The notes under the pieces: model-generated
Database searches by the model: none
What the model was told of the DNA's origin: nothing
What the model saw: only the letters and a program-made list of their open reading frames with translations
Part shown: positions 1 to 64,000 of the stretch, piece after piece
Layout of the letters: each line of letters starts with the position of its first letter
Position numbering within the stretch: position 1 is the stretch's first letter
Translations under genes and position numbers: made by a program
Source of the DNA: Klebsiella phage FKP3
Sequence record: PP895363.1
DNA: 64,000 nt
Direction: 5' to 3' (one strand)

Positions 1-317
1 GGCGCCCCCATTTTCAAATTTCCGCGAGTCCCAAATATCAATGAGAATCATTCTCATTATTATTATCATTCAATAACTTACGACACTTTTGGTCAAAGAT
101 TGACCGTATTCCATGCCCATCACGATAAACTGACAATAAATCCTTATAAATCAATGGTTTGGCAGTAATAAACATGTGTTTACAAGGTGCCAAATTGCCA
201 CAAAAGGCGACTGATAACGATTCTCATGACAAATCCACTGTATAAGTGAACAGTATCATGCTGCGCATAGCATCAAACGGCTCGAAAATCAAGATAATTC
301 CTAAAAATTTCTCTTTT
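1..317. repeat. direct repeat, copy 1 (identical to 501..817; may continue upstream of window start)
   Basis: bases 1-317 match 501-817 exactly; identity ends at 318/818. Confidence 0.9.
40..58. promoter_or_regulatory. 19-bp perfect palindrome AATGAGAAT-C-ATTCTCATT, operator-like
   Basis: 9-bp perfect inverted arms; same motif at 540-558 and 10867-10885. Confidence 0.5.
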
Positions 318-500
318 TATCTATCAATTAAACATTATTATTGGTGATTATTTTACATACAATTTACCACAAAAACTACAAAATTTCTCCTGTATACCCG
401 GAATTTTTAAGCCACCCCTATTTGGCAAAGAAATATCAATAATATCAATATGTTGGCGTCAATATGGCTCGCTTGCGAGAGGTGCTTAACGCGATTTTCG

Positions 501-817
501 GGCGCCCCCATTTTCAAATTTCCGCGAGTCCCAAATATCAATGAGAATCATTCTCATTATTATTATCATTCAATAACTTACGACACTTTTGGTCAAAGAT
601 TGACCGTATTCCATGCCCATCACGATAAACTGACAATAAATCCTTATAAATCAATGGTTTGGCAGTAATAAACATGTGTTTACAAGGTGCCAAATTGCCA
701 CAAAAGGCGACTGATAACGATTCTCATGACAAATCCACTGTATAAGTGAACAGTATCATGCTGCGCATAGCATCAAACGGCTCGAAAATCAAGATAATTC
801 CTAAAAATTTCTCTTTT
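501..817. repeat. direct repeat, copy 2 (exact 500-bp offset from copy 1)
   Basis: exact identity with 1-317. Confidence 0.9.
540..558. promoter_or_regulatory. 19-bp palindrome copy 2
   Basis: identical to 40-58 (inside the direct repeat). Confidence 0.5.
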
Positions 818-939
818 AAAAGAAGTGGCTCAACATTCCGTAGCTGTTCTAACGAACATCTAACGATGTTTTCCCCGCAAATAGTATTAGCTCTGTGCTC
901 AACAATAGCCCACTTCGTGGGCATTTGCTCGCCCGAATA

Positions 940-1700
940 ATATTAATTCTTATTCTCATTAGTGCTCAACATCCCACGCCTCAGCGTGGAATATTTCCGC
1001 CGACAATAGTTATTCTTTTCATTATTTGATTATTAATCGCTAGATTACATCTAACGATTAAATCATTACAATGCTAATCATTAGCTATAGAATTATTTTC
1101 GTTATTCACTCAATAATTCCTCCGCAAATAGATAGTGTGCTAATTGTTTCATAATGAATGATAATCCTATATAGTAATGATACCATTAGGATATCCTTTG
1201 TGTGCTAATAATACGATATGCTAATAATACCGCACGTAATGATTGTAAGCGGAAGCATTACGCTTGCAATTATTGCAAGCTACATAATAACACGAATTAC
1301 TATTAGGAATAGTAATGAGTGGGGTGGTGTAGTTGCGGTATTATTAGCAGCCTACGTTTCCCGCGTAGGCTTGCTAATACATTCTTTGCTAATTATTTCA
1401 TAGATTATTATTGTAAGAATGAATTGTAGATTAATAATACTTTCATTGCTTATTATTGATTAGTTTATTGTTTTATTGTGTTATTGTTAATTAATGAAAT
1501 GATATCAGGTAGATAGATTAGCAAGATAACTATTTATCTATTTATTATTTGATTGTTTATGATTGAATAAATTGTCAATTGTTACTTTGATTGTAAATGA
1601 TTCTCACTATCACACTATGCAATATTCTGCATAATTAAGCACAGATAGATGAGATTGATTATCATTATTGATTAGATTGTTAAATTGGTGGATTTATTGA
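940..1700. repeat. AT-rich non-coding region with repeated CTAATAATAC/ATTATT motifs and palindromes (e.g. gcttgcaat-t-attgcaagc at 1258-1276)
   Basis: no credible ORF; low-complexity repeats and hairpin-forming palindromes. Confidence 0.5.
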
Positions 1701-1867
1701 TCACTTAGATAGTGGCTATGCCTTTTAAAGCTCCTGTAAGCCATTCTAAGAGGCGCAAGCCTCACCCCTGGCACGTGGTCAACCTTGCTTAGAAAACCTC
1801 ATAACGCGATTTATTCACTTTTCTGCTGCGAGTGATTTCAATCGGTAAAAGCTATCATTAAATGATA

Positions 1868-1897
1868 GGCAAAAAGAAAGGGCGCTTTGTGCGCCCC
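1868..1897 (-). terminator. rho-independent terminator for minus-strand early operon
   Basis: gggcgc-tttgt-gcgccc hairpin followed on minus strand by a T-run (tttcttttt). Confidence 0.6.
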
Positions 1898-1911
1898 TTT
1901 GAAATGGTGTT

Positions 1912-2280
1912 TTATTTGTAGGCTGGATCGTTTGTAATGTCCACCCAATGAGATAAATCAATAGTTCCCTTTTCTTTCATCTTCTCTAACAAGCGTTCCG
2001 CGCGGTTAGTGCTATTGATATAATAATCAAAGGTTTCTCCGGTTTCTTCATCCTCTAATGTTTCGATTCGACCGATGATCACGCGATCCAGGGCGTAAAC
2101 TTTGCCAGTGTACCAGTTAGTTAAATGAATCTCACATTTATAATCATCTGACCCGCTGTCAATGGTTACAACGTCGATTAAATCACCTTTAAACACTGAC
2201 AGGCTCCACATAGGATCGTTATCTACTACGCGGCCAAAATCTTTACCTTTGATAGTAGTATTCAGATTGATGATAGTCAT
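1912..2280 (-). CDS. hypothetical protein (early region)
   Basis: ORF, 122 aa, terminator downstream. Confidence 0.5.
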   Translation of the reverse strand: MTIINLNTTIKGKDFGRVVDNDPMWSLSVFKGDLIDVVTIDSGSDDYKCEIHLTNWYTGKVYALDRVIIGRIETLEDEETGETFDYYINSTNRAERLLEKMKEKGTIDLSHWVDITNDPAYK

Positions 2281-2348
2281 TTTCGTTTATCCTATGCGAG
2301 TTTATTGTCGGGGCGCTTATCACGCCCTGGATTGTTAGTCTATTTTAA

Positions 2349-2717
2349 TTAGAATGTTGCACGTTTAATTTTTAATACTTCTACTGTATAACCTAAACTT
2401 AAATACAATGCTTTAACTTCTTTATAACGTCCTGGAAAATTACCACATTTCATTGCAAAATCTGGATTGTTAGTCAATTGCCACTCTTTTGATCCTGGTG
2501 CTGTGCGGATATCTGACACAAACAAACGTTTGTTGTTTTTAGTCACAATCACCAGATCTTCGCCTGTTGGTTCCTCTTCGATCTCTACTACAGAATAGAA
2601 ATTAACACGCGCACTATTAAGAATGCGGCAAGCCTCTTTTGCTTGCTCTTTTGTTGTAAAACGTGAATCTAAAATTGTTTCTTTAAAAGTTAAAGTAGTG
2701 CATTTAATAGCAAACAT
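2349..2717 (-). CDS. hypothetical protein
   Basis: ORF 122 aa. Confidence 0.5.
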   Translation of the reverse strand: MFAIKCTTLTFKETILDSRFTTKEQAKEACRILNSARVNFYSVVEIEEEPTGEDLVIVTKNNKRLFVSDIRTAPGSKEWQLTNNPDFAMKCGNFPGRYKEVKALYLSLGYTVEVLKIKRATF

Positions 2718-3181
2718 GTTAGTTACCTCGTTAAGTTAATTTCGTATTCCTGCCCTACGAGATAAATAATAGCATAACTGATATTTCATGCAAGAGTAGA
2801 TTTGTAAAGAACTGTAAAGAAAACAATTATATGCGAATAGCACACTATAAAATCTTTGTCAAATTTATTTTCATACCCTGTATAAACATACATACCTTTA
2901 AAACGCTCTAGAAACGATTTTAAGCGCTTTTTTGTCCGGGCAATACCCTAGCTCATAAACAAATAGATCTCACTAATAGGAATTTTTCTCATTTAGAAAT
3001 TAAAGTTGGCACGATGTTTGTTGCGAGTAATTCTCATTTGAAGGGAGGCGTCCAAGTTCGGTTAGCTTTCCTGAATGACAGGCAGGTTCGGTGTTTGTCT
3101 CCCCCTGCATCAGGTGCCATCGCATGGCATAAGGATACCAAAAAAGGGGCGATCAAGTCAACCCCTGTAAACACTGTGAAT

Positions 3182-3496
3182 TCATCCAACCTTTCGACCG
3201 TTTGCCCGTTCCCAGGCCCTGGCGATCCTGTGACCTGTTACCCGGTGCGGATCTCCCATCATGCGGAGTGATTCCAGGGTTAACTCAGACCGTTTACGGC
3301 GTAGACTGAGAATCGCTAAAGTGTTGCCCATGTTGCGGCTCGGCCCAGGATTGAACGGGACAGCCCCGGCATTAAGGTTTATGATCTCATGAATGGAGAT
3401 CCGGCGCTGTTTGCTTTCGGCATGTTTGAAGATAGCCAGCGGCGGCGCGATTTGCTGACGATACCAATCTAAAACGGTTGGCGTAATGGCAATCAT
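3182..3496 (-). CDS. hypothetical Arg-rich protein in an atypically GC-rich patch
   Basis: ORF abuts 3493..3687 with ATGA overlap; weak terminator-like hairpin downstream (3140-3170). Confidence 0.35.
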   Translation of the reverse strand: MIAITPTVLDWYRQQIAPPLAIFKHAESKQRRISIHEIINLNAGAVPFNPGPSRNMGNTLAILSLRRKRSELTLESLRMMGDPHRVTGHRIARAWERANGRKVG

Positions 3497-3687
3497 ATTT
3501 CACCCCCGATAAAATCCGATCTGTTGCTTTCGGTCATACGTTTATGCAACTCTGCTAACGATGATATACTGTCCAATGTATCCGCCTCGAATGTTGATCC
3601 TACATAATCAGGATCATTAATAACCTTCAAGCGGTTATGATAACGTAAAACAGCTATGGCTTTTCTAATTTCTTCGCTACTAGTCAT
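3493..3687 (-). CDS. hypothetical protein
   Basis: ORF 64 aa, translationally coupled. Confidence 0.45.
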   Translation of the reverse strand: MTSSEEIRKAIAVLRYHNRLKVINDPDYVGSTFEADTLDSISSLAELHKRMTESNRSDFIGGEI

Positions 3688-3733
3688 TTTTATTGTCCCA
3701 AAGCTGGGGAACCGTAGCGGCTCCCCTTATTGA

Positions 3734-3967
3734 TTAGATGGCTGTTTCCAGGAATTTAGCCAGATCACTAACTACACGATAAGGCTTGACAATTTCGAAT
3801 TTACCGGATTTAATGATCTCCGCTTTCATTTCGTCGTGTTCTGCCTTTGTTAAGGTGAAACGCCCCGCGCGATGATGCGCCCAATATTTACCGCTTACGC
3901 GCTCAAAAGATACGCTTTCAATGGTAATGATCTTGGATGCCATACTTTGCATCACCTGCTTTTTCAA
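3734..3967 (-). CDS. hypothetical protein (probably TTG or internal ATG start)
   Basis: ORF 77 aa downstream of promoter+hairpin. Confidence 0.45.
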   Translation of the reverse strand: MKKQVMQSMASKIITIESVSFERVSGKYWAHHRAGRFTLTKAEHDEMKAEIIKSGKFEIVKPYRVVSDLAKFLETAI

Positions 3968-4018
3968 TTGCTGCCGCTAATTTGTCTAAATCGAACATAA
4001 TGGAATCTCTCTCATTTA

Positions 4019-4037
4019 GCGGGGAACCACTCCCCGC
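4019..4037 (-). promoter_or_regulatory. conserved 5-prime-UTR stem-loop GCGGGGAAccaCTCCCCGC
   Basis: one of 5 related promoter-proximal hairpins in early region. Confidence 0.45.
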
Positions 4038-4049
4038 CTTATGTAATGG

Positions 4050-4078
4050 ATTATGCGCCCTTTCTTGGGTGCTGTCAA
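4050..4078 (-). promoter_or_regulatory. sigma70-like promoter (TTGACA-17-CATAAT) on minus strand
   Basis: read as reverse complement; followed by conserved hairpin 4019-4037. Confidence 0.45.
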
Positions 4079-4087
4079 CACTATTTT

Positions 4088-4543
4088 TTAGTAGTCTGCC
4101 AGGTTTTCAGGGTTAAGGAATGGGAAGTGATGATCCAACGTTAGGCCGTCCCATTGTGCTAAATTGTGCTCAGCGGTACGCTTCACTGCTAAGCCCTGCT
4201 CAATTTTAGCGGCGGCGTTGTCGATCCACTCTTGGCACATAGTACGCGCTTTCATCAGGAAAGCGGATTCACTAGGATAATTCCCTAAATGATCCATCTC
4301 TTCCAGTGCTGACATATAATCGCGAAATGCTTCGCTTGCTATATGTTGACCTTCACCAAATTTTGAATGATGATAAAAGAAATTAGTCGGATCTAAATAG
4401 TCAACTAAAATTTCAAAATCGCTTTCCATTGCTTCGCGGTTGGTATCGACTACGATCACGCCGTTACCACGTAAGGCGCTAACAATATGAGATTTACGGG
4501 TTAACACGTCGATCACTATTTGACCATAGCAGAATTTATTCAT
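4088..4543 (-). CDS. hypothetical protein
   Basis: ORF 151 aa. Confidence 0.5.
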   Translation of the reverse strand: MNKFCYGQIVIDVLTRKSHIVSALRGNGVIVVDTNREAMESDFEILVDYLDPTNFFYHHSKFGEGQHIASEAFRDYMSALEEMDHLGNYPSESAFLMKARTMCQEWIDNAAAKIEQGLAVKRTAEHNLAQWDGLTLDHHFPFLNPENLADY

Positions 4544-4654
4544 GATGCAATCCTTCGGATTTTGTGGCGCTGCATTATTGCCTCGCCCTATGGATAAATC
4601 ATAACAGATCGGGACGGGTAGTCAATAGCTAAAACGTAATTTTTACATTATTCA

Positions 4655-4930
4655 TTAGAAAACATCATTAACAATTGCAGCCACAAAAGCAGGCGCATAA
4701 TTTGCCGGGAAAGGCAAGGAAAAATCTTGGCTTGTTTCATCATCATTAGTAATGAAATGATAAGCAAGGGAGTAGTAACCTTTTGAAACTCTTTTCAAGC
4801 TAATGATTAGGATGCTTTCGGCGTTCTCTTTCAACGTGGCGATCATGGTGTCGCCGTCCTGGAATTGCTCAACCATTACGGCGGCGTTTTGCACTTCCTG
4901 AAACATCATTAAACTGTTAGCCTGAATCAT
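4655..4930 (-). CDS. hypothetical protein
   Basis: ORF 91 aa. Confidence 0.45.
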   Translation of the reverse strand: MIQANSLMMFQEVQNAAVMVEQFQDGDTMIATLKENAESILIISLKRVSKGYYSLAYHFITNDDETSQDFSLPFPANYAPAFVAAIVNDVF

Positions 4931-4985
4931 TTTTCTTTACCCTTTTGTTTGCCTGGCTTAAAGATAATCGATCAAGTGCTTCCTG

Positions 4986-5369
4986 TCAACCCTTTAAGTA
5001 ATAACAGCGCGCCATAGTATAAACAACCATTTTACCGATCATATTATCGATAGCCCTTGTCATAAGTGGGTTAACCTGGTAGGGCGCGTAATTCTGCCTC
5101 CCGTTTTCCGCGATCCGCGCTGCGATAAGCTCGCAGGATGCACCAGGGTCATTATTGAGAATAGGTATCATTTGAGAATCAAGCGCGTCCTCAAAGGTTT
5201 TTGATAAGGTGTAAGATCGTAGCGTTGCGTTATTATCACCTGATACAATTAACATTTTTTCAATGCTGGTGCGTAAATCACGGCTTGCGCTCATCACGTT
5301 GATCTCGGTGTCTGCTGCTGCGCTGGCGCTTACTGCTGCCAGCATAGCGGCGATGATAAATTTTTTCAT
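4986..5369 (-). CDS. secreted/periplasmic protein (N-terminal signal peptide MKKFIIAAMLAAVSASAAA)
   Basis: ORF 127 aa with canonical signal peptide. Confidence 0.5.
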   Translation of the reverse strand: MKKFIIAAMLAAVSASAAADTEINVMSASRDLRTSIEKMLIVSGDNNATLRSYTLSKTFEDALDSQMIPILNNDPGASCELIAARIAENGRQNYAPYQVNPLMTRAIDNMIGKMVVYTMARCYYLKG

Positions 5370-5460
5370 TTCGTTTCCTCCCCTAGCTGGCCTTTGACCC
5401 GCTTTATGTATTCATTATGTGCTATTATCGATGCAGTGTCTAATTGTTTAAATCTATCAA

Positions 5461-5643
5461 TCAAAGGTGTTTGATAGATATTACCATCTCCGGCTTCACT
5501 CGGTTTTTCAGGGTATCGATCAGCACGTCGCCGCCCTCGGTAGCCAGAATCACGCCGCTAATGATAAAGCCCCATTGATCACGGTAACGTGCTGAAAGTC
5601 TGCCGCCCTGGGCTAGTGCCTTTTGAATCTGTTCTAATGTCAT
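5461..5643 (-). CDS. hypothetical protein
   Basis: ORF 60 aa. Confidence 0.4.
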   Translation of the reverse strand: MTLEQIQKALAQGGRLSARYRDQWGFIISGVILATEGGDVLIDTLKNRVKPEMVISIKHL

Positions 5644-5925
5644 TGTCTAAGCTCCTGTAGTACGTTCTAAGCGGTTTTTATGGTGCTCCCTGGTGTTTGT
5701 ATGGCTCACTATAGAAAACGCTGTATAAAGCGAAAAGGACGCTATCTGCGCCCCTCCTTATTACTCCCAACGTCGTTTTTCACTCCGATCTCGTTTTGTT
5801 TTATTGCGCTTGTCTCCTTTGCGCCCGGTTTCATCGTCCCATGATTTTCGCTGTTTATCGCTTGCCATTTTTTCGACGTGGTGGCTGCCATTCATTTTTA
5901 AACCCTCATTTTATTTTCAAAGTGT

Positions 5926-5942
5926 GGCGGGAAGTTCCCGCC
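5926..5942 (-). promoter_or_regulatory. conserved stem-loop GGCGGGAAgTTCCCGCC
   Basis: member of GCGGGAA..TTCCCGC hairpin family. Confidence 0.4.
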
Positions 5943-6042
5943 GTTGTTGTGTATCTTATACCAGGTTGTAACCCTTCGCAAGGCTCATCAGTGAACCCGC
6001 CAGATAAAGCCAGTATTGATCACGCTCGCGGTCAATTGTTGC

Positions 6043-6327
6043 TTAGCGGCTAGTATGTTTCAGATAACCCCACTCAATCAAAAGAGAATCAATCTCATTA
6101 TAATAGAATGCAATGCCGATCTCACTCGGCAATCCCTGCAACCATGAGGCCATTGCTTTTGTCATGGTGCCGTAGCGCTGCTGATTTGCTGGATACCAAT
6201 ATTCACATTTAAAGCGGCGCATCAGTTCGGTGATCTTCTCTTCTTCGGTGGTAAACGTTTTGCCGTTCTCGCCTTCAAAGTTAATCGCCGCTAGGATGTA
6301 AGATTTTATTTTTTCTGCTGCTTTCAT
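6043..6327 (-). CDS. hypothetical protein
   Basis: ORF 94 aa. Confidence 0.5.
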   Translation of the reverse strand: MKAAEKIKSYILAAINFEGENGKTFTTEEEKITELMRRFKCEYWYPANQQRYGTMTKAMASWLQGLPSEIGIAFYYNEIDSLLIEWGYLKHTSR

Positions 6328-6351
6328 GGTGTTACCCTTATCTGATTTGGC

Positions 6352-6368
6352 GCGGGAACAACTCCCGC
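6352..6368 (-). promoter_or_regulatory. conserved stem-loop GCGGGAAcaaCTCCCGC downstream of minus-strand promoter
   Basis: hairpin family member; TTGACA-like -35 upstream on minus strand. Confidence 0.4.
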
Positions 6369-6423
6369 CGCCTTGAATACTAATCTACTTTAAACTGTTT
6401 ACCGTGTCAACCTGTTTTTAAAA

Positions 6424-6780
6424 TTATTCTTCGCTCTCTTCCAGATCTTCAATCTCACTTTCAAGGGCGCTTTCCTGCTCTTCCAACTCTTCCAGCTCTT
6501 CTGTCAGTGTAATATATTCCGGCACATCGTCAAGGTCTTTTTCACTGTCATAATCTGATTTGCCGCAACGGTACGCCGTAGGATCGAGATTCTTAAGAGC
6601 ATAAGAGGCGGTATAACTGCTGCCGCAAATGTCAATATCACCGTAGCATCCATCCAAATAAGAATCATACTCATCATCAGTTGACTCATAAGAGAAGTTG
6701 CGGATCTCTTTCTGTTTTGCATAGATAGCCTGTTTAACTTCCAGCAGTTCGGCGCGTTTCTCAATCAGGATGTTATTCAT
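6424..6780 (-). CDS. highly acidic small protein (Glu/Asp-rich C-terminus), possible DNA mimic
   Basis: 118 aa; C-terminal ELEELEEQESALESEIEDLEESEE. Confidence 0.5.
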   Translation of the reverse strand: MNNILIEKRAELLEVKQAIYAKQKEIRNFSYESTDDEYDSYLDGCYGDIDICGSSYTASYALKNLDPTAYRCGKSDYDSEKDLDDVPEYITLTEELEELEEQESALESEIEDLEESEE

Positions 6781-6940
6781 AATCTTATCTCTTATTTAGT
6801 GATATTTGATAAATCAGCGTAGGTAATAACAACACAAACTAAACCAATTGCAAGCGTTGCGAGGCATAAAACGAAAAATTTTCTTTTTTCTGTTTTATTG
6901 ATAAAAAGACTTGCTTCCATCATCATTTTATGCTTAGGAT

Positions 6941-7162
6941 TCATTTTTCTACTACCAATTGATACCAAGTTTCAACGTTGGTGAATACGATTTTCCCGTC
7001 CTCGCGTTCACTCATCAGCAAGCAAGGCGATAACATACGTTCGGCGGCTTTACAATCTGCATAAGCTGTGCTGATCTCGCCTGGCTTGCTATCATCTGCC
7101 GGGAAAGTATCATTAATAAACACGTTGCCAGCCACCAGGGAAATAATTGCAAATGTAACCAT
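6941..7162 (-). CDS. small secreted protein (signal peptide)
   Basis: ORF 73 aa, hydrophobic N-terminus. Confidence 0.4.
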   Translation of the reverse strand: MVTFAIISLVAGNVFINDTFPADDSKPGEISTAYADCKAAERMLSPCLLMSEREDGKIVFTNVETWYQLVVEK

Positions 7163-7495
7163 TTTACACCTCGTTAGATTGTTTGGTTTCTCTCTTCAAT
7201 GCCTCTTATTATAAAGAGGCATCACAGAAAGTCAACTTATTTTTTAACGATATTCATCCAAGGCAAGCTCGGCAAACGCTTTAAAAGCCTGCTCCGCCTC
7301 ATCATAATAATCGTAAGTTTCGGATTGTTCCCCATATGTTACGGTATATTGCAGATCCTCATAAGTCATAATAACCGGGTCGATACCTTTTATTTTAAGT
7401 TCTGCGATAATTTCCATTTGCTTACTCTCTTTGTTGGGCTAGTTTCTCTTCTCTATAGCGCCCATTATAGGACGCTATAACGAAAAGTCAACTGC

Positions 7496-7774
7496 TTATT
7501 TAACAGCGTGCCAGTAGTTTTTTGAACAGCCGATCACTGCAACGGCGTCGCCGCTTTCTGTGCGTACATGATGCATGATTTTACCGTCCTTAGTGGTGGA
7601 AGTTTCGGCGTAGATTGCCGCCACCTTATCGAACGGAATTTCAGCTCCACCCTTAACCATTTTGCCGTCGCCATTAGTGGCGAAACCAATGAATACAGAA
7701 TCACCGATACGCGGGGTTTTCAGCAGGTTAGTAGTAGTTGTCATGTGTATCTCCTTTATTGATGATATAGGCAT
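7496..7774 (-). CDS. hypothetical protein
   Basis: ORF 92 aa. Confidence 0.45.
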   Translation of the reverse strand: MPISSIKEIHMTTTTNLLKTPRIGDSVFIGFATNGDGKMVKGGAEIPFDKVAAIYAETSTTKDGKIMHHVRTESGDAVAVIGCSKNYWHAVK

Positions 7775-7852
7775 TATTGCCGGATGTTTCTTTTTCTCTA
7801 TGCCGTACAGGATAGCACGGCATAACGAAAAGTCAACTTATTTTTTCAGGCT

Positions 7853-8005
7853 CAAGGTGCCTTTGCCATCGTTATGAGACAAACCAGGGAAGATCCAACC
7901 GTTTTCGCCTTTCACTGGTGCTTTCAATTTAGCAGGTGCAACGGCGTTAACTTTACGGGCTACGTTGCGAGCGGCTTCGCGAGTATTCATGGCGATCATA
8001 ATTTT
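7853..8005 (-). CDS. small hypothetical protein (50 aa, not in ORF track)
   Basis: hand translation MIAMNTREAARNVARKVNAVAP...; preceded by promoter+hairpin. Confidence 0.35.
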
Positions 8006-8019
8006 TCTCTCTTTGTTGT

Positions 8020-8038
8020 GGCGGGAATCATTCCCGCC
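8020..8038 (-). promoter_or_regulatory. conserved stem-loop GGCGGGAAtcaTTCCCGCC
   Basis: hairpin family member. Confidence 0.45.
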
Positions 8039-8048
8039 TTGATTAACA

Positions 8049-8075
8049 GTTTACTTTATTTTAGAAGGTTGTCAA
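8049..8075 (-). promoter_or_regulatory. sigma70-like promoter TTGACA-17-TAAACT (minus strand)
   Basis: reverse-complement reading. Confidence 0.45.
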
Positions 8076-8101
8076 CCTTATTTTATAAGATTGACTATTT
8101 T

Positions 8102-8320
8102 CTACATTCCAACCATTGCAGCGCGGATCGTGGTCTTGCTATACGGTGCGCCGTCCGGCGTTTTCTTGCTCACGCTGCGTAACATTTTGGCGGCGGCTTC
8201 GTCGCGGTTGTCAGTGGATGCAATGCAATTCATTGCAAGGCGGTATAATCCCTCATCGTTATTAATCCACAATGAAACGTTCCAATGATTCCAGTTTTTG
8301 TGACCGTTATATTTTGCCAT
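8102..8320 (-). CDS. hypothetical protein
   Basis: ORF 72 aa. Confidence 0.45.
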   Translation of the reverse strand: MAKYNGHKNWNHWNVSLWINNDEGLYRLAMNCIASTDNRDEAAAKMLRSVSKKTPDGAPYSKTTIRAAMVGM

Positions 8321-8606
8321 AATGCTAACCTTTTCAGCTTAGGCGGTTCGCCTATCTCCCCGCCTTGATATGAATATTAGACCCTTTGGATCTGCCTGTC
8401 AACTACTTTTTTACGCTGCTTTCGATACTAACCACAAGGTAAAACCGATAACTACCCACAATGGAACCGAAAGGATTAGTGCATTGATAATACCAGTGAA
8501 AAAACAGTTTTCTTTCTTGATTAACATAATCTATCCTCTTTGGTGTCGGCATCATTGCCGCCCTATGTGGTACATTATGCGCCCTCCCTGGGCGCTTGTC
8601 AATCCC

Positions 8607-9155
8607 TTATTTAAAATAATTTCGTAGGGCTTGCGCTGCCTCTTCCGGTGTCGGATGATACGGCGTGATCGCGTCCTCTTCCAGGACTACCGGATCAAGC
8701 TCCGGCTCTTCCTCCGGCGCGTTCTCTTCCTCCAGGAGTACAGATCCCACCAGCTTATCGATCTTGCGCTGTGCCTTGTCTGCTTTCACGTCTAGGACGC
8801 GCAAGGCGCTACGATAAAGGTTCTCAGGCATCTTTCCCGCCTCATATGCTTTCGTAAGCGCTGCCACCTTGCCAGGGTACTCTAACAGCGTCTTAAACGC
8901 TGGATCTACCAGCAGTAGCGGATCACCTTTCGCATCATCTGCCGGATCTGCTGCCCCGGCAATGTCTGCGCGGCCATTAGGTAGCCAACCCGGCACCGTG
9001 GCGCGGATCGCCGTGTTCCCGTTGTTACGGGCTACACGTTGGCCCACTTGCTCGCCACTGTACCCGCTAGCAGTGTCCAGGAGGTGAGGAGGGATCACCC
9101 TCCAATCATCCTCATCATGTTTGACCCAAGATTGTACAACATGCTCGCGCCCCAT
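8607..9155 (-). CDS. hypothetical protein
   Basis: ORF 182 aa, RBS GAGGGGG upstream of ATG. Confidence 0.5.
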   Translation of the reverse strand: MGREHVVQSWVKHDEDDWRVIPPHLLDTASGYSGEQVGQRVARNNGNTAIRATVPGWLPNGRADIAGAADPADDAKGDPLLLVDPAFKTLLEYPGKVAALTKAYEAGKMPENLYRSALRVLDVKADKAQRKIDKLVGSVLLEEENAPEEEPELDPVVLEEDAITPYHPTPEEAAQALRNYFK

Positions 9156-9420
9156 AGGTTAACCCCCTCGTTACTAACTCACAAACACGGTATAGGCTCC
9201 CCGCGTCTCTGGACGGTAGCCACCCGATCCGGTACTTCCCTATTTCCACCTTTGTAACATCCTTTACCTCGGCATTACGATGATTAAAGATAGTGTATCC
9301 GCCGCCTATCCGTTTGTAAACGTTCTCTTTAAACGTCATTGCATACCGTGCCAGATCGTAGGCTGTTGAATCCATGAAGGCGATCACCTCGCCCTCACAG
9401 TTTAAAAACAGTGGCTTCAT
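9115..9420 (-). CDS. hypothetical protein
   Basis: ORF 101 aa (41-nt overlap with next gene). Confidence 0.4.
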   Translation of the reverse strand: MKPLFLNCEGEVIAFMDSTAYDLARYAMTFKENVYKRIGGGYTIFNHRNAEVKDVTKVEIGKYRIGWLPSRDAGSLYRVCELVTRGLTYGARACCTILGQT

Positions 9421-9596
9421 TACGTTATTATTTCCCCCATCTGGTAAACCCCGCGCCCTGGTTAGATTTTAACTCACGTTTCAAACGAGCGCAACGGCTT
9501 GCGATAGCGAAACGGGAGGGAGTTACAACGGTTGATCCGGTATTGGTGTGGATTTTCATTACACGTTGTTTCATAATCTTCTACCTTTGGTGAGGC

Positions 9597-9613
9597 GCGG
9601 GAACCATTCCCGC
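9597..9613 (-). promoter_or_regulatory. conserved stem-loop GCGGGAAccaTTCCCGC
   Basis: hairpin family member. Confidence 0.45.
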
Positions 9614-9627
9614 TGCCTATGAAGTGA

Positions 9628-9655
9628 ATTATACGTTACTGTGCGAATCTGTCAA
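9628..9655 (-). promoter_or_regulatory. sigma70-like promoter TTGACA-16-TATAAT (minus strand)
   Basis: reverse-complement reading; consensus -10. Confidence 0.5.
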
Positions 9656-9661
9656 GCGGTT

Positions 9662-9964
9662 TTATTCGATATCTAAAAGTTTTTTCAGGCGGTTGATCTT
9701 CGCTTCGCGCTGCTCATGAGTGATCACGCTCATTTCGACCAGGGAATCAAGGAAAGCACATACAACACAATAACCATTAAAATCACCTTCTCTTTCCATT
9801 TCACAAAAGCCATTAACAAGCACTTGGATTATATCGTCACCCGTTACAGCGTGCTTATAAACTACGACGTGTAATGTTGCCATTTTCTTTTCTTCCTGAT
9901 ACGCGCAGCGCCTATCGCCTCGCCTTGTGTAGGAAATAATAGTCCGGTGAGATCTTCCCGTCAA
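9662..9964 (-). CDS. hypothetical protein
   Basis: ORF 100 aa. Confidence 0.45.
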   Translation of the reverse strand: MTGRSHRTIISYTRRGDRRCAYQEEKKMATLHVVVYKHAVTGDDIIQVLVNGFCEMEREGDFNGYCVVCAFLDSLVEMSVITHEQREAKINRLKKLLDIE

Positions 9965-10070
9965 TACTTGGATGCAAATATTTTTCTAAATCTTTTCTCT
10001 TGCGTTTTCCCTTCATTAGTATATAGTAGTTATCAAGCCGCCACGGTGGAGGCATAACAAGGAAAGCAAC

Positions 10071-10247
10071 ATGATCACAACATCCGATACTATCGTAATG
10101 CTGTACACTTGGGAAACATCAGCTAACCATTGCCAGGCGCGATCTGTTCCCTTACCTCACGCGCTGCGTATGTTGGACGGTGGATTTTATCGGGTTAAAG
10201 TAGTGGCGGAAAACGGCGAAGTGTTAGCGGATACCCTGTATAATTAA
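10071..10247 (+). CDS. small hypothetical protein (58 aa)
   Basis: hand-found ORF with AAGGA RBS; GC hairpin + T-run downstream. Confidence 0.35.
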   Translation: MITTSDTIVMLYTWETSANHCQARSVPLPHALRMLDGGFYRVKVVAENGEVLADTLYN

Positions 10248-10314
10248 TTATCTTGGGGCTTGCAATCGGCGCGGCCCCGGTTTTACTCATTAGACATTCA
10301 CAGGAGATCAAACA

Positions 10315-10578
10315 ATGACCAATACAGAATTGTTAATGAAGGCGCTAGGTTGGAAAGGTGGCACCATTCACCAAGTAGCAAACGAAACCGGGCTAACAGT
10401 ATTAGAAGTCTTAAACCTGCATGATTTACCTGCAACCAGTTCGATAGCCTACGATCACGGATTAAAGGCGCTACAACGTGCCGTGGTATACATTTGCGGC
10501 GCTGTATATTGCTCATGCGCGCATAAACCGGATCGGATCTCCTTTTGGCGCGGTGTGCTGGACGCACAAAAGGCCTAA
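10315..10578 (+). CDS. hypothetical protein
   Basis: ORF 87 aa, AGGAGA RBS 7 nt upstream. Confidence 0.5.
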   Translation: MTNTELLMKALGWKGGTIHQVANETGLTVLEVLNLHDLPATSSIAYDHGLKALQRAVVYICGAVYCSCAHKPDRISFWRGVLDAQKA

Positions 10579-10586
10579 AAATAATG

Positions 10587-10615
10587 TTGACACGTCCCAG
10601 GGAATGGGGCATAAT
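10587..10615 (+). promoter_or_regulatory. strong sigma70-like promoter TTGACA-17-CATAAT
   Basis: read directly; transcribes into palindrome/iteron region with no clear ORF. Confidence 0.5.
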
Positions 10616-10866
10616 GTACCCATACAGGAGATGACACGCCTACCAACGGCGGTAAACTTGGGTGATGATAGCCGCAGGGCATCGACCGCTATAATCGCCG
10701 GTAGCTCGCCTTGAATAGTTTTGTAAAGAAATGTAAAGACCCTTGATCCTGTTGTTGGTTGTGTTATTATTTCTACATGGACAGGGGAACGGTGCTGGCG
10801 AGACAATCACCGCCCCTGCGCGTCATTCTGCAAATGCGAATGAGTATTATTTCGCTTTTAATTGAG

Positions 10867-10885
10867 AATGAGAATGATTCTCATT
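10867..10885. promoter_or_regulatory. 19-bp palindrome copy 3 (AATGAGAAT-G-ATTCTCATT) flanked by degenerate half sites
   Basis: perfect 9-bp arms; nearby gcattctcat and atgagaatagttctcatt partial copies. Confidence 0.5.
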
Positions 10886-10929
10886 TGCATTCTCATCTTA
10901 CATGAGAATAGTTCTCATTAACATCTGGA

Positions 10930-11170
10930 GATTTTTTGAGAATTCTAAATTTTGATCCTGAAAAAATCTAGATCGAAAAGTAAAAAAACTTTTAATAATT
11001 GGGGAATTTTTTGGAAATTTTAAATTTCAGTTTACGTTTTTTCTGTAGCAAGATGCAGAAAAAGTTTAAATAATTTAGGGAAATTCTAAATTTCAGTTTG
11101 CTATATTTTCAGCATAACTTCCACAAAAGTTTTAAATAATTTGAGCACTTTGTTAAAACTTTACTTGGGT
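10930..11170. repeat. iteron-like imperfect direct repeats (AAAAgTTTtAAATAATTtGGG..AATTcTAAATTTCAGTTTgC), 3-4 copies
   Basis: visible repeated units at about 10938, 10985, 11060 and 11125. Confidence 0.55.
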
Positions 11171-11373
11171 ATTGTTCAAGAGTCTATCGAAACAGCTTCT
11201 TAGTTTATTACAACAGCTTACGAAATTAGTCCACTGTTGTCTTAAGTATGGTGCGAGGGATATCAAACTATCTTTCTAAACTTATTGGAAGGGCTAAGGT
11301 GAGGCTCTGAAATATTTACCCCCCACCCCTTCATTCTAAAAAGAAAATTTTTAAAATATCAGATAATATCAGG

Positions 11374-12012
11374 TTAGCCTAACATTGGTAGGAAAAGTCT
11401 GTCGCCACTTAAAATTAGTTCTCTTTGAATTAACCCGTAGATAACGAACCCATGACCACACTTTTTGTCCTCAGCATGAATTACATCATAATAATCCATA
11501 CCTAACTCTTGGTAATGATAGCCGTCAAAGTCCAATAGTGCAATCTTTTCACCATCGTTAACCCGTTTCCACAGATCTTTGAACGTGTCTGTTTGCACCA
11601 CTGCACGAGCGTACATTGGAAAGTAGAGATTACGACGAGCGGAGATGTAGTCCAGTTTCTTGCCGTCCCAGAGGCTGTATAGAGGCTTTCTACCCTTACC
11701 CATAGGGTAGCGTTCTGCTCTCCAGTTGGCCCAACCAGCTCGCGCCCACGTATAATACGCTTCTGTTGGATCACCATTATCGTCTACATGCTCTTCATAC
11801 ACCTTGCTAAACTGCCAGGCGTTCTCCATGTTCTTTGCCACGATACCATCGTACATTGGTATGTCACGTAGATAGAATGGACTTAACTGCTGGCCGTAGC
11901 CTGTCTTATCACGACTTGTGGTATTGACCACTGTAAACCCTTCTGGCACTTTGTCCCGCATACCAACTACGATTAAGTTATCAAACTTCATGGTTATTCC
12001 CCTAATTGTCAT
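11374..12012 (-). CDS. NADAR-like (YbiA/DUF1768-like) protein, putative ADP-ribose/NAD-related hydrolase
   Basis: LSPFY..DIPMYDG..ENAWQFSKV and C-terminal HGFVIYGLIQRE resemble the YbiA/NADAR core (FSNF..DGxxY.S.EHYFQA.K, GHGKGKNRLGYLLMELRE); by memory only. Confidence 0.4.
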   Translation of the reverse strand: MTIRGITMKFDNLIVVGMRDKVPEGFTVVNTTSRDKTGYGQQLSPFYLRDIPMYDGIVAKNMENAWQFSKVYEEHVDDNGDPTEAYYTWARAGWANWRAERYPMGKGRKPLYSLWDGKKLDYISARRNLYFPMYARAVVQTDTFKDLWKRVNDGEKIALLDFDGYHYQELGMDYYDVIHAEDKKCGHGFVIYGLIQRELILSGDRLFLPMLG

Positions 12013-12205
12013 GGTAATATTGAATAGCTCGCTCTAGATCCATACCGAACATAGCTGTATCATTTACCGACACACTGTATTTGCAGTGATACCTCTCAAC
12101 TGCATTACCATTGGAATCATAACGTGTCCACCATCCTTCGTTTGGTCTTAGCGTTACTGTATTGGTCAGCATAAAATGAAACATCTGTTCTTTAGTTAGC
12201 TTCAC
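12002..12205 (-). CDS. hypothetical protein
   Basis: ORF 67 aa. Confidence 0.4.
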   Translation of the reverse strand: MKLTKEQMFHFMLTNTVTLRPNEGWWTRYDSNGNAVERYHCKYSVSVNDTAMFGMDLERAIQYYHDN

Positions 12206-12215
12206 CAGTGACCTC

Positions 12216-12968
12216 CTATGGCTCGTTAGATAAAATACGATCTTTAGCTATTTGATAATATGTATCATCTAACTCAATACCGATAAACTTCCTGTCAGTG
12301 TTCATACAAGCAACTCCTGTACTACCACTACCCATTGTGAAGTCTAGTACAGACTCACCCTCTTGTGTGTATGTTTTTATTAAATACTCCAGTAATGCTA
12401 CTGGCTTTTGTGTTGGGTGAAATTTACCTCCATCTGTCGTCCCGTCGTTGTTTACCACACTAAATTCGAGGACGCTTCTGGGTTTTCTTTTTGTTGTTCC
12501 TTTATTGTTAATAACAGACTTATGTTTACCATTAATATTATTCTGCTTATTCCTTGCATAATTCATAGGTTTATGACCTGAACTATCCTGTGAGTTGTAA
12601 TTACAGGGTTTGGAGTAAAATACTGAGATGTTCTCGTGATATTTCATAGGCATCCGTTTTGCATTTAGGTGTCCGCTACCTTTATTCTTATTCCAAATCC
12701 AATCATACTTAAACATCGTAATGTTACTAACTCTCAACATACTACTGAATGGTTCACTACCAAACAGCACAATAGCTCCATTTGGTTTAATTACACGTTT
12801 TAACTGCTCCCACATTGGTTCGAATGGGATGACAGTATCCCATTTACAAGCCGTGGTTCCGTAGGGAGGATCACACAAAATCATATCAACACTGCCATCT
12901 GGAATTTCTTTCATCCTTTCTAAGCAATCGCCTTTCATTAACCATAAGTTATCATCTAAATAGTTCAA
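12216..12968 (-). CDS. DNA methyltransferase, beta class (N6-adenine or N4-cytosine)
   Basis: DPPYG motif IV precedes FxGSGSTG motif I near the C-terminus (beta-class order); TTG start with AAGGAGGA RBS. Confidence 0.7.
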   Translation of the reverse strand: MNYLDDNLWLMKGDCLERMKEIPDGSVDMILCDPPYGTTACKWDTVIPFEPMWEQLKRVIKPNGAIVLFGSEPFSSMLRVSNITMFKYDWIWNKNKGSGHLNAKRMPMKYHENISVFYSKPCNYNSQDSSGHKPMNYARNKQNNINGKHKSVINNKGTTKRKPRSVLEFSVVNNDGTTDGGKFHPTQKPVALLEYLIKTYTQEGESVLDFTMGSGSTGVACMNTDRKFIGIELDDTYYQIAKDRILSNEP

Positions 12969-13028
12969 AGAACTCCTCCTTATCTCATAACAGTTGTGGT
13001 GACAACATCATATCTAAACATAAGTGTA

Positions 13029-13054
13029 CGATTAAATTCTATAAGAAAAGCCCC
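13029..13054 (-). terminator. rho-independent terminator after AAA ATPase gene
   Basis: agcccc-ttac-ggggct hairpin + T-run on minus strand. Confidence 0.5.
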
Positions 13055-13068
13055 TTACGGGGCTTATG

Positions 13069-14193
13069 TTAATAAAGCAGTGACAGGTTGGCTGAACGTG
13101 TCGTACTTGGTTCCAGAACAATTCGGAAACTATCACCTGGTTCATCGCTGTATACAACCAGTTTACCACCTGCAATCAGGTCTGTCTTCCATTTGGTTGC
13201 ATTCAAATGAATGCGTGGATCACCTTCATCATCAGTGATGATTGCGGAACATTCTTCGAATGCTTCCTGATTGTCCTGTGTTGCTGGACGCAGGTAAATG
13301 TCCAATGTTTTGCTTCCACTCAGGAAGGACATTGGATTGAAACCATGCCAGTTGGACACCCAGTTCACTTCAGCAACCTTACCGTTTACGGTGATGCTGC
13401 TCACATCCCATTTCGCTTCACCGCCAAGGGAAATACCCATCATGTTCAGGCATTCTTTGAAGCTCATGTCTTCGTAGAAATTGAGTTCCTCTACGATGCC
13501 TTGAATAACATCGAAGGAGAGTTCCAAACTCACATCCCATAGACGCTGGAAGCTTGCCTCATGCTCCTTATTATCGAGGTTCTTATCCAGATAATCGAGC
13601 ATTGTCTCCAGGGAGATCTTATCGTAGTTAAAACTGTAGAACACACGACTCGGACGGTTCAGGAAGAACTCGGAGATAAATCCACTATTCTTCGTGAGGA
13701 TAAATAGCTTATTGCCGCTACCCGTACCATCCAGAAGCGTTAACAGTGCTTCCTGATCTTGTTTCTTTTCGTACACTTTGTCGAACTCATCGAAGATGAC
13801 AATGGCTTTATCAGCAATCTTACTCATCAGTTCCAGGAAATTCGCATCGCTGTACGCTTGCGTTACCATAATCACTGGCAAACCTTCTGCTGCCAGCTTA
13901 CGGCTAATCACTTTAGCCAGCATGGTTTTACCACTACCCTTCGTGCCTGACAGGAGAACACCAGTGTTCTTGCCCTGCTCTGCGCGACGTTTATAGGTGG
14001 AGATGATGTGCGCTGCACGTTTCTCTGTCTCACCATACAGGACGCTTGGTACACCTGTCAAATCCCCACGACTCAGGAAGTAGTTACCGAGCGGATCACG
14101 GCTAACTGTCCAGAAACCCGCAGGGAGAGTCTCGCTCTTAACTCCTGCTTCTTTGTCCACTACTGCAATGTCGCCGTAAATTGTGTATGACAC
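13069..14193 (-). CDS. AAA-family ATPase (paralog of 30987..32147)
   Basis: Walker A GTKGSGKT, Walker B VIFDEFD; aligns along full length with the plus-strand paralog; GTG start. Confidence 0.65.
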   Translation of the reverse strand: MSYTIYGDIAVVDKEAGVKSETLPAGFWTVSRDPLGNYFLSRGDLTGVPSVLYGETEKRAAHIISTYKRRAEQGKNTGVLLSGTKGSGKTMLAKVISRKLAAEGLPVIMVTQAYSDANFLELMSKIADKAIVIFDEFDKVYEKKQDQEALLTLLDGTGSGNKLFILTKNSGFISEFFLNRPSRVFYSFNYDKISLETMLDYLDKNLDNKEHEASFQRLWDVSLELSFDVIQGIVEELNFYEDMSFKECLNMMGISLGGEAKWDVSSITVNGKVAEVNWVSNWHGFNPMSFLSGSKTLDIYLRPATQDNQEAFEECSAIITDDEGDPRIHLNATKWKTDLIAGGKLVVYSDEPGDSFRIVLEPSTTRSANLSLLY

Positions 14194-14202
14194 ATAACCC
14201 CC

Positions 14203-14406
14203 TTATGAAATTAAAAATAACACTGTATATACAATACCATAGATAGCACAAACTGCTCCAGCACTACATATAAAACCCCCAAGGAATGAAAGGATGAAAT
14301 CTTTTCTTATCACCCAATCTCCTTTAAACCAGAGCACGGTTGAAGTACACAACCAGCCAAGCAGAAACACCACCAGAGTTAGCTTTTGTAGGAAAATGCT
14401 TGTCAT
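14203..14406 (-). CDS. small membrane protein
   Basis: 67 aa, two hydrophobic helices. Confidence 0.45.
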   Translation of the reverse strand: MTSIFLQKLTLVVFLLGWLCTSTVLWFKGDWVIRKDFILSFLGGFICSAGAVCAIYGIVYTVLFLIS

Positions 14407-14828
14407 TTTTTGACCAATTCCGCTGCGTATTCAATCAGCCACACTTTAGGTGCAATCATGATGTATACTGCTTGCAGCAAGTTATACATAAACACCGTAC
14501 CGCCGAGTACCATTGCAATTACCCAACCCAGAATTTGTACAACCGTACCAAAGCCGTAGTCAGCTTCATTTAAAACTGGCTTCGCACGGTTAACAACGGT
14601 GCAAAGGAAGATGCTGAATACAGCCGCAACTACCACCCAGATGCTGGCTTTGAGTGCGTTCCACATGAGAAGTTGATGAATCACTTCGGGTATTTGCTGC
14701 TTACCAAACTCCACCACGTCACTGACGGATTGAACGGTAACGTCAATCATTTTGACGAGTAATTCGCTTGCTTTTGCTTCGAGTTGCTGATCCATGTTAA
14801 TCTCCTCTGTTAAAATTCTACCAAACAC
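14403..14828 (-). CDS. membrane protein
   Basis: 141 aa, hydrophobic segments, ATGA coupling. Confidence 0.5.
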   Translation of the reverse strand: MFGRILTEEINMDQQLEAKASELLVKMIDVTVQSVSDVVEFGKQQIPEVIHQLLMWNALKASIWVVVAAVFSIFLCTVVNRAKPVLNEADYGFGTVVQILGWVIAMVLGGTVFMYNLLQAVYIMIAPKVWLIEYAAELVKK

Positions 14829-15079
14829 TTATCAAAGTGTTCTGCTTTAACTTGCGATAATGTTACTAGTTTTACTAACCCTTTGTCAATACCTAACTTG
14901 ATTATTTTGTAATAATCTCCGAACAAATCTGTGGGGCAGATCTTATGTTCAGTGACAACCACTACCTCGTTACCAGCTACGTACTCACGCCAAATTTTAC
15001 CGCACAGATATAGATGATTTGCTGCATCTTCGGAGATCATTTTCTTTTTAACTTTAATCAAAATACCCTCATCGTCCAC
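14810..15079 (-). CDS. hypothetical protein
   Basis: ORF 89 aa. Confidence 0.4.
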   Translation of the reverse strand: MDDEGILIKVKKKMISEDAANHLYLCGKIWREYVAGNEVVVVTEHKICPTDLFGDYYKIIKLGIDKGLVKLVTLSQVKAEHFDKCLVEF

Positions 15080-15300
15080 TCTTTACCTGATGGATAGTTG
15101 CCTCGGCAAATCTTGCCCTCTGAATGCCAGTTTATGCTATCAGGGAACGTATGTCCAGCAATTTTTTCATGTGGAAGCCATTCTGTCGGCTTCTCATTAC
15201 CATTGATCCATTTGAAACCTGCATCTTCAAGCAGTTCCAGTGCAAAGATCATATCGTCTTCGCAATAAACCATTATCTTCTGACCTTTACCGAAATTCAT
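15058..15300 (-). CDS. hypothetical protein
   Basis: ORF 80 aa. Confidence 0.4.
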   Translation of the reverse strand: MNFGKGQKIMVYCEDDMIFALELLEDAGFKWINGNEKPTEWLPHEKIAGHTFPDSINWHSEGKICRGNYPSGKEWTMRVF

Positions 15301-15635
15301 TACAGATCTCCATAAGAGACAGTGATATCCAATTCTCTACAAAGTCTATTCCACGCATGATTACCAAAGCTACGACCACAGATGCAGAGGTAAGCGAAGC
15401 AGTAAGCAGCTTGGTAAAGGAGTGCTTCTGCATCTTCCTCACTAGAAACCTCTACCTGTCGGCCATAACGCATATCAAACACCACCTTACCATTTTGCTC
15501 AAAAACGTGCAAGTGGCTCTTAGCTAAGCTATGTAGATCAGCGTAGTAAATCCCATCTTCGCGTTTATGCAAAGACACGTCAATATCATTATCAACCAAG
15601 TGTTCAAACATTTCCAGTACGTTTGGGCTAAACAT
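15300..15635 (-). CDS. hypothetical protein
   Basis: ORF 111 aa. Confidence 0.45.
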   Translation of the reverse strand: MFSPNVLEMFEHLVDNDIDVSLHKREDGIYYADLHSLAKSHLHVFEQNGKVVFDMRYGRQVEVSSEEDAEALLYQAAYCFAYLCICGRSFGNHAWNRLCRELDITVSYGDL

Positions 15636-15644
15636 ATTTTCTCC

Positions 15645-16037
15645 TTAGTTATAGAGGCTGTTGAAGTATTTAGCAAAGAGTATACGCCCTTCTCGTTCAA
15701 TGTCAAGACGTTCTGTACGTTTTGCAACATAATAAGGGTCTGAATGATGAATGATGCCTTTGCTCTGATCAAATGCCTCAATCATGCGGTCAACAATCCG
15801 CAACCACTCTTTATCAGCCTGTTCGATTTGTTCTTCCGTGTGTTCACCTTGGGGGACACTTGGGAACATCTCTCGCAACAGCAGGCCAGGAACAGACCTC
15901 AGCGGATCATTCGCAATCACTACACGGAACTGACACAACCCCTGAAAAATGATGGTGGCGAGAGTAGTATCCAGATCCAACACATCTTCTTTCTCCAGGA
16001 TCACTTCGGTGATGGTATCGCCTTTCTCATTCTTCAT
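15645..16037 (-). CDS. hypothetical protein (first gene of minus-strand operon)
   Basis: ORF 130 aa. Confidence 0.5.
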   Translation of the reverse strand: MKNEKGDTITEVILEKEDVLDLDTTLATIIFQGLCQFRVVIANDPLRSVPGLLLREMFPSVPQGEHTEEQIEQADKEWLRIVDRMIEAFDQSKGIIHHSDPYYVAKRTERLDIEREGRILFAKYFNSLYN

Positions 16038-16082
16038 ATTCTTACTCCTCTCAGAATGCCAACACTTTCTTTGTTTTATGTT

Positions 16083-16111
16083 GACAAAGAATCCTGTTTT
16101 GTGTTATACTT
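16083..16111 (+). promoter_or_regulatory. sigma70-like promoter TTGACA-17-TATACT
   Basis: consensus -35, good -10, 20 nt upstream of 16133 gene; divergent from minus operon. Confidence 0.55.
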
Positions 16112-16132
16112 CACTCCTTTTAGTCACAAGGA

Positions 16133-17089
16133 GTGAACATGCTTTACAATCTAACTGAAACAGATATTATACCTAATGAGCACACAGGTCAAGCCTGTTT
16201 TGAAAATAGTTACATTCTAGGTCACATAATGGTGAAAAGAACTAAGAAATATGTAGTACATTGTCCAGAGTGCGCGAAGGATACGGAACTCTTTCCACAA
16301 CCTTTATTTACCACCTACCAGAAATACATAGATACGAATGTTGCACCTTGTGGTTGTAATCCACTGTATAGCTTCAGCCATGAACAAAGGCAGATAATTC
16401 TGGAGCGCCTTTATCCAGGTGGACATGTCCGTAGGGTATCACTTGAAGACTTAGGTGTACATACTAAGTATGAGGTAATTTGCAAACAAGGACACAGCCG
16501 TACAGGTAGTTTTACGAACATCCGAAGATCTCAAGGTTGCTTCAAGTGCGCTGTTCATCAACGTAGACAAGCTGCTAAAGTCAAGGTTGAAGCAGATATC
16601 TTAGAGTACCTAACAAAGAACTCCCTGCCTTACAAGTTTAAATATGTGGACGAAGCATTTCAAAATGTCAACTCTGAAATGGTTTTTGAGTGTCCTACTC
16701 ACGGAATTAAACGTCAGAAAATTAGTGCCTTTTTGTCTGGTCATTGGTGTAGAGATTGCAGTTGCCGACCGCGTCGTTATGCTTATGTTTTAAGCATTCA
16801 AGATCAAGGTTTACCTGTAGCGTTAAAGTTCGGGATAACTAAAAATGTACATTGCCGTGTTAAAGCCTTAAACAAGCGTAACCTATTCAAGGCCGACATC
16901 ATTTGTGTTTACGAGTTTGAGAACGACCACGATAGTATTGCGGCAGAAACAGAGTTAAAGTCCATACTTCCTATTTTACTATCTAAAAGGGAGATGAAGG
17001 ATGGTAGCTCTGAAACCACATCTATACAGTACCTAGATACAATTATTAAGGTCTACATTAAGCATGGTGGTAAATTGATCAACCTATAA
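16133..17089 (+). CDS. zinc-ribbon protein with C-terminal GIY-YIG/T5orf172-like domain (homing-endonuclease-like)
   Basis: four CxxC pairs (HCPEC, GCFKC, ECPTHG, WCRDC) and YAYVLS...KFGITKN..R motif resembling the T5orf172/GIY-YIG core. Confidence 0.4.
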   Translation: MNMLYNLTETDIIPNEHTGQACFENSYILGHIMVKRTKKYVVHCPECAKDTELFPQPLFTTYQKYIDTNVAPCGCNPLYSFSHEQRQIILERLYPGGHVRRVSLEDLGVHTKYEVICKQGHSRTGSFTNIRRSQGCFKCAVHQRRQAAKVKVEADILEYLTKNSLPYKFKYVDEAFQNVNSEMVFECPTHGIKRQKISAFLSGHWCRDCSCRPRRYAYVLSIQDQGLPVALKFGITKNVHCRVKALNKRNLFKADIICVYEFENDHDSIAAETELKSILPILLSKREMKDGSSETTSIQYLDTIIKVYIKHGGKLINL

Positions 17090-17383
17090 ATAAACCTTAA
17101 CATCTGATTTATCTTCTTTAAGACTTCGTTCGAATAGGTCGATCACAAAGTCAAGCATTTTTATTAATTCGTTTGTGACGCTCCACTCTTGATATGAACG
17201 CAAGCATGTCTTCTGCTCGCCAATTTGGTGCAGCACCTTGATTGGTGCATCCAGACGAATGTTGCGCTCTTCGTCCTCCTCAAAAGAAGCTAACCACTTC
17301 TCATTAACACCATGAATGGCAATAATGATGCCATACCCTTCTGCGGTTTCTGAGATGTTCTTAGTAGATGCAGTGATGTTCAT
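17084..17383 (-). CDS. hypothetical protein (minus-strand insert in plus block)
   Basis: ORF 99 aa. Confidence 0.4.
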   Translation of the reverse strand: MNITASTKNISETAEGYGIIIAIHGVNEKWLASFEEDEERNIRLDAPIKVLHQIGEQKTCLRSYQEWSVTNELIKMLDFVIDLFERSLKEDKSDVKVYL

Positions 17384-17385
17384 TA

Positions 17386-17616
17386 TTACTCCGAAATAGT
17401 TGTGGTGGATACCGTGCTTTTGTTTTCAGTGTATGATACACCAGTTGTGCTGTTAGGGCAACGTACAACATAAAGATCTTTGCCTCGCGAGGCAGTCATA
17501 CGATACACTTCACAATCTTTCAGACCTTTAGGCAGTTCATAACGACCACTTACATCATCAGTGTAAGCGTCACAACCAGCAAGCAGCAGTGCTGCAATCA
17601 GAATAAGTTTCTTCAT
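17386..17616 (-). CDS. small lipoprotein (LLAGC lipobox)
   Basis: MKKLILIAALLLAGCDA; own TTGACA-17-TAAGAT promoter upstream on minus strand. Confidence 0.5.
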   Translation of the reverse strand: MKKLILIAALLLAGCDAYTDDVSGRYELPKGLKDCEVYRMTASRGKDLYVVRCPNSTTGVSYTENKSTVSTTTISE

Positions 17617-17670
17617 GGGTTCCTCCTTTGTTAAGATAGCTTCATCTTATCTGAAATTTATTTTCTGTCA

Positions 17671-17699
17671 AGGGTTGACTTTCTTTTTTGGTTTGATAA
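17671..17699 (+). promoter_or_regulatory. sigma70-like promoter TTGACT-16-TAAGAT
   Basis: read directly. Confidence 0.4.
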
Positions 17700-17732
17700 G
17701 ATTGTTGCATACCAAACGAGAGGAGAAAAAAG

Positions 17733-18095
17733 ATGCCTATTTACCATGTAACTACTGAAGGTGATGATGAAGGTCGTAGCACTCGCGACCTGGGATATGT
17801 TGAAGCAAATAGCCCTGAACATGCTGTCAAATACTTGAAAAGTATCGGTATCCATGAATATTATGATTACTATGTGGACGTAGCACTGAATGTTGTTCGT
17901 AAAGCCGCCCCAGAAGAAACTCTGAATATGTGGGTAGCCGAACTATCCCTGCGGCCTTACAGCAAAGATTCTTACAAAGGTAAGGTAGTTGAAAACACAG
18001 AAGTACGTAAGCGTTGTCAACAAACTGTTCGAGAAGCAATGAAACGTGCAGGGCTTTCTTATGAAGACGTAGTTAACTTTGGTAAAGGAGAATAA
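17733..18095 (+). CDS. hypothetical protein
   Basis: ORF 120 aa, GAGGAGAA RBS. Confidence 0.5.
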   Translation: MPIYHVTTEGDDEGRSTRDLGYVEANSPEHAVKYLKSIGIHEYYDYYVDVALNVVRKAAPEETLNMWVAELSLRPYSKDSYKGKVVENTEVRKRCQQTVREAMKRAGLSYEDVVNFGKGE

Positions 18096-18097
18096 CA

Positions 18098-18544
18098 ATG
18101 TATAACCTCACCTGGACGCAAGCCCAAGAAGCAATGCGTGAAGGTAAACGTGTTCGTAACAGCAATTTTACTACTGCTGAGTGGTTTGCTTTTGATGGGC
18201 GTCATATTGTGGATGAAGAAGGATACTACATGGATAAGTGGTATAAAGGTTACGATTGGCAGAATGAAGGATGGATGATTCTTGATGAAACGCAACAATG
18301 TTTGGCTGAAGTCAAGGAGATTGTCAAGAAACATAATGTAGTGGTGGTTTGTGATAACTTCTCTGCGCTAGAGGATAGGGTTATTGCTTTGTTCACAGGA
18401 GGATGCTACACTGCTGATACTATGGACTACTGGGTAGGCATCACTCCACGATCTCCTAAGCTGCCTCGTGAGAAACAGAACTACAACTTACGTATCACGA
18501 AAGGTCGTGGTCACAACAAATTTAAAAAGAGGAAGAAGAAATGA
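18098..18544 (+). CDS. hypothetical protein (basic C-terminus)
   Basis: ORF 148 aa. Confidence 0.5.
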   Translation: MYNLTWTQAQEAMREGKRVRNSNFTTAEWFAFDGRHIVDEEGYYMDKWYKGYDWQNEGWMILDETQQCLAEVKEIVKKHNVVVVCDNFSALEDRVIALFTGGCYTADTMDYWVGITPRSPKLPREKQNYNLRITKGRGHNKFKKRKKK

Positions 18545-18720
18545 CTCTCTACAGAAACAAGTACAACCTGCGGTATTACAGGGTAAGAAGGGGCGGAGTG
18601 TCTTACAGTAAAGACGGAATAATTTGGTGGCCGTCTACGTTTACTGAGCGTAATCTTTCAGATAATCCAAATATCTTTGAGGTCGTAGAAGCTCCAACCG
18701 TTACATTGGAGAATAAGTAA
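18541..18720 (+). CDS. small protein, paralog A (MTLYRNKYNLRYY...)
   Basis: hand-found 59-aa ORF; similar N-terminus to next ORF. Confidence 0.35.
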   Translation: MTLYRNKYNLRYYRVRRGGVSYSKDGIIWWPSTFTERNLSDNPNIFEVVEAPTVTLENK

Positions 18721-18722
18721 TT

Positions 18723-18887
18723 ATGACTATCTATCAAAATCAGTTTCGTGTTATTATGCGTAAATACGTTGGCAACAAGGGCTACGCCTCTACAGACGGT
18801 GGAGCCACTTGGTCTGAAAGCGGTACACCGGAAGAGTTGATTAAGAAACTTCCATACTACAAAATTGTGAATAAAGAAGGAGAGTAA
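18723..18887 (+). CDS. small protein, paralog B (MTIYQNQFRVIMRKY...)
   Basis: hand-found 54-aa ORF. Confidence 0.35.
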   Translation: MTIYQNQFRVIMRKYVGNKGYASTDGGATWSESGTPEELIKKLPYYKIVNKEGE

Positions 18888-18888
18888 A

Positions 18889-19296
18889 ATGAAAAAACAA
18901 TCTATCTTCAACACCACTATTGGGTTACTTACGATTGCCTTAGCTACAGTGAGTCTCATTGGTTGTGAACAAGCTGCTGACGTTGCAAGCCGTAACATCG
19001 CCACCGCTGGCGATAACTTCGAAGTGCTGCGTTCCACCCACTTCATCAATACTCGTACAGACAAAGAGCTGATGCGTATTGAAGGTTACTGTGCGAAAGA
19101 TAACAGTAGCACTGATCGTACACTGATCATTACCTGTCGTGATAAGTCTAATGGTTCTGTGAAGAAACATTATATGGGATTGTCTACAGATACCACCTAT
19201 TTCATTGAGCAGATTGATGGTGCTCAGGTGAGTGTTGATCACACTCGTGTTATCTTTGCTCCGCAAACCTTAATTCCAAGCCTGGAAGTACGCTAA
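18889..19296 (+). CDS. lipoprotein
   Basis: signal peptide + lipobox (LIGC). Confidence 0.5.
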   Translation: MKKQSIFNTTIGLLTIALATVSLIGCEQAADVASRNIATAGDNFEVLRSTHFINTRTDKELMRIEGYCAKDNSSTDRTLIITCRDKSNGSVKKHYMGLSTDTTYFIEQIDGAQVSVDHTRVIFAPQTLIPSLEVR

Positions 19297-19622
19297 TGGC
19301 TGAATCTATGGCACGTGAAGAACTGTACAAAGAAATGTTGTTGAACATTGCACATGACCTCGGTTTGTATGATCCAGACTTCACAGAGGTCGTAAACAAG
19401 ATTTACAGTTTACAACATCCTTGGATTGATGTTGATGGTATCCACAACATGCCATTTGGCAATTGGGTTGTCATCATGGCTGATGGTGAATACGGTATTT
19501 GCCAAGTTGTACAGGGTGGTAGTGGTAAGTTTGCAGTGATCAATGGTCGTTTCTACTTTGACTGGGAGCCTGTAGTGGCATACATGCCTATGCCGCAATA
19601 CATTCCTAAAGGAGGGGCTTAG
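19296..19622 (+). CDS. hypothetical protein
   Basis: ORF 108 aa, TAATG coupling. Confidence 0.45.
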   Translation: MAESMAREELYKEMLLNIAHDLGLYDPDFTEVVNKIYSLQHPWIDVDGIHNMPFGNWVVIMADGEYGICQVVQGGSGKFAVINGRFYFDWEPVVAYMPMPQYIPKGGA

Positions 19623-19764
19623 TGTTATTTGGTTTGAACATTTTGTGCATGATTTTGATGAACATATGTCTTTATGCACTTGACAGCCACATTGCTGCTC
19701 TTGTATTCTTAGTGCTTCAACTGGTTTGCTTAATACTTCAATTAGTGGAAATGAGGAGATATTT

Positions 19765-20199
19765 ATGACTGACTTGATCCGTGCCAAATTTGAAGAACTT
19801 CACCCGAATGCACCAAGCATGAACCAGAGCCTCCGTAACTCACTGTATGCGATTTTTAAAGAAGGCTGGGAAAACGGTGCGGCTTCTGTTAAAAACCCGC
19901 CAGAAAGCGTTACAGAGCGTTATTATGGCTTCTGTATCCCTATTATCGAATGTGAAGCAGGCTGGGGTAGTAAACAGGATGGGTATATGGTAGGATTTAC
20001 CATTGAAGGCTTGAAAGAACGTCAGAAGGACTTTGAAAGGGGTAATACCCATTCTTATGGACTCTACTATGAGCGTCCAAATCGGTATACCCCTGTGGAA
20101 TTGACAGAAGAAGCATTTGATGCTTTAATGAAAGCCACTGAAAAACATTGTACCATCTGGTATGACCGTGCATCTGATTTTGTTAAGGAGATAAAATGA
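19765..20199 (+). CDS. hypothetical protein (start moved to ATG with GAGGAG RBS)
   Basis: ORF in frame with track 19726..20199. Confidence 0.5.
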   Translation: MTDLIRAKFEELHPNAPSMNQSLRNSLYAIFKEGWENGAASVKNPPESVTERYYGFCIPIIECEAGWGSKQDGYMVGFTIEGLKERQKDFERGNTHSYGLYYERPNRYTPVELTEEAFDALMKATEKHCTIWYDRASDFVKEIK

Positions 20200-20474
20200 C
20201 TGAACAATATACCCCACGCGAAAATATTGCAGATTACCTGGTTGAACTGGGTAATGGAGAACTGATTCTTCTCCCGTCTCCAGTTGACTGGAAAGAAGGT
20301 GAAGGGATGCGTAAGTCCGAGCAGCGTTGCGGTGGCATAGACATTAATAAACTGTGTGAAATGATTTGTGACGACACAGGTATAACCGAGATCACATACG
20401 GAGAGGTGTATGGTATGTGTGAACAGCTTCTGCAAATGGAAGAAGCTACCCCCGGTTCTGTGTTCCCTAAGTAA
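20196..20474 (+). CDS. hypothetical protein
   Basis: ORF 92 aa. Confidence 0.45.
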   Translation: MTEQYTPRENIADYLVELGNGELILLPSPVDWKEGEGMRKSEQRCGGIDINKLCEMICDDTGITEITYGEVYGMCEQLLQMEEATPGSVFPK

Positions 20475-20485
20475 GGAGTAAAATA

Positions 20486-20761
20486 ATGAACAAACATCCG
20501 TATTACCACCTGATGGCTGTACTGCGTAAACAGCGCAATAACGTCATTGAAGATTTCCGTCACTTCAAACGTGATCGTGTAAACCGTAAATGGGTGCCGC
20601 ATAGTGCATTCTCTCACACAGTAACACGGTTCCGTAAAGAGATTGCTGAAATGGACAAACTGATTGCAGGAGTTAAGCTGGCGCTACGTGTATCTCGTGA
20701 AACTGGAATACAATACTACTACGATTACGAGTCCAACACAATTTACTTTCCACTGCCTTAA
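20486..20761 (+). CDS. hypothetical basic protein
   Basis: ORF 91 aa. Confidence 0.45.
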   Translation: MNKHPYYHLMAVLRKQRNNVIEDFRHFKRDRVNRKWVPHSAFSHTVTRFRKEIAEMDKLIAGVKLALRVSRETGIQYYYDYESNTIYFPLP

Positions 20762-20781
20762 ATAAATGTCTCAGGGATATT

Positions 20782-20910
20782 GACTTTCGCTGAAAAATAT
20801 GCTACCCTAACCCTACAAGGTGCCGAGCGAAGCGAGGGGAGATTCTATAGCTATTCGTTCCTGACTATCGTTAGATAGGAAGGGACGGATAGCTTTTCTT
20901 TTATAGGAGG
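20782..20910 (+). ncRNA. possible small non-coding RNA (promoter-like TTGACT, GC-rich segment, T-run) in 240-nt ORF-free gap
   Basis: no ORF; TTGACT...TACCCT then gccgagcgaagcgagggg...ggacggatagcttttctttt. Confidence 0.2.
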
Positions 20911-21028
20911 TATTATGGATACTATGAATATAGTAATTATACAATTTACTATTATTTATTGATTATCCTACCTAGAGGAGTAACATACTGGATTCGTAAG
21001 TATGGTAATAAAGGAGAGGTGTATCGTT

Positions 21029-21241
21029 GTGAGTGGAAAACAAACTACATACCTAAGTACCCAATTAATTGATGATACTGAAACAGGTAACACCATAGAT
21101 GTTGAGTGGTACAATGGTGAACACTTAGATTTAACAGCAGAGTGGGCTGGGGAAATTTATGGTGAAGGACAGGTGACTTTATCTAGATCTCAAGCTAAGA
21201 TGTTACTTACTTTCCTATTAGAATGTGATTTAGGAGATTAA
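21029..21241 (+). CDS. hypothetical protein (probable GTG start after AAGGAGAGG)
   Basis: in frame with track ORF 21002..21241. Confidence 0.4.
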   Translation: MSGKQTTYLSTQLIDDTETGNTIDVEWYNGEHLDLTAEWAGEIYGEGQVTLSRSQAKMLLTFLLECDLGD

Positions 21242-21282
21242 CTATGAAAACTTATGATGTAAATATTGTATAAGGAGAAAAT

Positions 21283-21735
21283 ATGAAATTATTTGAAATG
21301 TTACAGAACACAGTGTTCCCACCTGATGTTAAGTTCGTCAGTCAGGACGCCGATGGGCTGATCAATATGTACCATTCTGATCCTGGTGAAAGATATACAA
21401 AACGTTACTGGACATGTGTATCTTTCATGGGTTACTTGCAAACCCCATTACATCAAAATTTATATCTTCCGCTGGCAGATGACCACCTTGAAGCTTTATT
21501 GGTAGTGTCTAACGGCACTGTAGTGGGTTTAGCTGATGGATGTAGAGTATATCCTTCTGCTAATGTTACTAAAGCTCCGATGGACTTCACAATTAGCTTG
21601 TGCCAAGAAGATTTTGATTATATGATGGATGACATGGAAATCGCTAAACTTACTGTTGGCATTGTGAACCAAATCTTGAAAGAGCATGGTGTGGAAATTG
21701 TCTTCTCAGTTGAAGACAGTTCTGATGAAGACTGA
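21283..21735 (+). CDS. hypothetical acidic protein
   Basis: ORF 150 aa. Confidence 0.5.
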   Translation: MKLFEMLQNTVFPPDVKFVSQDADGLINMYHSDPGERYTKRYWTCVSFMGYLQTPLHQNLYLPLADDHLEALLVVSNGTVVGLADGCRVYPSANVTKAPMDFTISLCQEDFDYMMDDMEIAKLTVGIVNQILKEHGVEIVFSVEDSSDED

Positions 21736-21752
21736 TTAATAAAGGAGATCCC

Positions 21753-23759
21753 ATGAACGTAGGCTTAATTTTTGGCAAATTTGCACCACTAACAGCAGGA
21801 CACGTCAACTTCATTCGTATGGCTGTAGACTCAGGTATTGATCGGCTATATCTGTTTCTGTCGTTTGACCAGAAGTTTAACGACACTCAAACACCTTGGA
21901 TGCAAGACCGCCTTGGTTTAACTCAGCGTTTATTGGATCTTAAATCTTTAATTCATGACTCAGGCTTACAACACAAAGTGATTGTAGATTATGTGGATGA
22001 GTCTGATATTCCTGGTTATCCAGAAGGTGGTAAGGCTTATGCCGAGTTGATTCGTGCTAAAATCCCAGAAGGTGAGATCCTCACTCATGCTTTCTCTTCT
22101 GAGCCGGAGTATACTGAGTACTTTTCCGAGCATTTCCCCGAGGTGGAGCACGTTGTGCTGGATGCAGAGCGTACAGGAGTGGATATCTCTGCAACACGTA
22201 TTCGTACTAATCTACGTGACAACTTCGAGTATTTGTCAAATCAAGCTCGTCCTCGTTTTGTTAAGCGGGTAGCTATCATTGGTGTTGAGAGTTGTGTAGA
22301 TAATTTAACCGAATACTTTGACGGTACAAACTGGAAAAAGATGGATGAGTACCGAGAAGGAGATAAAGTTCTACAATATAACCCTAATGGTTCTGCATCT
22401 CTTGTCCTACCTGAACGTTACATAGCGCAACCCTGTAATAAAATGTACCTGTTGGCTAATAGTTACCAAACTTGGGAACAAGCTTACACGGAAGATCACG
22501 ATATTGTGTATGTTACTTCCAAAGGGAAATTGAAGAAAACACCTTTTAAAAGAGTAAAAGAAGATATTCAGTTTAAACCACACGGTTTTCGGGGAAAGTT
22601 ACTAACCTCTTTTATCTACTCTGGGGAGTTGACACTTCCTGAAAACAACATTCGTTTAGCTGTTATGTTAAGCGCGGACGGAAGTAAACAGAAGAACGGA
22701 ACGTGGCGTGTAAGACTGCTAAAACAACGTAAAGTTCTCAGGGCTAGAGAGTTGATCTTGGCGAGTGGTTATCCTTTGGATGAACGTATTTATGAAGACG
22801 GTTCTCATAACTTCTATCTTCCTAGCGAAGCAGGTTTTAAACTTTTTCCTGATACCTGGTATGAGCTAACAAAAGAATGCAAAGAATATATTTGTGAAGA
22901 AGTTTTATACTGGGATGGTACTAAGAAGACTTCTACATACTTTACCACAGAGAAAAAGAATGCTGAATTTGTACAATACTGTTTCTCTTCAACAGGAAAA
23001 AAGACAAGGTATAGTATAGATAATCGGGAAAATAAACCTTTGACTTACTCTGTGCAATGGTGTAGAAATACAAAGTATCTAACACTAGATGTGAATTCAT
23101 TTAATGAGACACATCGAGAACAAATGGTAAGGGATTACGTGCCAACTGATGGAATGTGTTATTGTTTTACTGTGCCTAGTGGTATGCTAGTGTTGCGTAG
23201 AAATAATCATATCTTTATTACTGGGAACTGTGGAAAATCTACTATGACTGAGGTTCTAGCACAACACTACGGAACAACATCGACACCCGAAGTAGGACGG
23301 CATATTTGCGAACAGATGTACAACGGCAGCGAATTTTTAATGGATCGTGAAGCATATCTTAAGATTGCTATGATCCACCGTATCGAGGAGTTTAGTAACT
23401 CAAACCAGGCAAATGTTGTGCATATTTCAGATACAACTAATCTGATCACTCATTTTTCTGCGATTTGTGCTGGTAAAGTATCTGCTAATGATAAAATGTT
23501 TCGTATGTTATCGCATGAAGAGGCTAGCAAATTTTATGATTTAGTGTTATTCTTGTCCCCAGAGGTGGAGTGGGTAGAAGACCCTCTTCGACTTCAAAAT
23601 ACACCAAGAAAACGCCTTGACACGCATAACTTTCTTGATATGATGGTAACACAATACTACGATGGTCGTGTGCCTGTGGTTCATATTACGGGTGATGACT
23701 ACGAAGATCGTATTAACCAGGCAATAACTGCCATTGATTTACTCTTAGAGGAGAACTAA
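21753..23759 (+). CDS. NadR-like bifunctional NMN adenylyltransferase / ribosylnicotinamide kinase precursor containing an intein
   Basis: N-terminus GKFAPLTAGHVNFI and RTGVDISATRIR match E. coli NadR NMNAT (GKFYPLHTGHIYLI, RTFMSISGAQIR). The C-terminus from ...ITGN-CGKSTMTEVL to the end matches the NadR kinase domain. The two halves are split inside the P-loop by 312 aa. Confidence 0.7.
   Translation: MNVGLIFGKFAPLTAGHVNFIRMAVDSGIDRLYLFLSFDQKFNDTQTPWMQDRLGLTQRLLDLKSLIHDSGLQHKVIVDYVDESDIPGYPEGGKAYAELIRAKIPEGEILTHAFSSEPEYTEYFSEHFPEVEHVVLDAERTGVDISATRIRTNLRDNFEYLSNQARPRFVKRVAIIGVESCVDNLTEYFDGTNWKKMDEYREGDKVLQYNPNGSASLVLPERYIAQPCNKMYLLANSYQTWEQAYTEDHDIVYVTSKGKLKKTPFKRVKEDIQFKPHGFRGKLLTSFIYSGELTLPENNIRLAVMLSADGSKQKNGTWRVRLLKQRKVLRARELILASGYPLDERIYEDGSHNFYLPSEAGFKLFPDTWYELTKECKEYICEEVLYWDGTKKTSTYFTTEKKNAEFVQYCFSSTGKKTRYSIDNRENKPLTYSVQWCRNTKYLTLDVNSFNETHREQMVRDYVPTDGMCYCFTVPSGMLVLRRNNHIFITGNCGKSTMTEVLAQHYGTTSTPEVGRHICEQMYNGSEFLMDREAYLKIAMIHRIEEFSNSNQANVVHISDTTNLITHFSAICAGKVSANDKMFRMLSHEEASKFYDLVLFLSPEVEWVEDPLRLQNTPRKRLDTHNFLDMMVTQYYDGRVPVVHITGDDYEDRINQAITAIDLLLEEN
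22293..23228 (+). mobile_element. intein (312 aa) with LAGLIDADG-type homing endonuclease motif, inserted in the kinase P-loop
   Basis: begins with Cys (CVDNLTEY..GDKVL block A-like), has TEDH (TxxH block B-like) and LAVMLSADGSK (LAGLIDADG-like), ends ...FITGN with +1 Cys; excision restores GVES-CGKST Walker A. Confidence 0.6.
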
Positions 23760-23760
23760 T

Positions 23761-23976
23761 ATGAATAAAGGTGATGTTGTACGTTGTGTTAAGTCCCGCG
23801 CTGATTATATTACAGAAGACCGTTTGTACACTGTTGAGGCTGGATATGGCGACAATGATGTTGTTTGTGGTGGCACTGTGCTGGAACATGGTATGATTCT
23901 TACCAATGATCGTGGGCATAAGATTTATGCTTTGTATCCAGAATGCTTGTTTGGTGCTTGGGAAATCGTAGAATAA
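23761..23976 (+). CDS. small protein (paralog of 24170..24358)
   Basis: shared GD.V.C..S...Y.VE...FG.WE.VE pattern. Confidence 0.45.
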   Translation: MNKGDVVRCVKSRADYITEDRLYTVEAGYGDNDVVCGGTVLEHGMILTNDRGHKIYALYPECLFGAWEIVE

Positions 23977-24169
23977 GGGGTTGACAATGTTCGGAAAACG
24001 TCTTAAAGTGGTCGAAACCAAACGAGCAGTACCAAAACTGGAACTGCGTGAATATGAAATCGTGGCGCGCCACGGTAAAGAATGGATTGTTGACGGGTAC
24101 GGTGGGTTTGTTCCAGTTAAAGAACTCCACCTTGCCAAGGTGACATTTGAAAGACTCTGAGGAGGGTTT

Positions 24170-24358
24170 ATGAAAATTGGTGATCGTGTAAAATGTATTC
24201 GTAGTGAAAGGGAAAAGATTTACTCTGTAGGTACTATCTACGAAGTAGAAGGGCTGGCAGGTATTGGTGCTATGCTTTTACGTGACAATGATGGGGATCT
24301 TGATTCTATTCCCATCCCAATGAATGGGGCTTTTTGGGATTTTGAGCTAGTTGAATGA
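24170..24358 (+). CDS. small protein (paralog of 23761..23976)
   Basis: ORF 62 aa; TTGACA-17-TAAAGT promoter at 23981-24008. Confidence 0.45.
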   Translation: MKIGDRVKCIRSEREKIYSVGTIYEVEGLAGIGAMLLRDNDGDLDSIPIPMNGAFWDFELVE

Positions 24359-24582
24359 GTTATTTAACAATGGCGGTTAAACTCCACAAGGAAAACCCTG
24401 AGTTGAATTTATCTTTTGATAACCTCTCAGATTATTTCTGGTCATTTGATGGTGACAGCATACTTTACAGTGCTTTGGTTGTGGATATCCTAGAGGATAC
24501 AGGTAATGGTATGTGTCTGGAAGTTCGTTATGAAGTAGAGCAGGATGATCAGTTCATCAAGTTTTATGTTGACAACGGCTGA
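24355..24582 (+). CDS. hypothetical protein
   Basis: ORF 75 aa. Confidence 0.4.
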   Translation: MSYLTMAVKLHKENPELNLSFDNLSDYFWSFDGDSILYSALVVDILEDTGNGMCLEVRYEVEQDDQFIKFYVDNG

Positions 24583-24632
24583 GGAGAGAAATACGATGCA
24601 GTGTTTGACAAGAGTAAGCGGCTGGAGGTTGA

Positions 24633-24995
24633 ATGATTAAGTGGCTATTGGTGATTGCGCTGTTTATTTCTACAGGCGTGAATGCGCGGGAGGGATTCAA
24701 AGTGGTTGCCAATGGCACTAAATTCTTCACCTGGTATGGTGGTGTAGCTTTATACCAAGATGAAGGTAAGGACATTCGCTGTAAACTGGATAAGAGTATA
24801 AAGTCTGTAGACCAGTGGGGCGATGCCTTTAAAGCCACCGGATTCTCTTGCCGCAAAGACCTGTTCATTGTTGTGAAAGAATATCTCGATATTAATCGTG
24901 TTCTTTTTATTGTTCTTGACCCAAATAAATTTGATCAGAGACACACATATGAGGTAGACTTATTCTTGGAATATAAGGAGGATGAAAAGAAATGA
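24633..24995 (+). CDS. secreted protein (signal peptide)
   Basis: MIKWLLVIALFISTGVNA. Confidence 0.5.
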   Translation: MIKWLLVIALFISTGVNAREGFKVVANGTKFFTWYGGVALYQDEGKDIRCKLDKSIKSVDQWGDAFKATGFSCRKDLFIVVKEYLDINRVLFIVLDPNKFDQRHTYEVDLFLEYKEDEKK

Positions 24996-25366
24996 AAGTT
25001 TTAAATTTCTACCACCTTGGAAAAGTTATTCCTCCTGATGCAGAGTATATCGGACGGGCAATGCCTCATTATGGTCTGAAGGCTTCTAAGTTTGCTAATC
25101 CATTTAAGCTAACCGAGGATGAGCCTCGTGGTGCTACTATACAACGGTATAAAGAATGGTTGTGGGAGCAGATTCGCTCTGGTAAGATAACATTGGAAGA
25201 CTTATTAGCATTAGAAGGAAAAGACTTAGTTTGCTTTTGTAAACAACCTAATAAAGAGGTTGCTTGTCATGGGGATGTTCTCGTTGCTGCCGTAGAATGG
25301 GCTAGGAAAGAATATAACAGGAGAAATTATAAAGACGATTACTGGAACTGGGAGGAAAATTTTTAA
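24992..25366 (+). CDS. hypothetical protein, possibly DUF4326-like
   Basis: weak recollection of DUF4326 pattern (LVCFCKQP..CHGDVL). Confidence 0.3.
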   Translation: MKVLNFYHLGKVIPPDAEYIGRAMPHYGLKASKFANPFKLTEDEPRGATIQRYKEWLWEQIRSGKITLEDLLALEGKDLVCFCKQPNKEVACHGDVLVAAVEWARKEYNRRNYKDDYWNWEENF

Positions 25367-25617
25367 TGGGGTTTCGCTTTAGAAAGAGAATTAAAATTAT
25401 ACCTGGAGTGTATATTAATCTCGGTAAAAAGGGAATAAATTCAACAAGTGTAAAAGCTGGGTGGTTTACTTCCAACATCAATAGTAAGGGTGTTAAGCAC
25501 ACGGTCGGCGCTCATGGTACTGGCTTAAGCTATGAAACAAAACGTAGTAGGCACACAGGTAAAGGCTTAGTTCTTACTTTTATCGCTTGCGTAGTTATTT
25601 ATTTTATTTTCAGGTAA
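25366..25617 (+). CDS. small membrane-anchored protein
   Basis: C-terminal hydrophobic helix. Confidence 0.4.
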   Translation: MGFRFRKRIKIIPGVYINLGKKGINSTSVKAGWFTSNINSKGVKHTVGAHGTGLSYETKRSRHTGKGLVLTFIACVVIYFIFR

Positions 25618-25627
25618 GGAGTGTATC

Positions 25628-25999
25628 ATGAAAACAGTAGAAGACTTTGACATTTTCTCTCTATCCATTATTCAGGATAAACCAGCAACATTGTATAACC
25701 AACTAAAAGATAATAGCACATTCATTTACATTGGGTCAGATAAATATATTATTCCACCGGGCGCTATGGCTATTTCTCTTCCGAAAGAAAATGAGCTAGA
25801 TTGTAACTTTGCTGGCTTTCAGTTCAAACAGGATGTAAGATTAGACGGTTATATTAAAGTTATTCAAATAGATGAACATTATTTAGTAACTTTTGCAACT
25901 GAAAAATTTTCAAATTTTCCTGGTGGAGAAGAAGCTTTAAATGATATTATTTTACTTAAAGTAGGCAATGCTCTACTTGATATTGAATCTTTAAATTAA
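25628..25999 (+). CDS. hypothetical protein
   Basis: ORF 123 aa. Confidence 0.45.
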   Translation: MKTVEDFDIFSLSIIQDKPATLYNQLKDNSTFIYIGSDKYIIPPGAMAISLPKENELDCNFAGFQFKQDVRLDGYIKVIQIDEHYLVTFATEKFSNFPGGEEALNDIILLKVGNALLDIESLN

Positions 26000-26008
26000 G
26001 GAGGTAAA

Positions 26009-26518
26009 ATGTTTTTTGATGTCTTTTCCCCTTTAGTGGACTCTTCAAGTCAATCTGTAATTTATCCAGAATGGGACGAACGTGAAGAATGGATTGAGAA
26101 CCACAACTATGATCCAGATAATGTTAACTGGTGTAGTTTGGATGTGCATAATTTCAAACGGGATACAGGCATCTTAAAATATTATGCTTTCTACACTGTA
26201 GATAATGTCTACGAATATTATGTATTTCGTAGCTTAATCATCCACTTAAATAAACTGGGTGGTCTAGAAGGTAAGCGTAGCTTCACTCTAGGCCATTACA
26301 TGCCTTTCAAAAAGGGTGGTGTTCATTTCCCTTCTAATTGGATTATTCAAACTCAACGGGATAATACAAAAGCTGGGGATAATATCCCAGAAAATCCAAA
26401 CAAATGGTCGTGGAAGGAGCAGGAAGCTTATATCTTTAAGCATCTACCAGAAGTTCTGAATGGTGAGTATGCGGAGATTACACTAAAACGAATGCTACAA
26501 GTGATGGACTTTTATTGA
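26009..26518 (+). CDS. hypothetical protein
   Basis: ORF 169 aa, AGGAGG RBS. Confidence 0.5.
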   Translation: MFFDVFSPLVDSSSQSVIYPEWDEREEWIENHNYDPDNVNWCSLDVHNFKRDTGILKYYAFYTVDNVYEYYVFRSLIIHLNKLGGLEGKRSFTLGHYMPFKKGGVHFPSNWIIQTQRDNTKAGDNIPENPNKWSWKEQEAYIFKHLPEVLNGEYAEITLKRMLQVMDFY

Positions 26519-26527
26519 GGATAGATA

Positions 26528-28369
26528 ATGAGTACAAGAAAACTAAGTTTTACACCTACGGATGAACAACTTGCAATTGAAGGTGCATTCAAAGAAAACC
26601 GTTTTACTACTATTCAAGCCAAATCTGGTAGTGGTAAAACATCAACACTCTATATGTTGGCTAATGGTACAGAGGATAAGATTCTGTATCTTGCATTCAA
26701 CAAGAGCATGGCAGAGGAAGCCCGCCGCAAGATGCCGGATAATGTGGAGTGTCGTACTCTTCACTCTATTTGCTATCAACAACTTGATCAATCTCTGCGT
26801 CACAAGTTGACACGTCCAGAGGGTGCATATGTGAATGTGGCAGGCACTGGTAACGAGATTGCCAAGAAGTTCAAAATCAATAACTTGATTGATAAGAATG
26901 GCAAAACTTTACTCACTCGTGCGATGATTGGGCTGATGGTTAAACAAACTGTAGGCAAGTTTGAATTTTCAGATGATGCTCATCTGGGGCGTAAGCATTT
27001 TCCTACAGTTTATCTCCCAGATCTCAAGCGTAAGAACATTAATGAGAATAAACTGATCACTGAAGTAGTGACATATGCTAAACAGCTTTGGCGTGAGCGT
27101 ATTGACCCTAAATCTGAGACGATCATGACACACGATACTTATGTCAAGTTGTTTGAATTGTCCGGTAAAGACTTGGGATATGATGTTATCTTTGGTGATG
27201 AGTTCCAGGACGTTAACCCTGCTTTCTTATCCATTCTGCGTAATGCCAAGGCAGCTAAACGAATTGTGGTTGTTGGTGATGAATTCCAGAGTATCTATCA
27301 ATTCCGTGGTAGCCAGAATATGATGAAAGAAACTTCCACCTACGGTGTGGAACTTCCTCTTACAGCTTGTTTCCGTTTTGGCCCAAAAGTGGCAGATGTG
27401 GCTAACATGATCTTAGAAGATAAACAACCTCTGACACATCCTTTAGTTGGTAAGGGTTATGATACGACTGTAGGCAGCTATGTATCAGATATAGTAGATT
27501 ATACTAAGCCATATACAATTATCTTCCGTAAAAATCTAACTTTGCTTATGGAAGCAATGGATCGCATCGCAGATGGTGAAGATATTATCATTAACGTTGA
27601 CACCAAAGATTTTATTTCAATGGTAGATAGCGTGAATGCTTTACGTCGAGGGGATATTGAAAAAGTAAAACATGAAACTGTACTGCCCTATGCCACTTGG
27701 GAAGAATTTGTAGACTGTGCAGAAAGTGATCCTGATGCTAAACGTTTGTTAAACGTTGTTGTAAGCGGTAAAGCTAATACAATCGCACATACTTTACGGA
27801 CACACCGAAATTCACCAACTGCAAAAGTAACTCTTACAACAGCGCATAAATCAAAAGGTTTAGAGTGGGATCAAGTTGTTGTTGCAAATGACTTCCCTTC
27901 TAACTATAATAAAGAAAGGGAGTGGGTAGGGCTTGAAGAAGCAGAGCGTAATCTGCTCTATGTAGCACATACACGATGCATAAAATGTCTACAATGGAAT
28001 AGTACTGTCCAGGAAATTATAGACATTAAGCGTGTAGAAGGAGAGAAACACACTGCCCCAAAGGAGAAGCCGCTTAACGGCGGCATCCCCATTGAAAATG
28101 TTCGCTTAGGTGTTTTTGGTGCTGGGTATACAACACCAGACCAAATAAAACAGTTTATAGCTGACAGTTTCGATGGTAATGACAACCATATCCAAGCCTA
28201 CGAAAGTTGGCTAGAAGATGGTGAAGGGGATTTCTTTGGTGAAATAAATATGATGCCTAATTTGTCTCGACTAAAAACCGAGCTTAGTGGATCATCTGGA
28301 GACTGTCATCTCTTAGAAATTCTCGAACGTAAGATAGACCAAGATAACTTCATGGGAGATGATTATTGA
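26528..28369 (+). CDS. UvrD/Rep-type superfamily 1 DNA helicase
   Basis: motif I AKSGSGKTSTL, motif II GDEFQDVNP, motif III VVVGDEFQSIYQFRG. Confidence 0.7.
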   Translation: MSTRKLSFTPTDEQLAIEGAFKENRFTTIQAKSGSGKTSTLYMLANGTEDKILYLAFNKSMAEEARRKMPDNVECRTLHSICYQQLDQSLRHKLTRPEGAYVNVAGTGNEIAKKFKINNLIDKNGKTLLTRAMIGLMVKQTVGKFEFSDDAHLGRKHFPTVYLPDLKRKNINENKLITEVVTYAKQLWRERIDPKSETIMTHDTYVKLFELSGKDLGYDVIFGDEFQDVNPAFLSILRNAKAAKRIVVVGDEFQSIYQFRGSQNMMKETSTYGVELPLTACFRFGPKVADVANMILEDKQPLTHPLVGKGYDTTVGSYVSDIVDYTKPYTIIFRKNLTLLMEAMDRIADGEDIIINVDTKDFISMVDSVNALRRGDIEKVKHETVLPYATWEEFVDCAESDPDAKRLLNVVVSGKANTIAHTLRTHRNSPTAKVTLTTAHKSKGLEWDQVVVANDFPSNYNKEREWVGLEEAERNLLYVAHTRCIKCLQWNSTVQEIIDIKRVEGEKHTAPKEKPLNGGIPIENVRLGVFGAGYTTPDQIKQFIADSFDGNDNHIQAYESWLEDGEGDFFGEINMMPNLSRLKTELSGSSGDCHLLEILERKIDQDNFMGDDY

Positions 28370-28557
28370 TGGACGGTAATGCAATTTTACATAAAGTGTT
28401 AACCTGGATTGAACAAGAAGTAGAAAAAGGCTTGCATGATCCCTCAGTGGATGCTAAAGTAGAGTCACTTTTGAAACTTGGCTGGACAAAGACCAAAGAA
28501 CAACTCATCGAACTTGTTGAGAAGTGGGATGGTACTGAGGACAGTTTGAAGAAATAA
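28366..28557 (+). CDS. hypothetical protein
   Basis: ORF 63 aa. Confidence 0.4.
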   Translation: MMDGNAILHKVLTWIEQEVEKGLHDPSVDAKVESLLKLGWTKTKEQLIELVEKWDGTEDSLKK

Positions 28558-28560
28558 TAC

Positions 28561-28578
28561 ATGCCCCTTCGGGGGCAT
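28561..28578 (+). terminator. UUCG-tetraloop hairpin (atgcccc-ttcg-ggggcat)
   Basis: 7-bp GC-rich stem with UUCG loop right after stop of 28366..28557; weak U-tract. Confidence 0.4.
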
Positions 28579-28593
28579 TCTACAGGAGGTATT

Positions 28594-28950
28594 ATGTTAG
28601 AAGCCAAACTTAATCGACTAAACGCCCTGAACAAAGAAGCACAAGCACTCCGTGCTGAAATTATTGAAGATCTGAAAACCTTTGGCGTGCAAGCTGTATT
28701 TATTGACGTACCACAGAGTGAAGTATGTGACTGGCGTGACTTGCGTGAAGGTGATACCCTGTACGTAGACATTACCAGCGGCCCTCGTTTCAAAGGGACT
28801 GCTACGGTAGCTTATGTAGAGCCTGCCGAGTACCGTGGGGATTGCCCTGTAAAAATCCAATACAAAGGTGCTTATGGTCTCATGGTGTGGGATTGGATCG
28901 ATGTAACCGAAGATGACTGGTCTTTCGTATCTCGTAACCCCGAGGTATAA
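28594..28950 (+). CDS. hypothetical protein (start after AGGAGG RBS)
   Basis: in frame with track ORF 28561..28950. Confidence 0.5.
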   Translation: MLEAKLNRLNALNKEAQALRAEIIEDLKTFGVQAVFIDVPQSEVCDWRDLREGDTLYVDITSGPRFKGTATVAYVEPAEYRGDCPVKIQYKGAYGLMVWDWIDVTEDDWSFVSRNPEV

Positions 28951-28961
28951 AGGAGAAAATA

Positions 28962-29267
28962 ATGTCCAAAACTATTGAAGTTGGCGAAGTTGTTTTCTTC
29001 ATGGGTAAAGTTAGTCCGTGGTTCTGGCATAAGGGCGAAGTCAGCAAAATTGACGAAAATAAAGGTTGCAAGATTGGTAAAGTCTGGTATGATAAAAGCT
29101 GTATCTTGAAAGATGCCCCTAACTTAGCAGCACATCTACTCGCACAGAACATTGAAAAGAGCATGATGATGTGTAAAGGGCAAGTACAGCATGAAGGTGA
29201 ACACCTCGAAACGTACCTGACACGCATCCGAGCACAAAAGGCTGAATTAGAAGGAGAGAAAGAATGA
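28962..29267 (+). CDS. hypothetical protein
   Basis: ORF 101 aa. Confidence 0.45.
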   Translation: MSKTIEVGEVVFFMGKVSPWFWHKGEVSKIDENKGCKIGKVWYDKSCILKDAPNLAAHLLAQNIEKSMMMCKGQVQHEGEHLETYLTRIRAQKAELEGEKE

Positions 29268-29698
29268 GTATTGTAACTCAAATGAAAGCAGATCGTATTC
29301 TGGCACGCACCACAGATAAAGGTGCATTTGCCTTGTTAACTAACATTATCGGTGAGTTTGATCTCGCTCGTACTCAGAAAGCAAATCTGGGTAAATCTGA
29401 AGACGACATTATGATTGGTATCGTTAAACTAGGTATTGCTCATGCAAAAGAAGAACTTGAATCCCTGAAAGTTGTGTCGGCACCGCAAGTTCGTATTGAA
29501 CGTGCAGAGCGCGATATTATTGTACTGGAAAATTACCTGCCGGAAATGCTGGACGAAGAAACATTGCGTGAAATTGCTGAAGCAATGCGTGTGCAGGGTC
29601 GTAAGATGCCAGATATGATGAAACACTTACGTACTGTCTTCCCTAATCAGTATGATGGTAAACTGGCATCTAGTATTGCTAAGGAGATCTTAGGATGA
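29264..29698 (+). CDS. GatB/YqeY-domain protein
   Basis: IVLENYLPEMLDEETLREIAEAMRVQGRKMPDMMKHL resembles the YqeY core (ILEVYLPEQLSEEELR...KADMGKVMG). Confidence 0.6.
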   Translation: MSIVTQMKADRILARTTDKGAFALLTNIIGEFDLARTQKANLGKSEDDIMIGIVKLGIAHAKEELESLKVVSAPQVRIERAERDIIVLENYLPEMLDEETLREIAEAMRVQGRKMPDMMKHLRTVFPNQYDGKLASSIAKEILG

Positions 29699-29988
29699 AT
29701 ATTTTTAAAATCTGTTTTTCCGACGAGAGCATAGAAGAAGATAAAATTCAGGAAGTTATTGACGAATTGCATCTTCTGGGTTCAACTTTCTGGGATGATG
29801 CTGAAGACTACATGTTCTTTGCCGGATTGGGTGGTTATAGTTGGCTTGAAATGGATGGGGATAAATTTGATTTAAATGGTAATGGTTTGAAACCAGGCGG
29901 CAGAGAAGTAGTTGACTTTGATGTTTGGTACGAAGAAGCCATGAAAACACTAAAAGGAGAACATAATGACCATTCCAGTAAGTATTAA
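29695..29988 (+). CDS. hypothetical protein
   Basis: ORF 97 aa. Confidence 0.4.
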   Translation: MNIFKICFSDESIEEDKIQEVIDELHLLGSTFWDDAEDYMFFAGLGGYSWLEMDGDKFDLNGNGLKPGGREVVDFDVWYEEAMKTLKGEHNDHSSKY

Positions 29989-30919
29989 TGCCTCGAAGAT
30001 TGATGTGCTGGCATATGCCCGTAGTGTAAATAAAGAAGACGCTTTTTTCGAAGCTTTGGCTAAAGTTTTTTCTGGTAATGGGGAGGACTTGTACAGCGTA
30101 GCAGATGTTCGTTCTATGTTCATTACCAACGATAATGGACGAGAGCCTCCATTTTCTCATATCTTCTTTGATAGTAAAGGTATTATGGATGGTGCAGACT
30201 TAGGAACTATTCAGAAATGGGATATGCAAACAAAAACTATTACAGGACAGGAGATGTTTGAAGTTATTATGAATAAAGTAAAACCAACAATTCACAATGC
30301 GGCTTTCTTGACAAAAAATGTAGACATTGCTAAAATCCAAGCTTTGATTGATGTCTGCCATAAACACGGTAAGACTTTCTGGGGGAGCGCAGAATATTTT
30401 ATGCGTTTTATTCTTAACCATGAGGATAAACACGTCACCTTCTTCTCTGATGAGTGTGGTCTTAATGGAGACAGCGCTGGACTTACTGGAAATCAAGTGT
30501 TAGTGAGCTATGAGGAATTTTTAAAATTGCTTAAAGAACACTATGATGTTACAGAGCAGGCTACTGCAAAAAACCCGCGCCCACGTTATCGTAAACGTAA
30601 TCGTCAAAAACCTACTGTTGCTAAGACAATTGTACGGGTGCTGTACACCACACAGCAGGTTTATACGTTCAAGAATGTTCGTAGTGTGCAGATCATTGAT
30701 GATAAGGTGTATATCCAATATGAGCGGGATATCACAGAAGGCATCAAAGAGAGCATTGAGTCGGAAATCAACTCCGATCTGGTGATGGCAGTGGTGATCC
30801 ACGAAGTGGGTAATCGCTCCAACTTCTTCCGCAACATTGACGGTACTTGGGACTTCCAAGCCGAAGATGGTACGGTGATCAACAGCGGTAAACAACTCGG
30901 TCGTGTTTTTAAAAAATAA
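29966..30919 (+). CDS. hypothetical protein
   Basis: ORF 317 aa, AAGGAGAA RBS. Confidence 0.5.
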   Translation: MTIPVSINASKIDVLAYARSVNKEDAFFEALAKVFSGNGEDLYSVADVRSMFITNDNGREPPFSHIFFDSKGIMDGADLGTIQKWDMQTKTITGQEMFEVIMNKVKPTIHNAAFLTKNVDIAKIQALIDVCHKHGKTFWGSAEYFMRFILNHEDKHVTFFSDECGLNGDSAGLTGNQVLVSYEEFLKLLKEHYDVTEQATAKNPRPRYRKRNRQKPTVAKTIVRVLYTTQQVYTFKNVRSVQIIDDKVYIQYERDITEGIKESIESEINSDLVMAVVIHEVGNRSNFFRNIDGTWDFQAEDGTVINSGKQLGRVFKK

Positions 30920-30986
30920 GGGTTGATTTTCATAGGAGAGGTTGATATACTTCTCCTACACTTTAAAGAGAAAGAAGGAGAAATAC

Positions 30987-32147
30987 ATGTTCACACAATT
31001 TGGTAGTCAAATCTTCCTGCGTCAGAAGTCTGGTATTGATATCGACGTAATCCCAGCGGGTACTTATGGTATTGGTGTTACCCAGCATGGCGAGTGGTTC
31101 CTTTACCCTAAAAACGATATGGAAGTACCAAGTGTAACCTACGGTGATACCGACGATAAATCTGATCGTATTATCAAAACGTTCCTGAGCCGTCAAGGTA
31201 AGAACACTGGTATCCTTCTTGAAGGTACTAAAGGCAGCGGTAAAACTCTGCAAGCAAAAATGCTCTCTGTAGCGCTGCGTAAGATCGGTATCCCTACCAT
31301 CTCCATCGGTAGCCCGTTCAACGGTGAAGATTTTATCAACTTCATGTCTAAGATCAAGCAACCAGTTATGGTGATGGTTGATGAATTTGATAAGCTGTAT
31401 GCCGAGAAAGAGCATCAGGACGGTCTGCTTACTCTGTTGGATGGTGTAGGTGGCTATAACAAACTGTTCGTTCTGACTAAGAACGATGGTTATGTGTCTG
31501 AATTTCTGCGTAACCGACCAAGCCGTATCTTCTATAGCTTCAGCTATAAGAAACTGCCTAAGTCCACGCTGGATGATTACTTAGCTAAAAACTTGGAAAA
31601 CAAAGCGTTCGTGGGTGACTTTGAAACCCTGTACAACCTGTCCTCTGATCTGAACTTCGACGTTGTTCAGTCCCTGGTTGAAGAACTGAATCGTTATCCT
31701 GACGATAAATTTACCGATGCACTGAACCTGATGGGTATTACCATCAATGATGGCGGTACTCGTTCTGCGAAGGAAATTGTAACCTTCAAGGTGAACGGTG
31801 TTGAGCGTAAGGATGACATTACGGACGAGTACGAACTTTACGAGCTGGCTCCGCAGCGTCTGTTCGCTGGCCGCACGTTTGACTTCCGTGTTAAACACCA
31901 CAAAGGTAAGGCGCGTCTGCCGGAAATGGAAAACATTACTCTCGATATCTACGATGACGAGACGGAAGATTGGCACTGGGATTCTGACCTGTTCACCATC
32001 TCTTACAACGAGCAAAATGTTAAGAGCATGGGCGTAGATGGCTTCCACTTCATGTTCAAAGAAGGTGAGAATGTCATCGAACTGGTTATTAAAACAAAAG
32101 AGCAGAAAAGCTACACTGACTACGCTTTTCAGGGTCGTAGCTACTAA
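30987..32147 (+). CDS. AAA-family ATPase (paralog of 13069..14193)
   Basis: GTKGSGKT Walker A, MVDEFD Walker B; colinear similarity to minus-strand paralog; start moved to ATG after AAGGAG. Confidence 0.65.
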   Translation: MFTQFGSQIFLRQKSGIDIDVIPAGTYGIGVTQHGEWFLYPKNDMEVPSVTYGDTDDKSDRIIKTFLSRQGKNTGILLEGTKGSGKTLQAKMLSVALRKIGIPTISIGSPFNGEDFINFMSKIKQPVMVMVDEFDKLYAEKEHQDGLLTLLDGVGGYNKLFVLTKNDGYVSEFLRNRPSRIFYSFSYKKLPKSTLDDYLAKNLENKAFVGDFETLYNLSSDLNFDVVQSLVEELNRYPDDKFTDALNLMGITINDGGTRSAKEIVTFKVNGVERKDDITDEYELYELAPQRLFAGRTFDFRVKHHKGKARLPEMENITLDIYDDETEDWHWDSDLFTISYNEQNVKSMGVDGFHFMFKEGENVIELVIKTKEQKSYTDYAFQGRSY

Positions 32148-32164
32148 GCTGAAGTAATTGACAA

Positions 32165-32186
32165 GGGGCGAAAGCCCCTTTGTTGT
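32165..32186 (+). terminator. GGGGC-GAAA-GCCCC hairpin + T-run
   Basis: GNRA tetraloop hairpin followed by tttgttgttt. Confidence 0.55.
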
Positions 32187-32197
32187 TTGGAGGATTT

Positions 32198-32389
32198 ATG
32201 ATTCAATTTTATTTTTATAAAGACCAGATTGATAGCGCAAAAGGTTTGGTAGAAAGCAGTGATCGAGATACTCGTGAAATGCTTGGTACACTAGTAGAAA
32301 TTCTACAAAGAAAGGAGTTGCTTTCTGATAGAGATATCGCTAATATTGTTGGTATTGAACCAGACGAATTAGAACGCTCACCTTTTTAA
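32198..32389 (+). CDS. hypothetical protein
   Basis: ORF with GGAGG RBS. Confidence 0.4.
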   Translation: MIQFYFYKDQIDSAKGLVESSDRDTREMLGTLVEILQRKELLSDRDIANIVGIEPDELERSPF

Positions 32390-32399
32390 GGAGAAAACA

Positions 32400-33005
32400 A
32401 TGCAACATAGACTGATCGCAAACCTACCACGAGCCAACGATGAACCTCTTGGTGTTCCTGTGGATAAAGTATGGAAAGCACATTTTCATCTTACATTAGC
32501 AGACGTAAGTAGTGAGCAACTCACGGAAGCAGCAAAACTGATTGGTGCAAAATGTACTACAATTGATCTGCACCGTGATACACAATCACAGCGTGACCGT
32601 ATGCTAACTAAGTACCAGGCAGGTATCGAAACAGGTCTTATGTTGGATTGTGTAGCAAAACTGCAAGCCGCTGGATTCAAAGTTGTACGCTATAAACTGG
32701 AACAGATGTTCCGACACATTGCTTGTGTAATGTTCATGGATTTGAGCAAAGAGCATTATGGAGAAGTTCATATCAAGACACCTGCAAGTGCGCCGGAGAT
32801 TGACACTGGCTTCTTCCGTGTATCTTCCAATGCCGAAGAGGTGGATTATCGCTTCTATAATGCTCGTCTATATTCCGCAGAAGATAAGTTGCGTTTCAAT
32901 GAGGCGTATGGTATGCTTCTGGAAAGTGGAATTGAAATGAAAAGCTATCACGTAGAACAAGTGATAGTGGACAGCAACTTAAACCTTGACGCATGGTGGG
33001 CTTAA
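32400..33005 (+). CDS. hypothetical protein
   Basis: ORF 201 aa. Confidence 0.5.
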   Translation: MQHRLIANLPRANDEPLGVPVDKVWKAHFHLTLADVSSEQLTEAAKLIGAKCTTIDLHRDTQSQRDRMLTKYQAGIETGLMLDCVAKLQAAGFKVVRYKLEQMFRHIACVMFMDLSKEHYGEVHIKTPASAPEIDTGFFRVSSNAEEVDYRFYNARLYSAEDKLRFNEAYGMLLESGIEMKSYHVEQVIVDSNLNLDAWWA

Positions 33006-33006
33006 T

Positions 33007-33666
33007 ATGACAATCAAACACATCTCTTTTGACGTATGGAATACTTTGATTACTGCAAATCCTTGGTACAGTGAAATTCGTACTGAAATAATTGCAAAAT
33101 ATGCAAATGTAACTGATCGTGAAGCAGGTACAATGTATAGGAAAGTAAAGAAATATTTAGACCAAAACGCAGAAAAAGGTATTTGTAGTTCTACCTCTAC
33201 TGCTTGGCATGTTTTAGGTAAAACTTTAAACATGGAACTAAAAGCAATTGCTGAGATGCAATATATGTGTGAACAGGCTTTTATTGCTAATCCACCAGAT
33301 TTAAATGGAGACTTAATTGCTCAATTGATGTATCTGAGTTTTAACTATGAATTAAGTATTAAAAGCAATACTAACTTTATCTCAGGTAGAATCTTATCTC
33401 AGACTGTAGACTTTGATAGAATGCCTTGGTGGAGTTTTATGCATTTCTCGGACGAACATCTACTTTGTAAGCCTGACATTTTATTCTTTGCTAAAACTCT
33501 GCTTTCTAGTAAGCTATCTAGCCTAGCAAACTATGAAATTTTGCATATTGGAGACAGTGAAATTTATGATGGGAAGTGTGTTGATTTAGGGTTTAAGTTT
33601 TGTCATATTAAAAACCCACAAGACTTATTAGAGAAACTTGAAAAAGGAGAAATCATTAATGCGTAA
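33007..33666 (+). CDS. HAD-superfamily hydrolase-like protein
   Basis: N-terminal hhhFDVWNTL (motif I with Asp nucleophile, as in DxYGTL haloacid dehalogenases) and IGDSEIYDG (motif IV). Confidence 0.45.
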   Translation: MTIKHISFDVWNTLITANPWYSEIRTEIIAKYANVTDREAGTMYRKVKKYLDQNAEKGICSSTSTAWHVLGKTLNMELKAIAEMQYMCEQAFIANPPDLNGDLIAQLMYLSFNYELSIKSNTNFISGRILSQTVDFDRMPWWSFMHFSDEHLLCKPDILFFAKTLLSSKLSSLANYEILHIGDSEIYDGKCVDLGFKFCHIKNPQDLLEKLEKGEIINA

Positions 33667-34495
33667 TCAAACTCAACACTTTGCCCATACTTTCTCTACC
33701 TTAGAGAATGCCGGTTTCAATGTAGCAGATTATTCGCGGCTGAAATTCGGTAGTAATCAAGCAGCGAAGCGTATGGGGCGCATTCTTGCAGAAAGCTTCT
33801 TTAAAGCCCACTGGAGCCGTCTACTACATAACCAGTTTGTGGTAATACCTTCACCATATAACTACGTTAAAAACGCTGCTACGTTGCTCTCAGAGCATTT
33901 TGTAGATCATCTTAACCATTTGGTAGCTGTGAACAGTAATCATGGCAAAGCTGTGGAGTGGGATATCATTCATCGTAAGGTGAGTTATATCAATGATTAT
34001 GGCTTCCTCAGTAAGGAAGACCGCAAAGCCCTGATTGACGGGGATACTTTCTCGATCAACAAAGATTTCTGGGGAAACAAAAACCTGATCTTCATCGATG
34101 ATGTGAATATTACGGGAACACACGAAGATAAACTTATTGAAATTCTCAATGAAGAAGGAATTACTAATGACACATTCTTCCTCTACTTCGCCAAGTATAA
34201 TGGTACTGAGGCCAACACAGAAGCGGCACTGAATTTCAGTGACATTAACACTATTTCTGCTTTCGTGCAGATGATTAAAGATGAGCCTGATGCTGAGTGT
34301 TTGGTTCGTCCAATCAAATACCTAATGAGCCAGCCAGAAGTGACCTTTAAGGTAGCACTGAGCCAACTTCCACTCTCTTACGTTGAAGCGTTATATTTTG
34401 GTTGTTTGGCTGAGGGTTATAACGGTATCGGGAAGTATGAAGAGAATTTTGAATTCCTAAAACATTTCTTTGAAAGCAACATCTTGAATAAGTAA
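33659..34495 (+). CDS. type I phosphoribosyltransferase (PRTase)-fold protein
   Basis: PRPP-binding signature LIFIDDVNITGTHEDK; overlaps HAD gene end by 8 nt. Confidence 0.6.
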   Translation: MRNQTQHFAHTFSTLENAGFNVADYSRLKFGSNQAAKRMGRILAESFFKAHWSRLLHNQFVVIPSPYNYVKNAATLLSEHFVDHLNHLVAVNSNHGKAVEWDIIHRKVSYINDYGFLSKEDRKALIDGDTFSINKDFWGNKNLIFIDDVNITGTHEDKLIEILNEEGITNDTFFLYFAKYNGTEANTEAALNFSDINTISAFVQMIKDEPDAECLVRPIKYLMSQPEVTFKVALSQLPLSYVEALYFGCLAEGYNGIGKYEENFEFLKHFFESNILNK

Positions 34496-34515
34496 GGAGA
34501 GGTAACGAAAATTAA

Positions 34516-35169
34516 ATGATAAAGGTACATGGCGTAGGTGTTAATGATAGTTTAACGCCTGTCACTAAGAATGCATTTATAGCAGGTAAGTGGAAGCAGG
34601 TGTGGGCTTGCCCCTACTATATGCGATGGAAAGATTTATTACGTAGATGTTATAGTTTACCCGATAATCATAAACATTTTATGGTTTATAAGGACTGCTC
34701 TGTAACACAAGAGTGGCTTATTTTCTCTAATTTCAAGGCTTGGATGAGTGACAAGGATTTAACATTATGCTTAGATAAAGATATTCTTGTGCTAGGAAAT
34801 AAAATTTACTCCCCTACGACTTGTGTTATGATCCCCAATTACGTAAACTGTTTATTAACAGACAGTAGAAAACGTCGTGGCACTTATCCGTTAGGTGTAT
34901 CTTTAAAAAAGAAAAAGAAATCTACAAATACTGACAGGTATCAAGCATATTGCCATACATTAGATAAAGTGGTATACTTGGGCTACCATGATTCTCCTAT
35001 AGAAGCTCATAAAGCTTGGCAAAAACAAAAGATTCTCTCAATAGAGAAGACTATAGAGCAATATGAAAAAGAATCTTATTGTGATAGTAGAGTTGTTGCG
35101 GCATTACAAAGAAGAATTGAAATATTAAACAATGATATTTTGAATGGAAATGAGACAATTAGGATTTAG
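34516..35169 (+). CDS. HNH-type homing endonuclease with AP2-like DNA-binding domain
   Basis: N-terminal Y..W..M..RC motif, LDKDI..GN..P..C nuclease-like region, C-terminal AP2-like GVS..YQAYCH..VYLGYHD. Confidence 0.4.
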   Translation: MIKVHGVGVNDSLTPVTKNAFIAGKWKQVWACPYYMRWKDLLRRCYSLPDNHKHFMVYKDCSVTQEWLIFSNFKAWMSDKDLTLCLDKDILVLGNKIYSPTTCVMIPNYVNCLLTDSRKRRGTYPLGVSLKKKKKSTNTDRYQAYCHTLDKVVYLGYHDSPIEAHKAWQKQKILSIEKTIEQYEKESYCDSRVVAALQRRIEILNNDILNGNETIRI

Positions 35170-35177
35170 GAGGTAGT

Positions 35178-35651
35178 GTGATAAAATACAAAATAGGTGA
35201 CCTATTGTTGGCACATGAGAAAGGGGAAGTGGACACTATAGCACACTGCGCCAACTGCTTTTGTACCTTCGGTGCTGGCATTGCACCAAAAATTAAAGCC
35301 AAATGGCCTGAAGTGTATGCCGCTGATTGTGCAACACAAAAGGGTGATCGCAAGAAACTGGGAACCTTTACTAAAGCTGTCGTGGAAGATGGGGAGTTTA
35401 CTATCTATAACTTATACGGACAGTATGGTTATAGTAAACGTGACTCTGGTATTCGTGACTTAGACTATGACGCTATCTTTGATGCATTGGACGCAATGGG
35501 TGATGATGTAATTGCATGTGGTGGGAAGACAGTAGGACTTCCTCTCATTGGTTGTGGATTAGCTGGCGGAAAGTGGTCTGTAGTTGAAGCTATGATTCAG
35601 GAGACACTCGTCGCCAAAGGTCTAGAAGTTACTATTTTTAAATTAAATTAG
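35178..35651 (+). CDS. macrodomain protein, TARG1/OARD1-like (ADP-ribose removal)
   Basis: GDLL...VDTIAHCANCFCTFGAGIA and GLPLIGCGLAGGKW..VEAMIQE align with the TARG1 motifs (GDLF..DSLAHCISEDCRMGAGIA; LSMPRIGCGLDRLQWENV); GTG start after GGAGG. Confidence 0.65.
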   Translation: MIKYKIGDLLLAHEKGEVDTIAHCANCFCTFGAGIAPKIKAKWPEVYAADCATQKGDRKKLGTFTKAVVEDGEFTIYNLYGQYGYSKRDSGIRDLDYDAIFDALDAMGDDVIACGGKTVGLPLIGCGLAGGKWSVVEAMIQETLVAKGLEVTIFKLN

Positions 35652-35659
35652 GAGAAATT

Positions 35660-35878
35660 ATGGAAATTATTGCTGGGGTTGTAATGTTCTTAGCTATGGT
35701 GGTAGTAGCGTTCTTAATCTGCCTGATACCAACGTGGCTGGTGATGTTGGCGTACAACTATGTTGTCTCGCTCATGGGACATGTTAATTGGGAAGTTCCT
35801 GTAACGTTTTGGAGTGTGGTGTGTGTAGCAGTGATCTTTATCTCTCTTCGCCATATATTTGGAGGAACTCGTAAATGA
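35660..35878 (+). CDS. small membrane protein
   Basis: two TM helices. Confidence 0.45.
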   Translation: MEIIAGVVMFLAMVVVAFLICLIPTWLVMLAYNYVVSLMGHVNWEVPVTFWSVVCVAVIFISLRHIFGGTRK

Positions 35879-36117
35879 AACATATTAAAATCCGTGTTTT
35901 AAAAAGAAATTATGCATCTTTTCGAGATGTTACTGTAGGGAAAGTGTATGCAGCCTTCGTCTTAGACCCTTATGAAAATGTTCCTGAAGCTTATTGGGGT
36001 TATCCTGGGCAAAGAAACGATGATACGGCATCTCTGTGTTTTCGAGATGATGAGGAATATCCTTGTGCGTGTGGATACGATGCCACTGTAAACGAATGTT
36101 TTGAAATAGTAGAATAA
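35875..36117 (+). CDS. hypothetical protein
   Basis: ORF 80 aa. Confidence 0.4.
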   Translation: MKHIKIRVLKRNYASFRDVTVGKVYAAFVLDPYENVPEAYWGYPGQRNDDTASLCFRDDEEYPCACGYDATVNECFEIVE

Positions 36118-36198
36118 AAGCTTGCATTTTATAAAAAAGAGCGTATAGTTAGTTGCATAGAGGGAGAGACTGTCTCTCCCTTCAATAAAGGAGAAAAT

Positions 36199-37251
36199 AT
36201 GAATACTTTCAGCAAATTTTATAAGTGGCCTTCCATCTTTTTTGGAATAGCTTTGATTGCAGGTGCATGGATCGGATATGCAGAAGCGGGGATTACTGGT
36301 TTGATTAACGGGATGGTAGCAGTTGGTATTCTGTGTATTCTTGAAATCTCCCTGTCGTTTGATAACGCTGTACTTAATGCAAAGAAACTCCAAGATATGG
36401 AGCCTAAATGGCGAGACTGGTTTGTTAAGTGGGGTATGCTCATTGCAGTATTTGGTATGCGCTTAGTGTTGCCTATCCTTATTGTGTCTGTTCTAGGCGG
36501 GATGACACCGTGGAAAGCAGTGGATTTAGGTTTACATAATCCGGCAGAATACGCTTCTGTTCTACAAAGTAGTCATCATATTGTAGCAAGTTTCGGTGGT
36601 GCGTTCCTGATGATGGTTGCTCTTGAGTTCTTTTTAGACCATGAGAAAGACAACCACTGGTTCAAATGGATTGAATATCCAATCTCCCACATCGGTAAGA
36701 TTGGTATTGCAGCCGAAGCGGGTATTACAGCAGTTCTGATTCTTCTTGCAAGTCTGGGTGCGCATGACCACGAACGTGTAGTGTTCTGGATCTCTGGTGC
36801 AGCAGGTATTGGTTTGTTCGTAGCAATCCACTTCCTGAAAGAATACCTGGAGTCACATGATGAGAAAGCCTCTGCGGCAGCAGGTGCGGTAGTGAAGTCT
36901 GGTTTAGCTGGTGTGCTCTACCTTGAAGTTCTGGATGCATCCATGTCCTTCGACGGTCTGATTGCAGCATTCGCTATCACTCAATACTTCATCGTGATTA
37001 TGCTTGGTCTGGGCGTTGGTGCGTTCTTTGTGCGAGAAATGACTCTTCATGTTCTGGATTCAGGACATCTGGCAGAGTTCCGCTACTTGGAACACGGTGC
37101 GTTTTACGCAATCTTTGCCCTGGCAAGCATTATGCTCCTAAACTTCTTCTTTGAAGTTCCAGAGGTGGTAACTGGTTTGATGGGTGTAGCATTCTTAGGC
37201 TCTGCGGTGTATCACAGCCACATCCTGAATAAACGTGAAGCGACAGCTTAA
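36199..37251 (+). CDS. TerC-family / DUF475 integral membrane protein
   Basis: two internal repeats each with E(I/V)SLSFDN / LDASMSFDG motifs typical of TerC/DUF475; multiple TM helices. Confidence 0.6.
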   Translation: MNTFSKFYKWPSIFFGIALIAGAWIGYAEAGITGLINGMVAVGILCILEISLSFDNAVLNAKKLQDMEPKWRDWFVKWGMLIAVFGMRLVLPILIVSVLGGMTPWKAVDLGLHNPAEYASVLQSSHHIVASFGGAFLMMVALEFFLDHEKDNHWFKWIEYPISHIGKIGIAAEAGITAVLILLASLGAHDHERVVFWISGAAGIGLFVAIHFLKEYLESHDEKASAAAGAVVKSGLAGVLYLEVLDASMSFDGLIAAFAITQYFIVIMLGLGVGAFFVREMTLHVLDSGHLAEFRYLEHGAFYAIFALASIMLLNFFFEVPEVVTGLMGVAFLGSAVYHSHILNKREATA

Positions 37252-37258
37252 TCAAAAG

Positions 37259-37276
37259 AGCCTCCTTCGGGAGGCT
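37259..37276 (+). terminator. UUCG-tetraloop hairpin (agcctcc-ttcg-ggaggct) + ttctat
   Basis: read directly after stop of TerC-like gene. Confidence 0.45.
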
Positions 37277-37293
37277 TTCTATAGGAGAGAAAC

Positions 37294-37473
37294 ATGTATA
37301 CTTTGATTCTGATTTGGAGCATTGCAGCCAACTCAAACGGAGGTACGGAACATTTAACTGTCCCACACCTCACTTACCAAGAGTGTACGCAGCAAATTCG
37401 TAATTTTGAGGCAGGTAATGATAATCTATATCTGCGCTATAGTCAGTGCATTAATGAAGGAGCACAGCAGTGA
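37294..37473 (+). CDS. small hypothetical protein (59 aa)
   Basis: hand-found, AGGAGAGA RBS. Confidence 0.3.
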   Translation: MYTLILIWSIAANSNGGTEHLTVPHLTYQECTQQIRNFEAGNDNLYLRYSQCINEGAQQ

Positions 37474-37676
37474 AAATCCTGAAAGCAGTGTGGTTTGTGT
37501 TCGAAAGTATTTGTTTCGGTGTAGGTTTATTTATTTTAATTGTAGCATTGACAGCGGTAGTAAGTGGTGGTAGTATTAGCATCAGTAAAGACGAGAAGCC
37601 AGTTTTTTGCTACTCGTTAGATAACAATCAATGTATTAACACTTTAAGCGAGGAAACAAAACATGAACAAAACTAA
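37470..37676 (+). CDS. small membrane protein
   Basis: ORF 68 aa hydrophobic. Confidence 0.4.
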   Translation: MKILKAVWFVFESICFGVGLFILIVALTAVVSGGSISISKDEKPVFCYSLDNNQCINTLSEETKHEQN

Positions 37677-38226
37677 ACTGGTGATCGGTGCAATCATTAT
37701 CGGCCTAGGTGTTACAATGCTGAGCGCATGTGATGACGATGTTCCAGCACAAACCCAATACATCCCTGCGCCGCAGCAACAACAAGTGGATGAGCAGTAT
37801 GTTAACCAACAACCTCCACAAGTGATTCAGTCTGCTCCTGCGCCTGTTATCGTGCAGAGTGGCAGTCATGATTCCGGTGTTGGAGACTTTGCAACAGGTA
37901 TGATTTTAGGTCACATGATGTCTGGTGGTGGTAACAATGGCGGTGGTTATAGCAATAACTCTAGCCGTACCACGATCATCAATAACAACACTGTGGCTCA
38001 ACCACGCAGTAGCTACTCCTCAAATAGCCGTAGCTCTTATTCAACAAATAAGCAGGTGTATCAAAGCCAACCACGTTCAACGAGCACCCAAACGTATTCA
38101 CGTCCTACTATGAATACTAACAGTAGTTATACTACTAAAAAATCCTACTCTAGCCCACTAAGTTCTTCTCGTAGCTACAGTAGTTCTTCTAGCCGTAAAA
38201 GTTATAGCTCTAGTCGTCGTCGCTAA
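37663..38226 (+). CDS. lipoprotein with Ser/Tyr/Asn-rich low-complexity C-terminal half
   Basis: lipobox LSAC; repeats SYSSNSRSSYS..RSYSSSSSRKSYSSSRRR. Confidence 0.5.
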   Translation: MNKTKLVIGAIIIGLGVTMLSACDDDVPAQTQYIPAPQQQQVDEQYVNQQPPQVIQSAPAPVIVQSGSHDSGVGDFATGMILGHMMSGGGNNGGGYSNNSSRTTIINNNTVAQPRSSYSSNSRSSYSTNKQVYQSQPRSTSTQTYSRPTMNTNSSYTTKKSYSSPLSSSRSYSSSSSRKSYSSSRRR

Positions 38227-38238
38227 TAAGGAGGAAAC

Positions 38239-38478
38239 ATGTTTAATAATGCAAAGAAAGGTGATATCGCGGTAATGGTAGATACGGACTTTTCAGCACA
38301 CGGAGATAAAGATCAACTGGAGATTGTCCTAGTTGACGAAGAGGGTATCTACGTCTACGATCCGAATGACAGACTCCTTTTCGAACATGCCAGTGGTGTT
38401 GAATACAGCTTCTGTATTGACTTCAACGGTAAGTTGGCAGGACGTGAGCCAGCAATTAAAGAAATCATTCCGCAGTAA
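38239..38478 (+). CDS. hypothetical protein
   Basis: ORF 79 aa. Confidence 0.45.
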   Translation: MFNNAKKGDIAVMVDTDFSAHGDKDQLEIVLVDEEGIYVYDPNDRLLFEHASGVEYSFCIDFNGKLAGREPAIKEIIPQ

Positions 38479-39445
38479 GGTTGACTTTTGCTTAGGGATA
38501 CTTCATAGTGTCCCTTGTCAAGAGAAATAAATAAATGAAGGAGAAAGTATGAAACTTATTTTAGGTCGTGTGTACAATCTGAGCGGTTCCAGTTTTTCTA
38601 CACAAGTTTTAGAAGATAATAATAATCTGTTCTGGCTGGATCACATTGATCAGAGGATGAACGAGTGGCGTTTTAAAGGTTTGACTACAGGGGATTTTCA
38701 GTGGTCAAGCGCGGCTATGATCCGTGCTGGTGAAGCAGAAATTTTCTTGGTAGATGATAAACCGAAACGTGGTAAGCGTAAGAAAGGCCCATCTCGTAAA
38801 GCACCAAGTGTGAATAAGGCGACTATTCTGTTCATGAGCGGGGAAACCTACACTGTAAAAGGCTTTGTGTCCCTTGAAGCCACTGCTGAAAAAACTGTGT
38901 TTATTATGGAAGACACTTGGAAGGATACAGTAAATAGCCGTAATGGCGACTATTCTGTTCATGAGCGGGGAAACCTACACTGTAAAAGGCTTTGTGTCCC
39001 TTGAAGCCACTGCTGAAAAAACTGTGTTTATTATGGAAGACACTTGGAAGGATACAGTAAATAGCCGTAATGCAATCACTGTGTACAATGAGGATATTGC
39101 GCAGATAGATGTTCGTGGAATTAAGCATCAAGTGGTATTAGATATGGCTTTGAAAGATGAAGGCACGTTAGTGCTTCATTCTAAAGATATGCTAATATTT
39201 TTATCAGATCTAACTATTGCGGAATAAATAACAAAAGATGCATAGTACAAGAGATATTCTAAATTTATGGAAAACTACATTATGTAAATTTAAAGAAGAC
39301 TTTCCTGAATACGATGCCCTGCTAAAGGCCAACGGATGGCGAGCAGGTGTTAGAGAAAAAAGAAATAAATCTTTTGGTTGGGCAGATAATAGAAGTAAGT
39401 TAGTTATTATCAATTGGCATCTGCATAAAAACTCGGAAGAGCATA
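38446..39445. repeat. tandem duplication unit 1 (exactly 1000 bp)
   Basis: 38446-39445 identical to 39446-40445. Confidence 0.9.
38549..39227 (+). pseudogene. gene disrupted by internal 127-bp tandem duplication (two ORF fragments 38549..39004 and 38943..39227)
   Basis: 127-bp unit 38819-38945 repeated at 38946-39072 shifts frame; junction creates a new in-frame ATG for the C-terminal fragment. Confidence 0.6.
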
Positions 39446-39459
39446 GAGCCAGCAATTAA
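39238..39459 (+). pseudogene. truncated copy of SprT-like gene (N-terminal 70 codons) ending at duplication junction
   Basis: identical to first 208 nt of 40238..40816, then diverges at the 1000-bp repeat boundary. Confidence 0.6.
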
Positions 39460-40445
39460 AGAAATCATTCCGCAGTAAGGTTGACTTTTGCTTAGGGATA
39501 CTTCATAGTGTCCCTTGTCAAGAGAAATAAATAAATGAAGGAGAAAGTATGAAACTTATTTTAGGTCGTGTGTACAATCTGAGCGGTTCCAGTTTTTCTA
39601 CACAAGTTTTAGAAGATAATAATAATCTGTTCTGGCTGGATCACATTGATCAGAGGATGAACGAGTGGCGTTTTAAAGGTTTGACTACAGGGGATTTTCA
39701 GTGGTCAAGCGCGGCTATGATCCGTGCTGGTGAAGCAGAAATTTTCTTGGTAGATGATAAACCGAAACGTGGTAAGCGTAAGAAAGGCCCATCTCGTAAA
39801 GCACCAAGTGTGAATAAGGCGACTATTCTGTTCATGAGCGGGGAAACCTACACTGTAAAAGGCTTTGTGTCCCTTGAAGCCACTGCTGAAAAAACTGTGT
39901 TTATTATGGAAGACACTTGGAAGGATACAGTAAATAGCCGTAATGGCGACTATTCTGTTCATGAGCGGGGAAACCTACACTGTAAAAGGCTTTGTGTCCC
40001 TTGAAGCCACTGCTGAAAAAACTGTGTTTATTATGGAAGACACTTGGAAGGATACAGTAAATAGCCGTAATGCAATCACTGTGTACAATGAGGATATTGC
40101 GCAGATAGATGTTCGTGGAATTAAGCATCAAGTGGTATTAGATATGGCTTTGAAAGATGAAGGCACGTTAGTGCTTCATTCTAAAGATATGCTAATATTT
40201 TTATCAGATCTAACTATTGCGGAATAAATAACAAAAGATGCATAGTACAAGAGATATTCTAAATTTATGGAAAACTACATTATGTAAATTTAAAGAAGAC
40301 TTTCCTGAATACGATGCCCTGCTAAAGGCCAACGGATGGCGAGCAGGTGTTAGAGAAAAAAGAAATAAATCTTTTGGTTGGGCAGATAATAGAAGTAAGT
40401 TAGTTATTATCAATTGGCATCTGCATAAAAACTCGGAAGAGCATA
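39446..40445. repeat. tandem duplication unit 2 (exactly 1000 bp)
   Basis: exact copy of the preceding 1000 bp. Confidence 0.9.
39549..40227 (+). pseudogene. second copy of the 127-bp-duplication-disrupted gene
   Basis: identical to 38549..39227. Confidence 0.6.
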
Positions 40446-40816
40446 ACATTGTTGATACTATGCTACATGAGATAGCCCATGCAATAGATTTTTGTAAAAG
40501 AGGTAGATCTGATCATGGCGCTGCATGGAAAGCAATAGCGCAGGAAATAGGAGCTATTCCTAAAGCTGTATCAAAGCGTTCTGTTAAAACAGAATATCCT
40601 TGGGTAATGGCTCTCGTATCAGATGGCGAATTAAGATTTATCAGAGGGTATAATCGCCGTCCTTCTAGGCAAAAACCTAATAGTATAATGTGGGGAACCT
40701 ACCTTAGTAAAGATAAGGAAGGAACCATTGATAAAATTTGGTTATTGTCTTGGGAAGAATGGCTTAAGAAGTGTGATGCTATGGGGATCTCTCCCTACTA
40801 TGAAGACAGAAAATAA
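40238..40816 (+). CDS. SprT-like zinc metallopeptidase-domain protein
   Basis: HEIAH (HExxH) motif in TMLHEIAHAIDF context, about 190 aa. Confidence 0.5.
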   Translation: MHSTRDILNLWKTTLCKFKEDFPEYDALLKANGWRAGVREKRNKSFGWADNRSKLVIINWHLHKNSEEHNIVDTMLHEIAHAIDFCKRGRSDHGAAWKAIAQEIGAIPKAVSKRSVKTEYPWVMALVSDGELRFIRGYNRRPSRQKPNSIMWGTYLSKDKEGTIDKIWLLSWEEWLKKCDAMGISPYYEDRK

Positions 40817-40825
40817 GGAGGCAAC

Positions 40826-41923
40826 ATGTCTAGTCCATTTTTAACTGCTGTTAAAACAACTCCAAGCAAGAGTGCATTGGCTGCAAAAGAAGATACACGG
40901 TCGGCATTAGCCCCAACTGTCTTTGATTCTAGCCCTGTGTATGCGCCTGCTGTAGTAAAACCTGTTCCAGACCTCCCTGCAATGACTCGTAAAGAGATTG
41001 ATAATGTAGGTGCAGAGGCTGGATTAACTCTACGTAGTTTAAACAATGAAGTGCTGAAACATCAGCGTGGTAATCAGGGTGGAGAGATGAATGAACGTCT
41101 CACCGCTCTTATTAAACAAGCTAAACAATTAGACCCCAGCGCGATTAAACAATCGAAGGGTGTTGGCAAGTTCATCAAAAAGTTGATGGGTATGAAAGAA
41201 GACCTGTTTGCAGAGTATGATACTATTAATAATCGTATTGATGTTCTTGTCAAAGAACTGGAGGGCGATGTTAGAAAAGAAGAAGATTCTCTTGTTTATC
41301 TCGAAAAACTTAAAATGGCTATTGGACAATATGCATTAAGTTTAAATCGGGATGTAGAACTTTTGACAGATACCTATGAGAAAGAAGAAGCACGTTTCAA
41401 TATGCTACCAGAGGATCAGGTCGAAGAACGCCAAGCTGTGCGTGATACTTTAGACATTCTGGAGATCCGTATTGCCGACTTAAAAGCGCTGCGTCTTCTT
41501 TGTGTCCAAATGGGGCCACGTGTTAATAGTATGATCAAAGTAAGCGAAATGCTTATGCGATCTGCACGTAACATCGTGAACAATGTTATTCCAGCGTACT
41601 CTGCCAACTTCTCAATGTATATTGAGAGTTTGCGTCAGGCAGAAGCTGGTCAAACCCAAGCTAATGTATTGGATGAATTCCAAGTAGCGCTAAAAATGGG
41701 TAGTGATTTAGCAGCACAAAATATTATTACTGCAACTGAACTCTCTAATCGTCAAGTGCTGGATATTGAAACACTCCGTCACGATCAAGAAAATCTGGTA
41801 CGTATGCTGGAAGAAACAAACCGAATCAATACTGAAGCACGTGCTGCCCGTATTGAGTACATCAATGAAGTACAATCCCTAGAGGATGGGATGGTACAGA
41901 AAGTCAAAGCTGGTTTAGTCTAA
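40826..41923 (+). CDS. TelA-like (toxic anion resistance family) coiled-coil protein
   Basis: length, Ala/Pro/Ser-rich N-terminus followed by long helical Glu/Leu/Arg-rich region resembling TelA/YceH; context next to TerC/TerD genes; no motif check possible. Confidence 0.45.
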   Translation: MSSPFLTAVKTTPSKSALAAKEDTRSALAPTVFDSSPVYAPAVVKPVPDLPAMTRKEIDNVGAEAGLTLRSLNNEVLKHQRGNQGGEMNERLTALIKQAKQLDPSAIKQSKGVGKFIKKLMGMKEDLFAEYDTINNRIDVLVKELEGDVRKEEDSLVYLEKLKMAIGQYALSLNRDVELLTDTYEKEEARFNMLPEDQVEERQAVRDTLDILEIRIADLKALRLLCVQMGPRVNSMIKVSEMLMRSARNIVNNVIPAYSANFSMYIESLRQAEAGQTQANVLDEFQVALKMGSDLAAQNIITATELSNRQVLDIETLRHDQENLVRMLEETNRINTEARAARIEYINEVQSLEDGMVQKVKAGLV

Positions 41924-41932
41924 GGAGAAATT

Positions 41933-42133
41933 ATGCTTATTCGTGTATACAAAGGCAAAGACGCAATTTTAGTGAGATATGATGGGGAACTACGTGTAGC
42001 ACCTATGGGAGTATCTTGGTTAGGTAGGGGTTTTATCTCAATGGTCACAGATTTGAGACATTTATATTCTTATGACCCTATCACTGAAAAGCAGTTAGCA
42101 GGTCTAGAAATCCTCCTAGAGGAGGTGTGCTAA
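41933..42133 (+). CDS. hypothetical protein
   Basis: ORF 66 aa. Confidence 0.4.
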   Translation: MLIRVYKGKDAILVRYDGELRVAPMGVSWLGRGFISMVTDLRHLYSYDPITEKQLAGLEILLEEVC

Positions 42134-42348
42134 TGAAAGTAGCTATTCTTATTGAAGATTGTGGAGATGGGAGTTCTTGTCTTCGTTGGTTTAAAGACCT
42201 TGACTTAGCCGAGGCACTGGCGTATAGTGATGATTATTGCGAAGAATTCGGTGGTAGTGAAGGTACAACAGTGATTGAAGTTGGTGACGACTTTATCCCA
42301 CCTGGTGGTTTCGATGACAACTGTGAATGGGATATCACCGATGAATGA
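42127..42348 (+). CDS. small highly acidic protein
   Basis: about 30% Asp/Glu. Confidence 0.45.
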   Translation: MLMKVAILIEDCGDGSSCLRWFKDLDLAEALAYSDDYCEEFGGSEGTTVIEVGDDFIPPGGFDDNCEWDITDE

Positions 42349-42532
42349 TAAAATTGTCTTGACACGCCTTGAGTTAAAGACTATCATCGAAGACGCTTTC
42401 ATAGATGGTTGGAATACACAAGATAACGATTGGGCCTCTGCGGAGGCATATCTTGAACATCACAATGACTATGGTGATGAGTGTGAAACAACTATTGCAC
42501 TTAAAAACTTAATGGAGGGCAATAATGAGTGA
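42341..42532 (+). CDS. hypothetical protein (internal ATG start)
   Basis: in frame with track ORF 42275..42532. Confidence 0.35.
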   Translation: MNDKIVLTRLELKTIIEDAFIDGWNTQDNDWASAEAYLEHHNDYGDECETTIALKNLMEGNNE

Positions 42533-42687
42533 AGAATTTTTGACTTGGTTTGAACGATTTTATGAAAGTAAACCTTACTTTACAAAGGAAGAAAAAGAAG
42601 AGCTTAAGTTTCACACATGGTTTGCATGGCGCGATTCACGCCGTGCAGATGACTTAAAAGAAGTTGAAAAAGGAGATAAAGAATGAG
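42526..42687 (+). CDS. small hypothetical protein
   Basis: hand-found 53-aa ORF. Confidence 0.3.
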
Positions 42688-43477
42688 CGAAAAAATTAGT
42701 CTGGTTAAACGCCAAGAGAAACTCGTAATCAGCCTCAAAAAGAAAAAGATCGCACAGATCACCCTGCGTGTAGCATCTGCGCTGGATATCTCAGGTAGTA
42801 TGGGTAGTCTGTATCGTAATGGTACTGTAAGTGATTTTGTAGGTAAACTCTTACCGTTTGGTATGCAATTTGACGATAATGCTCAGATTGATATGTGGGC
42901 GTTTGACCACGGCTGTCGTGAGCTGCCTCCTGCAACAGCGTCTGTCTATGATGATTATGTAGGCAAGTGTATGCGTGGTATTTCAATCTCCGGTGGTACA
43001 GCCTATGCTCCAGTGATGCAAGAGATTTATGATGAGTATTTTGGTAAAGTACCTATGAAAACCGTCTCTCGTGAGATCGATATACAGGAAAAACGTCCTG
43101 TGAGTGGTTTCTTTGCTAAGCTGACAGGCAAAACCGAAACTGTAACTGTGAAGAAAACTATCACTGAACAAGTACCAGATACTTCTGTGCCAGTCGATAC
43201 AACCCCCGCTATGGTGTTCTTCCAGACAGATGGCGACAACTCTGATAAAGAAGCCGTGCGTAGCCTGCTTTCTCGTAACCGTGGCAAACCTATTTATTGG
43301 TTTATGGTGGGCGTAGGTCAGGAAAGCTTTAGCTTCCTGAAAGAACTCGCTCGTGATTACGATAACGTCGATTTTATTGGCGTAGATGACCTTGACCTTT
43401 CAGATGAAGAACTGTATGATAAGCTTCTGTCTGACGAATTTGGTCAGTGGGTTGAGAAAGTTGGTGCAAAAAGCTAA
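42683..43477 (+). CDS. von Willebrand factor A (vWA) domain protein, TerY-like
   Basis: MIDAS motif LDISGSMGS near N-terminus. Confidence 0.55.
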   Translation: MSEKISLVKRQEKLVISLKKKKIAQITLRVASALDISGSMGSLYRNGTVSDFVGKLLPFGMQFDDNAQIDMWAFDHGCRELPPATASVYDDYVGKCMRGISISGGTAYAPVMQEIYDEYFGKVPMKTVSREIDIQEKRPVSGFFAKLTGKTETVTVKKTITEQVPDTSVPVDTTPAMVFFQTDGDNSDKEAVRSLLSRNRGKPIYWFMVGVGQESFSFLKELARDYDNVDFIGVDDLDLSDEELYDKLLSDEFGQWVEKVGAKS

Positions 43478-43571
43478 AATATTTCTTGACACTTAGAAAG
43501 AAAAGAGTAGAATAAGTTTCACAAAGGGGAGAGATGGCTCTCCCCAGTAAACAAAATAAAGGAGAATATAC

Positions 43572-44174
43572 ATGTCTGAGAAAATTTCCCTCAAAAAAGG
43601 TTCTAGCGAAAAGATTTCCCTGAAGAAAATTGCTCCGCTGCTTAAAGAAATCCGTCTGGAGTTTAGCTGGAAATCTGGTGGTAAACTTGATCTGGACGTT
43701 AGTGCGCTGATTTGCCGTCATAACGCTGCTGGCAACCCAGAGATGCTTTCTGCACGTCATTTAGTGTGCTATGGTAATAAGTTCGACCCAGAGCGTTCTA
43801 CTTTTGCAGGTGCAGATGTTCGTGATGGTACTGGGGAAATGGAACAAATCGACATTACTCTGGATAAAATCTCTGCAAATGCTAATGAGGTAGCTTTTGT
43901 GATTACTATCGACGACGATACTGGTCGTGCTCGCTTAGGTAATGCTACCGAAGGTATGCTGAAAATCTTCGACGCAGAACGTAACGTTGAGATCCTGGAC
44001 TTTGACTTCCTTGCACCGGAAGTTGCTGGTAATACTATCTGCCACGTAGCATCTCTTGTTCGTGAAGACGGTGAATGGAAACTGAAAGCATATGGGGTTG
44101 GTAAAGCTGGTATGGATATTTGCGATGTAGTTGCTGCCTTTGGTGGCGATCCTGCCTGGTACGAATGCCCGTAA
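43572..44174 (+). CDS. terD: TerD-family protein
   Basis: colinear with E. coli TerD: MSxxISLKKG, LDLDxSAL, GTGEMEQIDITLDKIS...VAFVITIDD, GEWKLKAYGVGKAG. Confidence 0.8.
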   Translation: MSEKISLKKGSSEKISLKKIAPLLKEIRLEFSWKSGGKLDLDVSALICRHNAAGNPEMLSARHLVCYGNKFDPERSTFAGADVRDGTGEMEQIDITLDKISANANEVAFVITIDDDTGRARLGNATEGMLKIFDAERNVEILDFDFLAPEVAGNTICHVASLVREDGEWKLKAYGVGKAGMDICDVVAAFGGDPAWYECP

Positions 44175-44235
44175 TCACTATCTATATCGGAGGGTGAAAA
44201 CCCTCCATTTGTAATAAAGAAAAGAGGAGAATAAG

Positions 44236-44850
44236 ATGAGCGCAATTTCTAAACTACAAGATTTGTTCAACAGCAATTTTGCAGTTGATGTAGATTATAA
44301 CGAAGCAAATAGCCGAAAAGTTATTGACCTATTTAAAGTAGTACGGGATCTGGGAGTCGATTACCGCATTGACGAAGCATTTAAAGATACCTGGATGACC
44401 GACGAAGCAAACGATGCTTATTGTATTAATAACTGGCAATATTTTGGTATTCTTAACGGTAATACCTTCCTCAGCGATTGTGCTTGGAGCGATGATAAAC
44501 CCCTGACAGTAAAAGAGTTTGAGGATATTGTTGTTGCAGCGCAAGGTGTCACTTCAGTTTTATCAGCAAAGGATACACTAGGTGGAGATCTGGTGATCAG
44601 TGGTGGTGTAGTTGTTGTTAATTATAAGGATGGTAGTAGTTATCATCTTGAACACGACGGTAAAGCTACACTCAATGTAGCAAGTCGTGTAGTTACCACT
44701 GAGCGTACCTTTCTTAAAGACGGTCAGCCAGCTTACGAGCGCGTGATTGTTAAACTGGAAAGTTTGGAAAGTGTTCAGAGTGATAATCTTAAACTTACTG
44801 TCAACGAAGACGGAACTAAAGTGGATTTCACTACTACTTTCACACTGTAG
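44236..44850 (+). CDS. hypothetical protein
   Basis: ORF 204 aa. Confidence 0.5.
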   Translation: MSAISKLQDLFNSNFAVDVDYNEANSRKVIDLFKVVRDLGVDYRIDEAFKDTWMTDEANDAYCINNWQYFGILNGNTFLSDCAWSDDKPLTVKEFEDIVVAAQGVTSVLSAKDTLGGDLVISGGVVVVNYKDGSSYHLEHDGKATLNVASRVVTTERTFLKDGQPAYERVIVKLESLESVQSDNLKLTVNEDGTKVDFTTTFTL

Positions 44851-44856
44851 TATCAG

Positions 44857-44879
44857 AGGGGCGAAAGCCCCTTTTCTTG
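44857..44879 (+). terminator. GGGGC-GAAA-GCCCC hairpin + ttttctt
   Basis: read directly. Confidence 0.6.
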
Positions 44880-44935
44880 CAAAAAAGTCCTTCTTATGCT
44901 AGAATAATAGTTCGTAAAATAAAAAGGAGGCAAAT

Positions 44936-45451
44936 TTGCTAATACGAAACTTTGTAACAATTGCGTTACTATCATTAACTGCTTTTACATTTACACCTGT
45001 AATCGGCATTGCCGAAGCTGCAAACGTAAAGACCGCTAAAGTAGTTCACAAATGTACAAAGCGAGATACGAAAGAAAATCTTTTAGCTTGTGCGATGTAT
45101 GCCGAAAGCCGAGGGCAAGGTAAAAAAGGAATGGCGGCGGTTGGCAATGTGGTCTTGAATCGCGTTAATGACCCACAATTCCCTAAAACTGTAAAAGATG
45201 TTCTGTTCCAACCCGGACAGTTTTCTTATACCAATAAAGGGGCTTTCAATGTAGTAGAAAAAGATAAATGGCAAGAAGCAAAACATATTGCAGACCGTTT
45301 ACTTTACTTAAATCGTAATTTCCCTGAAGCTAGAGATGCTACGGACTTTACTAAAGGAGCAAAATACTTTAAGAAAAAAAGTATTCGTGTCCATTGGGAA
45401 AAAGATATGACTTTAGTGTACAGATATAAAGAACATCAATTTTACCGGTAG
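44936..45451 (+). CDS. SleB-like cell-wall hydrolase (Hydrolase_2 family) with signal peptide
   Basis: LLACAMYAESRGQGKKGMAAVGNVVLNRVNDPQFPKTVKDVLFQPGQFS is the SleB catalytic-domain signature; TTG start after AAAGGAGG. Confidence 0.6.
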   Translation: MLIRNFVTIALLSLTAFTFTPVIGIAEAANVKTAKVVHKCTKRDTKENLLACAMYAESRGQGKKGMAAVGNVVLNRVNDPQFPKTVKDVLFQPGQFSYTNKGAFNVVEKDKWQEAKHIADRLLYLNRNFPEARDATDFTKGAKYFKKKSIRVHWEKDMTLVYRYKEHQFYR

Positions 45452-45459
45452 GAGGTTAT

Positions 45460-45741
45460 ATGGAAGATGATGCAATTGTTGTTGCCAGTTATCTGATGAT
45501 TGGTTTAACAGAAGAGGATTTACATAATGTAAGAAAACATTTGGAAAGATTTGCAACGTTATTCATCACAGATGAGGAATCTGCGGACTGCTTTTCAATT
45601 GTTGTAATGAGTGATAGTATTTATCCTTGTCTTACCTTACAAGTTAAAACTGAGGTTTGGGAAAGATTCAGTAGAACTCATGATCTGGTGGAGTTCTCTT
45701 GTGTTGTAGCTCAGGATAACATCTTAGGAGCATTACATTAA
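45460..45741 (+). CDS. hypothetical protein
   Basis: ORF 93 aa. Confidence 0.4.
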   Translation: MEDDAIVVASYLMIGLTEEDLHNVRKHLERFATLFITDEESADCFSIVVMSDSIYPCLTLQVKTEVWERFSRTHDLVEFSCVVAQDNILGALH

Positions 45742-45965
45742 TGGGCGATATTATTGAAGTAAATTTCAAAAAGAAAGAAAAAGTTCAAAAATATGTTCTA
45801 ACTAAACACATTTGCATTATCTGTTTCAATTCTGTATTATATGATTCTAGAAGGGAAGATAATGAGCCTTTTATTGAGCTAAATAAAAGTAAAGGGCAAT
45901 GTATTTGTAAAGAATGTTCAGTAGAGATTAAGGGGATTGTAGATGAAAACAAATGGGACGTATGA
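45741..45965 (+). CDS. small zinc-ribbon protein
   Basis: CIICF...CICKEC. Confidence 0.4.
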   Translation: MGDIIEVNFKKKEKVQKYVLTKHICIICFNSVLYDSRREDNEPFIELNKSKGQCICKECSVEIKGIVDENKWDV

Positions 45966-46140
45966 TGTAGAACACTTTGTTGACCTTACTGCGGTAACAG
46001 ATGAGAAGTTGCTAAAGTTGCGTGATGTAGCTGGTGATCATCTCCGAGATACATTCACAGAATATATGGCAGCACGTGATCGTAGTATTGCAATTCAATT
46101 AGAACTACAGAATCGTGGGATCATTAAACCTAAAGATTGA
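45943..46140 (+). CDS. hypothetical protein
   Basis: ORF 65 aa. Confidence 0.35.
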   Translation: MKTNGTYDVEHFVDLTAVTDEKLLKLRDVAGDHLRDTFTEYMAARDRSIAIQLELQNRGIIKPKD

Positions 46141-46203
46141 TAGGCAATACCGATTGGACATTCGCTCTGATCGGTGATACATTAACATTACAGGAGAGGG
46201 AGA

Positions 46204-46773
46204 ATGATTTATCACATCACTCCCTATCTCACTGGTGACATTGGTAAAGGTATCAATGATACTATACGGGTGTTACCAGAAGATAGTTGGATTTGTTTAA
46301 GGGATATCGATACGATGTTCCTACTACCTGAACAACCAATGTGGATTGAAACATTAGTTCGTTCTAATCCGCAGTATGATGTAATTGGGGCATCATGTAA
46401 TAGGCTAGGATCAACATACCAATTATTTGATGGAGAGCGTAGCGAAGACCCAAATATAGAGAATCATATCCAAAAGGCCAGAGTAGCTCGTTTGGTATTT
46501 GGTGGTGATATAGAAGAAGTTCCTTATGGTGTACCATTAGCAGGTTTCTTCCTTTTATTCAGAAAATCACTCTGGCAAGAAATACCTTTCGAAGAAAGGT
46601 CTATTCAGTTCGATCTAATATTCTCAAATAAATTACATTCAGAGGGGAAACGTTTAGGTATCATGCGAGGGATGTATCTTTTTCATACCTATCGTTTAGG
46701 ATCACAAAATCCTCAAATGTCAATTTCACATCTAATACATTGCCAAGATATGGAAAAGGTAATCAAATATTAA
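46204..46773 (+). CDS. hypothetical protein (possibly glycosyltransferase-related)
   Basis: ORF 189 aa; adjacency to GT gene only. Confidence 0.35.
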   Translation: MIYHITPYLTGDIGKGINDTIRVLPEDSWICLRDIDTMFLLPEQPMWIETLVRSNPQYDVIGASCNRLGSTYQLFDGERSEDPNIENHIQKARVARLVFGGDIEEVPYGVPLAGFFLLFRKSLWQEIPFEERSIQFDLIFSNKLHSEGKRLGIMRGMYLFHTYRLGSQNPQMSISHLIHCQDMEKVIKY

Positions 46774-46783
46774 GGAGGGCTTT

Positions 46784-47746
46784 TTGCAAGAACCACAGTT
46801 GTATTTTGATAACAAATTTGGTAGTGGTTGTGATTACCATAGAATAGTTCTGCCCTATACTAATAGTAATTTTAAACCAAAAGAAAATGTACTGGTTTTT
46901 AATAGAGTTTTTTTCTCTTGGTGCCGAGGAAGTAAAAATAGCTAAGTTAAAGGGCTATAAAATAATTGTGGATTTGGATGACTATTATGAGTTAAATAAA
47001 GAACACTATTTAGCCAAGCATTTTACAGAACATGCTAAAGTAATTGAAGAGATGGTTAAGTTGGCAGATGTTGTTACTGTTACAACAGAATACTTAGCAT
47101 ACAAACTTCGTCATTTAAATAGAAATATTGTGGTGATTAAAAATGCATTACCTTTTGATCAACTACAATTCACTTTAAGTGAAGACACTACATCAAACAC
47201 ACCTATCGTTTGGGCGGGAGGTGCTAGTCATGAACGGGATTTGAGTTTAGTTGTAAATTCTTTTCCAGCAGGACTATTTACTATTGCCGGGTATGATATT
47301 TATCCAACCGCAAAGCCAGGGTCAATTGAATGTTTAGTACACTCTGCATGGGCTAAAATAATGACTAAATTTCCAGCAAGCAATTACGTAAAAGCCATTA
47401 AAGATTTAAATACGTATATGAATGTGTATAATGGTCATCAAATAGCAATCGCGCCTTTGGTAGAGAATGAGTTCAATGCTTGTAAAAGTAATCTTAAAAT
47501 CTTAGAAGCTGGCGCTAAAGGTCTGCCTATTGTTTGCTCTAAAGTGTTACCCTATTACAATCCTATAGATGAAAAGTAGTAATTTACGCTGAAAATACTT
47601 TTGAATGGAAACAAGAGGTTGACAAATTACTAAAAAATCCAAACTATAGAAAAGATAAAGGTGAGGCTCTAGCAGAACATGTCCGTTTACACTATGCACT
47701 AGAAGATGCTAATGAATTACGTCGCCAAGTGGTTGAAAGTTTATAA
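46784..47746 (+). pseudogene. GT-B-like glycosyltransferase interrupted by two homopolymer frameshifts (T7 at 46908-46914; A4 at 47572-47575)
   Basis: three consecutive frames each encode a credible GT segment: TTG-start FDNKFGSGCDYHRIVLPY.., then ..KIIVDLDD..PIVWAGGASHERD..AKGLPIV.., then IYAENTFEWKQEVDKLLKNP..AEHVRLHY. Confidence 0.5.
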
Positions 47747-47757
47747 TTAGGAGCAAT

Positions 47758-48021
47758 ATGAATACGTTTGATTTTTTATATAACATGGACGGAATGTCTC
47801 TTACAATTGAGGTAGATTTTTATTATACAGAACCAGACCCATATGCAGACAATGATTGGGACTACTCTGGGGGTTTATATATTGATGCTGTAAGAGTTTT
47901 CCATAAACAGAAAGAGGTTTTTAATATTGATCTTCCAATTAAAGAAATTGAATATCAATTTAAAAAGTATCTAGAAGAAAAAGAAATTGAATTTGTAATG
48001 GAGCACAATGCATCCTTTTAA
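47758..48021 (+). CDS. hypothetical protein
   Basis: ORF 87 aa. Confidence 0.45.
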   Translation: MNTFDFLYNMDGMSLTIEVDFYYTEPDPYADNDWDYSGGLYIDAVRVFHKQKEVFNIDLPIKEIEYQFKKYLEEKEIEFVMEHNASF

Positions 48022-48033
48022 TGGAGATTTTAA

Positions 48034-49803
48034 GTGTCTGAAAACTTAATCACAAGATTTGGTATAACAATAGATTTAAGCCGAGAAGGTCATACAGGTT
48101 GCCCACGATGCATAAGTAATGGTAATGACAGGTCACGTAATAACCTGATGGTGTATGGTCTAGACCAAAATCTGGAACACAGAGGAGCTAAGTGTTTTGC
48201 TTGTCATTACACGATACCTAGCGTAGAGTGGCTAAGAGAAAACGGGGAAGAGCTTGAGGAAGAGGAGGAAATAGTGGGATCAGAGTTTAATCCTGAAATT
48301 CGTAAACTTATTGTGGAGAGTACAGGAACTGACTCCAGAAATTATCGTGGTATAAAAACAGAATACTCTAAGTTTTATGCTGTTCGTTATGAATACGATA
48401 ATGAAAGAAATGTTGTTTCTGTATTATATCCTACAACTATCGATGGAAGTTTAGTAGGTTTTAAAAAACGTATTCATCCTAAAGATTTTAGTAAGCCAAT
48501 TGGACAAGTAGGAAAAGACGTAGAGTTGTTTGGGCAAGTAAAATTTAAGGAGAGGAATCATACCATTCTTATTACAGGCGGCGAACATGACGTACTAGCC
48601 GCTTACCAAATGCTTTCCGAGAACATGGATAAAAAATACGAGGTGCCTGCTGTTGTATGTGGTACTACTGGTGAAATTAGTGCATACAAACAGATTCAAG
48701 CACAATACCATTTTCTTAGTCAGTTTAAGAAAATCATTATTTGTATGGATAATGACAAAGCTGGCGAAGAAGCATTTCAGAACATTCTAAAAGTATTACC
48801 TCGTAACAAAGTTTATCTAATGAAGATGGAACTGAAGGATGCTAATAAATATCTTGAAGAAGGTAGAGAAAAAGACTTTGTTAAAGCTTTTTGGGGAGCT
48901 AAACTGTACACCCCGGCTGGGGTATATGCCTCAAACGTCCTGTATGAGGCTGCACTGGAATGCCTAGAAGCAAAGGTTATCACCCTACCTAGCTTCATGC
49001 GCGTGGCTGCTAACATGCTTGGTGGCGGTTTAGTTGAGGAAGAGATTACTGTTATTTTAGCTAAAACAAGTATCGGTAAAACTCTCCTAGTGAATGAGAT
49101 CACTAAACATATAATCACAGCCCATCCAGAGCATACGTTAGGCATATTATCTTTGGAAGCAACGTATAAAAAGTATTCCAGAAACCTTCTTTCTGCATAC
49201 TTGCATGTTCCTTTACATAGAAAAACAGCGGAAGAAAAGCAACACATTCTCGAAGAAAATAAAGATAAGATTGTTAGATTTTATGAACGTCCTGACGGTA
49301 GTCCTCGTTTCTATGTTTGTGATGACCGTGGTGCTAATGTTGAAAGCATCCAAGAAAAAGTACTGGAAATGATCATCCACTATGGTGTTACAATTCTTGT
49401 AATTGACCCTTATTCCGATCTACTTTCAGGGATGTCTGTACAAGAGCAGGAAGAGCTAGCTACTTGGTTGAAACGTATTATGAAAGAATATGGTATAACT
49501 ATCATAGTAATTTCTCACGTTAAGAAATCTTCAAATAATAGTGATGAGCATATCACTGAAGACGATGCAATGGGGAGTAGCTTCCTTGCTAAAGGTGCAG
49601 GTATTACTATTGCCTTGGAGCGCGATAAACAAGCAGAAGACCCTATGGAACGTAATCGTACATACTGCTATATCTTGAAGAATCGGGAATTCTCTGAGAC
49701 TGGTAAAGCTGGAAGTTTCTTTTATGAAATTAAAACAGCCACCCTGTATGACTACGATCAATACACAAGTAATCCAAACAATATCCCGGAAGGGAGTTAC
49801 TAA
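48034..49803 (+). CDS. T7 gp4-like bifunctional DNA primase/helicase
   Basis: zinc finger CPRC..CFAC, TOPRIM (ITGGEHD, CMDNDKAGEEA), DnaB-type Walker A AKTSIGKT. Confidence 0.8.
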   Translation: MSENLITRFGITIDLSREGHTGCPRCISNGNDRSRNNLMVYGLDQNLEHRGAKCFACHYTIPSVEWLRENGEELEEEEEIVGSEFNPEIRKLIVESTGTDSRNYRGIKTEYSKFYAVRYEYDNERNVVSVLYPTTIDGSLVGFKKRIHPKDFSKPIGQVGKDVELFGQVKFKERNHTILITGGEHDVLAAYQMLSENMDKKYEVPAVVCGTTGEISAYKQIQAQYHFLSQFKKIIICMDNDKAGEEAFQNILKVLPRNKVYLMKMELKDANKYLEEGREKDFVKAFWGAKLYTPAGVYASNVLYEAALECLEAKVITLPSFMRVAANMLGGGLVEEEITVILAKTSIGKTLLVNEITKHIITAHPEHTLGILSLEATYKKYSRNLLSAYLHVPLHRKTAEEKQHILEENKDKIVRFYERPDGSPRFYVCDDRGANVESIQEKVLEMIIHYGVTILVIDPYSDLLSGMSVQEQEELATWLKRIMKEYGITIIVISHVKKSSNNSDEHITEDDAMGSSFLAKGAGITIALERDKQAEDPMERNRTYCYILKNREFSETGKAGSFFYEIKTATLYDYDQYTSNPNNIPEGSY

Positions 49804-49806
49804 GAC

Positions 49807-49820
49807 AGGGGCGAAAGCCC
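49807..49820 (+). terminator. GGGGC-GAAA-GCCCC hairpin (weak U-tract; TTGACA follows)
   Basis: read directly. Confidence 0.4.
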
Positions 49821-49841
49821 CTTGACATAGAGGAGAAAATT

Positions 49842-50159
49842 ATGATAAAGTTAAAAGGTTCTGTTACTACAGTAGAAGAAATGGATGTAGAAATAACTCC
49901 GAAAGAACTCTCAGCTCAAACACAGAAAAATTTTTCAGCATTTGAAATTGTACAAATGGCTTATCTTAAGTGGTTAGGTAGTAAAGGTCTTGGTTCAGAC
50001 ATTAAACTCTGCCATAACTCCCACGCAGGGTATTATTTTACAGAGTATGAAAATCATGGAAGCCATTATTCAGGATACTATGAAGTTCGTGGGGCGTATG
50101 AAGAAGGCGATGAAATAATTTATAATCAATTCCAAGAATTAATGGCTATTCTTAAATAA
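49842..50159 (+). CDS. hypothetical protein
   Basis: ORF 105 aa. Confidence 0.45.
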   Translation: MIKLKGSVTTVEEMDVEITPKELSAQTQKNFSAFEIVQMAYLKWLGSKGLGSDIKLCHNSHAGYYFTEYENHGSHYSGYYEVRGAYEEGDEIIYNQFQELMAILK

Positions 50160-50172
50160 TAAGGAGGAAGAC

Positions 50173-50859
50173 TTGAAACGTACTGAACATTATCTATACA
50201 ATACTTGGAATTGCATGACACAACGTTGTGAAAATCCAAACAATTCCAACTATACTCAATATGGTTTGAAAGGTATTGATGTTTGTGAACGTTGGTCTTC
50301 CTTTAATCCAGAAGGTTTTAATAACTTTATTCACGACATGGGTGATCGTCCAGAAGGTATGACTTTAGATAGGATAGACACATATAAAGGGTATTCTGTA
50401 GATAACTGTCGATGGGCATCAAAAAGAACTCAACAAAATAATAGACGCATTAATAAGAATAATACCAGTACTGTGCCAGGTGTTCAATGGTCGTCAAATT
50501 CCTCTTGTTGGGTAGCTTCTATATTTCTAAATGGTAAAAATGTTGTTATAGGTAGGTATTCAAATCTAAAAACAGCAGAAAAGTATTATCAACGATCTCT
50601 TGCAATCAAACAAAAATATACAGATAATCTTGCCCTCCTTTGGATAAAAAGGCAAACAGTAAGAACACCCAAAGATAAAAGACTTAATGTACATAAAACT
50701 TCTAAGTATTATGGTGTGTCTTGGGACAAATCACGTAATAAGTGGAAAGCACAAGTAAGTGAAAGACGAGAAGGAAGGCTCGTATCCGTTTTTATTGGTA
50801 GATATAACAGAGAAGAAGAGGCACGAGATGCTGTTTTAAAATATTTGGAGGTGAAATGA
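50173..50859 (+). CDS. HNH homing endonuclease with two AP2 DNA-binding domains
   Basis: YNTWNCMTQRC..YGLKGIDVCERW, LDRIDTYKGYSVDNCRWAS..QQNNRR, then two GVxW..W.A.I..GR.. AP2-like repeats; sits between primase-helicase and DNA polymerase. Confidence 0.6.
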   Translation: MKRTEHYLYNTWNCMTQRCENPNNSNYTQYGLKGIDVCERWSSFNPEGFNNFIHDMGDRPEGMTLDRIDTYKGYSVDNCRWASKRTQQNNRRINKNNTSTVPGVQWSSNSSCWVASIFLNGKNVVIGRYSNLKTAEKYYQRSLAIKQKYTDNLALLWIKRQTVRTPKDKRLNVHKTSKYYGVSWDKSRNKWKAQVSERREGRLVSVFIGRYNREEEARDAVLKYLEVK

Positions 50860-53435
50860 GTAGTTTTACTTGGGATATCGAAGCAAGTAACCTTTTAAAC
50901 GACTCTTCGATAGATTACTTAAAAAGCCCATATAGACTAAAAGATTCTTTCAATATGCACTGCATTGTTCTTGAGAATCACGAGACACAAGAAATTATTG
51001 CTTTCTATAACGGGCCAACGTATATTTTTGATGGAAGACCGTATGAAGAAGACGATGGCAAATATTTATACGAATTAAAAGAATATGTACATCAAGAATA
51101 TACACATTTTCAACTGGACGAATTTCCAGATTTTGTCAATCATACTGGCAGGTTTGCAAATAAAGAAGAATATCGTATTGAGAAAGCTGTAGCCCATAAT
51201 GGTATTAACTATGACTGGTTAGCTGTCAAGCTATATTTTGGGCTTAACTATAGTATTAAATACGGTACATGGGGTAACAATAAAGTTGAACTTATTGACT
51301 CTATGATTTTAAGTAAGGTGTTAAACCCTGATCGATTTGGTGGTCATAGTCTTGCTGAATTATCCAGTAAAGCAGGCGGTGATGTTAAAATTGATTTTCG
51401 TAAGAATATTCCTGAACAGGATAGGTTTAAAACATTTGCAGCAGACATGCTTTACTACTGTATTTACGATAACAAATCTAACACCGCAGTATATAAATAT
51501 CTTATGGATGAATGGGGAGACTATGATAAATGGGCTGAGCCTTTCGCACTAGAACAACGTGTTGCAGACATTATTACTCGTCAGGAACACCGTGGATTTG
51601 CTTTTAACAAGAAACAGGCTGAAGAAAATATTGCAGACTTAGATCAGAAGATGGAAGAACGTAGGCTCCAGGCAGAACCAATTCTTCCACCAAAACCTGC
51701 AACGAAAGGTTATTTGAAAGCTTTTATTCCACCTAAACTTCAGTTTAAGAAGAATGGTGAACCCACTAGTAATATTCTTAAGTTTGCAGAAAAACATGGT
51801 GGGGAAATTGTTAAGAGAGAAGAGGATTATTATCTTATTGCATTAGGTAAAGAGTTTTTACTCCCTATCTCAAGTGAAGATCCTATTTGTGATCCTACTG
51901 TTCCGGCAACACTGGATGATACTACCCATATTAAAGATTGGTTAGTAGGGTTAGGATGGAGTCCATCTGAGTACAAAGATAAAGATTTAACCCTTAAATC
52001 TGGTACTAAGATTAAGAAAACACCTGAACAATTAGAAAAAGGTATCAAAGATTATGTAGAACAAACCTTAGCATCTAATTTTTGTGCTGATCGTTGTGAA
52101 CATTTGGACTGTACCCCGGAAACCTTAGAATGGAAGATCCGAGATCGTATAGAGAAAGGTAAAGGGCGTGGTCTTAAGGTACTAACCAATCCATCCTTTA
52201 CTAAAGGACAGGAAAAAGATATTTGCCCTAACTTGGTTGAATTAGGGGAGAAATTCCCATATGCTACTCAAATCGTAGAATACCTGACATTTAAACACCG
52301 TAGGAACTCTATCCTTGGAGGCGGTGCGGAATGGGATGAAGACGAGGAAGATTACGAGAAAGGTTATCTTGCTGCGGTGCGCTCTGATGGGCGTATTCCT
52401 ACTCCTGCTGCGACATGTGATGCTGCTACAAGTCGTATGAAACATAGACTCGTTGCCAACATTCCTCGTGTAACCTCTTTATACGGTCATGAAATGCGCA
52501 ACTTGTTTGGTGTAGAAGTACCTTATTATTTCCAGATTGGTTACGATTTTGATTCGTTAGAAGCAAAAATAGAAAGCCATTATTGTTGGAGATATGAGTC
52601 TGAACCACATGAGTATTGTAACGCTCTCTTGTTAGAGAAACCACATGATGTTCACTCTATGATGGCAAGACGCATTACAGAGACAATTGGACGTAAGTTT
52701 GAACGTTCTCCGGCTAAATCTGTTAAATACGGTATTACATATGGTGCGCAAGCTCCTAAAGTTGCCAAAACAATTGGTAGCGACATGTACACTGGACAAC
52801 TGGTTTACGATGCATTTTGGGAAGCTGCTAAACCTCTTGCATTGTTGAAAGAACGTCTGCATGATTTTTGGGTGAAAACAGGTAAGAAATACATTCTGGG
52901 TATTGATGGACGTAAAGTTCCAACTCGTTCACCACATGCTATTCTGAATTCACTATTTCAAAGTGGCGGGGTTATTTGCGCTAAACGTGCAATGGTGATT
53001 TACGATGACCTTATTGAAGAAGAAGGTTTAGCTGTTGACTTCTTCGTTGATGACTGGAAAAATAAATCGTTCGTGCAACAAATGATTGCTTATCATGATG
53101 AAGCCCAACTGGAAGTCACTCGTGATCTTGTTGAGTTTAAATGGTTCTCTAAAGAATCCCTTGGATGGACTCAAGTGGATGATGAAAAAGAACAGGAAAA
53201 AATAGACAAAGAGTGTGTGGCTAAGGTTAACGCATGGAAAGCAGAAGAAGAGGCGCGTACAGGAAAAATTTGGGCGAACGTTCATGAATCTCCTAAAGGA
53301 GGTTGGTTCACCGCTTATAGTCGTCCTGGAGAATTAGCATCCCTCGCTGTTAAGAAAGCTGGAGAATTTTATAATTTGAACGTTGAATTAACCGCAGGCT
53401 ATGATGTTGGTAACTCTTGGTCGAGCTGTCATTAA
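50856..53435 (+). CDS. family A DNA polymerase, T7 gp5-like
   Basis: exo motif WDIEASNLL, pol motif B KSVKYGITYG, motif C YHDE, DGRKVPTRSPHAILNSLFQS and C-terminal ...NSWSSCH parallel T7 gp5 (...PNWAICH). Confidence 0.85.
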   Translation: MSSFTWDIEASNLLNDSSIDYLKSPYRLKDSFNMHCIVLENHETQEIIAFYNGPTYIFDGRPYEEDDGKYLYELKEYVHQEYTHFQLDEFPDFVNHTGRFANKEEYRIEKAVAHNGINYDWLAVKLYFGLNYSIKYGTWGNNKVELIDSMILSKVLNPDRFGGHSLAELSSKAGGDVKIDFRKNIPEQDRFKTFAADMLYYCIYDNKSNTAVYKYLMDEWGDYDKWAEPFALEQRVADIITRQEHRGFAFNKKQAEENIADLDQKMEERRLQAEPILPPKPATKGYLKAFIPPKLQFKKNGEPTSNILKFAEKHGGEIVKREEDYYLIALGKEFLLPISSEDPICDPTVPATLDDTTHIKDWLVGLGWSPSEYKDKDLTLKSGTKIKKTPEQLEKGIKDYVEQTLASNFCADRCEHLDCTPETLEWKIRDRIEKGKGRGLKVLTNPSFTKGQEKDICPNLVELGEKFPYATQIVEYLTFKHRRNSILGGGAEWDEDEEDYEKGYLAAVRSDGRIPTPAATCDAATSRMKHRLVANIPRVTSLYGHEMRNLFGVEVPYYFQIGYDFDSLEAKIESHYCWRYESEPHEYCNALLLEKPHDVHSMMARRITETIGRKFERSPAKSVKYGITYGAQAPKVAKTIGSDMYTGQLVYDAFWEAAKPLALLKERLHDFWVKTGKKYILGIDGRKVPTRSPHAILNSLFQSGGVICAKRAMVIYDDLIEEEGLAVDFFVDDWKNKSFVQQMIAYHDEAQLEVTRDLVEFKWFSKESLGWTQVDDEKEQEKIDKECVAKVNAWKAEEEARTGKIWANVHESPKGGWFTAYSRPGELASLAVKKAGEFYNLNVELTAGYDVGNSWSSCH

Positions 53436-53439
53436 AAAA

Positions 53440-53453
53440 GGGGCAAAAGCCCC
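53440..53453 (+). terminator. GGGGC-AAAA-GCCCC hairpin
   Basis: variant of the recurrent hairpin, 4 nt after DNAP stop. Confidence 0.4.
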
Positions 53454-53471
53454 TTGTGAGAGGAGAAGAGA

Positions 53472-53648
53472 ATGGGTGATATGATTTTTAAAGTGGATTT
53501 TATTCGTTATGACGAAGACATGATCTCTGCTATTTCTGGGTATACGAGATACTTCAAAGACCCAGTGAAAGCAAACGAAGAAGCTGGAAAGTGGATAAGT
53601 AAATCCAATCGTAACGAAGTAATTACAAATGTTGTGGAGGTAGAATAA
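53472..53648 (+). CDS. small hypothetical protein (58 aa)
   Basis: hand-found, GGAGAAGAG RBS. Confidence 0.35.
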   Translation: MGDMIFKVDFIRYDEDMISAISGYTRYFKDPVKANEEAGKWISKSNRNEVITNVVEVE

Positions 53649-54307
53649 TGGGATTTATTATGGATGTTGCAGATCAAAAACGTGAAGCTACCGAGCTTCT
53701 CTCCAAACTACGCATGGTCGATCCATTTGCAATGATTGCAGGTGGTGCTCCTCGCGATTGGTATTTTAATAAATCCGCTAAGGATTTAGATGTATATATG
53801 CGTCTACCTAATCATAATACTGTGGCGCTAGTTTCAGATTTAGCACGTCTGGTAGGTATTACACATCTCAGTAAAATTGATAAAGTTAAAGAATCCACAT
53901 ATGCTGAACTACCCAACCTTAAATGGGTGTTTATCGGGGAATATAACGGCTTACCTGTCAATCTTATGGTAATGGAGAAAGGTGTACGTGAAGAGATTAT
54001 TAAAGACTTCGACGTAGCTATCTGCCGTGCGTGGTTTGACGGTGAACAGTGTCATTATATGGAAGAATTTGAGTTTTGCGTTAAAACTCGTATCTGCCTC
54101 GTTCATGAAAAGTATACTGGGAAAGAAGCGCACCTGCGGAAGATGGCTAAACGTTTCCCACAATTTATGTTCTATAAGAAAGTTGAGATTGAAGAAGAAC
54201 CTTATGTATCCTTTGACATTCCGAGTAGTAGTCCTCCATGTGCATCCCTCCCCATACCTCGTCGGAAGAAGTCATTAGATGATGCCTGGGATGATGATAA
54301 AATTTGA
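53648..54307 (+). CDS. minimal class II (CCA-adding/poly(A) polymerase-like) nucleotidyltransferase head domain
   Basis: GGAPRDWYFNKSAKDLDVYM matches GGAVRD..KDxD head motif of CCA enzymes; only 219 aa. Confidence 0.45.
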   Translation: MGFIMDVADQKREATELLSKLRMVDPFAMIAGGAPRDWYFNKSAKDLDVYMRLPNHNTVALVSDLARLVGITHLSKIDKVKESTYAELPNLKWVFIGEYNGLPVNLMVMEKGVREEIIKDFDVAICRAWFDGEQCHYMEEFEFCVKTRICLVHEKYTGKEAHLRKMAKRFPQFMFYKKVEIEEEPYVSFDIPSSSPPCASLPIPRRKKSLDDAWDDDKI

Positions 54308-54317
54308 TAATTTGGGG

Positions 54318-54348
54318 TTGACAAACCCCGTTATTTTGTGTTACTATG
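54318..54348 (+). promoter_or_regulatory. sigma70-like promoter TTGACA-N17-TTACTA/TACTAT
   Basis: read directly. Confidence 0.45.
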
Positions 54349-54357
54349 AGGACTTGA

Positions 54358-54756
54358 ATGGCGAATACAAAAAGTAAAGTACTTGTTGAAACATCATATA
54401 GCAGAGAGATTAACTCTCTCATTTTGACAGAAAAGGATGTTCAACCTCAAGATAATTCTTTTTACATTCAAGTATTAGTTTTGTTAGGTGGTTTTATAAG
54501 AGTGACTACTAGAGTTGATGGTGGAGAAATTTATACCACAGACATGACTAAGAAAGAATTTCAATTGCTCCAAGATAGTATCCGAGAAACAATAGACACT
54601 GAAAATAAAGCTAAACTTCTTACTCTAGGCAAGAGTAGAATAACAATGCTTCATTCCTCAAAAGGTGAAATTGGATTTGGGATCGGCAATAAAAAATATT
54701 TAATTGATGAAACAGACGTAACTCTTTTACGAGAGTTCTGCGTTAAAGTAATGTAA
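54358..54756 (+). CDS. hypothetical protein
   Basis: ORF 132 aa. Confidence 0.45.
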   Translation: MANTKSKVLVETSYSREINSLILTEKDVQPQDNSFYIQVLVLLGGFIRVTTRVDGGEIYTTDMTKKEFQLLQDSIRETIDTENKAKLLTLGKSRITMLHSSKGEIGFGIGNKKYLIDETDVTLLREFCVKVM

Positions 54757-54771
54757 TGAAGAGGAGAATTT

Positions 54772-55650
54772 ATGTCCGTAATTAAAACTGAAACTGATCG
54801 TAAAGGAAAAACTGTAACCTACGCAACAGGTATTGTAGATTTTGTTAAACTTGATAAGTTTGATGAACCAAAAACATTCCATTGGGATGGTAAAGCGATT
54901 GTTTCTACCCATAGAGCATCTTTAGCAATCAAAGCAAAAGACGCTAAACCAGAAGACAAAGGTATTTGGATTGGTCTTGGTGATATTGAAATTAAAGAAG
55001 GTTTTGATGATCTTCGTGTGAAGAATGGTGACGATTGGGTTACTATTGAAAAAGGTGTTGAAGTTAGTATTGATATTGATAAAGTTGATCAGCGTGGTGA
55101 TAAAACTTATTACAATACTAAAAAATCCCGAATCACGGTTATTTCTACTGATGGTGTAAAAGCCTCTGCTCCTAAAGCTGGAAAAGGCTCTGAAAGCGCT
55201 CCTGCTAAAGCACCTTTCAAGAAACGTGATACTGTCGGTATTGAAACAGGACACGCTGTAAATGGTGCTCTGGAGCTTATCCGTGGTGGTGTTAAGGGAG
55301 ATGCTTTTGAACTTGCAGGTGTTGTGCAATCAGCTACTGTAACACTGAAAGCAGAAGTAGCTAAGGAACGTGGAGTGGATGTTTCTGATTACGATCTCGG
55401 TGCTTCTGTAGGCCATGCAATTCTCAATGCTTGTCGAGATCATTCTCGTAGTGATGTGACTGTTGATGAGCTAATCGAAGCAGCTCGTGAAGTTCTACTC
55501 CTGTCTGATAAAGTGGCTTCGGCTATTCGTAGTGGCGGAGCTGTTCCCCCTGAAGTAGAGAAACCTAAAACGACAGGTAAACCTAAACAATCTAATCCAG
55601 CTCCGGCTCCAGAGCCTGCTGTAGATTTTGACGACGATATTCCTTTTTGA
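54772..55650 (+). CDS. single-stranded DNA-binding protein
   Basis: C-terminal acidic tail DFDDDIPF identical to E. coli SSB tip; located in replication module. Confidence 0.55.
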   Translation: MSVIKTETDRKGKTVTYATGIVDFVKLDKFDEPKTFHWDGKAIVSTHRASLAIKAKDAKPEDKGIWIGLGDIEIKEGFDDLRVKNGDDWVTIEKGVEVSIDIDKVDQRGDKTYYNTKKSRITVISTDGVKASAPKAGKGSESAPAKAPFKKRDTVGIETGHAVNGALELIRGGVKGDAFELAGVVQSATVTLKAEVAKERGVDVSDYDLGASVGHAILNACRDHSRSDVTVDELIEAAREVLLLSDKVASAIRSGGAVPPEVEKPKTTGKPKQSNPAPAPEPAVDFDDDIPF

Positions 55651-55704
55651 TATTCAGTGAATATTAGTTATTAACCACATTTTTAGCAAAAGTAAATAAA
55701 TAAA

Positions 55705-55727
55705 GGGAGCCAGATGGCTCCCTTTTT
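55705..55727. terminator. bidirectional rho-independent terminator
   Basis: gggagcc-agat-ggctccc flanked by A-run upstream and T-run downstream; separates plus block from minus tail block. Confidence 0.6.
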
Positions 55728-55729
55728 AC

Positions 55730-55882
55730 TTAGTCGAGTTCATTTTTAGCTAATTCGATCTGTTCTTCATGTGTTACAATGTTTCCATTGTCGTCTTTTT
55801 CTTGCACATGAAGACTTTTTGCAGCCAAAGTAGTAAATCTGACTTCAAATCTATTATTAAAAATATCTTGTAGCTCTTCCAT
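55730..55882 (-). CDS. small hypothetical protein (50 aa)
   Basis: hand-found, GAGG RBS. Confidence 0.3.
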   Translation of the reverse strand: MEELQDIFNNRFEVRFTTLAAKSLHVQEKDDNGNIVTHEEQIELAKNELD

Positions 55883-55888
55883 AAAACC

Positions 55889-57862
55889 TCATAAATTTAT
55901 TTTAACAGCTTTAGTAGATACATCATAATATAGTTGACCAGTTGAACCTGGTGTACTTGCCATATCTGGTGTAACTAAGGCTGTAGTATTTATTTGTTTT
56001 CTGTTCAGTGTTCTGAACCCCAGCACTGGATTTGTCACAGCATCTGATCTATATTCATAAGAACTTCCCTTTGAAAACAACTGGTATACACTACCAGTTG
56101 GATCTGTATATTTATAATTATTATCAAAAGATCTTTGGTCAGAATAAGAAAAAGCTACATTATATGTATCATAAATAGCTTCATAATTATTATTTGTACC
56201 CATACCTAATGAAAAAATATAATCAAAGCCCTTACCATTAACTTTAACACTACAGAATTGACCACCATTAAATTTTATTGCTGATTGTCTTCCTGTACCT
56301 ACTAGGAAATAGTCTCCATGTATTGCAGTAATATCAACACTACAATGTTGGATATAAGCATTATTCGCGGCTGTGGCATAAAAAACTACACCGTCTGTGA
56401 CATTATATCCAGATCCTGTCACTGTACAACCTATTACAGGGGTAGTCGCTGAATTTCCAATGAAAGCAGATACATACTGTGCATTATAGGCGGTTACTTT
56501 TCCAGAACAAGCTTGACATCCATAACCTATTATAACACCACCACCTTCTACAATATCCGTAGCAGATACATCAAAGGTTATATTTTTACAAGCATTCCAT
56601 AAATGTAGACCTGCATGATAGGCTTTGTTAGTTACTAATTTTATATTACCATTAACGTTATTACTTTCAGATTCTATCCCTGCATATGCACTGTCATTTG
56701 CAATAACATCAAAAATAAAATCTGAACATGCATCTAATTTAAAACAACTTCCAAGGGCTAAATCTGAACTTGCCGATGTTGGTTGTGGATAGATTTGACC
56801 TGATTTTTTTGCCGTACAATAGACTTTCATATTTTTAGATCCATTATTAGCAAAAAATGGGAAAACTGCATTAGATAATATTACAGATTTATCTATATAT
56901 AGTCCATCTACTCCATTAACCCAAAGACTTAATGTATTTGCTAAAGGGGACGTAAATATTTGTCTACTATCTATTAATGTGCTACTTTGGTATGCATATA
57001 AAGGTTTATTAGTCGGATCTTCTGATGTTATTGTAATCTTACCAATCAATGAACTATTAGACCCTGTTATTTTTAAAGTTGTGAATCCTGAATAACTTGC
57101 ATTAGGTGGTGTTTTCCTGGTAAGTGTGGAATCAGCCCCCTCTAAAGAAATTTTATTTTTAGCAATAACCCAACCATCTAAAGATTGAGAGTTATTTGGA
57201 AAGTCATTATAATAAGTAGCATTAGGCATTAATTTAATATAATCACCATCTATCAAACTAGAAAGCATTTTAGCAAATGGTACTGTATCTGGTATTGAAA
57301 TACCCATACCTCTGCAACCATACCATTCAGGTTTTACTACTTTATTACTATAATACTCCAAACGAACAAAAACAAAACTAGGATCAATTGAACTAACGAC
57401 TTTGCCGCCATCTGCTATGAAATTTGTAGAATTTTGGACAATAAATTCTCCACCACCAACAACATAACCTACAGCATATTCTGTTAAATAAATTCTCTGT
57501 CCCACTTTTGTAGGTTTAATCAGTTGTAAATTGGCAACATCTGTAACACTGCCAAGATAAAGTAAACCACTTGGAGAAGATAAATCTGATAATGAAGAAG
57601 CTTTAGTAATTATAAAAGTTCCACTATTTGTAACTAGTGTTAATGTATTACCAGAAATACTCCAAGATATAGGTGTGCCAATTGCAGAACCTCTATACCA
57701 ACAGGTTTGTGTATCTTCATCATATAAAATTGTATATGAATCTACTGCTGTTGAAGTTGATAAATAACCAACTTGTCTCTTTTTAAGCCCGAATACTCGA
57801 GCTATTGCTTCCTTATTGGTCTCCTTAGAGACGATACCTTTTGGTTGTGTTAGTTGTACCAT
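55889..57862 (-). CDS. tailspike/tail fiber with right-handed beta-helix (pectate-lyase-like) domain
   Basis: KPEWYGCRGMG..DTVPFAKML..GDYIKLMPNATY resembles Pectate_lyase_3 N-terminal signature; G/N/T-rich repeats. Confidence 0.55.
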   Translation of the reverse strand: MVQLTQPKGIVSKETNKEAIARVFGLKKRQVGYLSTSTAVDSYTILYDEDTQTCWYRGSAIGTPISWSISGNTLTLVTNSGTFIITKASSLSDLSSPSGLLYLGSVTDVANLQLIKPTKVGQRIYLTEYAVGYVVGGGEFIVQNSTNFIADGGKVVSSIDPSFVFVRLEYYSNKVVKPEWYGCRGMGISIPDTVPFAKMLSSLIDGDYIKLMPNATYYNDFPNNSQSLDGWVIAKNKISLEGADSTLTRKTPPNASYSGFTTLKITGSNSSLIGKITITSEDPTNKPLYAYQSSTLIDSRQIFTSPLANTLSLWVNGVDGLYIDKSVILSNAVFPFFANNGSKNMKVYCTAKKSGQIYPQPTSASSDLALGSCFKLDACSDFIFDVIANDSAYAGIESESNNVNGNIKLVTNKAYHAGLHLWNACKNITFDVSATDIVEGGGVIIGYGCQACSGKVTAYNAQYVSAFIGNSATTPVIGCTVTGSGYNVTDGVVFYATAANNAYIQHCSVDITAIHGDYFLVGTGRQSAIKFNGGQFCSVKVNGKGFDYIFSLGMGTNNNYEAIYDTYNVAFSYSDQRSFDNNYKYTDPTGSVYQLFSKGSSYEYRSDAVTNPVLGFRTLNRKQINTTALVTPDMASTPGSTGQLYYDVSTKAVKINL

Positions 57863-58206
57863 TATTTCTCCAATATAACTATAACTTTATCCAACCCATA
57901 GCGAACCAGTTAAATGTAGCCTTGTTATTAACCTTTAGGAATTAGTTTATATCTATTCACTAGAATAAGAACATACATTAAAAAGAAAATGCACTGAGTT
58001 AGGTGCGTTTTATTTGATACTATTCAATTAGGATATGACGAACTACTCAAACAATACTTTTGCAACAGGGGTTGACCTATCACCTCTGTTAATTTGCTAG
58101 CGCTAAAATACCGGATTAGCAGTTGATAGTTGAGAACGCTGTCACTATTTTAATGTACCCGTCAGCGCACAACTGGCGGGGTTTTAAGTTATTGTTTTAA
58201 TGTAAC

Positions 58207-58488
58207 TTACTGATAATTTGCGGTTGTTCGTACATACTCCTCCGCCTCTTCCTGAGATGTTACAGAAGTATCTTCGATATTGATGTTCTCAAAGAATTGG
58301 TATGTTTCTCCACCGTCAGCACTCACCATTACCACAGCGGTTTTCGTTGATGTATCCCCTGGTCCGAATACTGTCAACACGCTTGAAACTTTGAACGTCA
58401 GACTTATCTCTACGCTCTCCGGGCTTAGCAGAATTCCAGAATCCGTAGTTCGTGTAACGGTAACAGTTCGATTAATAGAAAATGACAT
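58207..58488 (-). CDS. hypothetical protein
   Basis: ORF 93 aa. Confidence 0.35.
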   Translation of the reverse strand: MSFSINRTVTVTRTTDSGILLSPESVEISLTFKVSSVLTVFGPGDTSTKTAVVMVSADGGETYQFFENINIEDTSVTSQEEAEEYVRTTANYQ

Positions 58489-58499
58489 TTTAACTCTCC

Positions 58500-60890
58500 T
58501 TATAGATCGGCAAACATTACAAAACTGAACTGGATCTCTCCAGTAAGCGACAGCGGGTTAATGTATGCCCCGGTTGCTGCATTAAAGAAAACAATACCTA
58601 CAATTGTACCTGTGTTATCAGTTTGTATAGATACGTTAACTGCCGTCCCGGTAGTATTTCGGTTAATAGAGGGCATTCCAACGAACGAGAATTTTTTACC
58701 CCCACCAAAAATTAGGCTGATGCCGGAGTTCTGGGTGGTAGCAGAGATTGCAGAGTTTCCACTACCGACTGAAACAGGCGTTGTGTCTAAGACGGCTGTA
58801 CTGACTGAGTTATCATACAGACCCCCAATCCCAAATCTTGGCGCGTTACCTGAAGCGTAAGACACTAAATTCTGGAATGTAAAACCTGACGCACCATTGA
58901 ACGCGAATTTAAATTTCAGAGCCTGTAATTTTAGCGTTGAACTTCTGGTCGTATTATTCAGCAGCAAGGAAACAATTGGGCTAACATTACTATATGTCTG
59001 GTTTGATACTATGCCTGGATGTGCGACAAGATTTCCATCGACTGAACCATCCTGACCTTCTGTGACCCCAGAAAAACGCCCATTGATAAAGGTCTTACCG
59101 TTAGAGCTAGTAAAAATTTTCTGTCCACCAGAAGATGGAGCGAGTGACCATCCGTCAAAGTTAATGAACGCACCGTAGTTATAAATCGAGTAATTAGTGG
59201 CCCACTCGAAACGACAAGCGCGCGCATAAACGTGAGTTTCACCCATCCCTGAGACGTTAGCACTCATGTCTACGTACAGGTTAGAGCCATTGTGGTCGAG
59301 CAGGGTTTGGACGAGATGAATGTCCATTGAGTCCGCCGGAGCACCCTTCACGTAAATACCATACCCACAGTTAAAAATTTTGCTCTGCGATACTGTACTG
59401 AATACGCCAGTGGCCAGGTAGGAGGTGTTGGCGTTATCTACAATGATACCGTACCCGTTGCCGAGATAGTTCCAGATGTAGGTGTTCCGTAAATGCACGT
59501 CGAACGTGGTATTTTTTATCATAATACCATCACCGGACACTTTCCCCGCACCAGCTAAGTTTGTACCATCAATTAGCGTAGTATCGAAGATAACGTTGCT
59601 GAGCATAGTGTTAGCTGAATCTGGGTCCCACAGGTTAAAGTGGCACTGCTTAAACCACAGGCCTTTAAACTCCTGGCTAATAACTGCGTTCGCACCGGCA
59701 CGCAGGTAAACGGTAGCGCCAAGTAATCCACGCGTGCGTCCAGCCCCAACGAGAGATACCCCCGGCTTCACGTAAATAGTTCCACATGCATAAAATCCAG
59801 ATGATTGCGGAAATTTTACGCTTGCCAGACCAGCACTTGCTGCGGCGTCAATGGCTTTCTGAATAGCCGTTGTATTTGTTGCGGTATTAGTAGTGTTTGA
59901 ATCTCCAATTGCGCCGAACCAGGTTACATCGAAATCGACGACACCAACCCGCTGCCAGTACCACGTGGATGAGCCAGTCGGTACGCAGATAGTACCTCCG
60001 TCATCTGTCGCTGTACCAGCACGAGCCACGAACTCACCTCCGCCAGTAGTGCCATTGGCATAGTAGGATGCCAGCAAAATGCGTTGACCAGCACTATCAG
60101 GAATGATGTTTTTTAGAGCTGCATAACTGGCAACCTGCCCGATGTATTTAAAGCCTTCGCCTGAACCCAGTTTTTGCTGTTTGACTGTCTTATCTAACTC
60201 GTCTTGGACAGTTTCCCCAGAACTAGTACCTATAATATTTGCAGCAGTATTCGCAGCCAGCCCTATATAAGTTACATAGTTAGTATCAGGATTACCTTCC
60301 TCAACTTTACCAATATAGCAAAATAATATATCTGGAACCTCTGCATCCGGCTCTGGTACAAGCGCTGGTGTAAAGCTAATGGTATTATTAGCAATTGTAT
60401 AATCTTTACCTGGTACTAATACTGCGCTATTATATGTAACAATAGCAGTATCAAATTCATACGGAGGAACAATAGAACTTGTTACTTGAGTAATCTCTGT
60501 TGACCAAGGGTGTACTTGTGCCGGAATTGATTGCGTAGCAGTCTGGTATAATCTCCAATTATCATCATCTGAAGGTGTACTTCCCATAGCTATAGGGTTA
60601 TCTAGAGTAGCTTGAGGAGCATAATACCATCCAGAAGTTGCCAGAGTACCGTCAAAGTAGTATAACTGATTAAAAACAGTAGATGATTCTCCTTCTACCC
60701 AGTTAATAGGTGTCTTAAAATAAAAATTATCTACGAGAGCTTTACGTAGAGTAGGAATGTCTCCATTCTCTGTTTCTACTGTTGTCAACGCATCCCCATT
60801 AATGACATCATGCAATTGGTTAGATGCAAAAATTGTTAACTCAACTGCTTGAGTAAACGTTGTTGCCGGGTAGACAGGATAAGTAGCCAT
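58500..60890 (-). CDS. tailspike with pectate-lyase-3-type beta-helix depolymerase domain
   Basis: VDFDVTWFGAIGDSNTTNTATNTTAIQKAIDAAASAGLASVKFPQSSGFYACGTIYV is the classic tailspike beta-helix opening. Confidence 0.65.
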   Translation of the reverse strand: MATYPVYPATTFTQAVELTIFASNQLHDVINGDALTTVETENGDIPTLRKALVDNFYFKTPINWVEGESSTVFNQLYYFDGTLATSGWYYAPQATLDNPIAMGSTPSDDDNWRLYQTATQSIPAQVHPWSTEITQVTSSIVPPYEFDTAIVTYNSAVLVPGKDYTIANNTISFTPALVPEPDAEVPDILFCYIGKVEEGNPDTNYVTYIGLAANTAANIIGTSSGETVQDELDKTVKQQKLGSGEGFKYIGQVASYAALKNIIPDSAGQRILLASYYANGTTGGGEFVARAGTATDDGGTICVPTGSSTWYWQRVGVVDFDVTWFGAIGDSNTTNTATNTTAIQKAIDAAASAGLASVKFPQSSGFYACGTIYVKPGVSLVGAGRTRGLLGATVYLRAGANAVISQEFKGLWFKQCHFNLWDPDSANTMLSNVIFDTTLIDGTNLAGAGKVSGDGIMIKNTTFDVHLRNTYIWNYLGNGYGIIVDNANTSYLATGVFSTVSQSKIFNCGYGIYVKGAPADSMDIHLVQTLLDHNGSNLYVDMSANVSGMGETHVYARACRFEWATNYSIYNYGAFINFDGWSLAPSSGGQKIFTSSNGKTFINGRFSGVTEGQDGSVDGNLVAHPGIVSNQTYSNVSPIVSLLLNNTTRSSTLKLQALKFKFAFNGASGFTFQNLVSYASGNAPRFGIGGLYDNSVSTAVLDTTPVSVGSGNSAISATTQNSGISLIFGGGKKFSFVGMPSINRNTTGTAVNVSIQTDNTGTIVGIVFFNAATGAYINPLSLTGEIQFSFVMFADL

Positions 60891-61234
60891 TAGTCATCCT
60901 TCTTAGTTATTTGTGTTTTCTTGTACAGATCTTCTAACATTACTTGAATAGTAGCATTTTTTAGATCCATAATTTTTTCAATTTTTTGTTCTAGGGCATT
61001 ATTATTGGCAAGTAATGTTGTATTAATTTGGTTTAACATTTGAGCCATTTCAGCTTTTGTAGCATAAGTAGATTCAACAAAAACAAGTTTCTTTTCTAAA
61101 TCACGATATTGTGTGCTTAGATCTGTAACTTCTTTTTCCATACCATCCATTTTCTGTTTAAAAAACATTCCAATAAAACCTATTAAAGGGATTATGGCTT
61201 CCTTTGCCACACTCCAAAGATCTGCTAACTCCAT
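60890..61234 (-). CDS. membrane-anchored coiled-coil protein
   Basis: TM helix then coiled coil. Confidence 0.4.
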   Translation of the reverse strand: MELADLWSVAKEAIIPLIGFIGMFFKQKMDGMEKEVTDLSTQYRDLEKKLVFVESTYATKAEMAQMLNQINTTLLANNNALEQKIEKIMDLKNATIQVMLEDLYKKTQITKKDD

Positions 61235-61252
61235 AAATAATCCTTAATTATT

Positions 61253-61726
61253 TTATTCTTCTAGAACAGGAAGATCTCCAGCCCCATCTGTTTTTAAATA
61301 TGCACGTAATGCAACTCTATAATCTGCTGCTTTACTCTTAAGATCTAAAACTTCTTCTTCTGTGTATGTACTGAAGTCTTTATCTTCTAGTACGTATTGA
61401 TATTCAGAAATTTGGGTAGAGATAGCTTCATATTGTTTTTGAGCTTTCAGTAAGCGAATAGAGCTTTTTTCTTTCTGTTCGGCTTCCACTTGCTCAGCCG
61501 TTTGAATCCAAGCTTTAGTTTCTGTATCAAAGGTATGGAATGCGCTAGGTCGCTGTACATCTGAGGAAGTTAATGCATCACCTTCTACATAAAGATAAAA
61601 TCCAGAGTTTATCTTATCTAAGCCACTTAACCATTGATCATTAGTTATAATGATTACATCTTCTGGTAATGAGGGGTATACTAAACTCTCATCATAAAAA
61701 GCTTGTGTTTTTTCGCTAAATAACAT
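61253..61726 (-). CDS. tail fiber assembly (Tfa-like) chaperone
   Basis: immediately downstream of tail fiber gene; N-terminal FYDESLVYPSLPEDVIIITNDQW resembles Tfa conserved N-domain. Confidence 0.45.
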   Translation of the reverse strand: MLFSEKTQAFYDESLVYPSLPEDVIIITNDQWLSGLDKINSGFYLYVEGDALTSSDVQRPSAFHTFDTETKAWIQTAEQVEAEQKEKSSIRLLKAQKQYEAISTQISEYQYVLEDKDFSTYTEEEVLDLKSKAADYRVALRAYLKTDGAGDLPVLEE

Positions 61727-61727
61727 A

Positions 61728-62768
61728 TTATCTCCCTATTGCAATCCAATAGCACGGCTGTGCAATACTAAAATCTTGTCCAGAGTTGCTATCACCAACT
61801 AAACTAAAACCAGTTGTTGTTCCCTTTACGCAAGCTAGCACTGTAATATTCCCTGTGGAAGTATTCATTTGACTAAGTTTAGGATTAGCACTAATAGAAT
61901 ATACAGCATTAGGGAAGGTAATAGGGAAAGTAACGCCAACGCTTGTTTGAGCATCACCAGATGTAGTAGGTAAGGTTGCAGTTCCCCATTGGATAATAGT
62001 TCCAGTATTTACATCTTTCCAATAGCCATTAGCTGCAAATGACGCAGTACTTTTAGAGTCAATATACGATCTTAGTGTGCTATTTAATGTGCTAATGTTA
62101 CTGCTGATTTGGCTATCTACATAATCCTTTCGCGTAAGATCTGCACTATTCGTACCCTGGGTGCTTATTGAACGAGGGGAGGTTAGTTCAACTCTTCCAT
62201 CATATAAAATAACTTCAGCGGTTTTTGCAGTTGAAGTCCCTTTGTAAACAGTAATAACGCCCGCTGAACGATCCCAAGCGAAAGAACCTTTTTGCACATT
62301 ACTATTTGCTTGGTCATATATACGATAATCAAAATTCTGACCTGCGGGCGCATATCCATAAAAGTTCTGTAGTGCGCCAAACCCTCCTCCGCTATCCCTT
62401 TTAACTAGAGTATTCACTGTAGGATTAGATGTTGCAGCATTTAGAGTTGCAGATTGTAATACCACAGAAGTAGTGTTATTTCCTGTCCAAGTAGCTGTTC
62501 CTGTTATATCTCCAGTAAAGGATAACTGTGTTCCATTTTTTGGAAGATAAGTTAAAGGGATAGTATCAAGATATTCATCAGCCAGATATCTTACCCACTG
62601 CCCTGTATTATTAAAAAGCCAGTTAGTTTCTTCTGCTGTTAATAGCTGACCATAATCTACCCCAACTTCCCGGAGAACTTGCTTAGGTCGTACTTTATTT
62701 GTGTTTCCCGTAGAGGGCAATGTTGTGTCTGTTGTAGCCCAATCTGGATAAAATTCTGGTTTAGCCAC
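61728..62768 (-). CDS. tail fiber protein
   Basis: Thr/Ser/Gly/Asn-rich; C-terminal FPITFPNAVYSISANP... typical of fiber tip domains paired with Tfa. Confidence 0.55.
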   Translation of the reverse strand: MAKPEFYPDWATTDTTLPSTGNTNKVRPKQVLREVGVDYGQLLTAEETNWLFNNTGQWVRYLADEYLDTIPLTYLPKNGTQLSFTGDITGTATWTGNNTTSVVLQSATLNAATSNPTVNTLVKRDSGGGFGALQNFYGYAPAGQNFDYRIYDQANSNVQKGSFAWDRSAGVITVYKGTSTAKTAEVILYDGRVELTSPRSISTQGTNSADLTRKDYVDSQISSNISTLNSTLRSYIDSKSTASFAANGYWKDVNTGTIIQWGTATLPTTSGDAQTSVGVTFPITFPNAVYSISANPKLSQMNTSTGNITVLACVKGTTTGFSLVGDSNSGQDFSIAQPCYWIAIGR

Positions 62769-62777
62769 ATATACTCC

Positions 62778-63404
62778 TTAAGGTATTTGAACTAACATAG
62801 TTGGCATTCTTCCCTCTGTCCCATTAGAGTTAACATACAGTGAACCAAAGCCTCCCAACCCATCTGGAGTATCTGTCTTTACTGTAGAATTAAAACCAAA
62901 AGAAATCCCTGTTTTGCCACCTAAACGATAACTGGATAGGATTGGGAAAATGTTTGTAAGCTCCTCTATAGCATTGTCAGAGTCTAAACAATAATTATAA
63001 AAGAATACATCCACAGATTTTTTTAGTCCAACATATGTGTTTATGTCTGTTTCTTGAGACCCAGTAAATCTTGAAAAAATATCGATAATGTCTGGTCTAG
63101 TCCCCGCAGAAGCTACTCTATAAGATCTTATTTTTAAAATAACTCTATATTCTTCGTCGGTTGACCCATTCCTTTCCACACCGAGTTCCTCACCTATCTC
63201 ATCTAAGTAAGCTCCTGTTGCCGTGGATATCAATCTATTTTTTGCAAGATAAATCATAGCCTGGTCTATTTTTTTCTTTTCATTTGTAATAATATACAAG
63301 AGTTTTACAATATTTACAGAAGATTTGAAGTCCTCTATAAGAAGACTTCGTACATCCTCATTAATAGTGTCCCACTCTGTTACATGGTCAACACTAACTG
63401 TCAT
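62778..63404 (-). CDS. putative baseplate/tail protein
   Basis: position in tail module only. Confidence 0.35.
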   Translation of the reverse strand: MTVSVDHVTEWDTINEDVRSLLIEDFKSSVNIVKLLYIITNEKKKIDQAMIYLAKNRLISTATGAYLDEIGEELGVERNGSTDEEYRVILKIRSYRVASAGTRPDIIDIFSRFTGSQETDINTYVGLKKSVDVFFYNYCLDSDNAIEELTNIFPILSSYRLGGKTGISFGFNSTVKTDTPDGLGGFGSLYVNSNGTEGRMPTMLVQIP

Positions 63405-63407
63405 ATG

Positions 63408-63959
63408 TTAATCTCCTACAACATATGCTATGTTATCAGTATCAATTGCAGGCAGCTCATTGTAATCTGGAGTTAAATCTGTTTCTGCAAAAGATGAGTC
63501 TGGTTCACTACTTAGTTTAACATAAACACGTAGAGAAGTCAAGCGCCCGAAATCTAAGGCAGAATAAATAACCCCTTTTATTTGATCATTTGTAACTAAA
63601 GAACCTATTTCAAAGTACGCTTGTAGATTTTTAAGAGCTGTGATAATATTGCTTTGTTCGGTAATGCTTAGTTGTCTACCGTTCGCAGACGTATAAACAA
63701 TACGTACATTATAAGTTACGGTAGAGCCTCTACTAAATTTGATAACCTCTAGACCATTATCTTCGGTTGTAACTGTGACTGCTGTGCTTCCATAAGTTAA
63801 TGTGTTAATTGGTTTAGACTCATATAATGCTTGTGCAATTTCTGAATCTTGTCCACCATATACAATTGTTTGGAAACTACATGCTGGAGCATACGCTTCA
63901 TCTATAAGTGTAGGATTGTCATAAATCTTAACTTTAGAGACACCATTTAAATTTAACAA
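63408..63959 (-). CDS. putative baseplate/tail protein
   Basis: position in tail module only. Confidence 0.35.
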   Translation of the reverse strand: MLNLNGVSKVKIYDNPTLIDEAYAPACSFQTIVYGGQDSEIAQALYESKPINTLTYGSTAVTVTTEDNGLEVIKFSRGSTVTYNVRIVYTSANGRQLSITEQSNIITALKNLQAYFEIGSLVTNDQIKGVIYSALDFGRLTSLRVYVKLSSEPDSSFAETDLTPDYNELPAIDTDNIAYVVGD

Positions 63960-64000
63960 AGCTCTTAGGATAGCTGGACGGGTAGCTGCACTTGCTTCAT

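Follow-up and report, generated by a model that had tools for sequence, protein, structure and literature searches.

The HAD hydrolase, phosphoribosyltransferase and macrodomain genes between 33007 and 35651 probably represent two functionally separate units lying side by side: a small-molecule arm of tellurite-resistance (Ter) type, made up of the HAD hydrolase and a phosphoribosyltransferase of the PRTase_3 family, and an independent macrodomain which would hydrolyze an ADP-ribose derivative.

Both units lie in an accessory-gene region of a Stephanstirmvirinae-type Klebsiella phage. The features concerned were found in a window of 64,000 nucleotides (the whole stretch of DNA that was analyzed), as follows:

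32400..33005, + strand: p201, an uncharacterised enzyme-like alpha+beta protein (PHROG 22504)
33007..33666, + strand: HAD-IA-type hydrolase, 219 aa from ATG (PHROG 14393, motifs)
33659..34495, + strand: PRTase_3, a ComF-like type I phosphoribosyltransferase, 278 aa (PF15610)
34516..35169, + strand: homing-endonuclease-like ORF, 217 aa (PHROG 953, E 2e-77, profile positions 198-399 of 420)
35178..35651, + strand: stand-alone macrodomain, 157 aa, GTG start (PF01661, PHROG 335)
36199..37251, + strand: TerC-superfamily membrane protein, DUF475 type (PF04332, E 2e-92; PF03741, E 4e-16)
40826..41923, + strand: TelA-family protein, Ter-system component (PF05816, E 4e-33; PHROG 5890, E 6e-115)
42683..43477, + strand: vWA-TerF-like protein, Ter-system component (PF10138, E 1.4e-41)
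43572..44174, + strand: TerD-domain protein, Ter-system component (PF02342, E 1e-27)

HAD and PRTase_3 form a fixed cassette, usually found beside TerD, TelA, TerC and vWA-TerF. The pairing is strict: of 41 related loci, 40 have the HAD gene immediately upstream of the PRTase_3 gene. The 41 comprise eight loci of Stephanstirmvirinae type, 14 rhizobial and 19 others, the last from phage, Bacteroidales, Peribacteria and Pedococcus. Among these 19 other loci, TerD is encoded at most 8 kb from the pair in 12, vWA-TerF in eight and TelA in five; two TerC-family groups also occur near the pair, one in four of the other loci and the second, of DUF475-like type, in additional ones. The actinobacterial chromosome of Pedococcus (locus L041) carries a classical Ter cluster in the order TelA-TerD-TerD-TerC-vWA-TerD-TerD-HAD-PRTase_3-PRTase_3, and two unrelated phage contigs (L003 and L004) have the same Ter-type neighbours according to precomputed Pfam calls. 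Ter-like genes, which the first-pass annotation had placed nearby, are indeed present in the window (DUF475/TerC, TelA, vWA-TerF and TerD). Clustering of the TerC-like neighbours shows that the slot at 36199..37251 is occupied by a different TerC-family paralogue in the nearest relatives, and the sole nucleotide match to the DUF475/TerC gene is in phage 05F01.

A biosynthetic module of PRTase and HAD in Ter systems was reportedly predicted by Anantharaman, Iyer and Aravind in 2012. The module has been reported in phages (Iyer et al., 2021; PMC7824862), with PRTase and HAD “signal biosynthesis” described for Ter systems in jumbo and some related smaller tailed phages (section 3.4.10). Judged by sequence, the pair here appears to be this same arm of Ter biosynthesis; cassette and macrodomain alike are members of already described kinds. 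The likeness extends to the PRTase_3 family itself, the adjoining HAD, the TerD, TelA, TerC-family and vWA-TerF neighbours, and the occurrence of the same pair at the end of the Pedococcus cluster. Unlike the described module, the present version is minimal, with a single PRTase and a single HAD, and its genes are scattered across some 11 kb with unrelated phage genes in between. Genes for ATP-grasp and C-C lyase proteins, which belong to the larger enterobacterial Ter biosynthetic set, were absent from the neighbours scanned, and PRTase_3 of the present type was absent from the enterobacterial ter plasmids searched, being found on rhizobial ones only.

The HAD gene probably starts at ATG 33007, one base beyond the stop codon of the upstream p201, with TTG 32986 a less likely start; its relatives are annotated at 219 aa. 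The protein matches PHROG 14393 “hydrolase” (E 3e-91), and outside phages its matches are weak (TIGR02252, 3e-6, below the cut-off of that model; PDB 2om6, 1.7e-3). Both FDVWNTL and GDSEIYDG, the motifs on which the first reading relied, are found in the translation of the ORF ending at 33666, the former being present also in 2om6. Motif I (SFDVWNT) retains an intact Asp nucleophile and has Trp at the Asp+2 acid/base position, and motifs II, III and IV read S-N-T, CKP and GDSEIYD. A motif alignment of 40 loci shows Trp at Asp+2 in all aligned members but one, where it is Tyr. Canonical HAD phosphatases have Asp at this position as the general acid/base; because it is missing, the designation “phosphatase” is insecure here, and the Trp in its place is a new detail of this HAD family.

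The PRTase_3 gene starts at ATG 33659, preceded by a Shine-Dalgarno sequence (AAGGAG), and the HAD stop codon ends at 33666, so that the 8-nt overlap originally described is real. The protein matches PF15610 with an E-value of 1.1e-41 (143 bits; cut-off 28.7), the sole match in a Pfam search, and the motif LIFIDDVNITGTHEDK is found in the translated 33638/33659-34495. Its PRPP loop, FIDDVxITGTHE, is intact, and the DDVxITGTHE portion is invariant across 31 homologues down to 49% identity. The AF2 model (pLDDT 92.6) has a type I PRTase core and an all-helical C-terminal third from about residue 187; core and Pfam score together uphold the initial call of a type I PRTase. The 50 PDB matches listed by Foldseek were distant type I PRTases only (TM 0.3-0.5, 9-15% identity), HGPRT, PyrR, ComF and APRT among them, and a profile search against PDB sequences gave nothing significant, with E-values of at least 0.4 for salvage enzymes. 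PRTase_3 is a divergent type I enzyme. Certain GenBank records label it “putative orotate phosphoribosyltransferase.”

The macrodomain had been counted with the pair as one module, a view which is unsupported because the macrodomain is no conserved partner of PRTase and HAD: it is found no more than 8 kb from PRTase_3 in seven of eight Stephanstirmvirinae-type loci versus one of 19 other loci, and the macro family has 2,867 phage records versus 156 for PRTase_3. It was rightly placed downstream of the PRTase but does not follow directly, since the 217-aa homing-endonuclease-like ORF intervenes. This ORF aligns with the C-terminal half of an HNH-endonuclease PHROG and had no match in a Pfam search. 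The inserted genes at this junction differ between relatives: KP2025 is without the ORF and phi1_175008 has a different gene of 564 bp there. The ORF is an insertion, outside the HAD/PRTase module, and the macrodomain probably came to stand beside PRTase by chance, through a gene order particular to this lineage. A block of p201, HAD, PRTase, macrodomain and TerC is bounded by two terminator-like hairpins (32163-32180 and 37259-37276), and co-expression of the macrodomain with the pair is therefore conceivable. p201 is no conserved partner of the pair either, being found beside PRTase_3 in six loci only, all of Stephanstirmvirinae type; its family has 252 representatives, some of them fused to NUDIX or HD_4 domains, and it matches PADLOC models labelled “AbiEi” over its full length (E 3e-13).

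The macrodomain gene has an AGGAGG Shine-Dalgarno sequence before its GTG start, and the translated 35178-35651 contains both motifs reported for it, AHCANCFCTFGAGIA and GLPLIGCGLAGGKW. The protein matches PHROG 335 (E 8e-48) and is barely over the gathering score of PF01661 (E 6.8e-5); for HAD, PRTase and macrodomain alike, family membership exceeds chance by a wide margin. Searches of solved structures rank the DNA/protein de-ADP-ribosylases Bt_1257 (4e-16), SCO6735 (1e-15) and TARG1/OARD1 (6e-11) first and Poa1p last, and the sequence points to the TARG1/ALC1-like class, of SCO6735/Bt_1257/Adpp type. The key residues are His23, Asn26, Gln82 and G125-C-G-L-A129-G-G, together with a long mobile loop. 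Calling it TARG1-like holds at class level but not for the catalytic residues, as the places of TARG1 Lys84 and Asp125 are taken by Gln82 and Ala129, a pattern shared with SCO6735. The macrodomain likewise shares its class with DarG, yet DarG Lys80 and the DarT-binding C-terminal domain of DarG are missing from its 157 aa, and the DarG models of NCBIfam (4e-11; score 42.7 versus a cut-off of 250) and PADLOC (5.5e-13) match well below cut-off. In common with SCO6735 and Bt_1257 (PDB 5E3B, 2FG1; ALC1-like) it has Gln for the catalytic Lys of TARG1 and DarG, as well as the longer mobile loop, and it conserves equivalents of Asn27, Gln85 and Gly128, which are essential in SCO6735 (PMC9411070). It differs in that identity covers about one-third of residues only, Val25 of SCO6735 is Cys24 here, and SCO6735 is a bacterial DNA-damage-linked protein whereas this is a phage protein.

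By sequence, the closest characterized relative is Adpp of Vibrio phage Gary (KNV71_gp137), with 42% identity over the full length (E 1e-35) and 108 bits versus 62 for Bt_1257/SCO6735. Adpp converts ADPR-1P to ADPR and is needed for NARP1-AP to overcome aRES (bioRxiv 10.64898/2026.01.28.702374). The two share the motifs NCFC...G.GIAP, YGQY and GLPLIGCGLAGG.W, and both are PHROG-335-type “phosphatase” phage macrodomains; Adps and Namat are present in the phage lineage studied here. The Adpp genes lie inside NARP1 operons, whereas the present gene adjoins a Ter-type PRTase_3, and the nearest NARP1, seen in a relative only, is some 60 kb distant. A chiefly anti-DarT2 role, in which a stand-alone DarG/AdfM-like protein would remove thymidine-linked ADP-ribose from phage DNA and perhaps block DarT by binding it, is rather unlikely; it would be compatible with ADPR-1P phosphatase activity. 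The structural kinship with Bt_1257 and SCO6735 is in its favour, given that SCO6735 releases ADPr from DNA thymidine and allows E. coli to survive DarT (PMC9411070) and that its three essential residues and mobile loop are all represented; so are the matches to the DarG models and the demonstration of a phage macrodomain with anti-DarT2 function, AdfM, in chimalliviruses (PMC13309987). It is weakened by the closer relationship to Adpp, whose demonstrated activity is on a free metabolite, by the missing catalytic Lys of AdfM and DarG, by the low DarG-model score and absent DarT-binding domain, and by the Val25 to Cys24 exchange.

Three other readings concern the pair. The 14 rhizobial loci carrying it have no Ter genes within 10 kb, and none is within reach of it in the viral contigs L010, L011, L014, L016 and L019 (in L020 the downstream sequence is too short to judge Ter neighbours); the pair is therefore able to occur without Ter. 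The product of HAD and PRTase_3 might be a ribosylated small molecule whose action does not involve the Ter proteins, either an antimetabolite-like nucleoside or a decoy against host nucleotide-based immunity, with a shared “accessory island” behind the Ter link. Nucleoside-antibiotic pathways, such as that of toyocamycin (ToyH/ToyI), typically make free nucleosides by means of a PRTase and a HAD phosphatase, and on the bacterial side PRTase-type effectors are reported to act in phage-host conflict, in ShosT and Retron-Eco11. We consider this reading improbable: TerD, vWA, TelA or TerC adjoin most non-rhizobial loci in very different phages and bacteria, making chance co-location unlikely. A divergent purine/pyrimidine PRTase serving ordinary nucleotide salvage or supplying DNA-modification precursors is very unlikely, even with the GenBank labels, the structural neighbours HGPRT, APRT and PyrR, and the numerous nucleotide-metabolism genes of the phage. 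The likeness to salvage enzymes is at fold level only; moreover, a hydrolase partner removing the phosphate of the product is unexpected for a salvage enzyme, and the neighbours are Ter genes rather than nucleotide-metabolism genes.

The first-pass annotation had preferred NAD+ reconstitution by PRTase_3, macrodomain and a NadR-like enzyme, with PRTase_3 as a counterpart of Namat or NadV that would use nicotinamide together with either PRPP or ADPR-PP. Namat and NadV are Nampt-family, type II PRTases; PRTase_3 belongs to another fold and family and shares with them only the general chemistry of phosphoribosyl/ADP-ribosyl transfer from a pyrophosphate donor. Since there is no detectable similarity to Nampt or Namat, the role is unsupported for PRTase_3: no Nampt, NadV or Namat was among the 50 Foldseek PDB matches listed or in the sequence-profile searches. 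Nicotinamide is formally conceivable as an acceptor, the closest characterized homologue of the macrodomain works in NAD+ reconstitution, and throughout Stephanstirmvirinae the macrodomain neighbours PRTase_3, maybe in one hairpin-bounded block. At the 33 other pair loci, however, no NadR-like gene was detected nearby and the macrodomain is present in one only; NadR, Adps and Namat showed no co-occurrence with PRTase_3 in other lineages, no Adps-like kinase is adjacent, and by pathway logic the obligatory HAD hydrolase would undo the NMN-forming step. The window contains neither Adps nor Namat. The relative phi1_175008 encodes a genuine Adps and Namat (NARP1) pair, which shares 41% (Adps) and 37% (Namat) identity with its counterparts in the Thalassavirus NARP1-AP operon and is situated some 60 kb from the genes discussed here, beyond the reach of the window; the true Namat of this lineage, of 572 aa, is thus a different protein with its gene in another place, and the closest relative has, besides such a pair, a NadR-like gene and PnuC, of NARP3 type (PMC13464706). 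We give NAD+ reconstitution through PRTase_3 scarcely any credence; the NAD/ADP-ribose theme remains plausible for the macrodomain, through Adpp.

For HAD and PRTase_3, the Ter-associated metabolite that had been offered as the alternative is favoured, as the cassette accompanies Ter genes in unrelated phages and in an actinobacterial cluster. PRTase_3 would join a host-supplied base-like acceptor to PRPP, yielding a ribonucleoside 5'-monophosphate, which the translationally coupled HAD would hydrolyze to a nucleoside-like product. The partners of this product would be the TerD, TelA, vWA-TerF and TerC-family proteins, whose genes lie 2-10 kb downstream; its site of action is probably the cell envelope, and it may serve in the exclusion of competing phages or in the stress tolerance of the infected cell. 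The macrodomain, a member of a widespread phage Adpp/SCO6735-like family, would most likely convert ADPR-1''-phosphate to ADPR, which would feed an Adps and Namat (NARP1) pathway presumably encoded in another part of the genome and would in this way counter RES-type NAD+ phosphorylase defence; removal of ADP-ribose from DNA modified by DarT is a possible additional or alternative activity.

The window derives from a Stephanstirmvirinae-type Klebsiella myovirus, and its segment 32400-37300 shows 92-93% nucleotide identity, over about half of its length, to the Klebsiella phages phi1_175008, KP2025 and KP13-26; remoter kin are found among E. coli phages, in Phapecoctavirus and Justusliebigvirus. 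Every motif quoted in the first-pass annotation is present in the window, and its observation is therefore confirmed: the finding is real, the protein families were read correctly, and the genes for the HAD hydrolase and the phosphoribosyltransferase (PRTase) do overlap by 8 nt. The genes of the region are as follows.

32400-33005, + strand: ORF for p201, a 201-aa protein with no assigned function
33007-33666, + strand: HAD hydrolase (family match; a TTG at 32986 is the less likely start)
33659-34495, + strand: PRTase, PRTase_3 family (family match)
34516-35169, + strand: HNH-family homing-endonuclease-like ORF (family match)
35178-35651, + strand: macrodomain (family match)
35660-36117, + strand: two small ORFs
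36199-37251, + strand: DUF475/TerC (family match)
40238-40816, + strand: SprT-like
40826-41923, + strand: TelA (family match)
42683-43477, + strand: vWA-TerF-like (family match)
43572-44174, + strand: TerD (family match)

Gene junctions are tight: the HAD ATG begins one base past the p201 stop, AAGGAG stands ahead of the PRTase ATG, and AGGAGG ahead of the GTG start of the macrodomain gene. The macrodomain lies downstream of the PRTase, as had been claimed, but does not follow it directly, since an inserted endonuclease-like gene, omitted from the first-pass annotation, separates the two; PRTase_3, this HNH-like ORF and some small membrane ORFs are the macrodomain's neighbours. Just past the AAA ATPase, TerC and TerD genes stand GC-rich hairpins that carry short T tracts (32163-32180, 37259-37276 and 44189-44206); these may, as a weak indication, divide the region into two transcription blocks, one running from p201 to TerC and one ending at TerD; the macrodomain and the HAD-PRTase pair could therefore be co-expressed.

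The best explanation for these genes has two parts: a HAD + PRTase_3 cassette of the Ter (tellurite-resistance-type) system, and an unrelated macrodomain of the Adpp/SCO6735 type, with a role in NAD/ADP-ribose conflicts predicted from its sequence. Both belong to kinds already described.

The evidence for the first part comes from 41 PRTase_3 loci, of which two are in annotated relatives, two on metagenomic phage contigs, 16 on IMG/VR contigs and 21 on genome contigs. A HAD homolog is found directly upstream of PRTase_3 in 40 of the 41, the exception (L033) having a fragmented PRTase. TerD, TelA, TerC and vWA genes are all located within 11 kb of the pair in the window, and Ter genes recur around it elsewhere.

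Neighbors within 8 kb of the HAD + PRTase_3 pair in the 19 loci left once the Stephanstirmvirinae-type and rhizobial ones are set aside. Neighborhoods were judged by single-query phmmer and blastp clustering, and divergent Ter genes may therefore be missed in these counts; some loci end at contig ends.
TerD: 12/19 loci
vWA-TerF: 8/19 loci
TelA: 5/19 loci
TerC family, PF03741-type cluster: 4/19 loci
TerC family, DUF475-like (phmmer): further loci, e.g., L003, L009, L015, L017 and L041
Macrodomain: 1/19 loci
p201: 0/19 loci

Independent precomputed Pfam calls give the same Ter neighbors for two of the loci (L003 and L004), and in Pedococcus (L041) the pair ends a full Ter cluster, in the order TelA, TerD, TerD, TerC, vWA, TerD, TerD, HAD, PRTase_3, PRTase_3. 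PRTase and HAD genes of Ter systems had been described in phages before (Iyer et al., 2021, PMC7824862). Rhizobial chromosomes and plasmids carry the pair with no Ter genes nearby. Given the HAD gene upstream in nearly every locus, TerD in 12 of 19, and the Pedococcus cluster, the Ter association offered in the first-pass annotation holds, and the pair is very probably a member of the Ter biosynthetic cassette in a minimal form: Pfam scans of the main ORFs at 29-45 kb gave neither the ATP-grasp nor the C-C lyase enzymes that enterobacteria have in the extended module. Acquisition of the pair from host ter plasmids was considered and rejected, as no PRTase_3 of the window type was found on enterobacterial ter plasmids. 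The TerC slot itself (36199-37251) is occupied here by a DUF475-type gene most like those of phage 05F01 and distant jumbo-phage contigs, and in the nearest relatives by a different, PF03741-type TerC paralog (15787-16767 in the phi1_175008 locus, L001); it seems that one cassette has replaced another in a slot whose function is conserved.

The PRTase matches the Pfam family PRTase_3 (“ComF-like,” PF15610) at E 1e-41, with 143.4 bits against a gathering cut-off of 28.7 and coverage of profile positions 8-264 of 264; a word-indexed search returned 356 homologs at E <= 1e-3, many at about 50% identity. The PRPP-binding loop of type I PRTases, FIDDVNITGTHE, is intact, and in an alignment of 31 homologs residues D147, D148, T152, G153 and T154 are invariant, as are the loop pattern FIDDVxITGTHE, an SPYN motif and the stretch SYxxDYGFL. 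The last of these coincides with the sole low-confidence segment of an otherwise confident AlphaFold model (pLDDT 92.6), as would be expected of a flexible loop, and we infer it to be the catalytic loop. Foldseek comparison of the model with the PDB listed 50 matches, all of them type I PRTases (HGPRT, PyrR, ComF, APRT) and all distant (TM 0.3-0.5, 9-15% identity), with alignments spanning approximately 150-235 columns of the 278-residue model, the C-terminal third of which, from about residue 187, is all-helical. The PRTase_3 family profile found nothing significant among PDB sequences, and we could not identify homology to the Nampt family (type II PRTases), PRTase_3 being the only Pfam match. 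Because of the PF15610 match, the distant type I matches and the null profile search, the enzyme is predicted to be neither an ordinary salvage enzyme nor one of the Nampt/Namat type (type II).

The first-pass annotation had tentatively placed the PRTase in NAD+ reconstitution, as a Namat- or NadV-type enzyme, and the window does encode a NadR-like protein (21753-23759). We could not identify PnuC, Adps or Namat genes in the window by tblastn, a real Namat as query giving nothing, and no Prs-like Adps gene adjoins PRTase_3 there. Phage phi1_175008, however, has NadR-like and PnuC genes, a combination of the NARP3 type (PMC13464706), as well as a Prs-like Adps and a 572-aa Namat at 50-53 kb, in a part of the genome beyond that covered by the window; these two are 41% and 37% identical to their counterparts in the Thalassavirus NARP1-AP operon, in which the Adps + Namat pathway (NARP1) is joined by the macrodomain Adpp. 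This closest relative also has a Sir2-like gene and a Nudix hydrolase; with the NARP1 pair they are placed at 50054-52951, 16312-17190 and 47371-47712 of PQ360875.1 (loci L048 and L046), none of them in the genome segment that the window covers, and they bear on any NAD/ADP-ribose reading of the macrodomain. NARP1 is thus seen in a 93%-identical relative and not in the window phage itself, and, with NadR-like/PnuC and Adps/Namat both present in a relative, NAD+ reconstitution in this lineage appears to be already accounted for by known enzymes, without PRTase_3. A Namat/NadV role was therefore rejected on fold and family, on neighborhood, and on the true Adps and Namat of the relative; by its fold, its neighborhood and its obligatory hydrolase partner, PRTase_3 is a poor candidate for this function.

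The NadR-like gene (NMN adenylyltransferase/ribosylnicotinamide kinase) has its own peculiarities. Its product is 668 aa long, and that of relatives 355 aa; an insertion of 312 aa, in frame (approximately 22293-23228), splits the Walker A motif of the kinase (GVES / C...ITGN / CGKST). With Cys as its first residue, Asn as its last and Cys following, the insertion has the look of an intein; Pfam detected no intein domain in it. Downstream of the NadR-like gene, phi1_175008 (L001, 1212-3885) carries a PnuC-like transporter of nicotinamide riboside, along with a small ORF and a rIIA-like gene, none of which has a tblastn match in the window (cf. 24342-24415); without the PnuC-like gene, one half of a NARP3-type pair is lacking from this part of the window phage's genome.

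Assignment of the macrodomain to the TARG1/ALC1-like class is upheld by sequence (OARD1 chains, E 6.3e-11, full-length alignment), but the catalytic Lys84-Asp125 dyad of TARG1/OARD1 is absent, Gln82 and Ala129 taking its place. Among solved structures the best matches are Bt_1257 (4e-16) and SCO6735 (1e-15), ahead of TARG1 (6e-11), DarG (8e-4) and Poa1p (0.15-1), and the residues agree with the SCO6735/Bt_1257 subclass: Gln82 at the position of the catalytic Lys, N26 and a GCGLAGG motif. Equivalents of SCO6735 Asn27, Gln85 and Gly128 are present, together with its longer mobile loop, YGQYGYSKRDSGIRD; Val25 of SCO6735 is replaced by Cys24. SCO6735 depends on Asn27, Gln85 and Gly128 to strip DNA of thymidine-linked ADP-ribose and to rescue E. 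coli from DarT (PMC9411070). Likeness to the DarG antitoxin is limited to model positions 1-147 of 338 in NF048014, with 42.7 bits against a cut-off of 250, and at only 157 aa the protein lacks both the catalytic Lys of DarG (Gln instead) and its C-terminal DarT-binding domain.

By sequence, the nearest characterized relative is a phage protein, Adpp of Vibrio phage Gary (KNV71_gp137; 42% identity, E 1e-35, residues 1-156 against 1-158). Adpp matches TARG1 and SCO6735 far better than Poa1p, and Adpp, TARG1 and SCO6735 therefore form one sequence class. The adpp gene sits between those for Adps and Namat; the enzyme turns ADPR-1''-phosphate into ADPR, and without it the extended NARP1 pathway does not overcome aRES, a RES-domain NAD+ phosphorylase defense (bioRxiv 10.64898/2026.01.28.702374). 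The window gene differs in not being embedded between Adps and Namat genes; its product could plausibly serve these enzymes in trans. Some 10 kb upstream of it, at 24992-25366, is a DUF4326 protein (E 1e-18), a domain predicted to link Macro-, SLOG- and NADAR-type NAD-utilizing systems with DNA modification (Iyer et al., 2021, PMC7824862).

The first-pass annotation had combined the macrodomain with the PRTase and HAD enzymes in a single module. The macrodomain family occurs in 2,867 of 50,697 phage records, including T4-like, Felixounavirus-like and PB1-like phages, and PRTase_3 in 156; the junction between the two genes is empty in KP2025, whereas a gene of 564 bp stands there in phi1_175008 and the endonuclease-like ORF in the window, so that the site appears to be an insertion hot spot. 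Given this far commoner family and variable junction, the adjacency is a feature of one phage lineage and not of the system, and the macrodomain, found at one of the 19 other loci, was rejected as a conserved partner of the pair. Pfam gives no match for the inserted ORF (34516-35169), and its likeness to HNH-endonuclease PHROG 953 is confined to the C-terminal half of that profile.

Anantharaman, Iyer and Aravind, in 2012, reportedly interpreted the HAD + PRTase arrangement with Ter genes as producing a metabolite that resembles a nucleoside, and we found no experimental work or published assay on the Ter PRTase and HAD enzymes in the literature. The HAD protein is recognized chiefly through phage families (PHROG 14393), with weak matches beyond phages to the REG-2-like HAD-IA subfamily and PDB 2om6. 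The 40 family members compared conserve the Asp nucleophile together with motifs II (S-N-T/S), III (KP) and IV (GDxxxxD), which in the window read SFD, S-N-T, CKP and GDSEIYD. Motif I departs from the canonical DxDx(T/V): the window protein has D-V-W-N-T, PDB 2om6 carries the same motif, and the Asp+2 position is Trp in every aligned member but one, which has Tyr. This residue is the general acid/base in HAD phosphatases, and its replacement is typical of dehalogenases, phosphonatase and P-type ATPases. Since Asp+2 is replaced across the family, which fits a phosphatase incompletely, the enzyme is best called a putative phosphatase, and we give the specific scheme of base plus PRPP to NMP to nucleoside roughly even chances of being right. 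An alternative that we consider improbable is that PRTase_3 and the Trp-variant HAD carry out non-standard chemistry, in which a long-lived aspartyl intermediate or non-phosphatase hydrolysis would turn a common host base into a novel ribosylated signal; this signal would switch on a TerD/TelA/TerC/vWA envelope response, and the Stephanstirmvirinae macrodomain would process an ADP-ribose-like precursor or by-product. If true, it would tie the Ter system to NAD/ADP-ribose metabolism.

No Pfam family covers the upstream neighbor p201, a conserved alpha+beta protein that looks like an enzyme. Residues H30, T32, R97, K99, E101, E122, H124, S142, N144, E186, D191, D197 and W200 are invariant among 40 distant relatives, and the protein matches two PADLOC models labeled “AbiEi” along the entire length of these models (E 3e-13). 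In some members of the family there is a fusion to a NUDIX or a RelA/SpoT-type HD_4 domain, one homolog is directly upstream of the anti-CBASS gene Acb1, and fold relatives are found in phage ME3 and giant viruses; p201 is possibly a nucleotide-signal-processing or anti-defense enzyme. Its candidacy as a third cassette member was rejected, since none of the 33 non-Stephanstirmvirinae loci has it, nor does the L007/L008 type, and elsewhere it adjoins Acb1 or unrelated genes.

Two further stretches of the window deserve mention. An exact 1,000-bp tandem duplication occupies 38446-40445 (38446-39445 and 39446-40445, 100% identical), and within each copy a stretch of 127 bp is in turn exactly duplicated in tandem (38818-38944/38945-39071 and 39818-39944/39945-40071); two relatives (L001 and L002) have one copy only of both repeats. 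The duplications frameshift the gene upstream of SprT (ORFs of 151 and 94 aa), and in copy 1 SprT is left as a truncated start of 73 aa; a length this round suggests an artifact of assembly or construction and not biology. An ORF at 16133-17089 has a CapR homology domain (E 3e-10) and a weak MUG113/T5orf172 (GIY-YIG-like) match.

Three points are of wider interest: a minimal and tractable Ter biosynthetic arm, the Trp of the HAD enzyme, and the possible action of Adpp-like enzymes away from NARP1. The family-wide Trp at the acid/base position cautions against taking the textbook “phosphatase” step for granted. The macrodomain suggests that enzymes of the Adpp kind may function far from NARP1; if they do act in trans, thousands of phages would escape defense-evasion predictions confined to operon-embedded Adpp genes. 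Both phages and virulence plasmids commonly carry Ter genes, and a Ter metabolite has been predicted since 2012; in this lineage the biosynthetic arm is about as small as it comes, with two overlapping genes, and the E. coli and Klebsiella phages that have it are easy to grow (E. coli K-12 was the isolation host of some relatives, such as PaulScherrer and alia). The product of the arm, with its connection to TerD, TelA and TerC, is therefore directly testable.

Follow-up and report, generated by a model that had tools for sequence, protein, structure and literature searches.

The stretch of DNA analyzed here, referred to as the window, comprises 64,000 nucleotides of Klebsiella phage FKP3 (PP895363.1). 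Its + strand replication/early-middle gene block contains a set of genes related to bacterial tellurite-resistance (Ter) systems, arranged in the conserved order HAD-like hydrolase, PRTase_3, TerC-superfamily membrane protein (here DUF475), TelA, vWA-TerF-like protein and TerD, with variable small ORFs occupying the gaps between these conserved genes. The features of the locus are as follows.

33007..33666, + strand: HAD-like hydrolase, ~219 aa from an internal ATG (phrog_14393 'hydrolase', E 3e-91)
33659..34495, + strand: PRTase_3, a ComF-like phosphoribosyltransferase (Pfam PF15610, E 1.1e-41, full length)
36199..37251, + strand: DUF475 membrane protein of the TerC superfamily, 350 aa (Pfam PF04332, E 2.4e-92, full length; TerC PF03741, E 3.8e-16)
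37663..38226, + strand: Q/S/N-rich lipoprotein (lipobox LSAC with Asp at +2, read from the sequence; phrog_21570, E 4e-45)
38446..40445, no strand: tandem duplication of two exact 1000-bp copies (38446-39445 and 39446-40445, 100% identical)
40238..40816, + strand: SprT-like zinc metallopeptidase with an HEIAH motif (Pfam PF10263, E 1e-11), directly upstream of TelA
40826..41923, + strand: TelA-family protein, 365 aa, long helical, coiled-coil type (Pfam PF05816, E 4.1e-33)
42683..43477, + strand: vWA-TerF-like protein, 264 aa (Pfam PF10138, E 1.4e-41)
43572..44174, + strand: TerD-domain protein, 200 aa (Pfam PF02342, E 1e-27)
44936..45451, + strand: cell-wall hydrolase, Hydrolase_2, SleB-like (Pfam PF07486, E 4e-22), with a hydrophobic N-terminal signal-like segment

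An earlier, sequence-only reading had proposed that this lytic phage possesses a Ter-like set of four genes, encoding DUF475/TerC, TelA, vWA and TerD proteins, and had suggested profile searches as a check. This identification proved correct: all four genes lie on the + strand at the positions it gave, and each matches its Pfam family above the curated cut-off and far beyond chance. It is nearly certain that they form a Ter module and that the phage is a virulent myovirus of Klebsiella belonging to the Stephanstirmvirinae (phi92/phAPEC8-like). Measured against terZABCDEF, some components are missing, since neither a TerB domain nor a TerY-type kinase/phosphatase pair was present among the scanned ORFs. 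The PADLOC defence models gave no match to any Ter protein. The cluster is best explained as a reduced, phage-resident form of the bacterial Ter membrane stress/phage-exclusion system.

The duplicated E(I/V)SLSFDN motif ascribed to the membrane protein was confirmed in its first copy (LEISLSFDN, residues 48-56), whereas the second (LDASMSFDG, residues 245-253) is degenerate rather than an exact copy. Key residues of the DUF475 signature are at least 95% conserved among the 119 homologues compared. The gene occupies the position at which the closest relatives encode a canonical TerC/Alx protein, and BLASTP detected no similarity between the DUF475 protein and the TerC found at the same position in Klebsiella phage KP13-26. 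This replacement is natural. The DUF475 protein of Klebsiella phage 05F01 is 82.6% identical to that of the window, a metagenome contig carries a 96% identical copy in the same context, and bacterial Ter loci likewise use DUF475.

The TelA alignment spans positions 13-330 of the 332-position Pfam model, and the protein also matches phrog_5890 'tellurite resistance' (E 6e-115); its AF2 model is all-helical, with low confidence. In the vWA-TerF-like protein, the expected MIDAS motif is readable as D-I-S-G-S (DxSxS) at residues 35-39, and comparison of the N-termini revealed that its first ~25 residues mimic those of TerD. The TerD-domain protein, read earlier as colinear with E. coli TerD, proved colinear with the solved Klebsiella pneumoniae TerD structure 2KXT (query residues 5-191 against 3-188, E 5e-16), and it also aligned with the solved structure 3IBZ. 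Its acidic Ca2+-binding loop is two residues shorter than that of 2KXT and retains four of the six acidic positions, so metal binding is not assured. Beside the TerD gene lie a sigma-70-like site (43486-43513, 11/12 matches) and a terminator-like hairpin (44189-44206), both consensus matches only.

The Ter module reaches upstream to a Ter-linked pair of PRTase_3 and HAD-like genes, which adds to the known picture. The two genes overlap by 8 nt, with the mechanically defined HAD ORF beginning at a TTG at 32986. The HAD assignment is based on one PHROG match and sub-threshold NCBIfam matches (REG-2-like HAD-IA, E 3e-6, under the curated cut-off), the protein having no match in Pfam; motif I (FDVWNTL) can be read in its sequence, as can GDSxxxD, and orthologues adjoin the PRTase gene in phi92 (gp187), KP13-26, KP2025 and 05F01. 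The protein is a putative phosphoesterase of a Ter-linked metabolite module, in which PRTase_3 is the putative enzyme for synthesis of a nucleoside-like ligand. PRTase_3 also occurs in Rhizobium, Caulobacter and Brevundimonas phages, and phages of these genera recur among the matches to DUF475, vWA and/or TerD.

Three further neighbors accompany the Ter genes. Between TelA and the TerC slot lies the Q/S/N-rich lipoprotein, a conserved companion with homologues in phi92 (gp180, annotated with a signal peptide; 43%), 05F01 (27%) and the metagenome contig L006 (31%); we infer that it belongs to the functional module. The SprT-like gene is a lineage-specific companion, shared with KP13-26 and KP2025 (97%) and 05F01 (48%), and was not found at the Ter locus of phi92, L004 or L006. 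The Hydrolase_2 gene is a conserved downstream neighbor rather than an established member of the Ter module, adjacent to the 3' side of TerD or one ORF away in KP13-26, KP2025, 05F01, phi92 (gp170) and L006.

The sequence-only reading had described the cluster as interleaved with an SprT-like peptidase, small acidic proteins and a tandem duplication, and hence as no clean operon. The peptidase and the small acidic ORFs are both present. The duplication is exact in the sequence as given but is most likely an assembly or circularisation (circular-wrap) artefact. Each 1000-bp copy contains a nested exact 127-bp tandem duplication (38818-38944 and 38945-39071, and again 1000 bp further on), with its junction at 499|501 of the unit. 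Together the repeats break a 180-aa ORF and double the 5' portion of SprT; once each repeat is reduced to one copy, the frame reads through as a single 180-aa ORF, as found in KP13-26, KP2025 (543 nt) and L008 (183 aa).

The window shares ~93% nucleotide identity with Klebsiella phages KP13-26, classified in the Stephanstirmvirinae, KP2025 and phi1_175008. The same genes occur in the same order in approximately 131-133 of 133 Stephanstirmvirinae records, the reference count being the records that carry the essential primase/helicase at an identity of at least 60%. Orthologues of TerD, TelA, vWA, PRTase_3 and TerC were each found in 131-133 records; identity to the window's protein reaches at least 60% in 131 phage records for both TelA and PRTase_3, at least 60% in 132 for vWA (including phi92 gp173, 70.1%) and at least 80% in 131 for TerD (including phi92 gp172, 80.8%). 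Gene order is retained from a compact DUF475-TelA-vWA-TerD-TerD operon (L004) to the dispersed versions of L006, phi92 and 05F01. TelA, vWA, TerD and PRTase_3 are under strong purifying selection, with dN/dS values of 0.074, 0.054, 0.061 and 0.083 (the last against KP13-26), respectively; the SprT-like gene gave 0.13. The earlier reading had considered that the genes might turn out to be core genes of a known phage group with an assigned structural role; they are indeed common, near-universal genes of the Stephanstirmvirinae, but none of them has an assigned structural role.

The synteny comparison that it had also suggested revealed the conserved order in related phages and a counterpart in bacteria. 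In phi92, the module comprises gp172 (TerD), gp173 (vWA), gp178 (TelA), gp182 (TerC), gp186 (PRTase) and gp187 (hydrolase), and orthologues in the same order, orientation and replication-region context are found in phAPEC8, KP13-26, KP2025, phi1_175008 and 05F01. Identities to the window are 77.9% for PRTase_3 and ~73.6% for TelA in phi92, and 89-100% within the Klebsiella clade, where, unlike in phi92, SprT adjoins TelA. Relative to these phages, the window differs in having one extra 217-aa ORF (34516-35169), the artefactual duplication, and DUF475 instead of canonical TerC, a feature shared among isolates by 05F01 only.

Among cellular systems, comparison was made with terZABCDEF of the IncHI2 plasmid R478, enterobacterial islands, and those Ter loci that include biosynthetic modules, reportedly described by Anantharaman, Iyer and Aravind in 2012. 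The locus of Novosphingobium sp. Leaf2 (TerD-x-DUF475-TerD-TerD-TerD/trypsin-PRTase_2-x-StiP/PELOTA-C-C lyase-AIM24, with TelA nearby) brings together TerD, a TerC-superfamily protein (DUF475), TelA and PRTases in one neighborhood, domain families that the window also encodes. Cellular loci encode several TerD paralogues, TerB, PRTase_1/PRTase_2, C-C lyase and AIM24; enterobacterial loci also contain TerA/Z/E/F, and an ATP-grasp enzyme is often present. The phage locus, in contrast, has one TerD, no TerB, only PRTase_3 and HAD, and interleaved phage ORFs. Its minimal combination of TerD, a TerC-family membrane protein and a TelA-like protein without TerB is also that of the Bacillus subtilis envelope-stress operon yceCDEFGH, which has TerD paralogues, lacks the vWA-TerF-like protein and the PRTase/HAD pair, and is cellular and sigma-factor-regulated.

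The sequence-only reading was aware of no comparable phage-encoded arrangement, a claim that does not hold. The phi92 GenBank annotation lists gp172 as 'putative stress protein', gp178 as 'putative stress / toxic anion resistance protein' and gp182 as 'putative membrane bound tellurium resistance protein', and a table from 2015 names gp172, gp173 and gp178 as Ter proteins (PMC4690881). In Klebsiella phage phiKp34 (vB_KpnM_FBKp34), likewise a virulent myovirus (~141 kb), a terC, terF-vWA, terD and telA cluster was reported by Estrada Bonilla et al. 2021 (PMC8386662), who considered that it might serve an antiviral function. This cluster differs from the window in gene order (vWA gp131, TerD gp132/133, TelA gp135), in having two TerD genes and TerC (95.4% identical to that of KP13-26) rather than DUF475, and in a vWA protein only 39% identical. 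Ter systems were further described in jumbo 'and certain other related smaller tailed phages', where superinfection exclusion was proposed (Iyer et al. 2021, PMC7824862). Jumbo phages (Acinetobacter vB_AbaM_ME3, Caulobacter CcrColossus-type, Brevundimonas) encode the same families (TerD, TerC/DUF475, TerF-vWA and TelA), joined by PRTase and HAD in the fuller versions, with DUF475 as the membrane component in the Caulobacter phages and ME3; their proteins are only 21-45% identical to those of the window and belong to other lineages and genome sizes. The cluster was thus observed correctly, but it is conserved across the large lytic phages of the phi92/phAPEC8 group and had been published before; DUF475 in place of the canonical TerC of the closest relatives is an addition to that record. 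No experimental work on a phage Ter gene turned up in the searchable literature.

Section 3.4.10 of PMC7824862 sets out roles for PRTase/HAD, TerD, TerC, TelA and TerF-vWA and proposes that Ter is deployed by phages against superinfecting phages. Following this model, the DUF475/TerC protein would resemble an inner-membrane divalent-cation transporter, and would form a membrane-associated complex with Ca2+-binding-type TerD, MIDAS-bearing vWA and helical TelA, a physical association that we entirely infer; PRTase_3 and HAD would supply a nucleoside-like ligand. Such a complex could condition the envelope of the infected cell during infection, keeping out superinfecting phages as well as pore-forming colicins, in the manner of plasmid ter loci, and protecting the replicating phage. 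The phage inhibition and colicin resistance associated with plasmid R478, as cited in PMC8386662, and the Mn2+ exporter activity reported for an Alx/TerC-family protein (PMC10197570) speak for this exclusion model, which we favor only tentatively, at just under an even chance. Against it weigh the lack of a PADLOC match, the missing TerB and TerY-type pair among the scanned ORFs, the shortened TerD loop and the sub-threshold NCBIfam evidence for HAD.

A role in metal homeostasis is an unlikely alternative: DUF475/TerC, with TerD as Ca2+/metal-binding partner, would adjust Mn2+/Ca2+ or metalate exported proteins for the phage, without excluding competitors. In Bacillus, secreted enzymes are metalated by TerC proteins. 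The signature residues of the transporter show strict conservation, and one and the same slot can be filled by either of two non-orthologous TerC-superfamily proteins, which suggests that generic transport activity matters. The TerC/Alx family is reported to be linked to Mn2+ export (PMC10197570) and, in Klebsiella, to resistance against zinc and tellurite (PMC12054061), and Hydrolase_2, with its signal-like N-terminus, is a conserved neighbor. The signal-bearing hydrolase encoded just downstream would be an example of a client. However, this role leaves the strict co-conservation of TelA, vWA, TerD and PRTase_3/HAD unexplained, and no result ties any metal-dependent phage enzyme to the module.

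Somewhat less probable still is counter-defence, in which the module would neutralize host immunity by stabilizing the membrane against depolarizing or perforating abortive-infection effectors, or by disturbing the host's Ter system through decoy subunits or signal consumption. The sequence-only reading had suggested host-physiology manipulation or counter-defence, a proposal that the computed results neither favor nor rule against. Some neighboring genes resemble counter-defence candidates, a macro domain matching the PADLOC DarG model (5.5e-13) and a 201-aa protein matching AbiEi models (3e-13), yet neither is co-conserved with the Ter module: the AbiEi-like gene was not found in the fetched stretches of phi92 and 05F01, nor the macro gene in that of 05F01. 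Low identity to Klebsiella TerD (2KXT) is as expected of a long-adapted viral version, but none of the Ter proteins resembles a known anti-defence protein. In favor of counter-defence, plasmid ter loci are common in Klebsiella (PMC12054061, PMC8115787). Against it, the module is equally conserved in phages of E. coli K-12, which is not known to carry a ter operon. A passenger 'moron' conferring tellurite/xenobiotic resistance on the host in carrier states or pseudolysogeny, with no lytic-cycle role, appears highly improbable. PHROGs does class TelA and the membrane protein as 'moron, auxiliary metabolic gene and host takeover', and PMC7824862 mentions possible xenobiotic resistance in pseudolysogeny. 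Nevertheless, near-universal presence in a virulent subfamily (~131-133 of 133 records), a position inside the replication gene block, dN/dS values of 0.05-0.08 and a gene order retained across deep divergence fit a function in every infection rather than an occasional passenger.

Between 36199 and 44174, the ORF list agrees with the four + strand Ter-family genes claimed by the sequence-only reading, and Pfam supports every family concerned (TerD, TerC/DUF475, TelA and VWA). The scores of these proteins, and of the SprT-like protein encoded among them, lie far over the curated cut-offs. Both the observation and its annotation hold up.

Ter-family and SprT-like genes of the window
36199-37251, + strand: DUF475 (PF04332) protein, 350 aa; Pfam E 2.4e-92 over the full length, and 3.8e-16 to TerC (PF03741)
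40238-40816, + strand: SprT-like (PF10263) protein, 192 aa; Pfam E 1e-11
40826-41923, + strand: TelA (PF05816), 365 aa; Pfam E 4.1e-33
42683-43477, + strand: vWA-TerF-like (PF10138) protein, 264 aa; Pfam E 1.4e-41
43572-44174, + strand: TerD (PF02342), 200 aa; Pfam E 1e-27

The duplicated E(I/V)SLSFDN motif ascribed to the DUF475 protein holds for the first copy (LEISLSFDN), whereas the second is degenerate (LDASMSFDG); in either signature motif, the key residues reach at least 95% conservation in a set of 119 homologues. The vWA translation contains the expected DxSxS MIDAS motif as DISGS, and the SprT-like translation carries HExxH as HEIAH. TerD, previously noted as colinear with E. coli TerD, aligns end to end with Klebsiella pneumoniae TerD 2KXT (E 5e-16) and with Streptomyces 3IBZ. 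As defined in the work on 2KXT, the Ca2+-binding motifs of TerD are DxDxSA and a GDN(R/L)TG(E/A)GDGDDE loop. The window protein keeps the former as DLDVSA (DLDxSA), while its acidic loop, in the HMMER alignment with 2KXT, is two residues shorter and retains four of the six acidic positions.

The first ~25 residues of the vWA protein resemble the N-terminal strand pair of TerD (MSEKISLVKRQEKLVISLKK versus MSEKISLKKGSSEKISLKK; 42683-42760 against 43572-43650), and phi92, 05F01 and a pair of metagenome relatives show the same feature. This arrangement recalls TerF, in which TerD is fused to a vWA domain, and the TerD-like N-terminus may be what is left of a TerD-vWA fusion of the TerF type, or may serve as an interaction element. 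Homologue searches with TelA, using the single sequence and a profile, recovered just 30-35 proteins, every one at least 39% identical. An AF2 model of TelA based on a 23-sequence alignment is long and all-helical, with low confidence (mean pLDDT 61.6, pTM 0.45); Foldseek comparison of this model with the PDB returned nothing at E <= 1e-3, and a PDB sequence search with TelA gave no match. Resemblances of the model to BAR domains, designed bundles and AhlC/ClyA were generic long-helix matches (TM <= 0.33) and were set aside as uninformative, as was a weak, spurious PDB sequence match of the vWA protein.

Used as query, the 8-kb region matches the Klebsiella phages KP13-26, phi1_175008 and KP2025, whose genomes measure 144-150 kb, at ~93% nucleotide identity across 75-82% of its length, and the window primase/helicase is 99.8% identical to that of KP2025. 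The taxonomic assignment of KP13-26 and of the more distant isolate 05F01 is to Stephanstirmvirinae, the subfamily of virulent phages that includes phi92 and phAPEC8. The long + strand block that holds the Ter module is the replication region, and tail-fibre-like genes begin on the opposite strand after ~55.9 kb.

Replication genes of the + strand block
26528-28369, + strand: UvrD-type helicase
48034-49803, + strand: primase/helicase
50856-53435, + strand: family A DNA polymerase

No tRNA genes were found in the whole window, and positions 1-8600, unlike the remaining window, contain no ORF of at least 170 aa on either strand.

The extent of conservation was assessed by tblastn against 50,697 phage records, taking the essential primase/helicase as denominator.

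Phage records with a match at the identity indicated
Primase/helicase, at least 60% identity: 133 records
TerD, at least 80% identity: 131 records
TelA, at least 60% identity: 131 records
vWA-TerF-like protein, at least 60% identity: 132 records
PRTase_3, at least 60% identity: 131 records
TerC of the KP13-26 type, at least 60% identity: 133 records

Since 131-133 records carry the Ter genes against 133 with the primase/helicase, these genes are near-universal in Stephanstirmvirinae. At greater distance, homologues are carried by jumbo phages that infect Caulobacter, Brevundimonas, Acinetobacter, Rhizobium or E. coli/Klebsiella (PBECO4, RaK2). A synteny matrix built by tblastn against KP2025, KP13-26, 05F01, phi92 and two metagenome contigs, read together with annotation tables, gave the shared order HAD-PRTase, TerC slot (the position of the membrane-protein gene), TelA, vWA-TerD and Hydrolase_2, with the TerC slot, TelA, vWA and TerD in identical order in all relatives examined. 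Spacing differs: the 130-kb metagenome contig L004 has a compact DUF475-TelA-vWA-TerD-TerD operon, and in the metagenome phage contig L006 the Ter genes are dispersed, with unrelated cargo such as dTDP-sugar genes between them. The dN/dS values against KP13-26 (TelA 0.074, vWA 0.054, TerD 0.061, PRTase_3 0.083) indicate that these four are maintained functional genes.

Local identities vary within the region. TerD is 100% identical to its counterpart in phi1_175008 and 89% identical (nucleotide 81%, dS 1.24) to that of KP13-26, and a 180-aa ORF at 38549-40227, as reconstructed after collapsing the repeats there, is just 57-60% identical to relatives, with flanking genes at 97-100%. Judged by sequence, the region is mosaic. 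A 204-aa ORF at 44236-44850 was considered as a diverged second TerD, by comparison with L004 and phiKp34, and rejected for want of similarity to TerD; no homologue of it was found at the same position in 05F01, L004 or L006.

The supposition that such a phage-encoded arrangement was undescribed did not survive comparison with the phi92 annotation and with published phage Ter clusters. The phi92 record lists gp172 as 'putative stress protein', gp178 as 'putative stress / toxic anion resistance protein', gp182 as 'putative membrane bound tellurium resistance protein', gp186 as 'putative orotate phosphoribosyltransferase' and gp187 as 'putative hydrolase', and several GenBank records of the subfamily name 'TelA-like protein', 'TerD family protein', 'VWA domain-containing protein' and 'tellurium resistance protein TerC'. 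In 2015, an analysis of the Intesti cocktail counted gp172, gp173 and gp178 of phi92 among tellurium/tellurite resistance proteins (PMC4690881). Estrada Bonilla et al. discussed the Ter-like cluster of phiKp34 as possibly antiviral (PMC8386662), and Iyer et al. assigned roles to PRTase/HAD, TerD/TerB, TerC and TelA/TerF-vWA and proposed that phage Ter acts against superinfecting phages (PMC7824862). The cluster has therefore been annotated since the phi92 genome and treated in at least three papers; it is an already-published kind of system in an ordinary member of a well-sampled subfamily, and the central novelty claim fails. The same reading had named, as grounds for its refutation, common core genes of a known phage group with an assigned structural role; half of this applies, for these are common core genes of such a group, and no structural role is assigned to them. 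A search for literature on experiments with phage Ter genes, or on Ter as a modern 'defence system', found nothing relevant.

Compared with the Ter system sensu Anantharaman, Iyer and Aravind 2012 (terZABCDEF-type), the window contains TerD, a TerC-superfamily membrane protein, a MIDAS vWA and TelA. It differs from that type in TerB, of which no domain was found among the 47 window ORFs scanned against Pfam. A search of PADLOC-DB 2.0 at E <= 0.01 gave no match for DUF475, SprT, TelA, vWA, TerD, HAD or PRTase_3. By co-occurrence, the Ter cluster extends upstream to a predicted PRTase_3/HAD pair.

Further genes near the cluster
33007-33666: HAD-like hydrolase, overlapping the PRTase_3 gene by 8 nt; phrog_14393 'hydrolase' 3e-91
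33659-34495: PRTase_3 (PF15610), Pfam E 1.1e-41, 1.7 kb upstream of the DUF475 gene
37663-38226: Q/S-rich lipoprotein, conserved in most relatives
44936-45451: Hydrolase_2 cell-wall hydrolase, downstream of TerD, conserved in most relatives

The HAD call is based on the PHROG match together with NCBIfam HAD-IA matches below threshold. The pair is kept in place in phi92 (gp186/gp187), KP13-26, KP2025 and 05F01, and it also occurs in phages of Rhizobium, Caulobacter and Brevundimonas, hosts whose phages are likewise among the DUF475, vWA and/or TerD matches. In the published account of Ter systems, PRTases and HAD phosphoesterases make up the 'signal biosynthesis' arm (PMC7824862). Neither an ATP-grasp enzyme nor a C-C lyase nor AIM24 was found as a partner of the window Ter module. 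Full Ter biosynthetic modules also carry the first two of these enzymes.

Relative to the subfamily module, the window shares the backbone and gene order but differs in the TerC slot. Canonical TerC/Alx (PF03741, E 6e-41), the typical occupant, is present in KP13-26, KP2025, phi92 and ~130 others; the window has DUF475 instead, and BLASTP detected no significant similarity between its DUF475 protein and KP13-26 TerC. Homology to KP13-26 DNA restarts ~15 nt before the DUF475 stop codon, and the small ORF upstream of the DUF475 gene (35875-36117, 80 aa) is 47% identical, against 84-100% for flanking genes. This boundary and the diverged ORF together indicate a replaced cassette of ~1.4 kb, corresponding to 35875-37237 in the window and 4711-6015 in the compared stretch L002, within backbones otherwise 93-100% identical. 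The right-hand boundary adjoins a GC-rich hairpin at 37259-37276.

The DUF475 variant is natural. It recurs in isolate 05F01 (82.6% identity), in several phage-sized metagenome contigs (56-83%) and, as a 96% identical copy, in a 3.5-kb metagenome contig that reproduces the window order of an unannotated ORF, PRTase_3, two unannotated ORFs, DUF475 and a 59-aa ORF. Bacterial homologues begin at ~50% identity. Among them, Novosphingobium sp. Leaf2 encodes DUF475 within a classical Ter locus (TerD-x-DUF475-TerD-TerD-TerD/trypsin-PRTase_2-x-StiP/PELOTA-C-C lyase-AIM24, with TelA nearby), where it fills the TerC role, making DUF475 a recognised TerC-equivalent. Conversely, the TerC proteins of phiKp34 (FBKp34, MW394390.1) and KP13-26 (OP617743.1) are 95.4% identical, yet phiKp34 belongs to a different lineage, its vWA-TerF-like protein being only ~39% identical to that of the window/KP13-26 clade. 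The TerC slot has evidently been exchanged among co-infecting Klebsiella phages, and these identities suggest that terC recently moved horizontally between phage lineages with a common host. The TerC/DUF475 swap is a modest new detail, of which no discussion was found in the phage Ter papers examined.

The cluster had also been described as interleaved with a SprT-like peptidase, small acidic proteins and a tandem duplication. The peptidase and variable acidic ORFs are indeed present: SprT is restricted to the Klebsiella clade among the relatives compared in the tblastn matrix, the acidic ORFs vary between relatives, and a Pfam scan of the small interleaved ORFs matched no family. The duplication was judged a very probable artefact. 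Positions 38446-39445 equal 39446-40445 over exactly 1000 bp, and neither flank extends the repeat; each unit further contains one pair of exact 127-bp tandem copies (38818-38944/38945-39071 and 39818-39944/39945-40071), whose junction falls at 499|501, the centre of the unit. As 127 is not a multiple of three, the duplication shifts the reading frame of an ORF that KP13-26 and KP2025 (543 nt) and the compared stretch L008 (183 aa) carry intact. If one copy of each repeat is removed, a single ORF of 180 aa results, with one SprT gene after it. SPAdes uses 127 as its largest default k-mer, and its circular contigs finish with an overlap of length k. Closing a contig with this overlap untrimmed, padding it with ~500 bp taken from each end and wrapping it again would produce exactly such nested, centred repeats, so that an assembly or circularisation artefact is very probable for both duplications, and the window probably spans the ends of the assembled contig. 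On this reading, the duplication gave rise to the ORFs of 151, 94 and 73 aa in 38549-40227.

Following the published Ter model, TerC/DUF475, TerD, vWA and TelA would form a membrane-associated complex for which PRTase_3 and HAD would supply a nucleoside-like ligand, and the infected cell would resist superinfecting phages and membrane-attacking agents. The observed basis includes the domain set, the conserved DUF475 transporter signature and the intact vWA MIDAS. The proposed refractory cell would parallel what plasmid ter loci confer, namely phage inhibition and colicin resistance (PMC8386662), and agrees with the proposal of PMC7824862. Other roles were weighed against this proposal. Support of metal homeostasis is doubtful, and counter-defence, whether aimed at abortive-infection systems that act on the membrane or at the Ter system of the host itself, appears improbable. 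That the genes are a passenger resistance set is very improbable, given how poorly this idea fits their near-universal conservation in a virulent lineage and the strong purifying selection upon them.

We tentatively consider a further reading, less likely than not, in which the Ter module, including PRTase_3/HAD, is indispensable to the infection programme of the whole virulent subfamily, for example as a ligand-gated membrane/cation switch setting superinfection immunity or lysis timing. If this were true, the natural exchange would show TerC and DUF475 to be functionally interchangeable, DUF475 as an uncharacterised family would gain a defined role, and a tractable phage model would become available for Ter-system mechanism, a decades-old problem that takes in resistance to tellurite and colicins as well as inhibition of phages. 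Virulent coliphages and Klebsiella phages are easily handled, and their compact, strongly conserved Ter module offers a good experimental handle, with the TerC/DUF475 exchange as a ready-made complementation test. The remaining interest accordingly lies in Ter function, in this interchange and in the extension to the PRTase_3/HAD pair. Therapy cocktails also make use of such phages, and 'resistance' annotations then become a regulatory issue (PMC4690881).

Several neighbouring genes were recorded alongside the cluster. The product of 35178-35651 is a macro-domain protein (Pfam Macro 6.8e-5; PADLOC DarG model 5.5e-13 over the whole length), kept in KP13-26, KP2025 and phi92 and not found in the fetched 05F01 stretch; reversal of ADP-ribosylation, as counter-defence of the anti-DarT type, is a possible role of this protein. 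The 201-aa protein of 32400-33005 matches two PADLOC 'AbiEi' models near full length (3e-13 and 1.6e-10) and is 97% identical in KP13-26 and KP2025, with no counterpart found in the fetched phi92 and 05F01 stretches; its identification as a 2H phosphoesterase was rejected, because beside an HLTL motif the second motif is non-canonical and Pfam gave no match. Between PRTase_3 and the macro gene, a 217-aa ORF (34516-35169) matches no Pfam or NCBIfam family and has no counterpart in the seven loci compared; at this position KP2025 lacks an ORF and KP13-26 has one of 187 aa, of no detectable similarity. The 217-aa ORF probably came in as a mobile insertion and may be a gene of the homing-endonuclease type. 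Two AAA/nSTAND-like ATPase genes lie on opposite strands at 13069-14193 (-) and 30942-32147 (+), the latter corresponding to phi92 gp190, annotated 'putative ATPase or Zn metalloprotease'. Around TerD, consensus matching alone identified a near-consensus sigma-70-like site (43486-43513, TTGACA-16-TAGAAT) 59 nt upstream and a GC-rich hairpin with a weak T tract (44189-44206) 15 nt downstream; TerD might be an early gene with a transcription unit of its own.

Follow-up and report, generated by a model that had tools for sequence, protein, structure and literature searches.

A 1000-nt tandem repeat in a Klebsiella phage sequence is most probably an artefact of circular contig handling

As written, the phage sequence analysed here contains an exact 1000-nt tandem repeat at positions 38446-40445. 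Judging from the arrangement of the sequence and its relatives, this repeat is most probably (with a probability of about 0.87) an in-silico artefact of the handling of a circular or circularly permuted contig, and not a duplication of the phage DNA. In the following, the window means the whole 64-kb stretch of DNA that was analysed, and coordinates refer to it unless another record is named. The source phage belongs to a group of large lytic Klebsiella myoviruses (Stephanstirmvirinae) with genomes of about 145-150 kb. By direct base comparison within the window, 38446-39445 and 39446-40445 differ at 0 of 1000 positions, just as a preliminary description of this DNA had claimed. The shared sequence stops at both edges and extends 0 nt further, which means that there is zero microhomology at the junction; the same description had noted that none was obvious there. 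The flanks of the repeat read GGCAGGACGT/GAGCCAGCAA, GAAGAGCATA/GAGCCAGCAA, and GAAGAGCATA/ACATTGTTGA. An exact match of 1000 nt cannot have arisen by chance. A repeat finder and a count of 20-mer offsets revealed only three exact self-repeats in the window, with periods of 1000, 127, and 500.

The period-127 repeat, which was not part of the preliminary description, sits at the exact midpoint of the 1000-nt unit. In the first unit it occupies 38819-39072 (38819-38945 followed by 38946-39072), and an identical pair lies at 39819-40072 inside the second unit. Thus, the repeat finder listed four copies of the 127-mer (family D1) with a spacing of 127/873/127. The paired 127-mers are 100% identical and have 1 nt of microhomology at their junction. 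Due to this chance matching base, the phase of the repeat is ambiguous by 1 nt, and 38818-38944 followed by 38945-39071 is equally valid. With the phase 38819-38945/38946-39072, each 1000-nt unit splits into two halves. The first half (38446-38945) is exactly 500 nt in length with the 127-mer at its end, while the second half (38946-39445) is exactly 500 nt in length with the 127-mer at its start. If the second half is called head500 and the first tail500, the stretch 38946-39945 was computed to be head500 followed by tail500. The layout of the sequence is X/head500/tail500/Y, in which tail500 is the end of X (to 38945) and head500 the start of Y (from 39946). This geometry can be read directly from the window. 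If the position of the unit in the 64-kb window were random, the chance of base-exact centring on the 127-mer junction would be about 1 in 64,000. No known mechanism of recombination would place a second duplication symmetrically around the junction of an earlier one. Unequal crossing-over between the 127-mers was also considered and rejected; it would alter the copy number of the period-127 repeat and would not create a period-1000 unit. In natural tandem duplications, the junction usually lies at a short homology and the length is arbitrary. Here, the junction homologies are 0 and 1 nt and the lengths are 1000, 127, and 500.

What might produce a 127-nt direct repeat? A contig whose two ends are identical over 127 nt is the standard sign that SPAdes, at its largest k-mer, has assembled a circular or circularly permuted genome. 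The length of the direct repeat in the window equals this largest assembler k (127). An artificial 127-bp overlap at contig ends has been described as the usual terminal overlap of SPAdes contigs (PMC5923482), and in a phage genome announcement the 127-bp terminal repeats were removed before the genome was re-opened (PMC8104045). In both papers, such overlaps are treated as an artefact that should be removed from phage assemblies (PMC5923482, PMC8104045). The present repeat resembles these overlaps in that it is an exact 127-nt direct repeat which is absent from the relatives and breaks a conserved ORF. It may therefore be a k = 127 overlap left untrimmed at the ends of a circular contig. However, the 127-mers are adjacent in the interior of the sequence rather than at its two ends. 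Therefore, the contig would have been joined and re-opened untrimmed. Indirect support for a former position of the 127-mers at the raw contig ends comes from the 500 + 500 nt centred on their junction.

Is this arrangement found in related phages? Among GenBank records, those closest to the window (92-94% identity) are phi1_175008 (PQ360875 and PP357458), KP13-26 (OP617743), and KP2025 (PP919962), while plasmid sequences gave no match to the window. Ten further independent Logan/ENA assemblies with contigs of 32-150 kb were found via an exact look-up of a 79-aa protein encoded at the left edge of the repeat. The preliminary description had proposed to look for a single-copy arrangement in related genomes, and the region is indeed single-copy in all 13 related Klebsiella phage genomes or assemblies (3 from GenBank and 10 from Logan/ENA). 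The absence of the repeat from the relatives is thus a direct observation. For comparison with them, 39446-40445 and one 127-mer (1127 nt) were removed from the window. The de-duplicated window is colinear with the three GenBank relatives across the region, and every start and stop codon is in place. The local gene order in the relatives is a TerC/DUF475 membrane protein, three small ORFs, a 79-aa (or other small) ORF, a 180/181-aa ORF, a 192-aa SprT-like protein, and a 365-aa TelA-like protein, with vWA-TerF-like and TerD genes further downstream. All ten Logan/ENA assemblies have the single-copy order of 79 aa, 180/183 aa, 192-aa SprT-like, and 365-aa TelA. The de-duplicated unit of 873 nt has a single match site in each of the ten, although a divergent stretch splits the match in two of them (L012 and L018). 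The closest of the ten (L020, ERR15728726 contig 8085) gives a gapless 96% match to this unit. No exact repeat of at least about 50 nt was found in the 321 kb of relatives' DNA examined.

The whole 64-kb window is colinear with KP2025, in reverse orientation. The sole breaks in this colinearity are the back-steps at 317/318 and 39445/39446 and the 127-nt repeat. Downstream of 40445 (from 40446), the window is colinear with the relatives and represents the native continuation. Hence the 127-nt repeat is absent from the relatives, and removal of one copy restores the native sequence. Searches of other collections were also performed. A junction-spanning 40-mer and the native 40-mer had no match in IMG/VR, a 25-mer common to the junction and native forms had no match in viral or GTDB contigs, and exact-protein look-ups of the truncated and full SprT proteins returned no match. 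The same 25-mer found one relative in metagenomes at 94.5% identity, which starts inside sprT and hence is uninformative on the repeat.

Two other differences among these phages were seen during the comparison. The stretch 55651-60268, with ORFs at 55889-57862 and 58500-60890 on the minus strand, is the only long one without a megablast match to KP2025. Its counterpart in KP2025 encodes tail fibre and tail spike proteins, and the stretch is probably a swapped receptor-binding module for capsule specificity. In one Logan contig (L016, ERR11195214 contig 173, positions 1-361), the UvrD-type helicase upstream of the region is 950 aa in length, while it is 613 aa elsewhere. The longer protein has a weak LAGLIDADG match, which suggests an intein or a homing-endonuclease insertion that is variable among these phages.

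The genes in and around the unit were analysed. On its left side, the unit begins 33 nt ahead of the stop codon of a hypothetical gene for a 79-aa protein (38239-38478, plus strand). An exact-sequence look-up found the identical protein in at least 24 public contigs, each of which has single-copy neighbours after it. The next gene is a conserved hypothetical gene (38549-39227, plus strand), which is split by the 127-nt repeat into two ORFs at 38549-39004 and 38943-39227. Its second copy at 39549-40227 is equally broken. Since 127 is not a multiple of three, the 183-aa ORF is frameshifted in both units; because both units have the 127-nt repeat, the window as written lacks an intact 183-aa ORF. 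Removal of one 127-mer directly restores a protein of 183 aa, whose alignment with the 180/181-aa homologues from three relatives runs from end to end. The ORFs of the window diverge from these homologues exactly at the 127-nt repeat.

The junction of the two units falls in the SprT-like gene. The truncated ORF (39238-39459, plus strand) encodes 73 aa, consisting of 69 native codons and 4 foreign codons (RASN-stop). This agrees with the approximately 70 codons assigned to the first copy in the preliminary description, which had also called the second copy complete. The second copy (40238-40816, plus strand) indeed encodes an intact SprT-like metallopeptidase of 192 aa with HEIAH at residues 77-81, and it matches Pfam PF10263 with an E value of 1e-11 (45 bits against a gathering score of 25.6). 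Thus, the ORF at 40238-40816 has both the PF10263 score and the HExxH motif of a SprT-like protein. The 73-aa ORF at 39238-39459 has neither; it has no Pfam match, and it ends ahead of HEIAH and lacks HExxH. Orthologues of 192 aa exist in all relatives examined. The SprT-like gene is a member of a tellurite-resistance-type gene cluster at 36199-44174 on the plus strand of this lytic Klebsiella myovirus. Other members are TerC/DUF475 (36199-37251), TelA (40826-41923), a vWA-TerF-like gene (42683-43477) whose family was taken from orthologues in related loci, and a probable TerD gene (43572-44174) assigned from synteny with the 200-aa TerD-family ORFs of the relatives. The cluster is conserved in all relatives examined and is partly annotated there.

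The unit also contains a promoter-like site, by consensus match only (TTGACT, 17 nt, CATAGT; 38481-38509, plus strand), which is duplicated at 39481-39509. The GTTGACTTTT motif of this site recurs elsewhere in the window. There is a family of intergenic repeats of about 53 nt, in which a short hairpin or a -10-like element comes after AAGTTGACTTTT. They were found at 7193-7846 on the minus strand and at 38479-38489 and 39479-39489 on the plus strand, with a spacing of about 250-350 nt among small ORFs, and one copy falls within the duplicated unit. These repeats are probably a reiterated early promoter. Scans for tRNAs and terminators added no information.

Could the repeat be a real duplication? 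A genuine and very recent event would have to proceed in two steps; 127 nt would be duplicated inside the 183-aa gene, and then 1000 nt that include this first repeat, e.g., through illegitimate recombination while concatemers are replicated. As in natural tandem duplications of phages, a head-to-tail repeat has given a truncated and an intact gene copy. The copies are identical, as a very recent event predicts, and the nesting order is self-consistent in that the 127-nt repeat is found in both units. Amplification of a unit with a promoter-like site and a gene would be selectable in principle, and 1.1 kb would add little to a genome of about 145-150 kb. Phages do have natural tandem duplications that lack microhomology, and this was counted against the artefact reading. 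Nevertheless, I regard the two-step duplication as highly improbable. It needs four independent coincidences: a length of 1000, an inner repeat of 127 that equals the assembler k, the 500/500 centring, and the period-500 repeat. The last of these lies 38 kb away at the conventional genome start. Unlike a natural duplication, the present one combines lengths that are round or k-mer-sized with a symmetric centring on the inner repeat, and microhomology is absent (0 nt for the 1000-nt repeat and 1 nt for the 127-nt repeat). Moreover, the conserved 183-aa ORF is intact in neither copy, and the arrangement is missing from all 13 relatives. If the nested repeats were physically present, for which there is a very slim chance, they would represent a very recent amplification of a segment of the early region, with the promoter-like site, the hypothetical gene, and the 5′ portion of the SprT-like gene, in which the copies have not yet diverged. 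The preliminary description had left the choice between an artefact and a very recent duplication. Its artefact option is now strongly supported by the 500 + 500 nt centring, the 127-mer, the single-copy relatives, and the frameshifted conserved ORF, while the duplication is very unlikely because several independent numerical coincidences would be required.

The artefact may have been generated in four steps, of which I infer the assembler and the padding from the geometry described above. An assembler of the de Bruijn graph type, typically SPAdes, would have been run at k = 127 and would have produced a genome-length contig with identical first and last 127 nt, and this terminal overlap would have been left untrimmed. 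The contig would then have been padded with 500 nt from the opposite ends (last 500 + contig + first 500). Finally, the padded sequence would have been treated as a circle and re-opened elsewhere, near the conventional genome start of the group. Joining of the padded ends would give the order contig end/first 500/last 500/contig start, that is, two identical 1000-nt units with the 127-mer doubled at each centre. The layout of the window has this order; therefore, a padded contig seems to have been joined and rotated without trimming. The first unit (38446-39445) would consist of the last 500 nt of the contig (38446-38945) and the pasted first 500 nt (38946-39445), and the second unit (39446-40445) of the pasted last 500 nt (39446-39945) and the true contig start (39946-40445). 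By-products of this process would be the truncated SprT-like copy, an additional 3′ piece of the 79-aa gene, and the frameshift in each of the two copies of the 183-aa gene. The stretch 38946-39945 (the first 500 and last 500 nt of the contig) would be surplus padding, and the window is colinear with three relatives once it is de-duplicated. The native sequence would be the window minus 38946-39945 and one 127-mer, 1127 nt in total.

Padding of the ends of a circular reference lets reads map across these ends. The code of PhageTerm reportedly extends both ends of the reference by an "edge" of 500 nt taken from the opposite end; the 500-nt padding is not stated in the PhageTerm paper. This "edge" is a possible origin of the 500-nt pads and may serve as a lead. 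Phage pipelines usually run a termini caller and thereafter re-open the genome, either at the terminus that was called or where a reference begins (PMC11845039). The unit consists of the last N and the first N nucleotides around the 127-mer junction, and N is a round number (500), as would be expected for end padding. The order of segments is that of the joined ends of a 500-nt-padded sequence, which is the likeness to end padding in PhageTerm-style pipelines. On the other hand, the period-500 repeat at 1-817 differs from simple end padding and needs a further step.

The preliminary description had also mentioned a 500-bp offset repeat at the window start. It was found that 1-317 is exactly the same as 501-817. 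The period-500 repeat at 1-817 consists of a 500-nt block (318-817) preceded by its own last 317 nt (1-317); the first copy would start 183 nt ahead of the window and is cut by the window edge. The block is single-copy in the relatives. Position 1 of the linear record PQ360875 corresponds to approximately window position 830, 13 nt from the end of the block, and positions 239-452 of the E. coli phage VEcB, near the VEcB start, match 380-591. Rather than being a natural terminal repeat, the period-500 repeat is probably a second leftover of end handling, and it supports the artefact reading of the 1000-nt repeat. PQ360875 itself carries 343 bp that are exactly repeated at both of its ends (positions 1-343 and 149200-149542). 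This end repeat corresponds to about 488-830 of the window, and its boundaries differ from those of the 500-nt block. PP357458, an earlier record of phi1_175008, is 248 bp shorter than PQ360875. Beside the conventional genome start, a region of about 2 kb at approximately 835-2300 (2218-4181 in L004) has no annotated gene in KP13-26 and aligns with indels among the relatives. It may hold packaging or replication signals.

Since the relatives seem to be terminally redundant, as exemplified by the exact end repeat of PQ360875, it was considered whether the 1000-nt repeat is a mis-assembly of a real repeat or of physical ends, in which a direct terminal repeat or a concatemer junction was resolved into two copies. 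This is scarcely credible. The terminal region of PQ360875 corresponds to about 488-830, which is 38 kb from 38446-40445, and a real terminal repeat would not have a k-sized inner repeat at its exact centre. Rather, the ends of related records correspond to about 380-830 of the window, while 38446-40445 is intragenic, inside conserved genes, in every relative.

The other candidate is that the sequence file was edited, deliberately or by accident, in a way that has nothing to do with assembly. Examples would be a spiked test feature, a copy-paste error, or overlapping 500/1000-nt chunks that were concatenated. Round lengths of 1000 and 500, exact identity, and zero microhomology would all be natural for such an edit. 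However, random placement would not centre the unit to the base on the 127-nt repeat, and a second repeat would not be expected within 13 nt of the start of a related linear record. In addition, the spacing of the two junctions (39445 - 317 = 39128) is not a multiple of the chunk size. A file edit is therefore very unlikely, and in practice it would also be an in-silico artefact with the same verdict.

In the contig-handling explanation, both round-number repeats would lie at ends handled by software, one at the raw ends of the contig and the other at the conventional genome start. A single processing step that yields both the 1000-nt and the period-500 patterns was sought, and no derivation was found. 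To account for the two patterns, one has to assume at least two rounds of padding or re-opening, or else a wrap-around that arose on cutting the window.

The 1000-nt repeat would thus have no biological significance for the phage. Its value lies in quality control, and the source record needs correction. At this locus, 1127 bases of the sequence as written are surplus, as are probably another 500 at the start of the window. The sequence also has a spurious SprT-like ORF, which is truncated, and a conserved gene that is frameshifted in both of its copies. As long as the padding and the 127-nt overlap stay in place, any annotation, gene-content comparison, or genome length taken from this sequence would be wrong. 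A repeat of k-mer size with a round-number duplication placed symmetrically around it may serve as a simple rule for finding the same error in other phage records.
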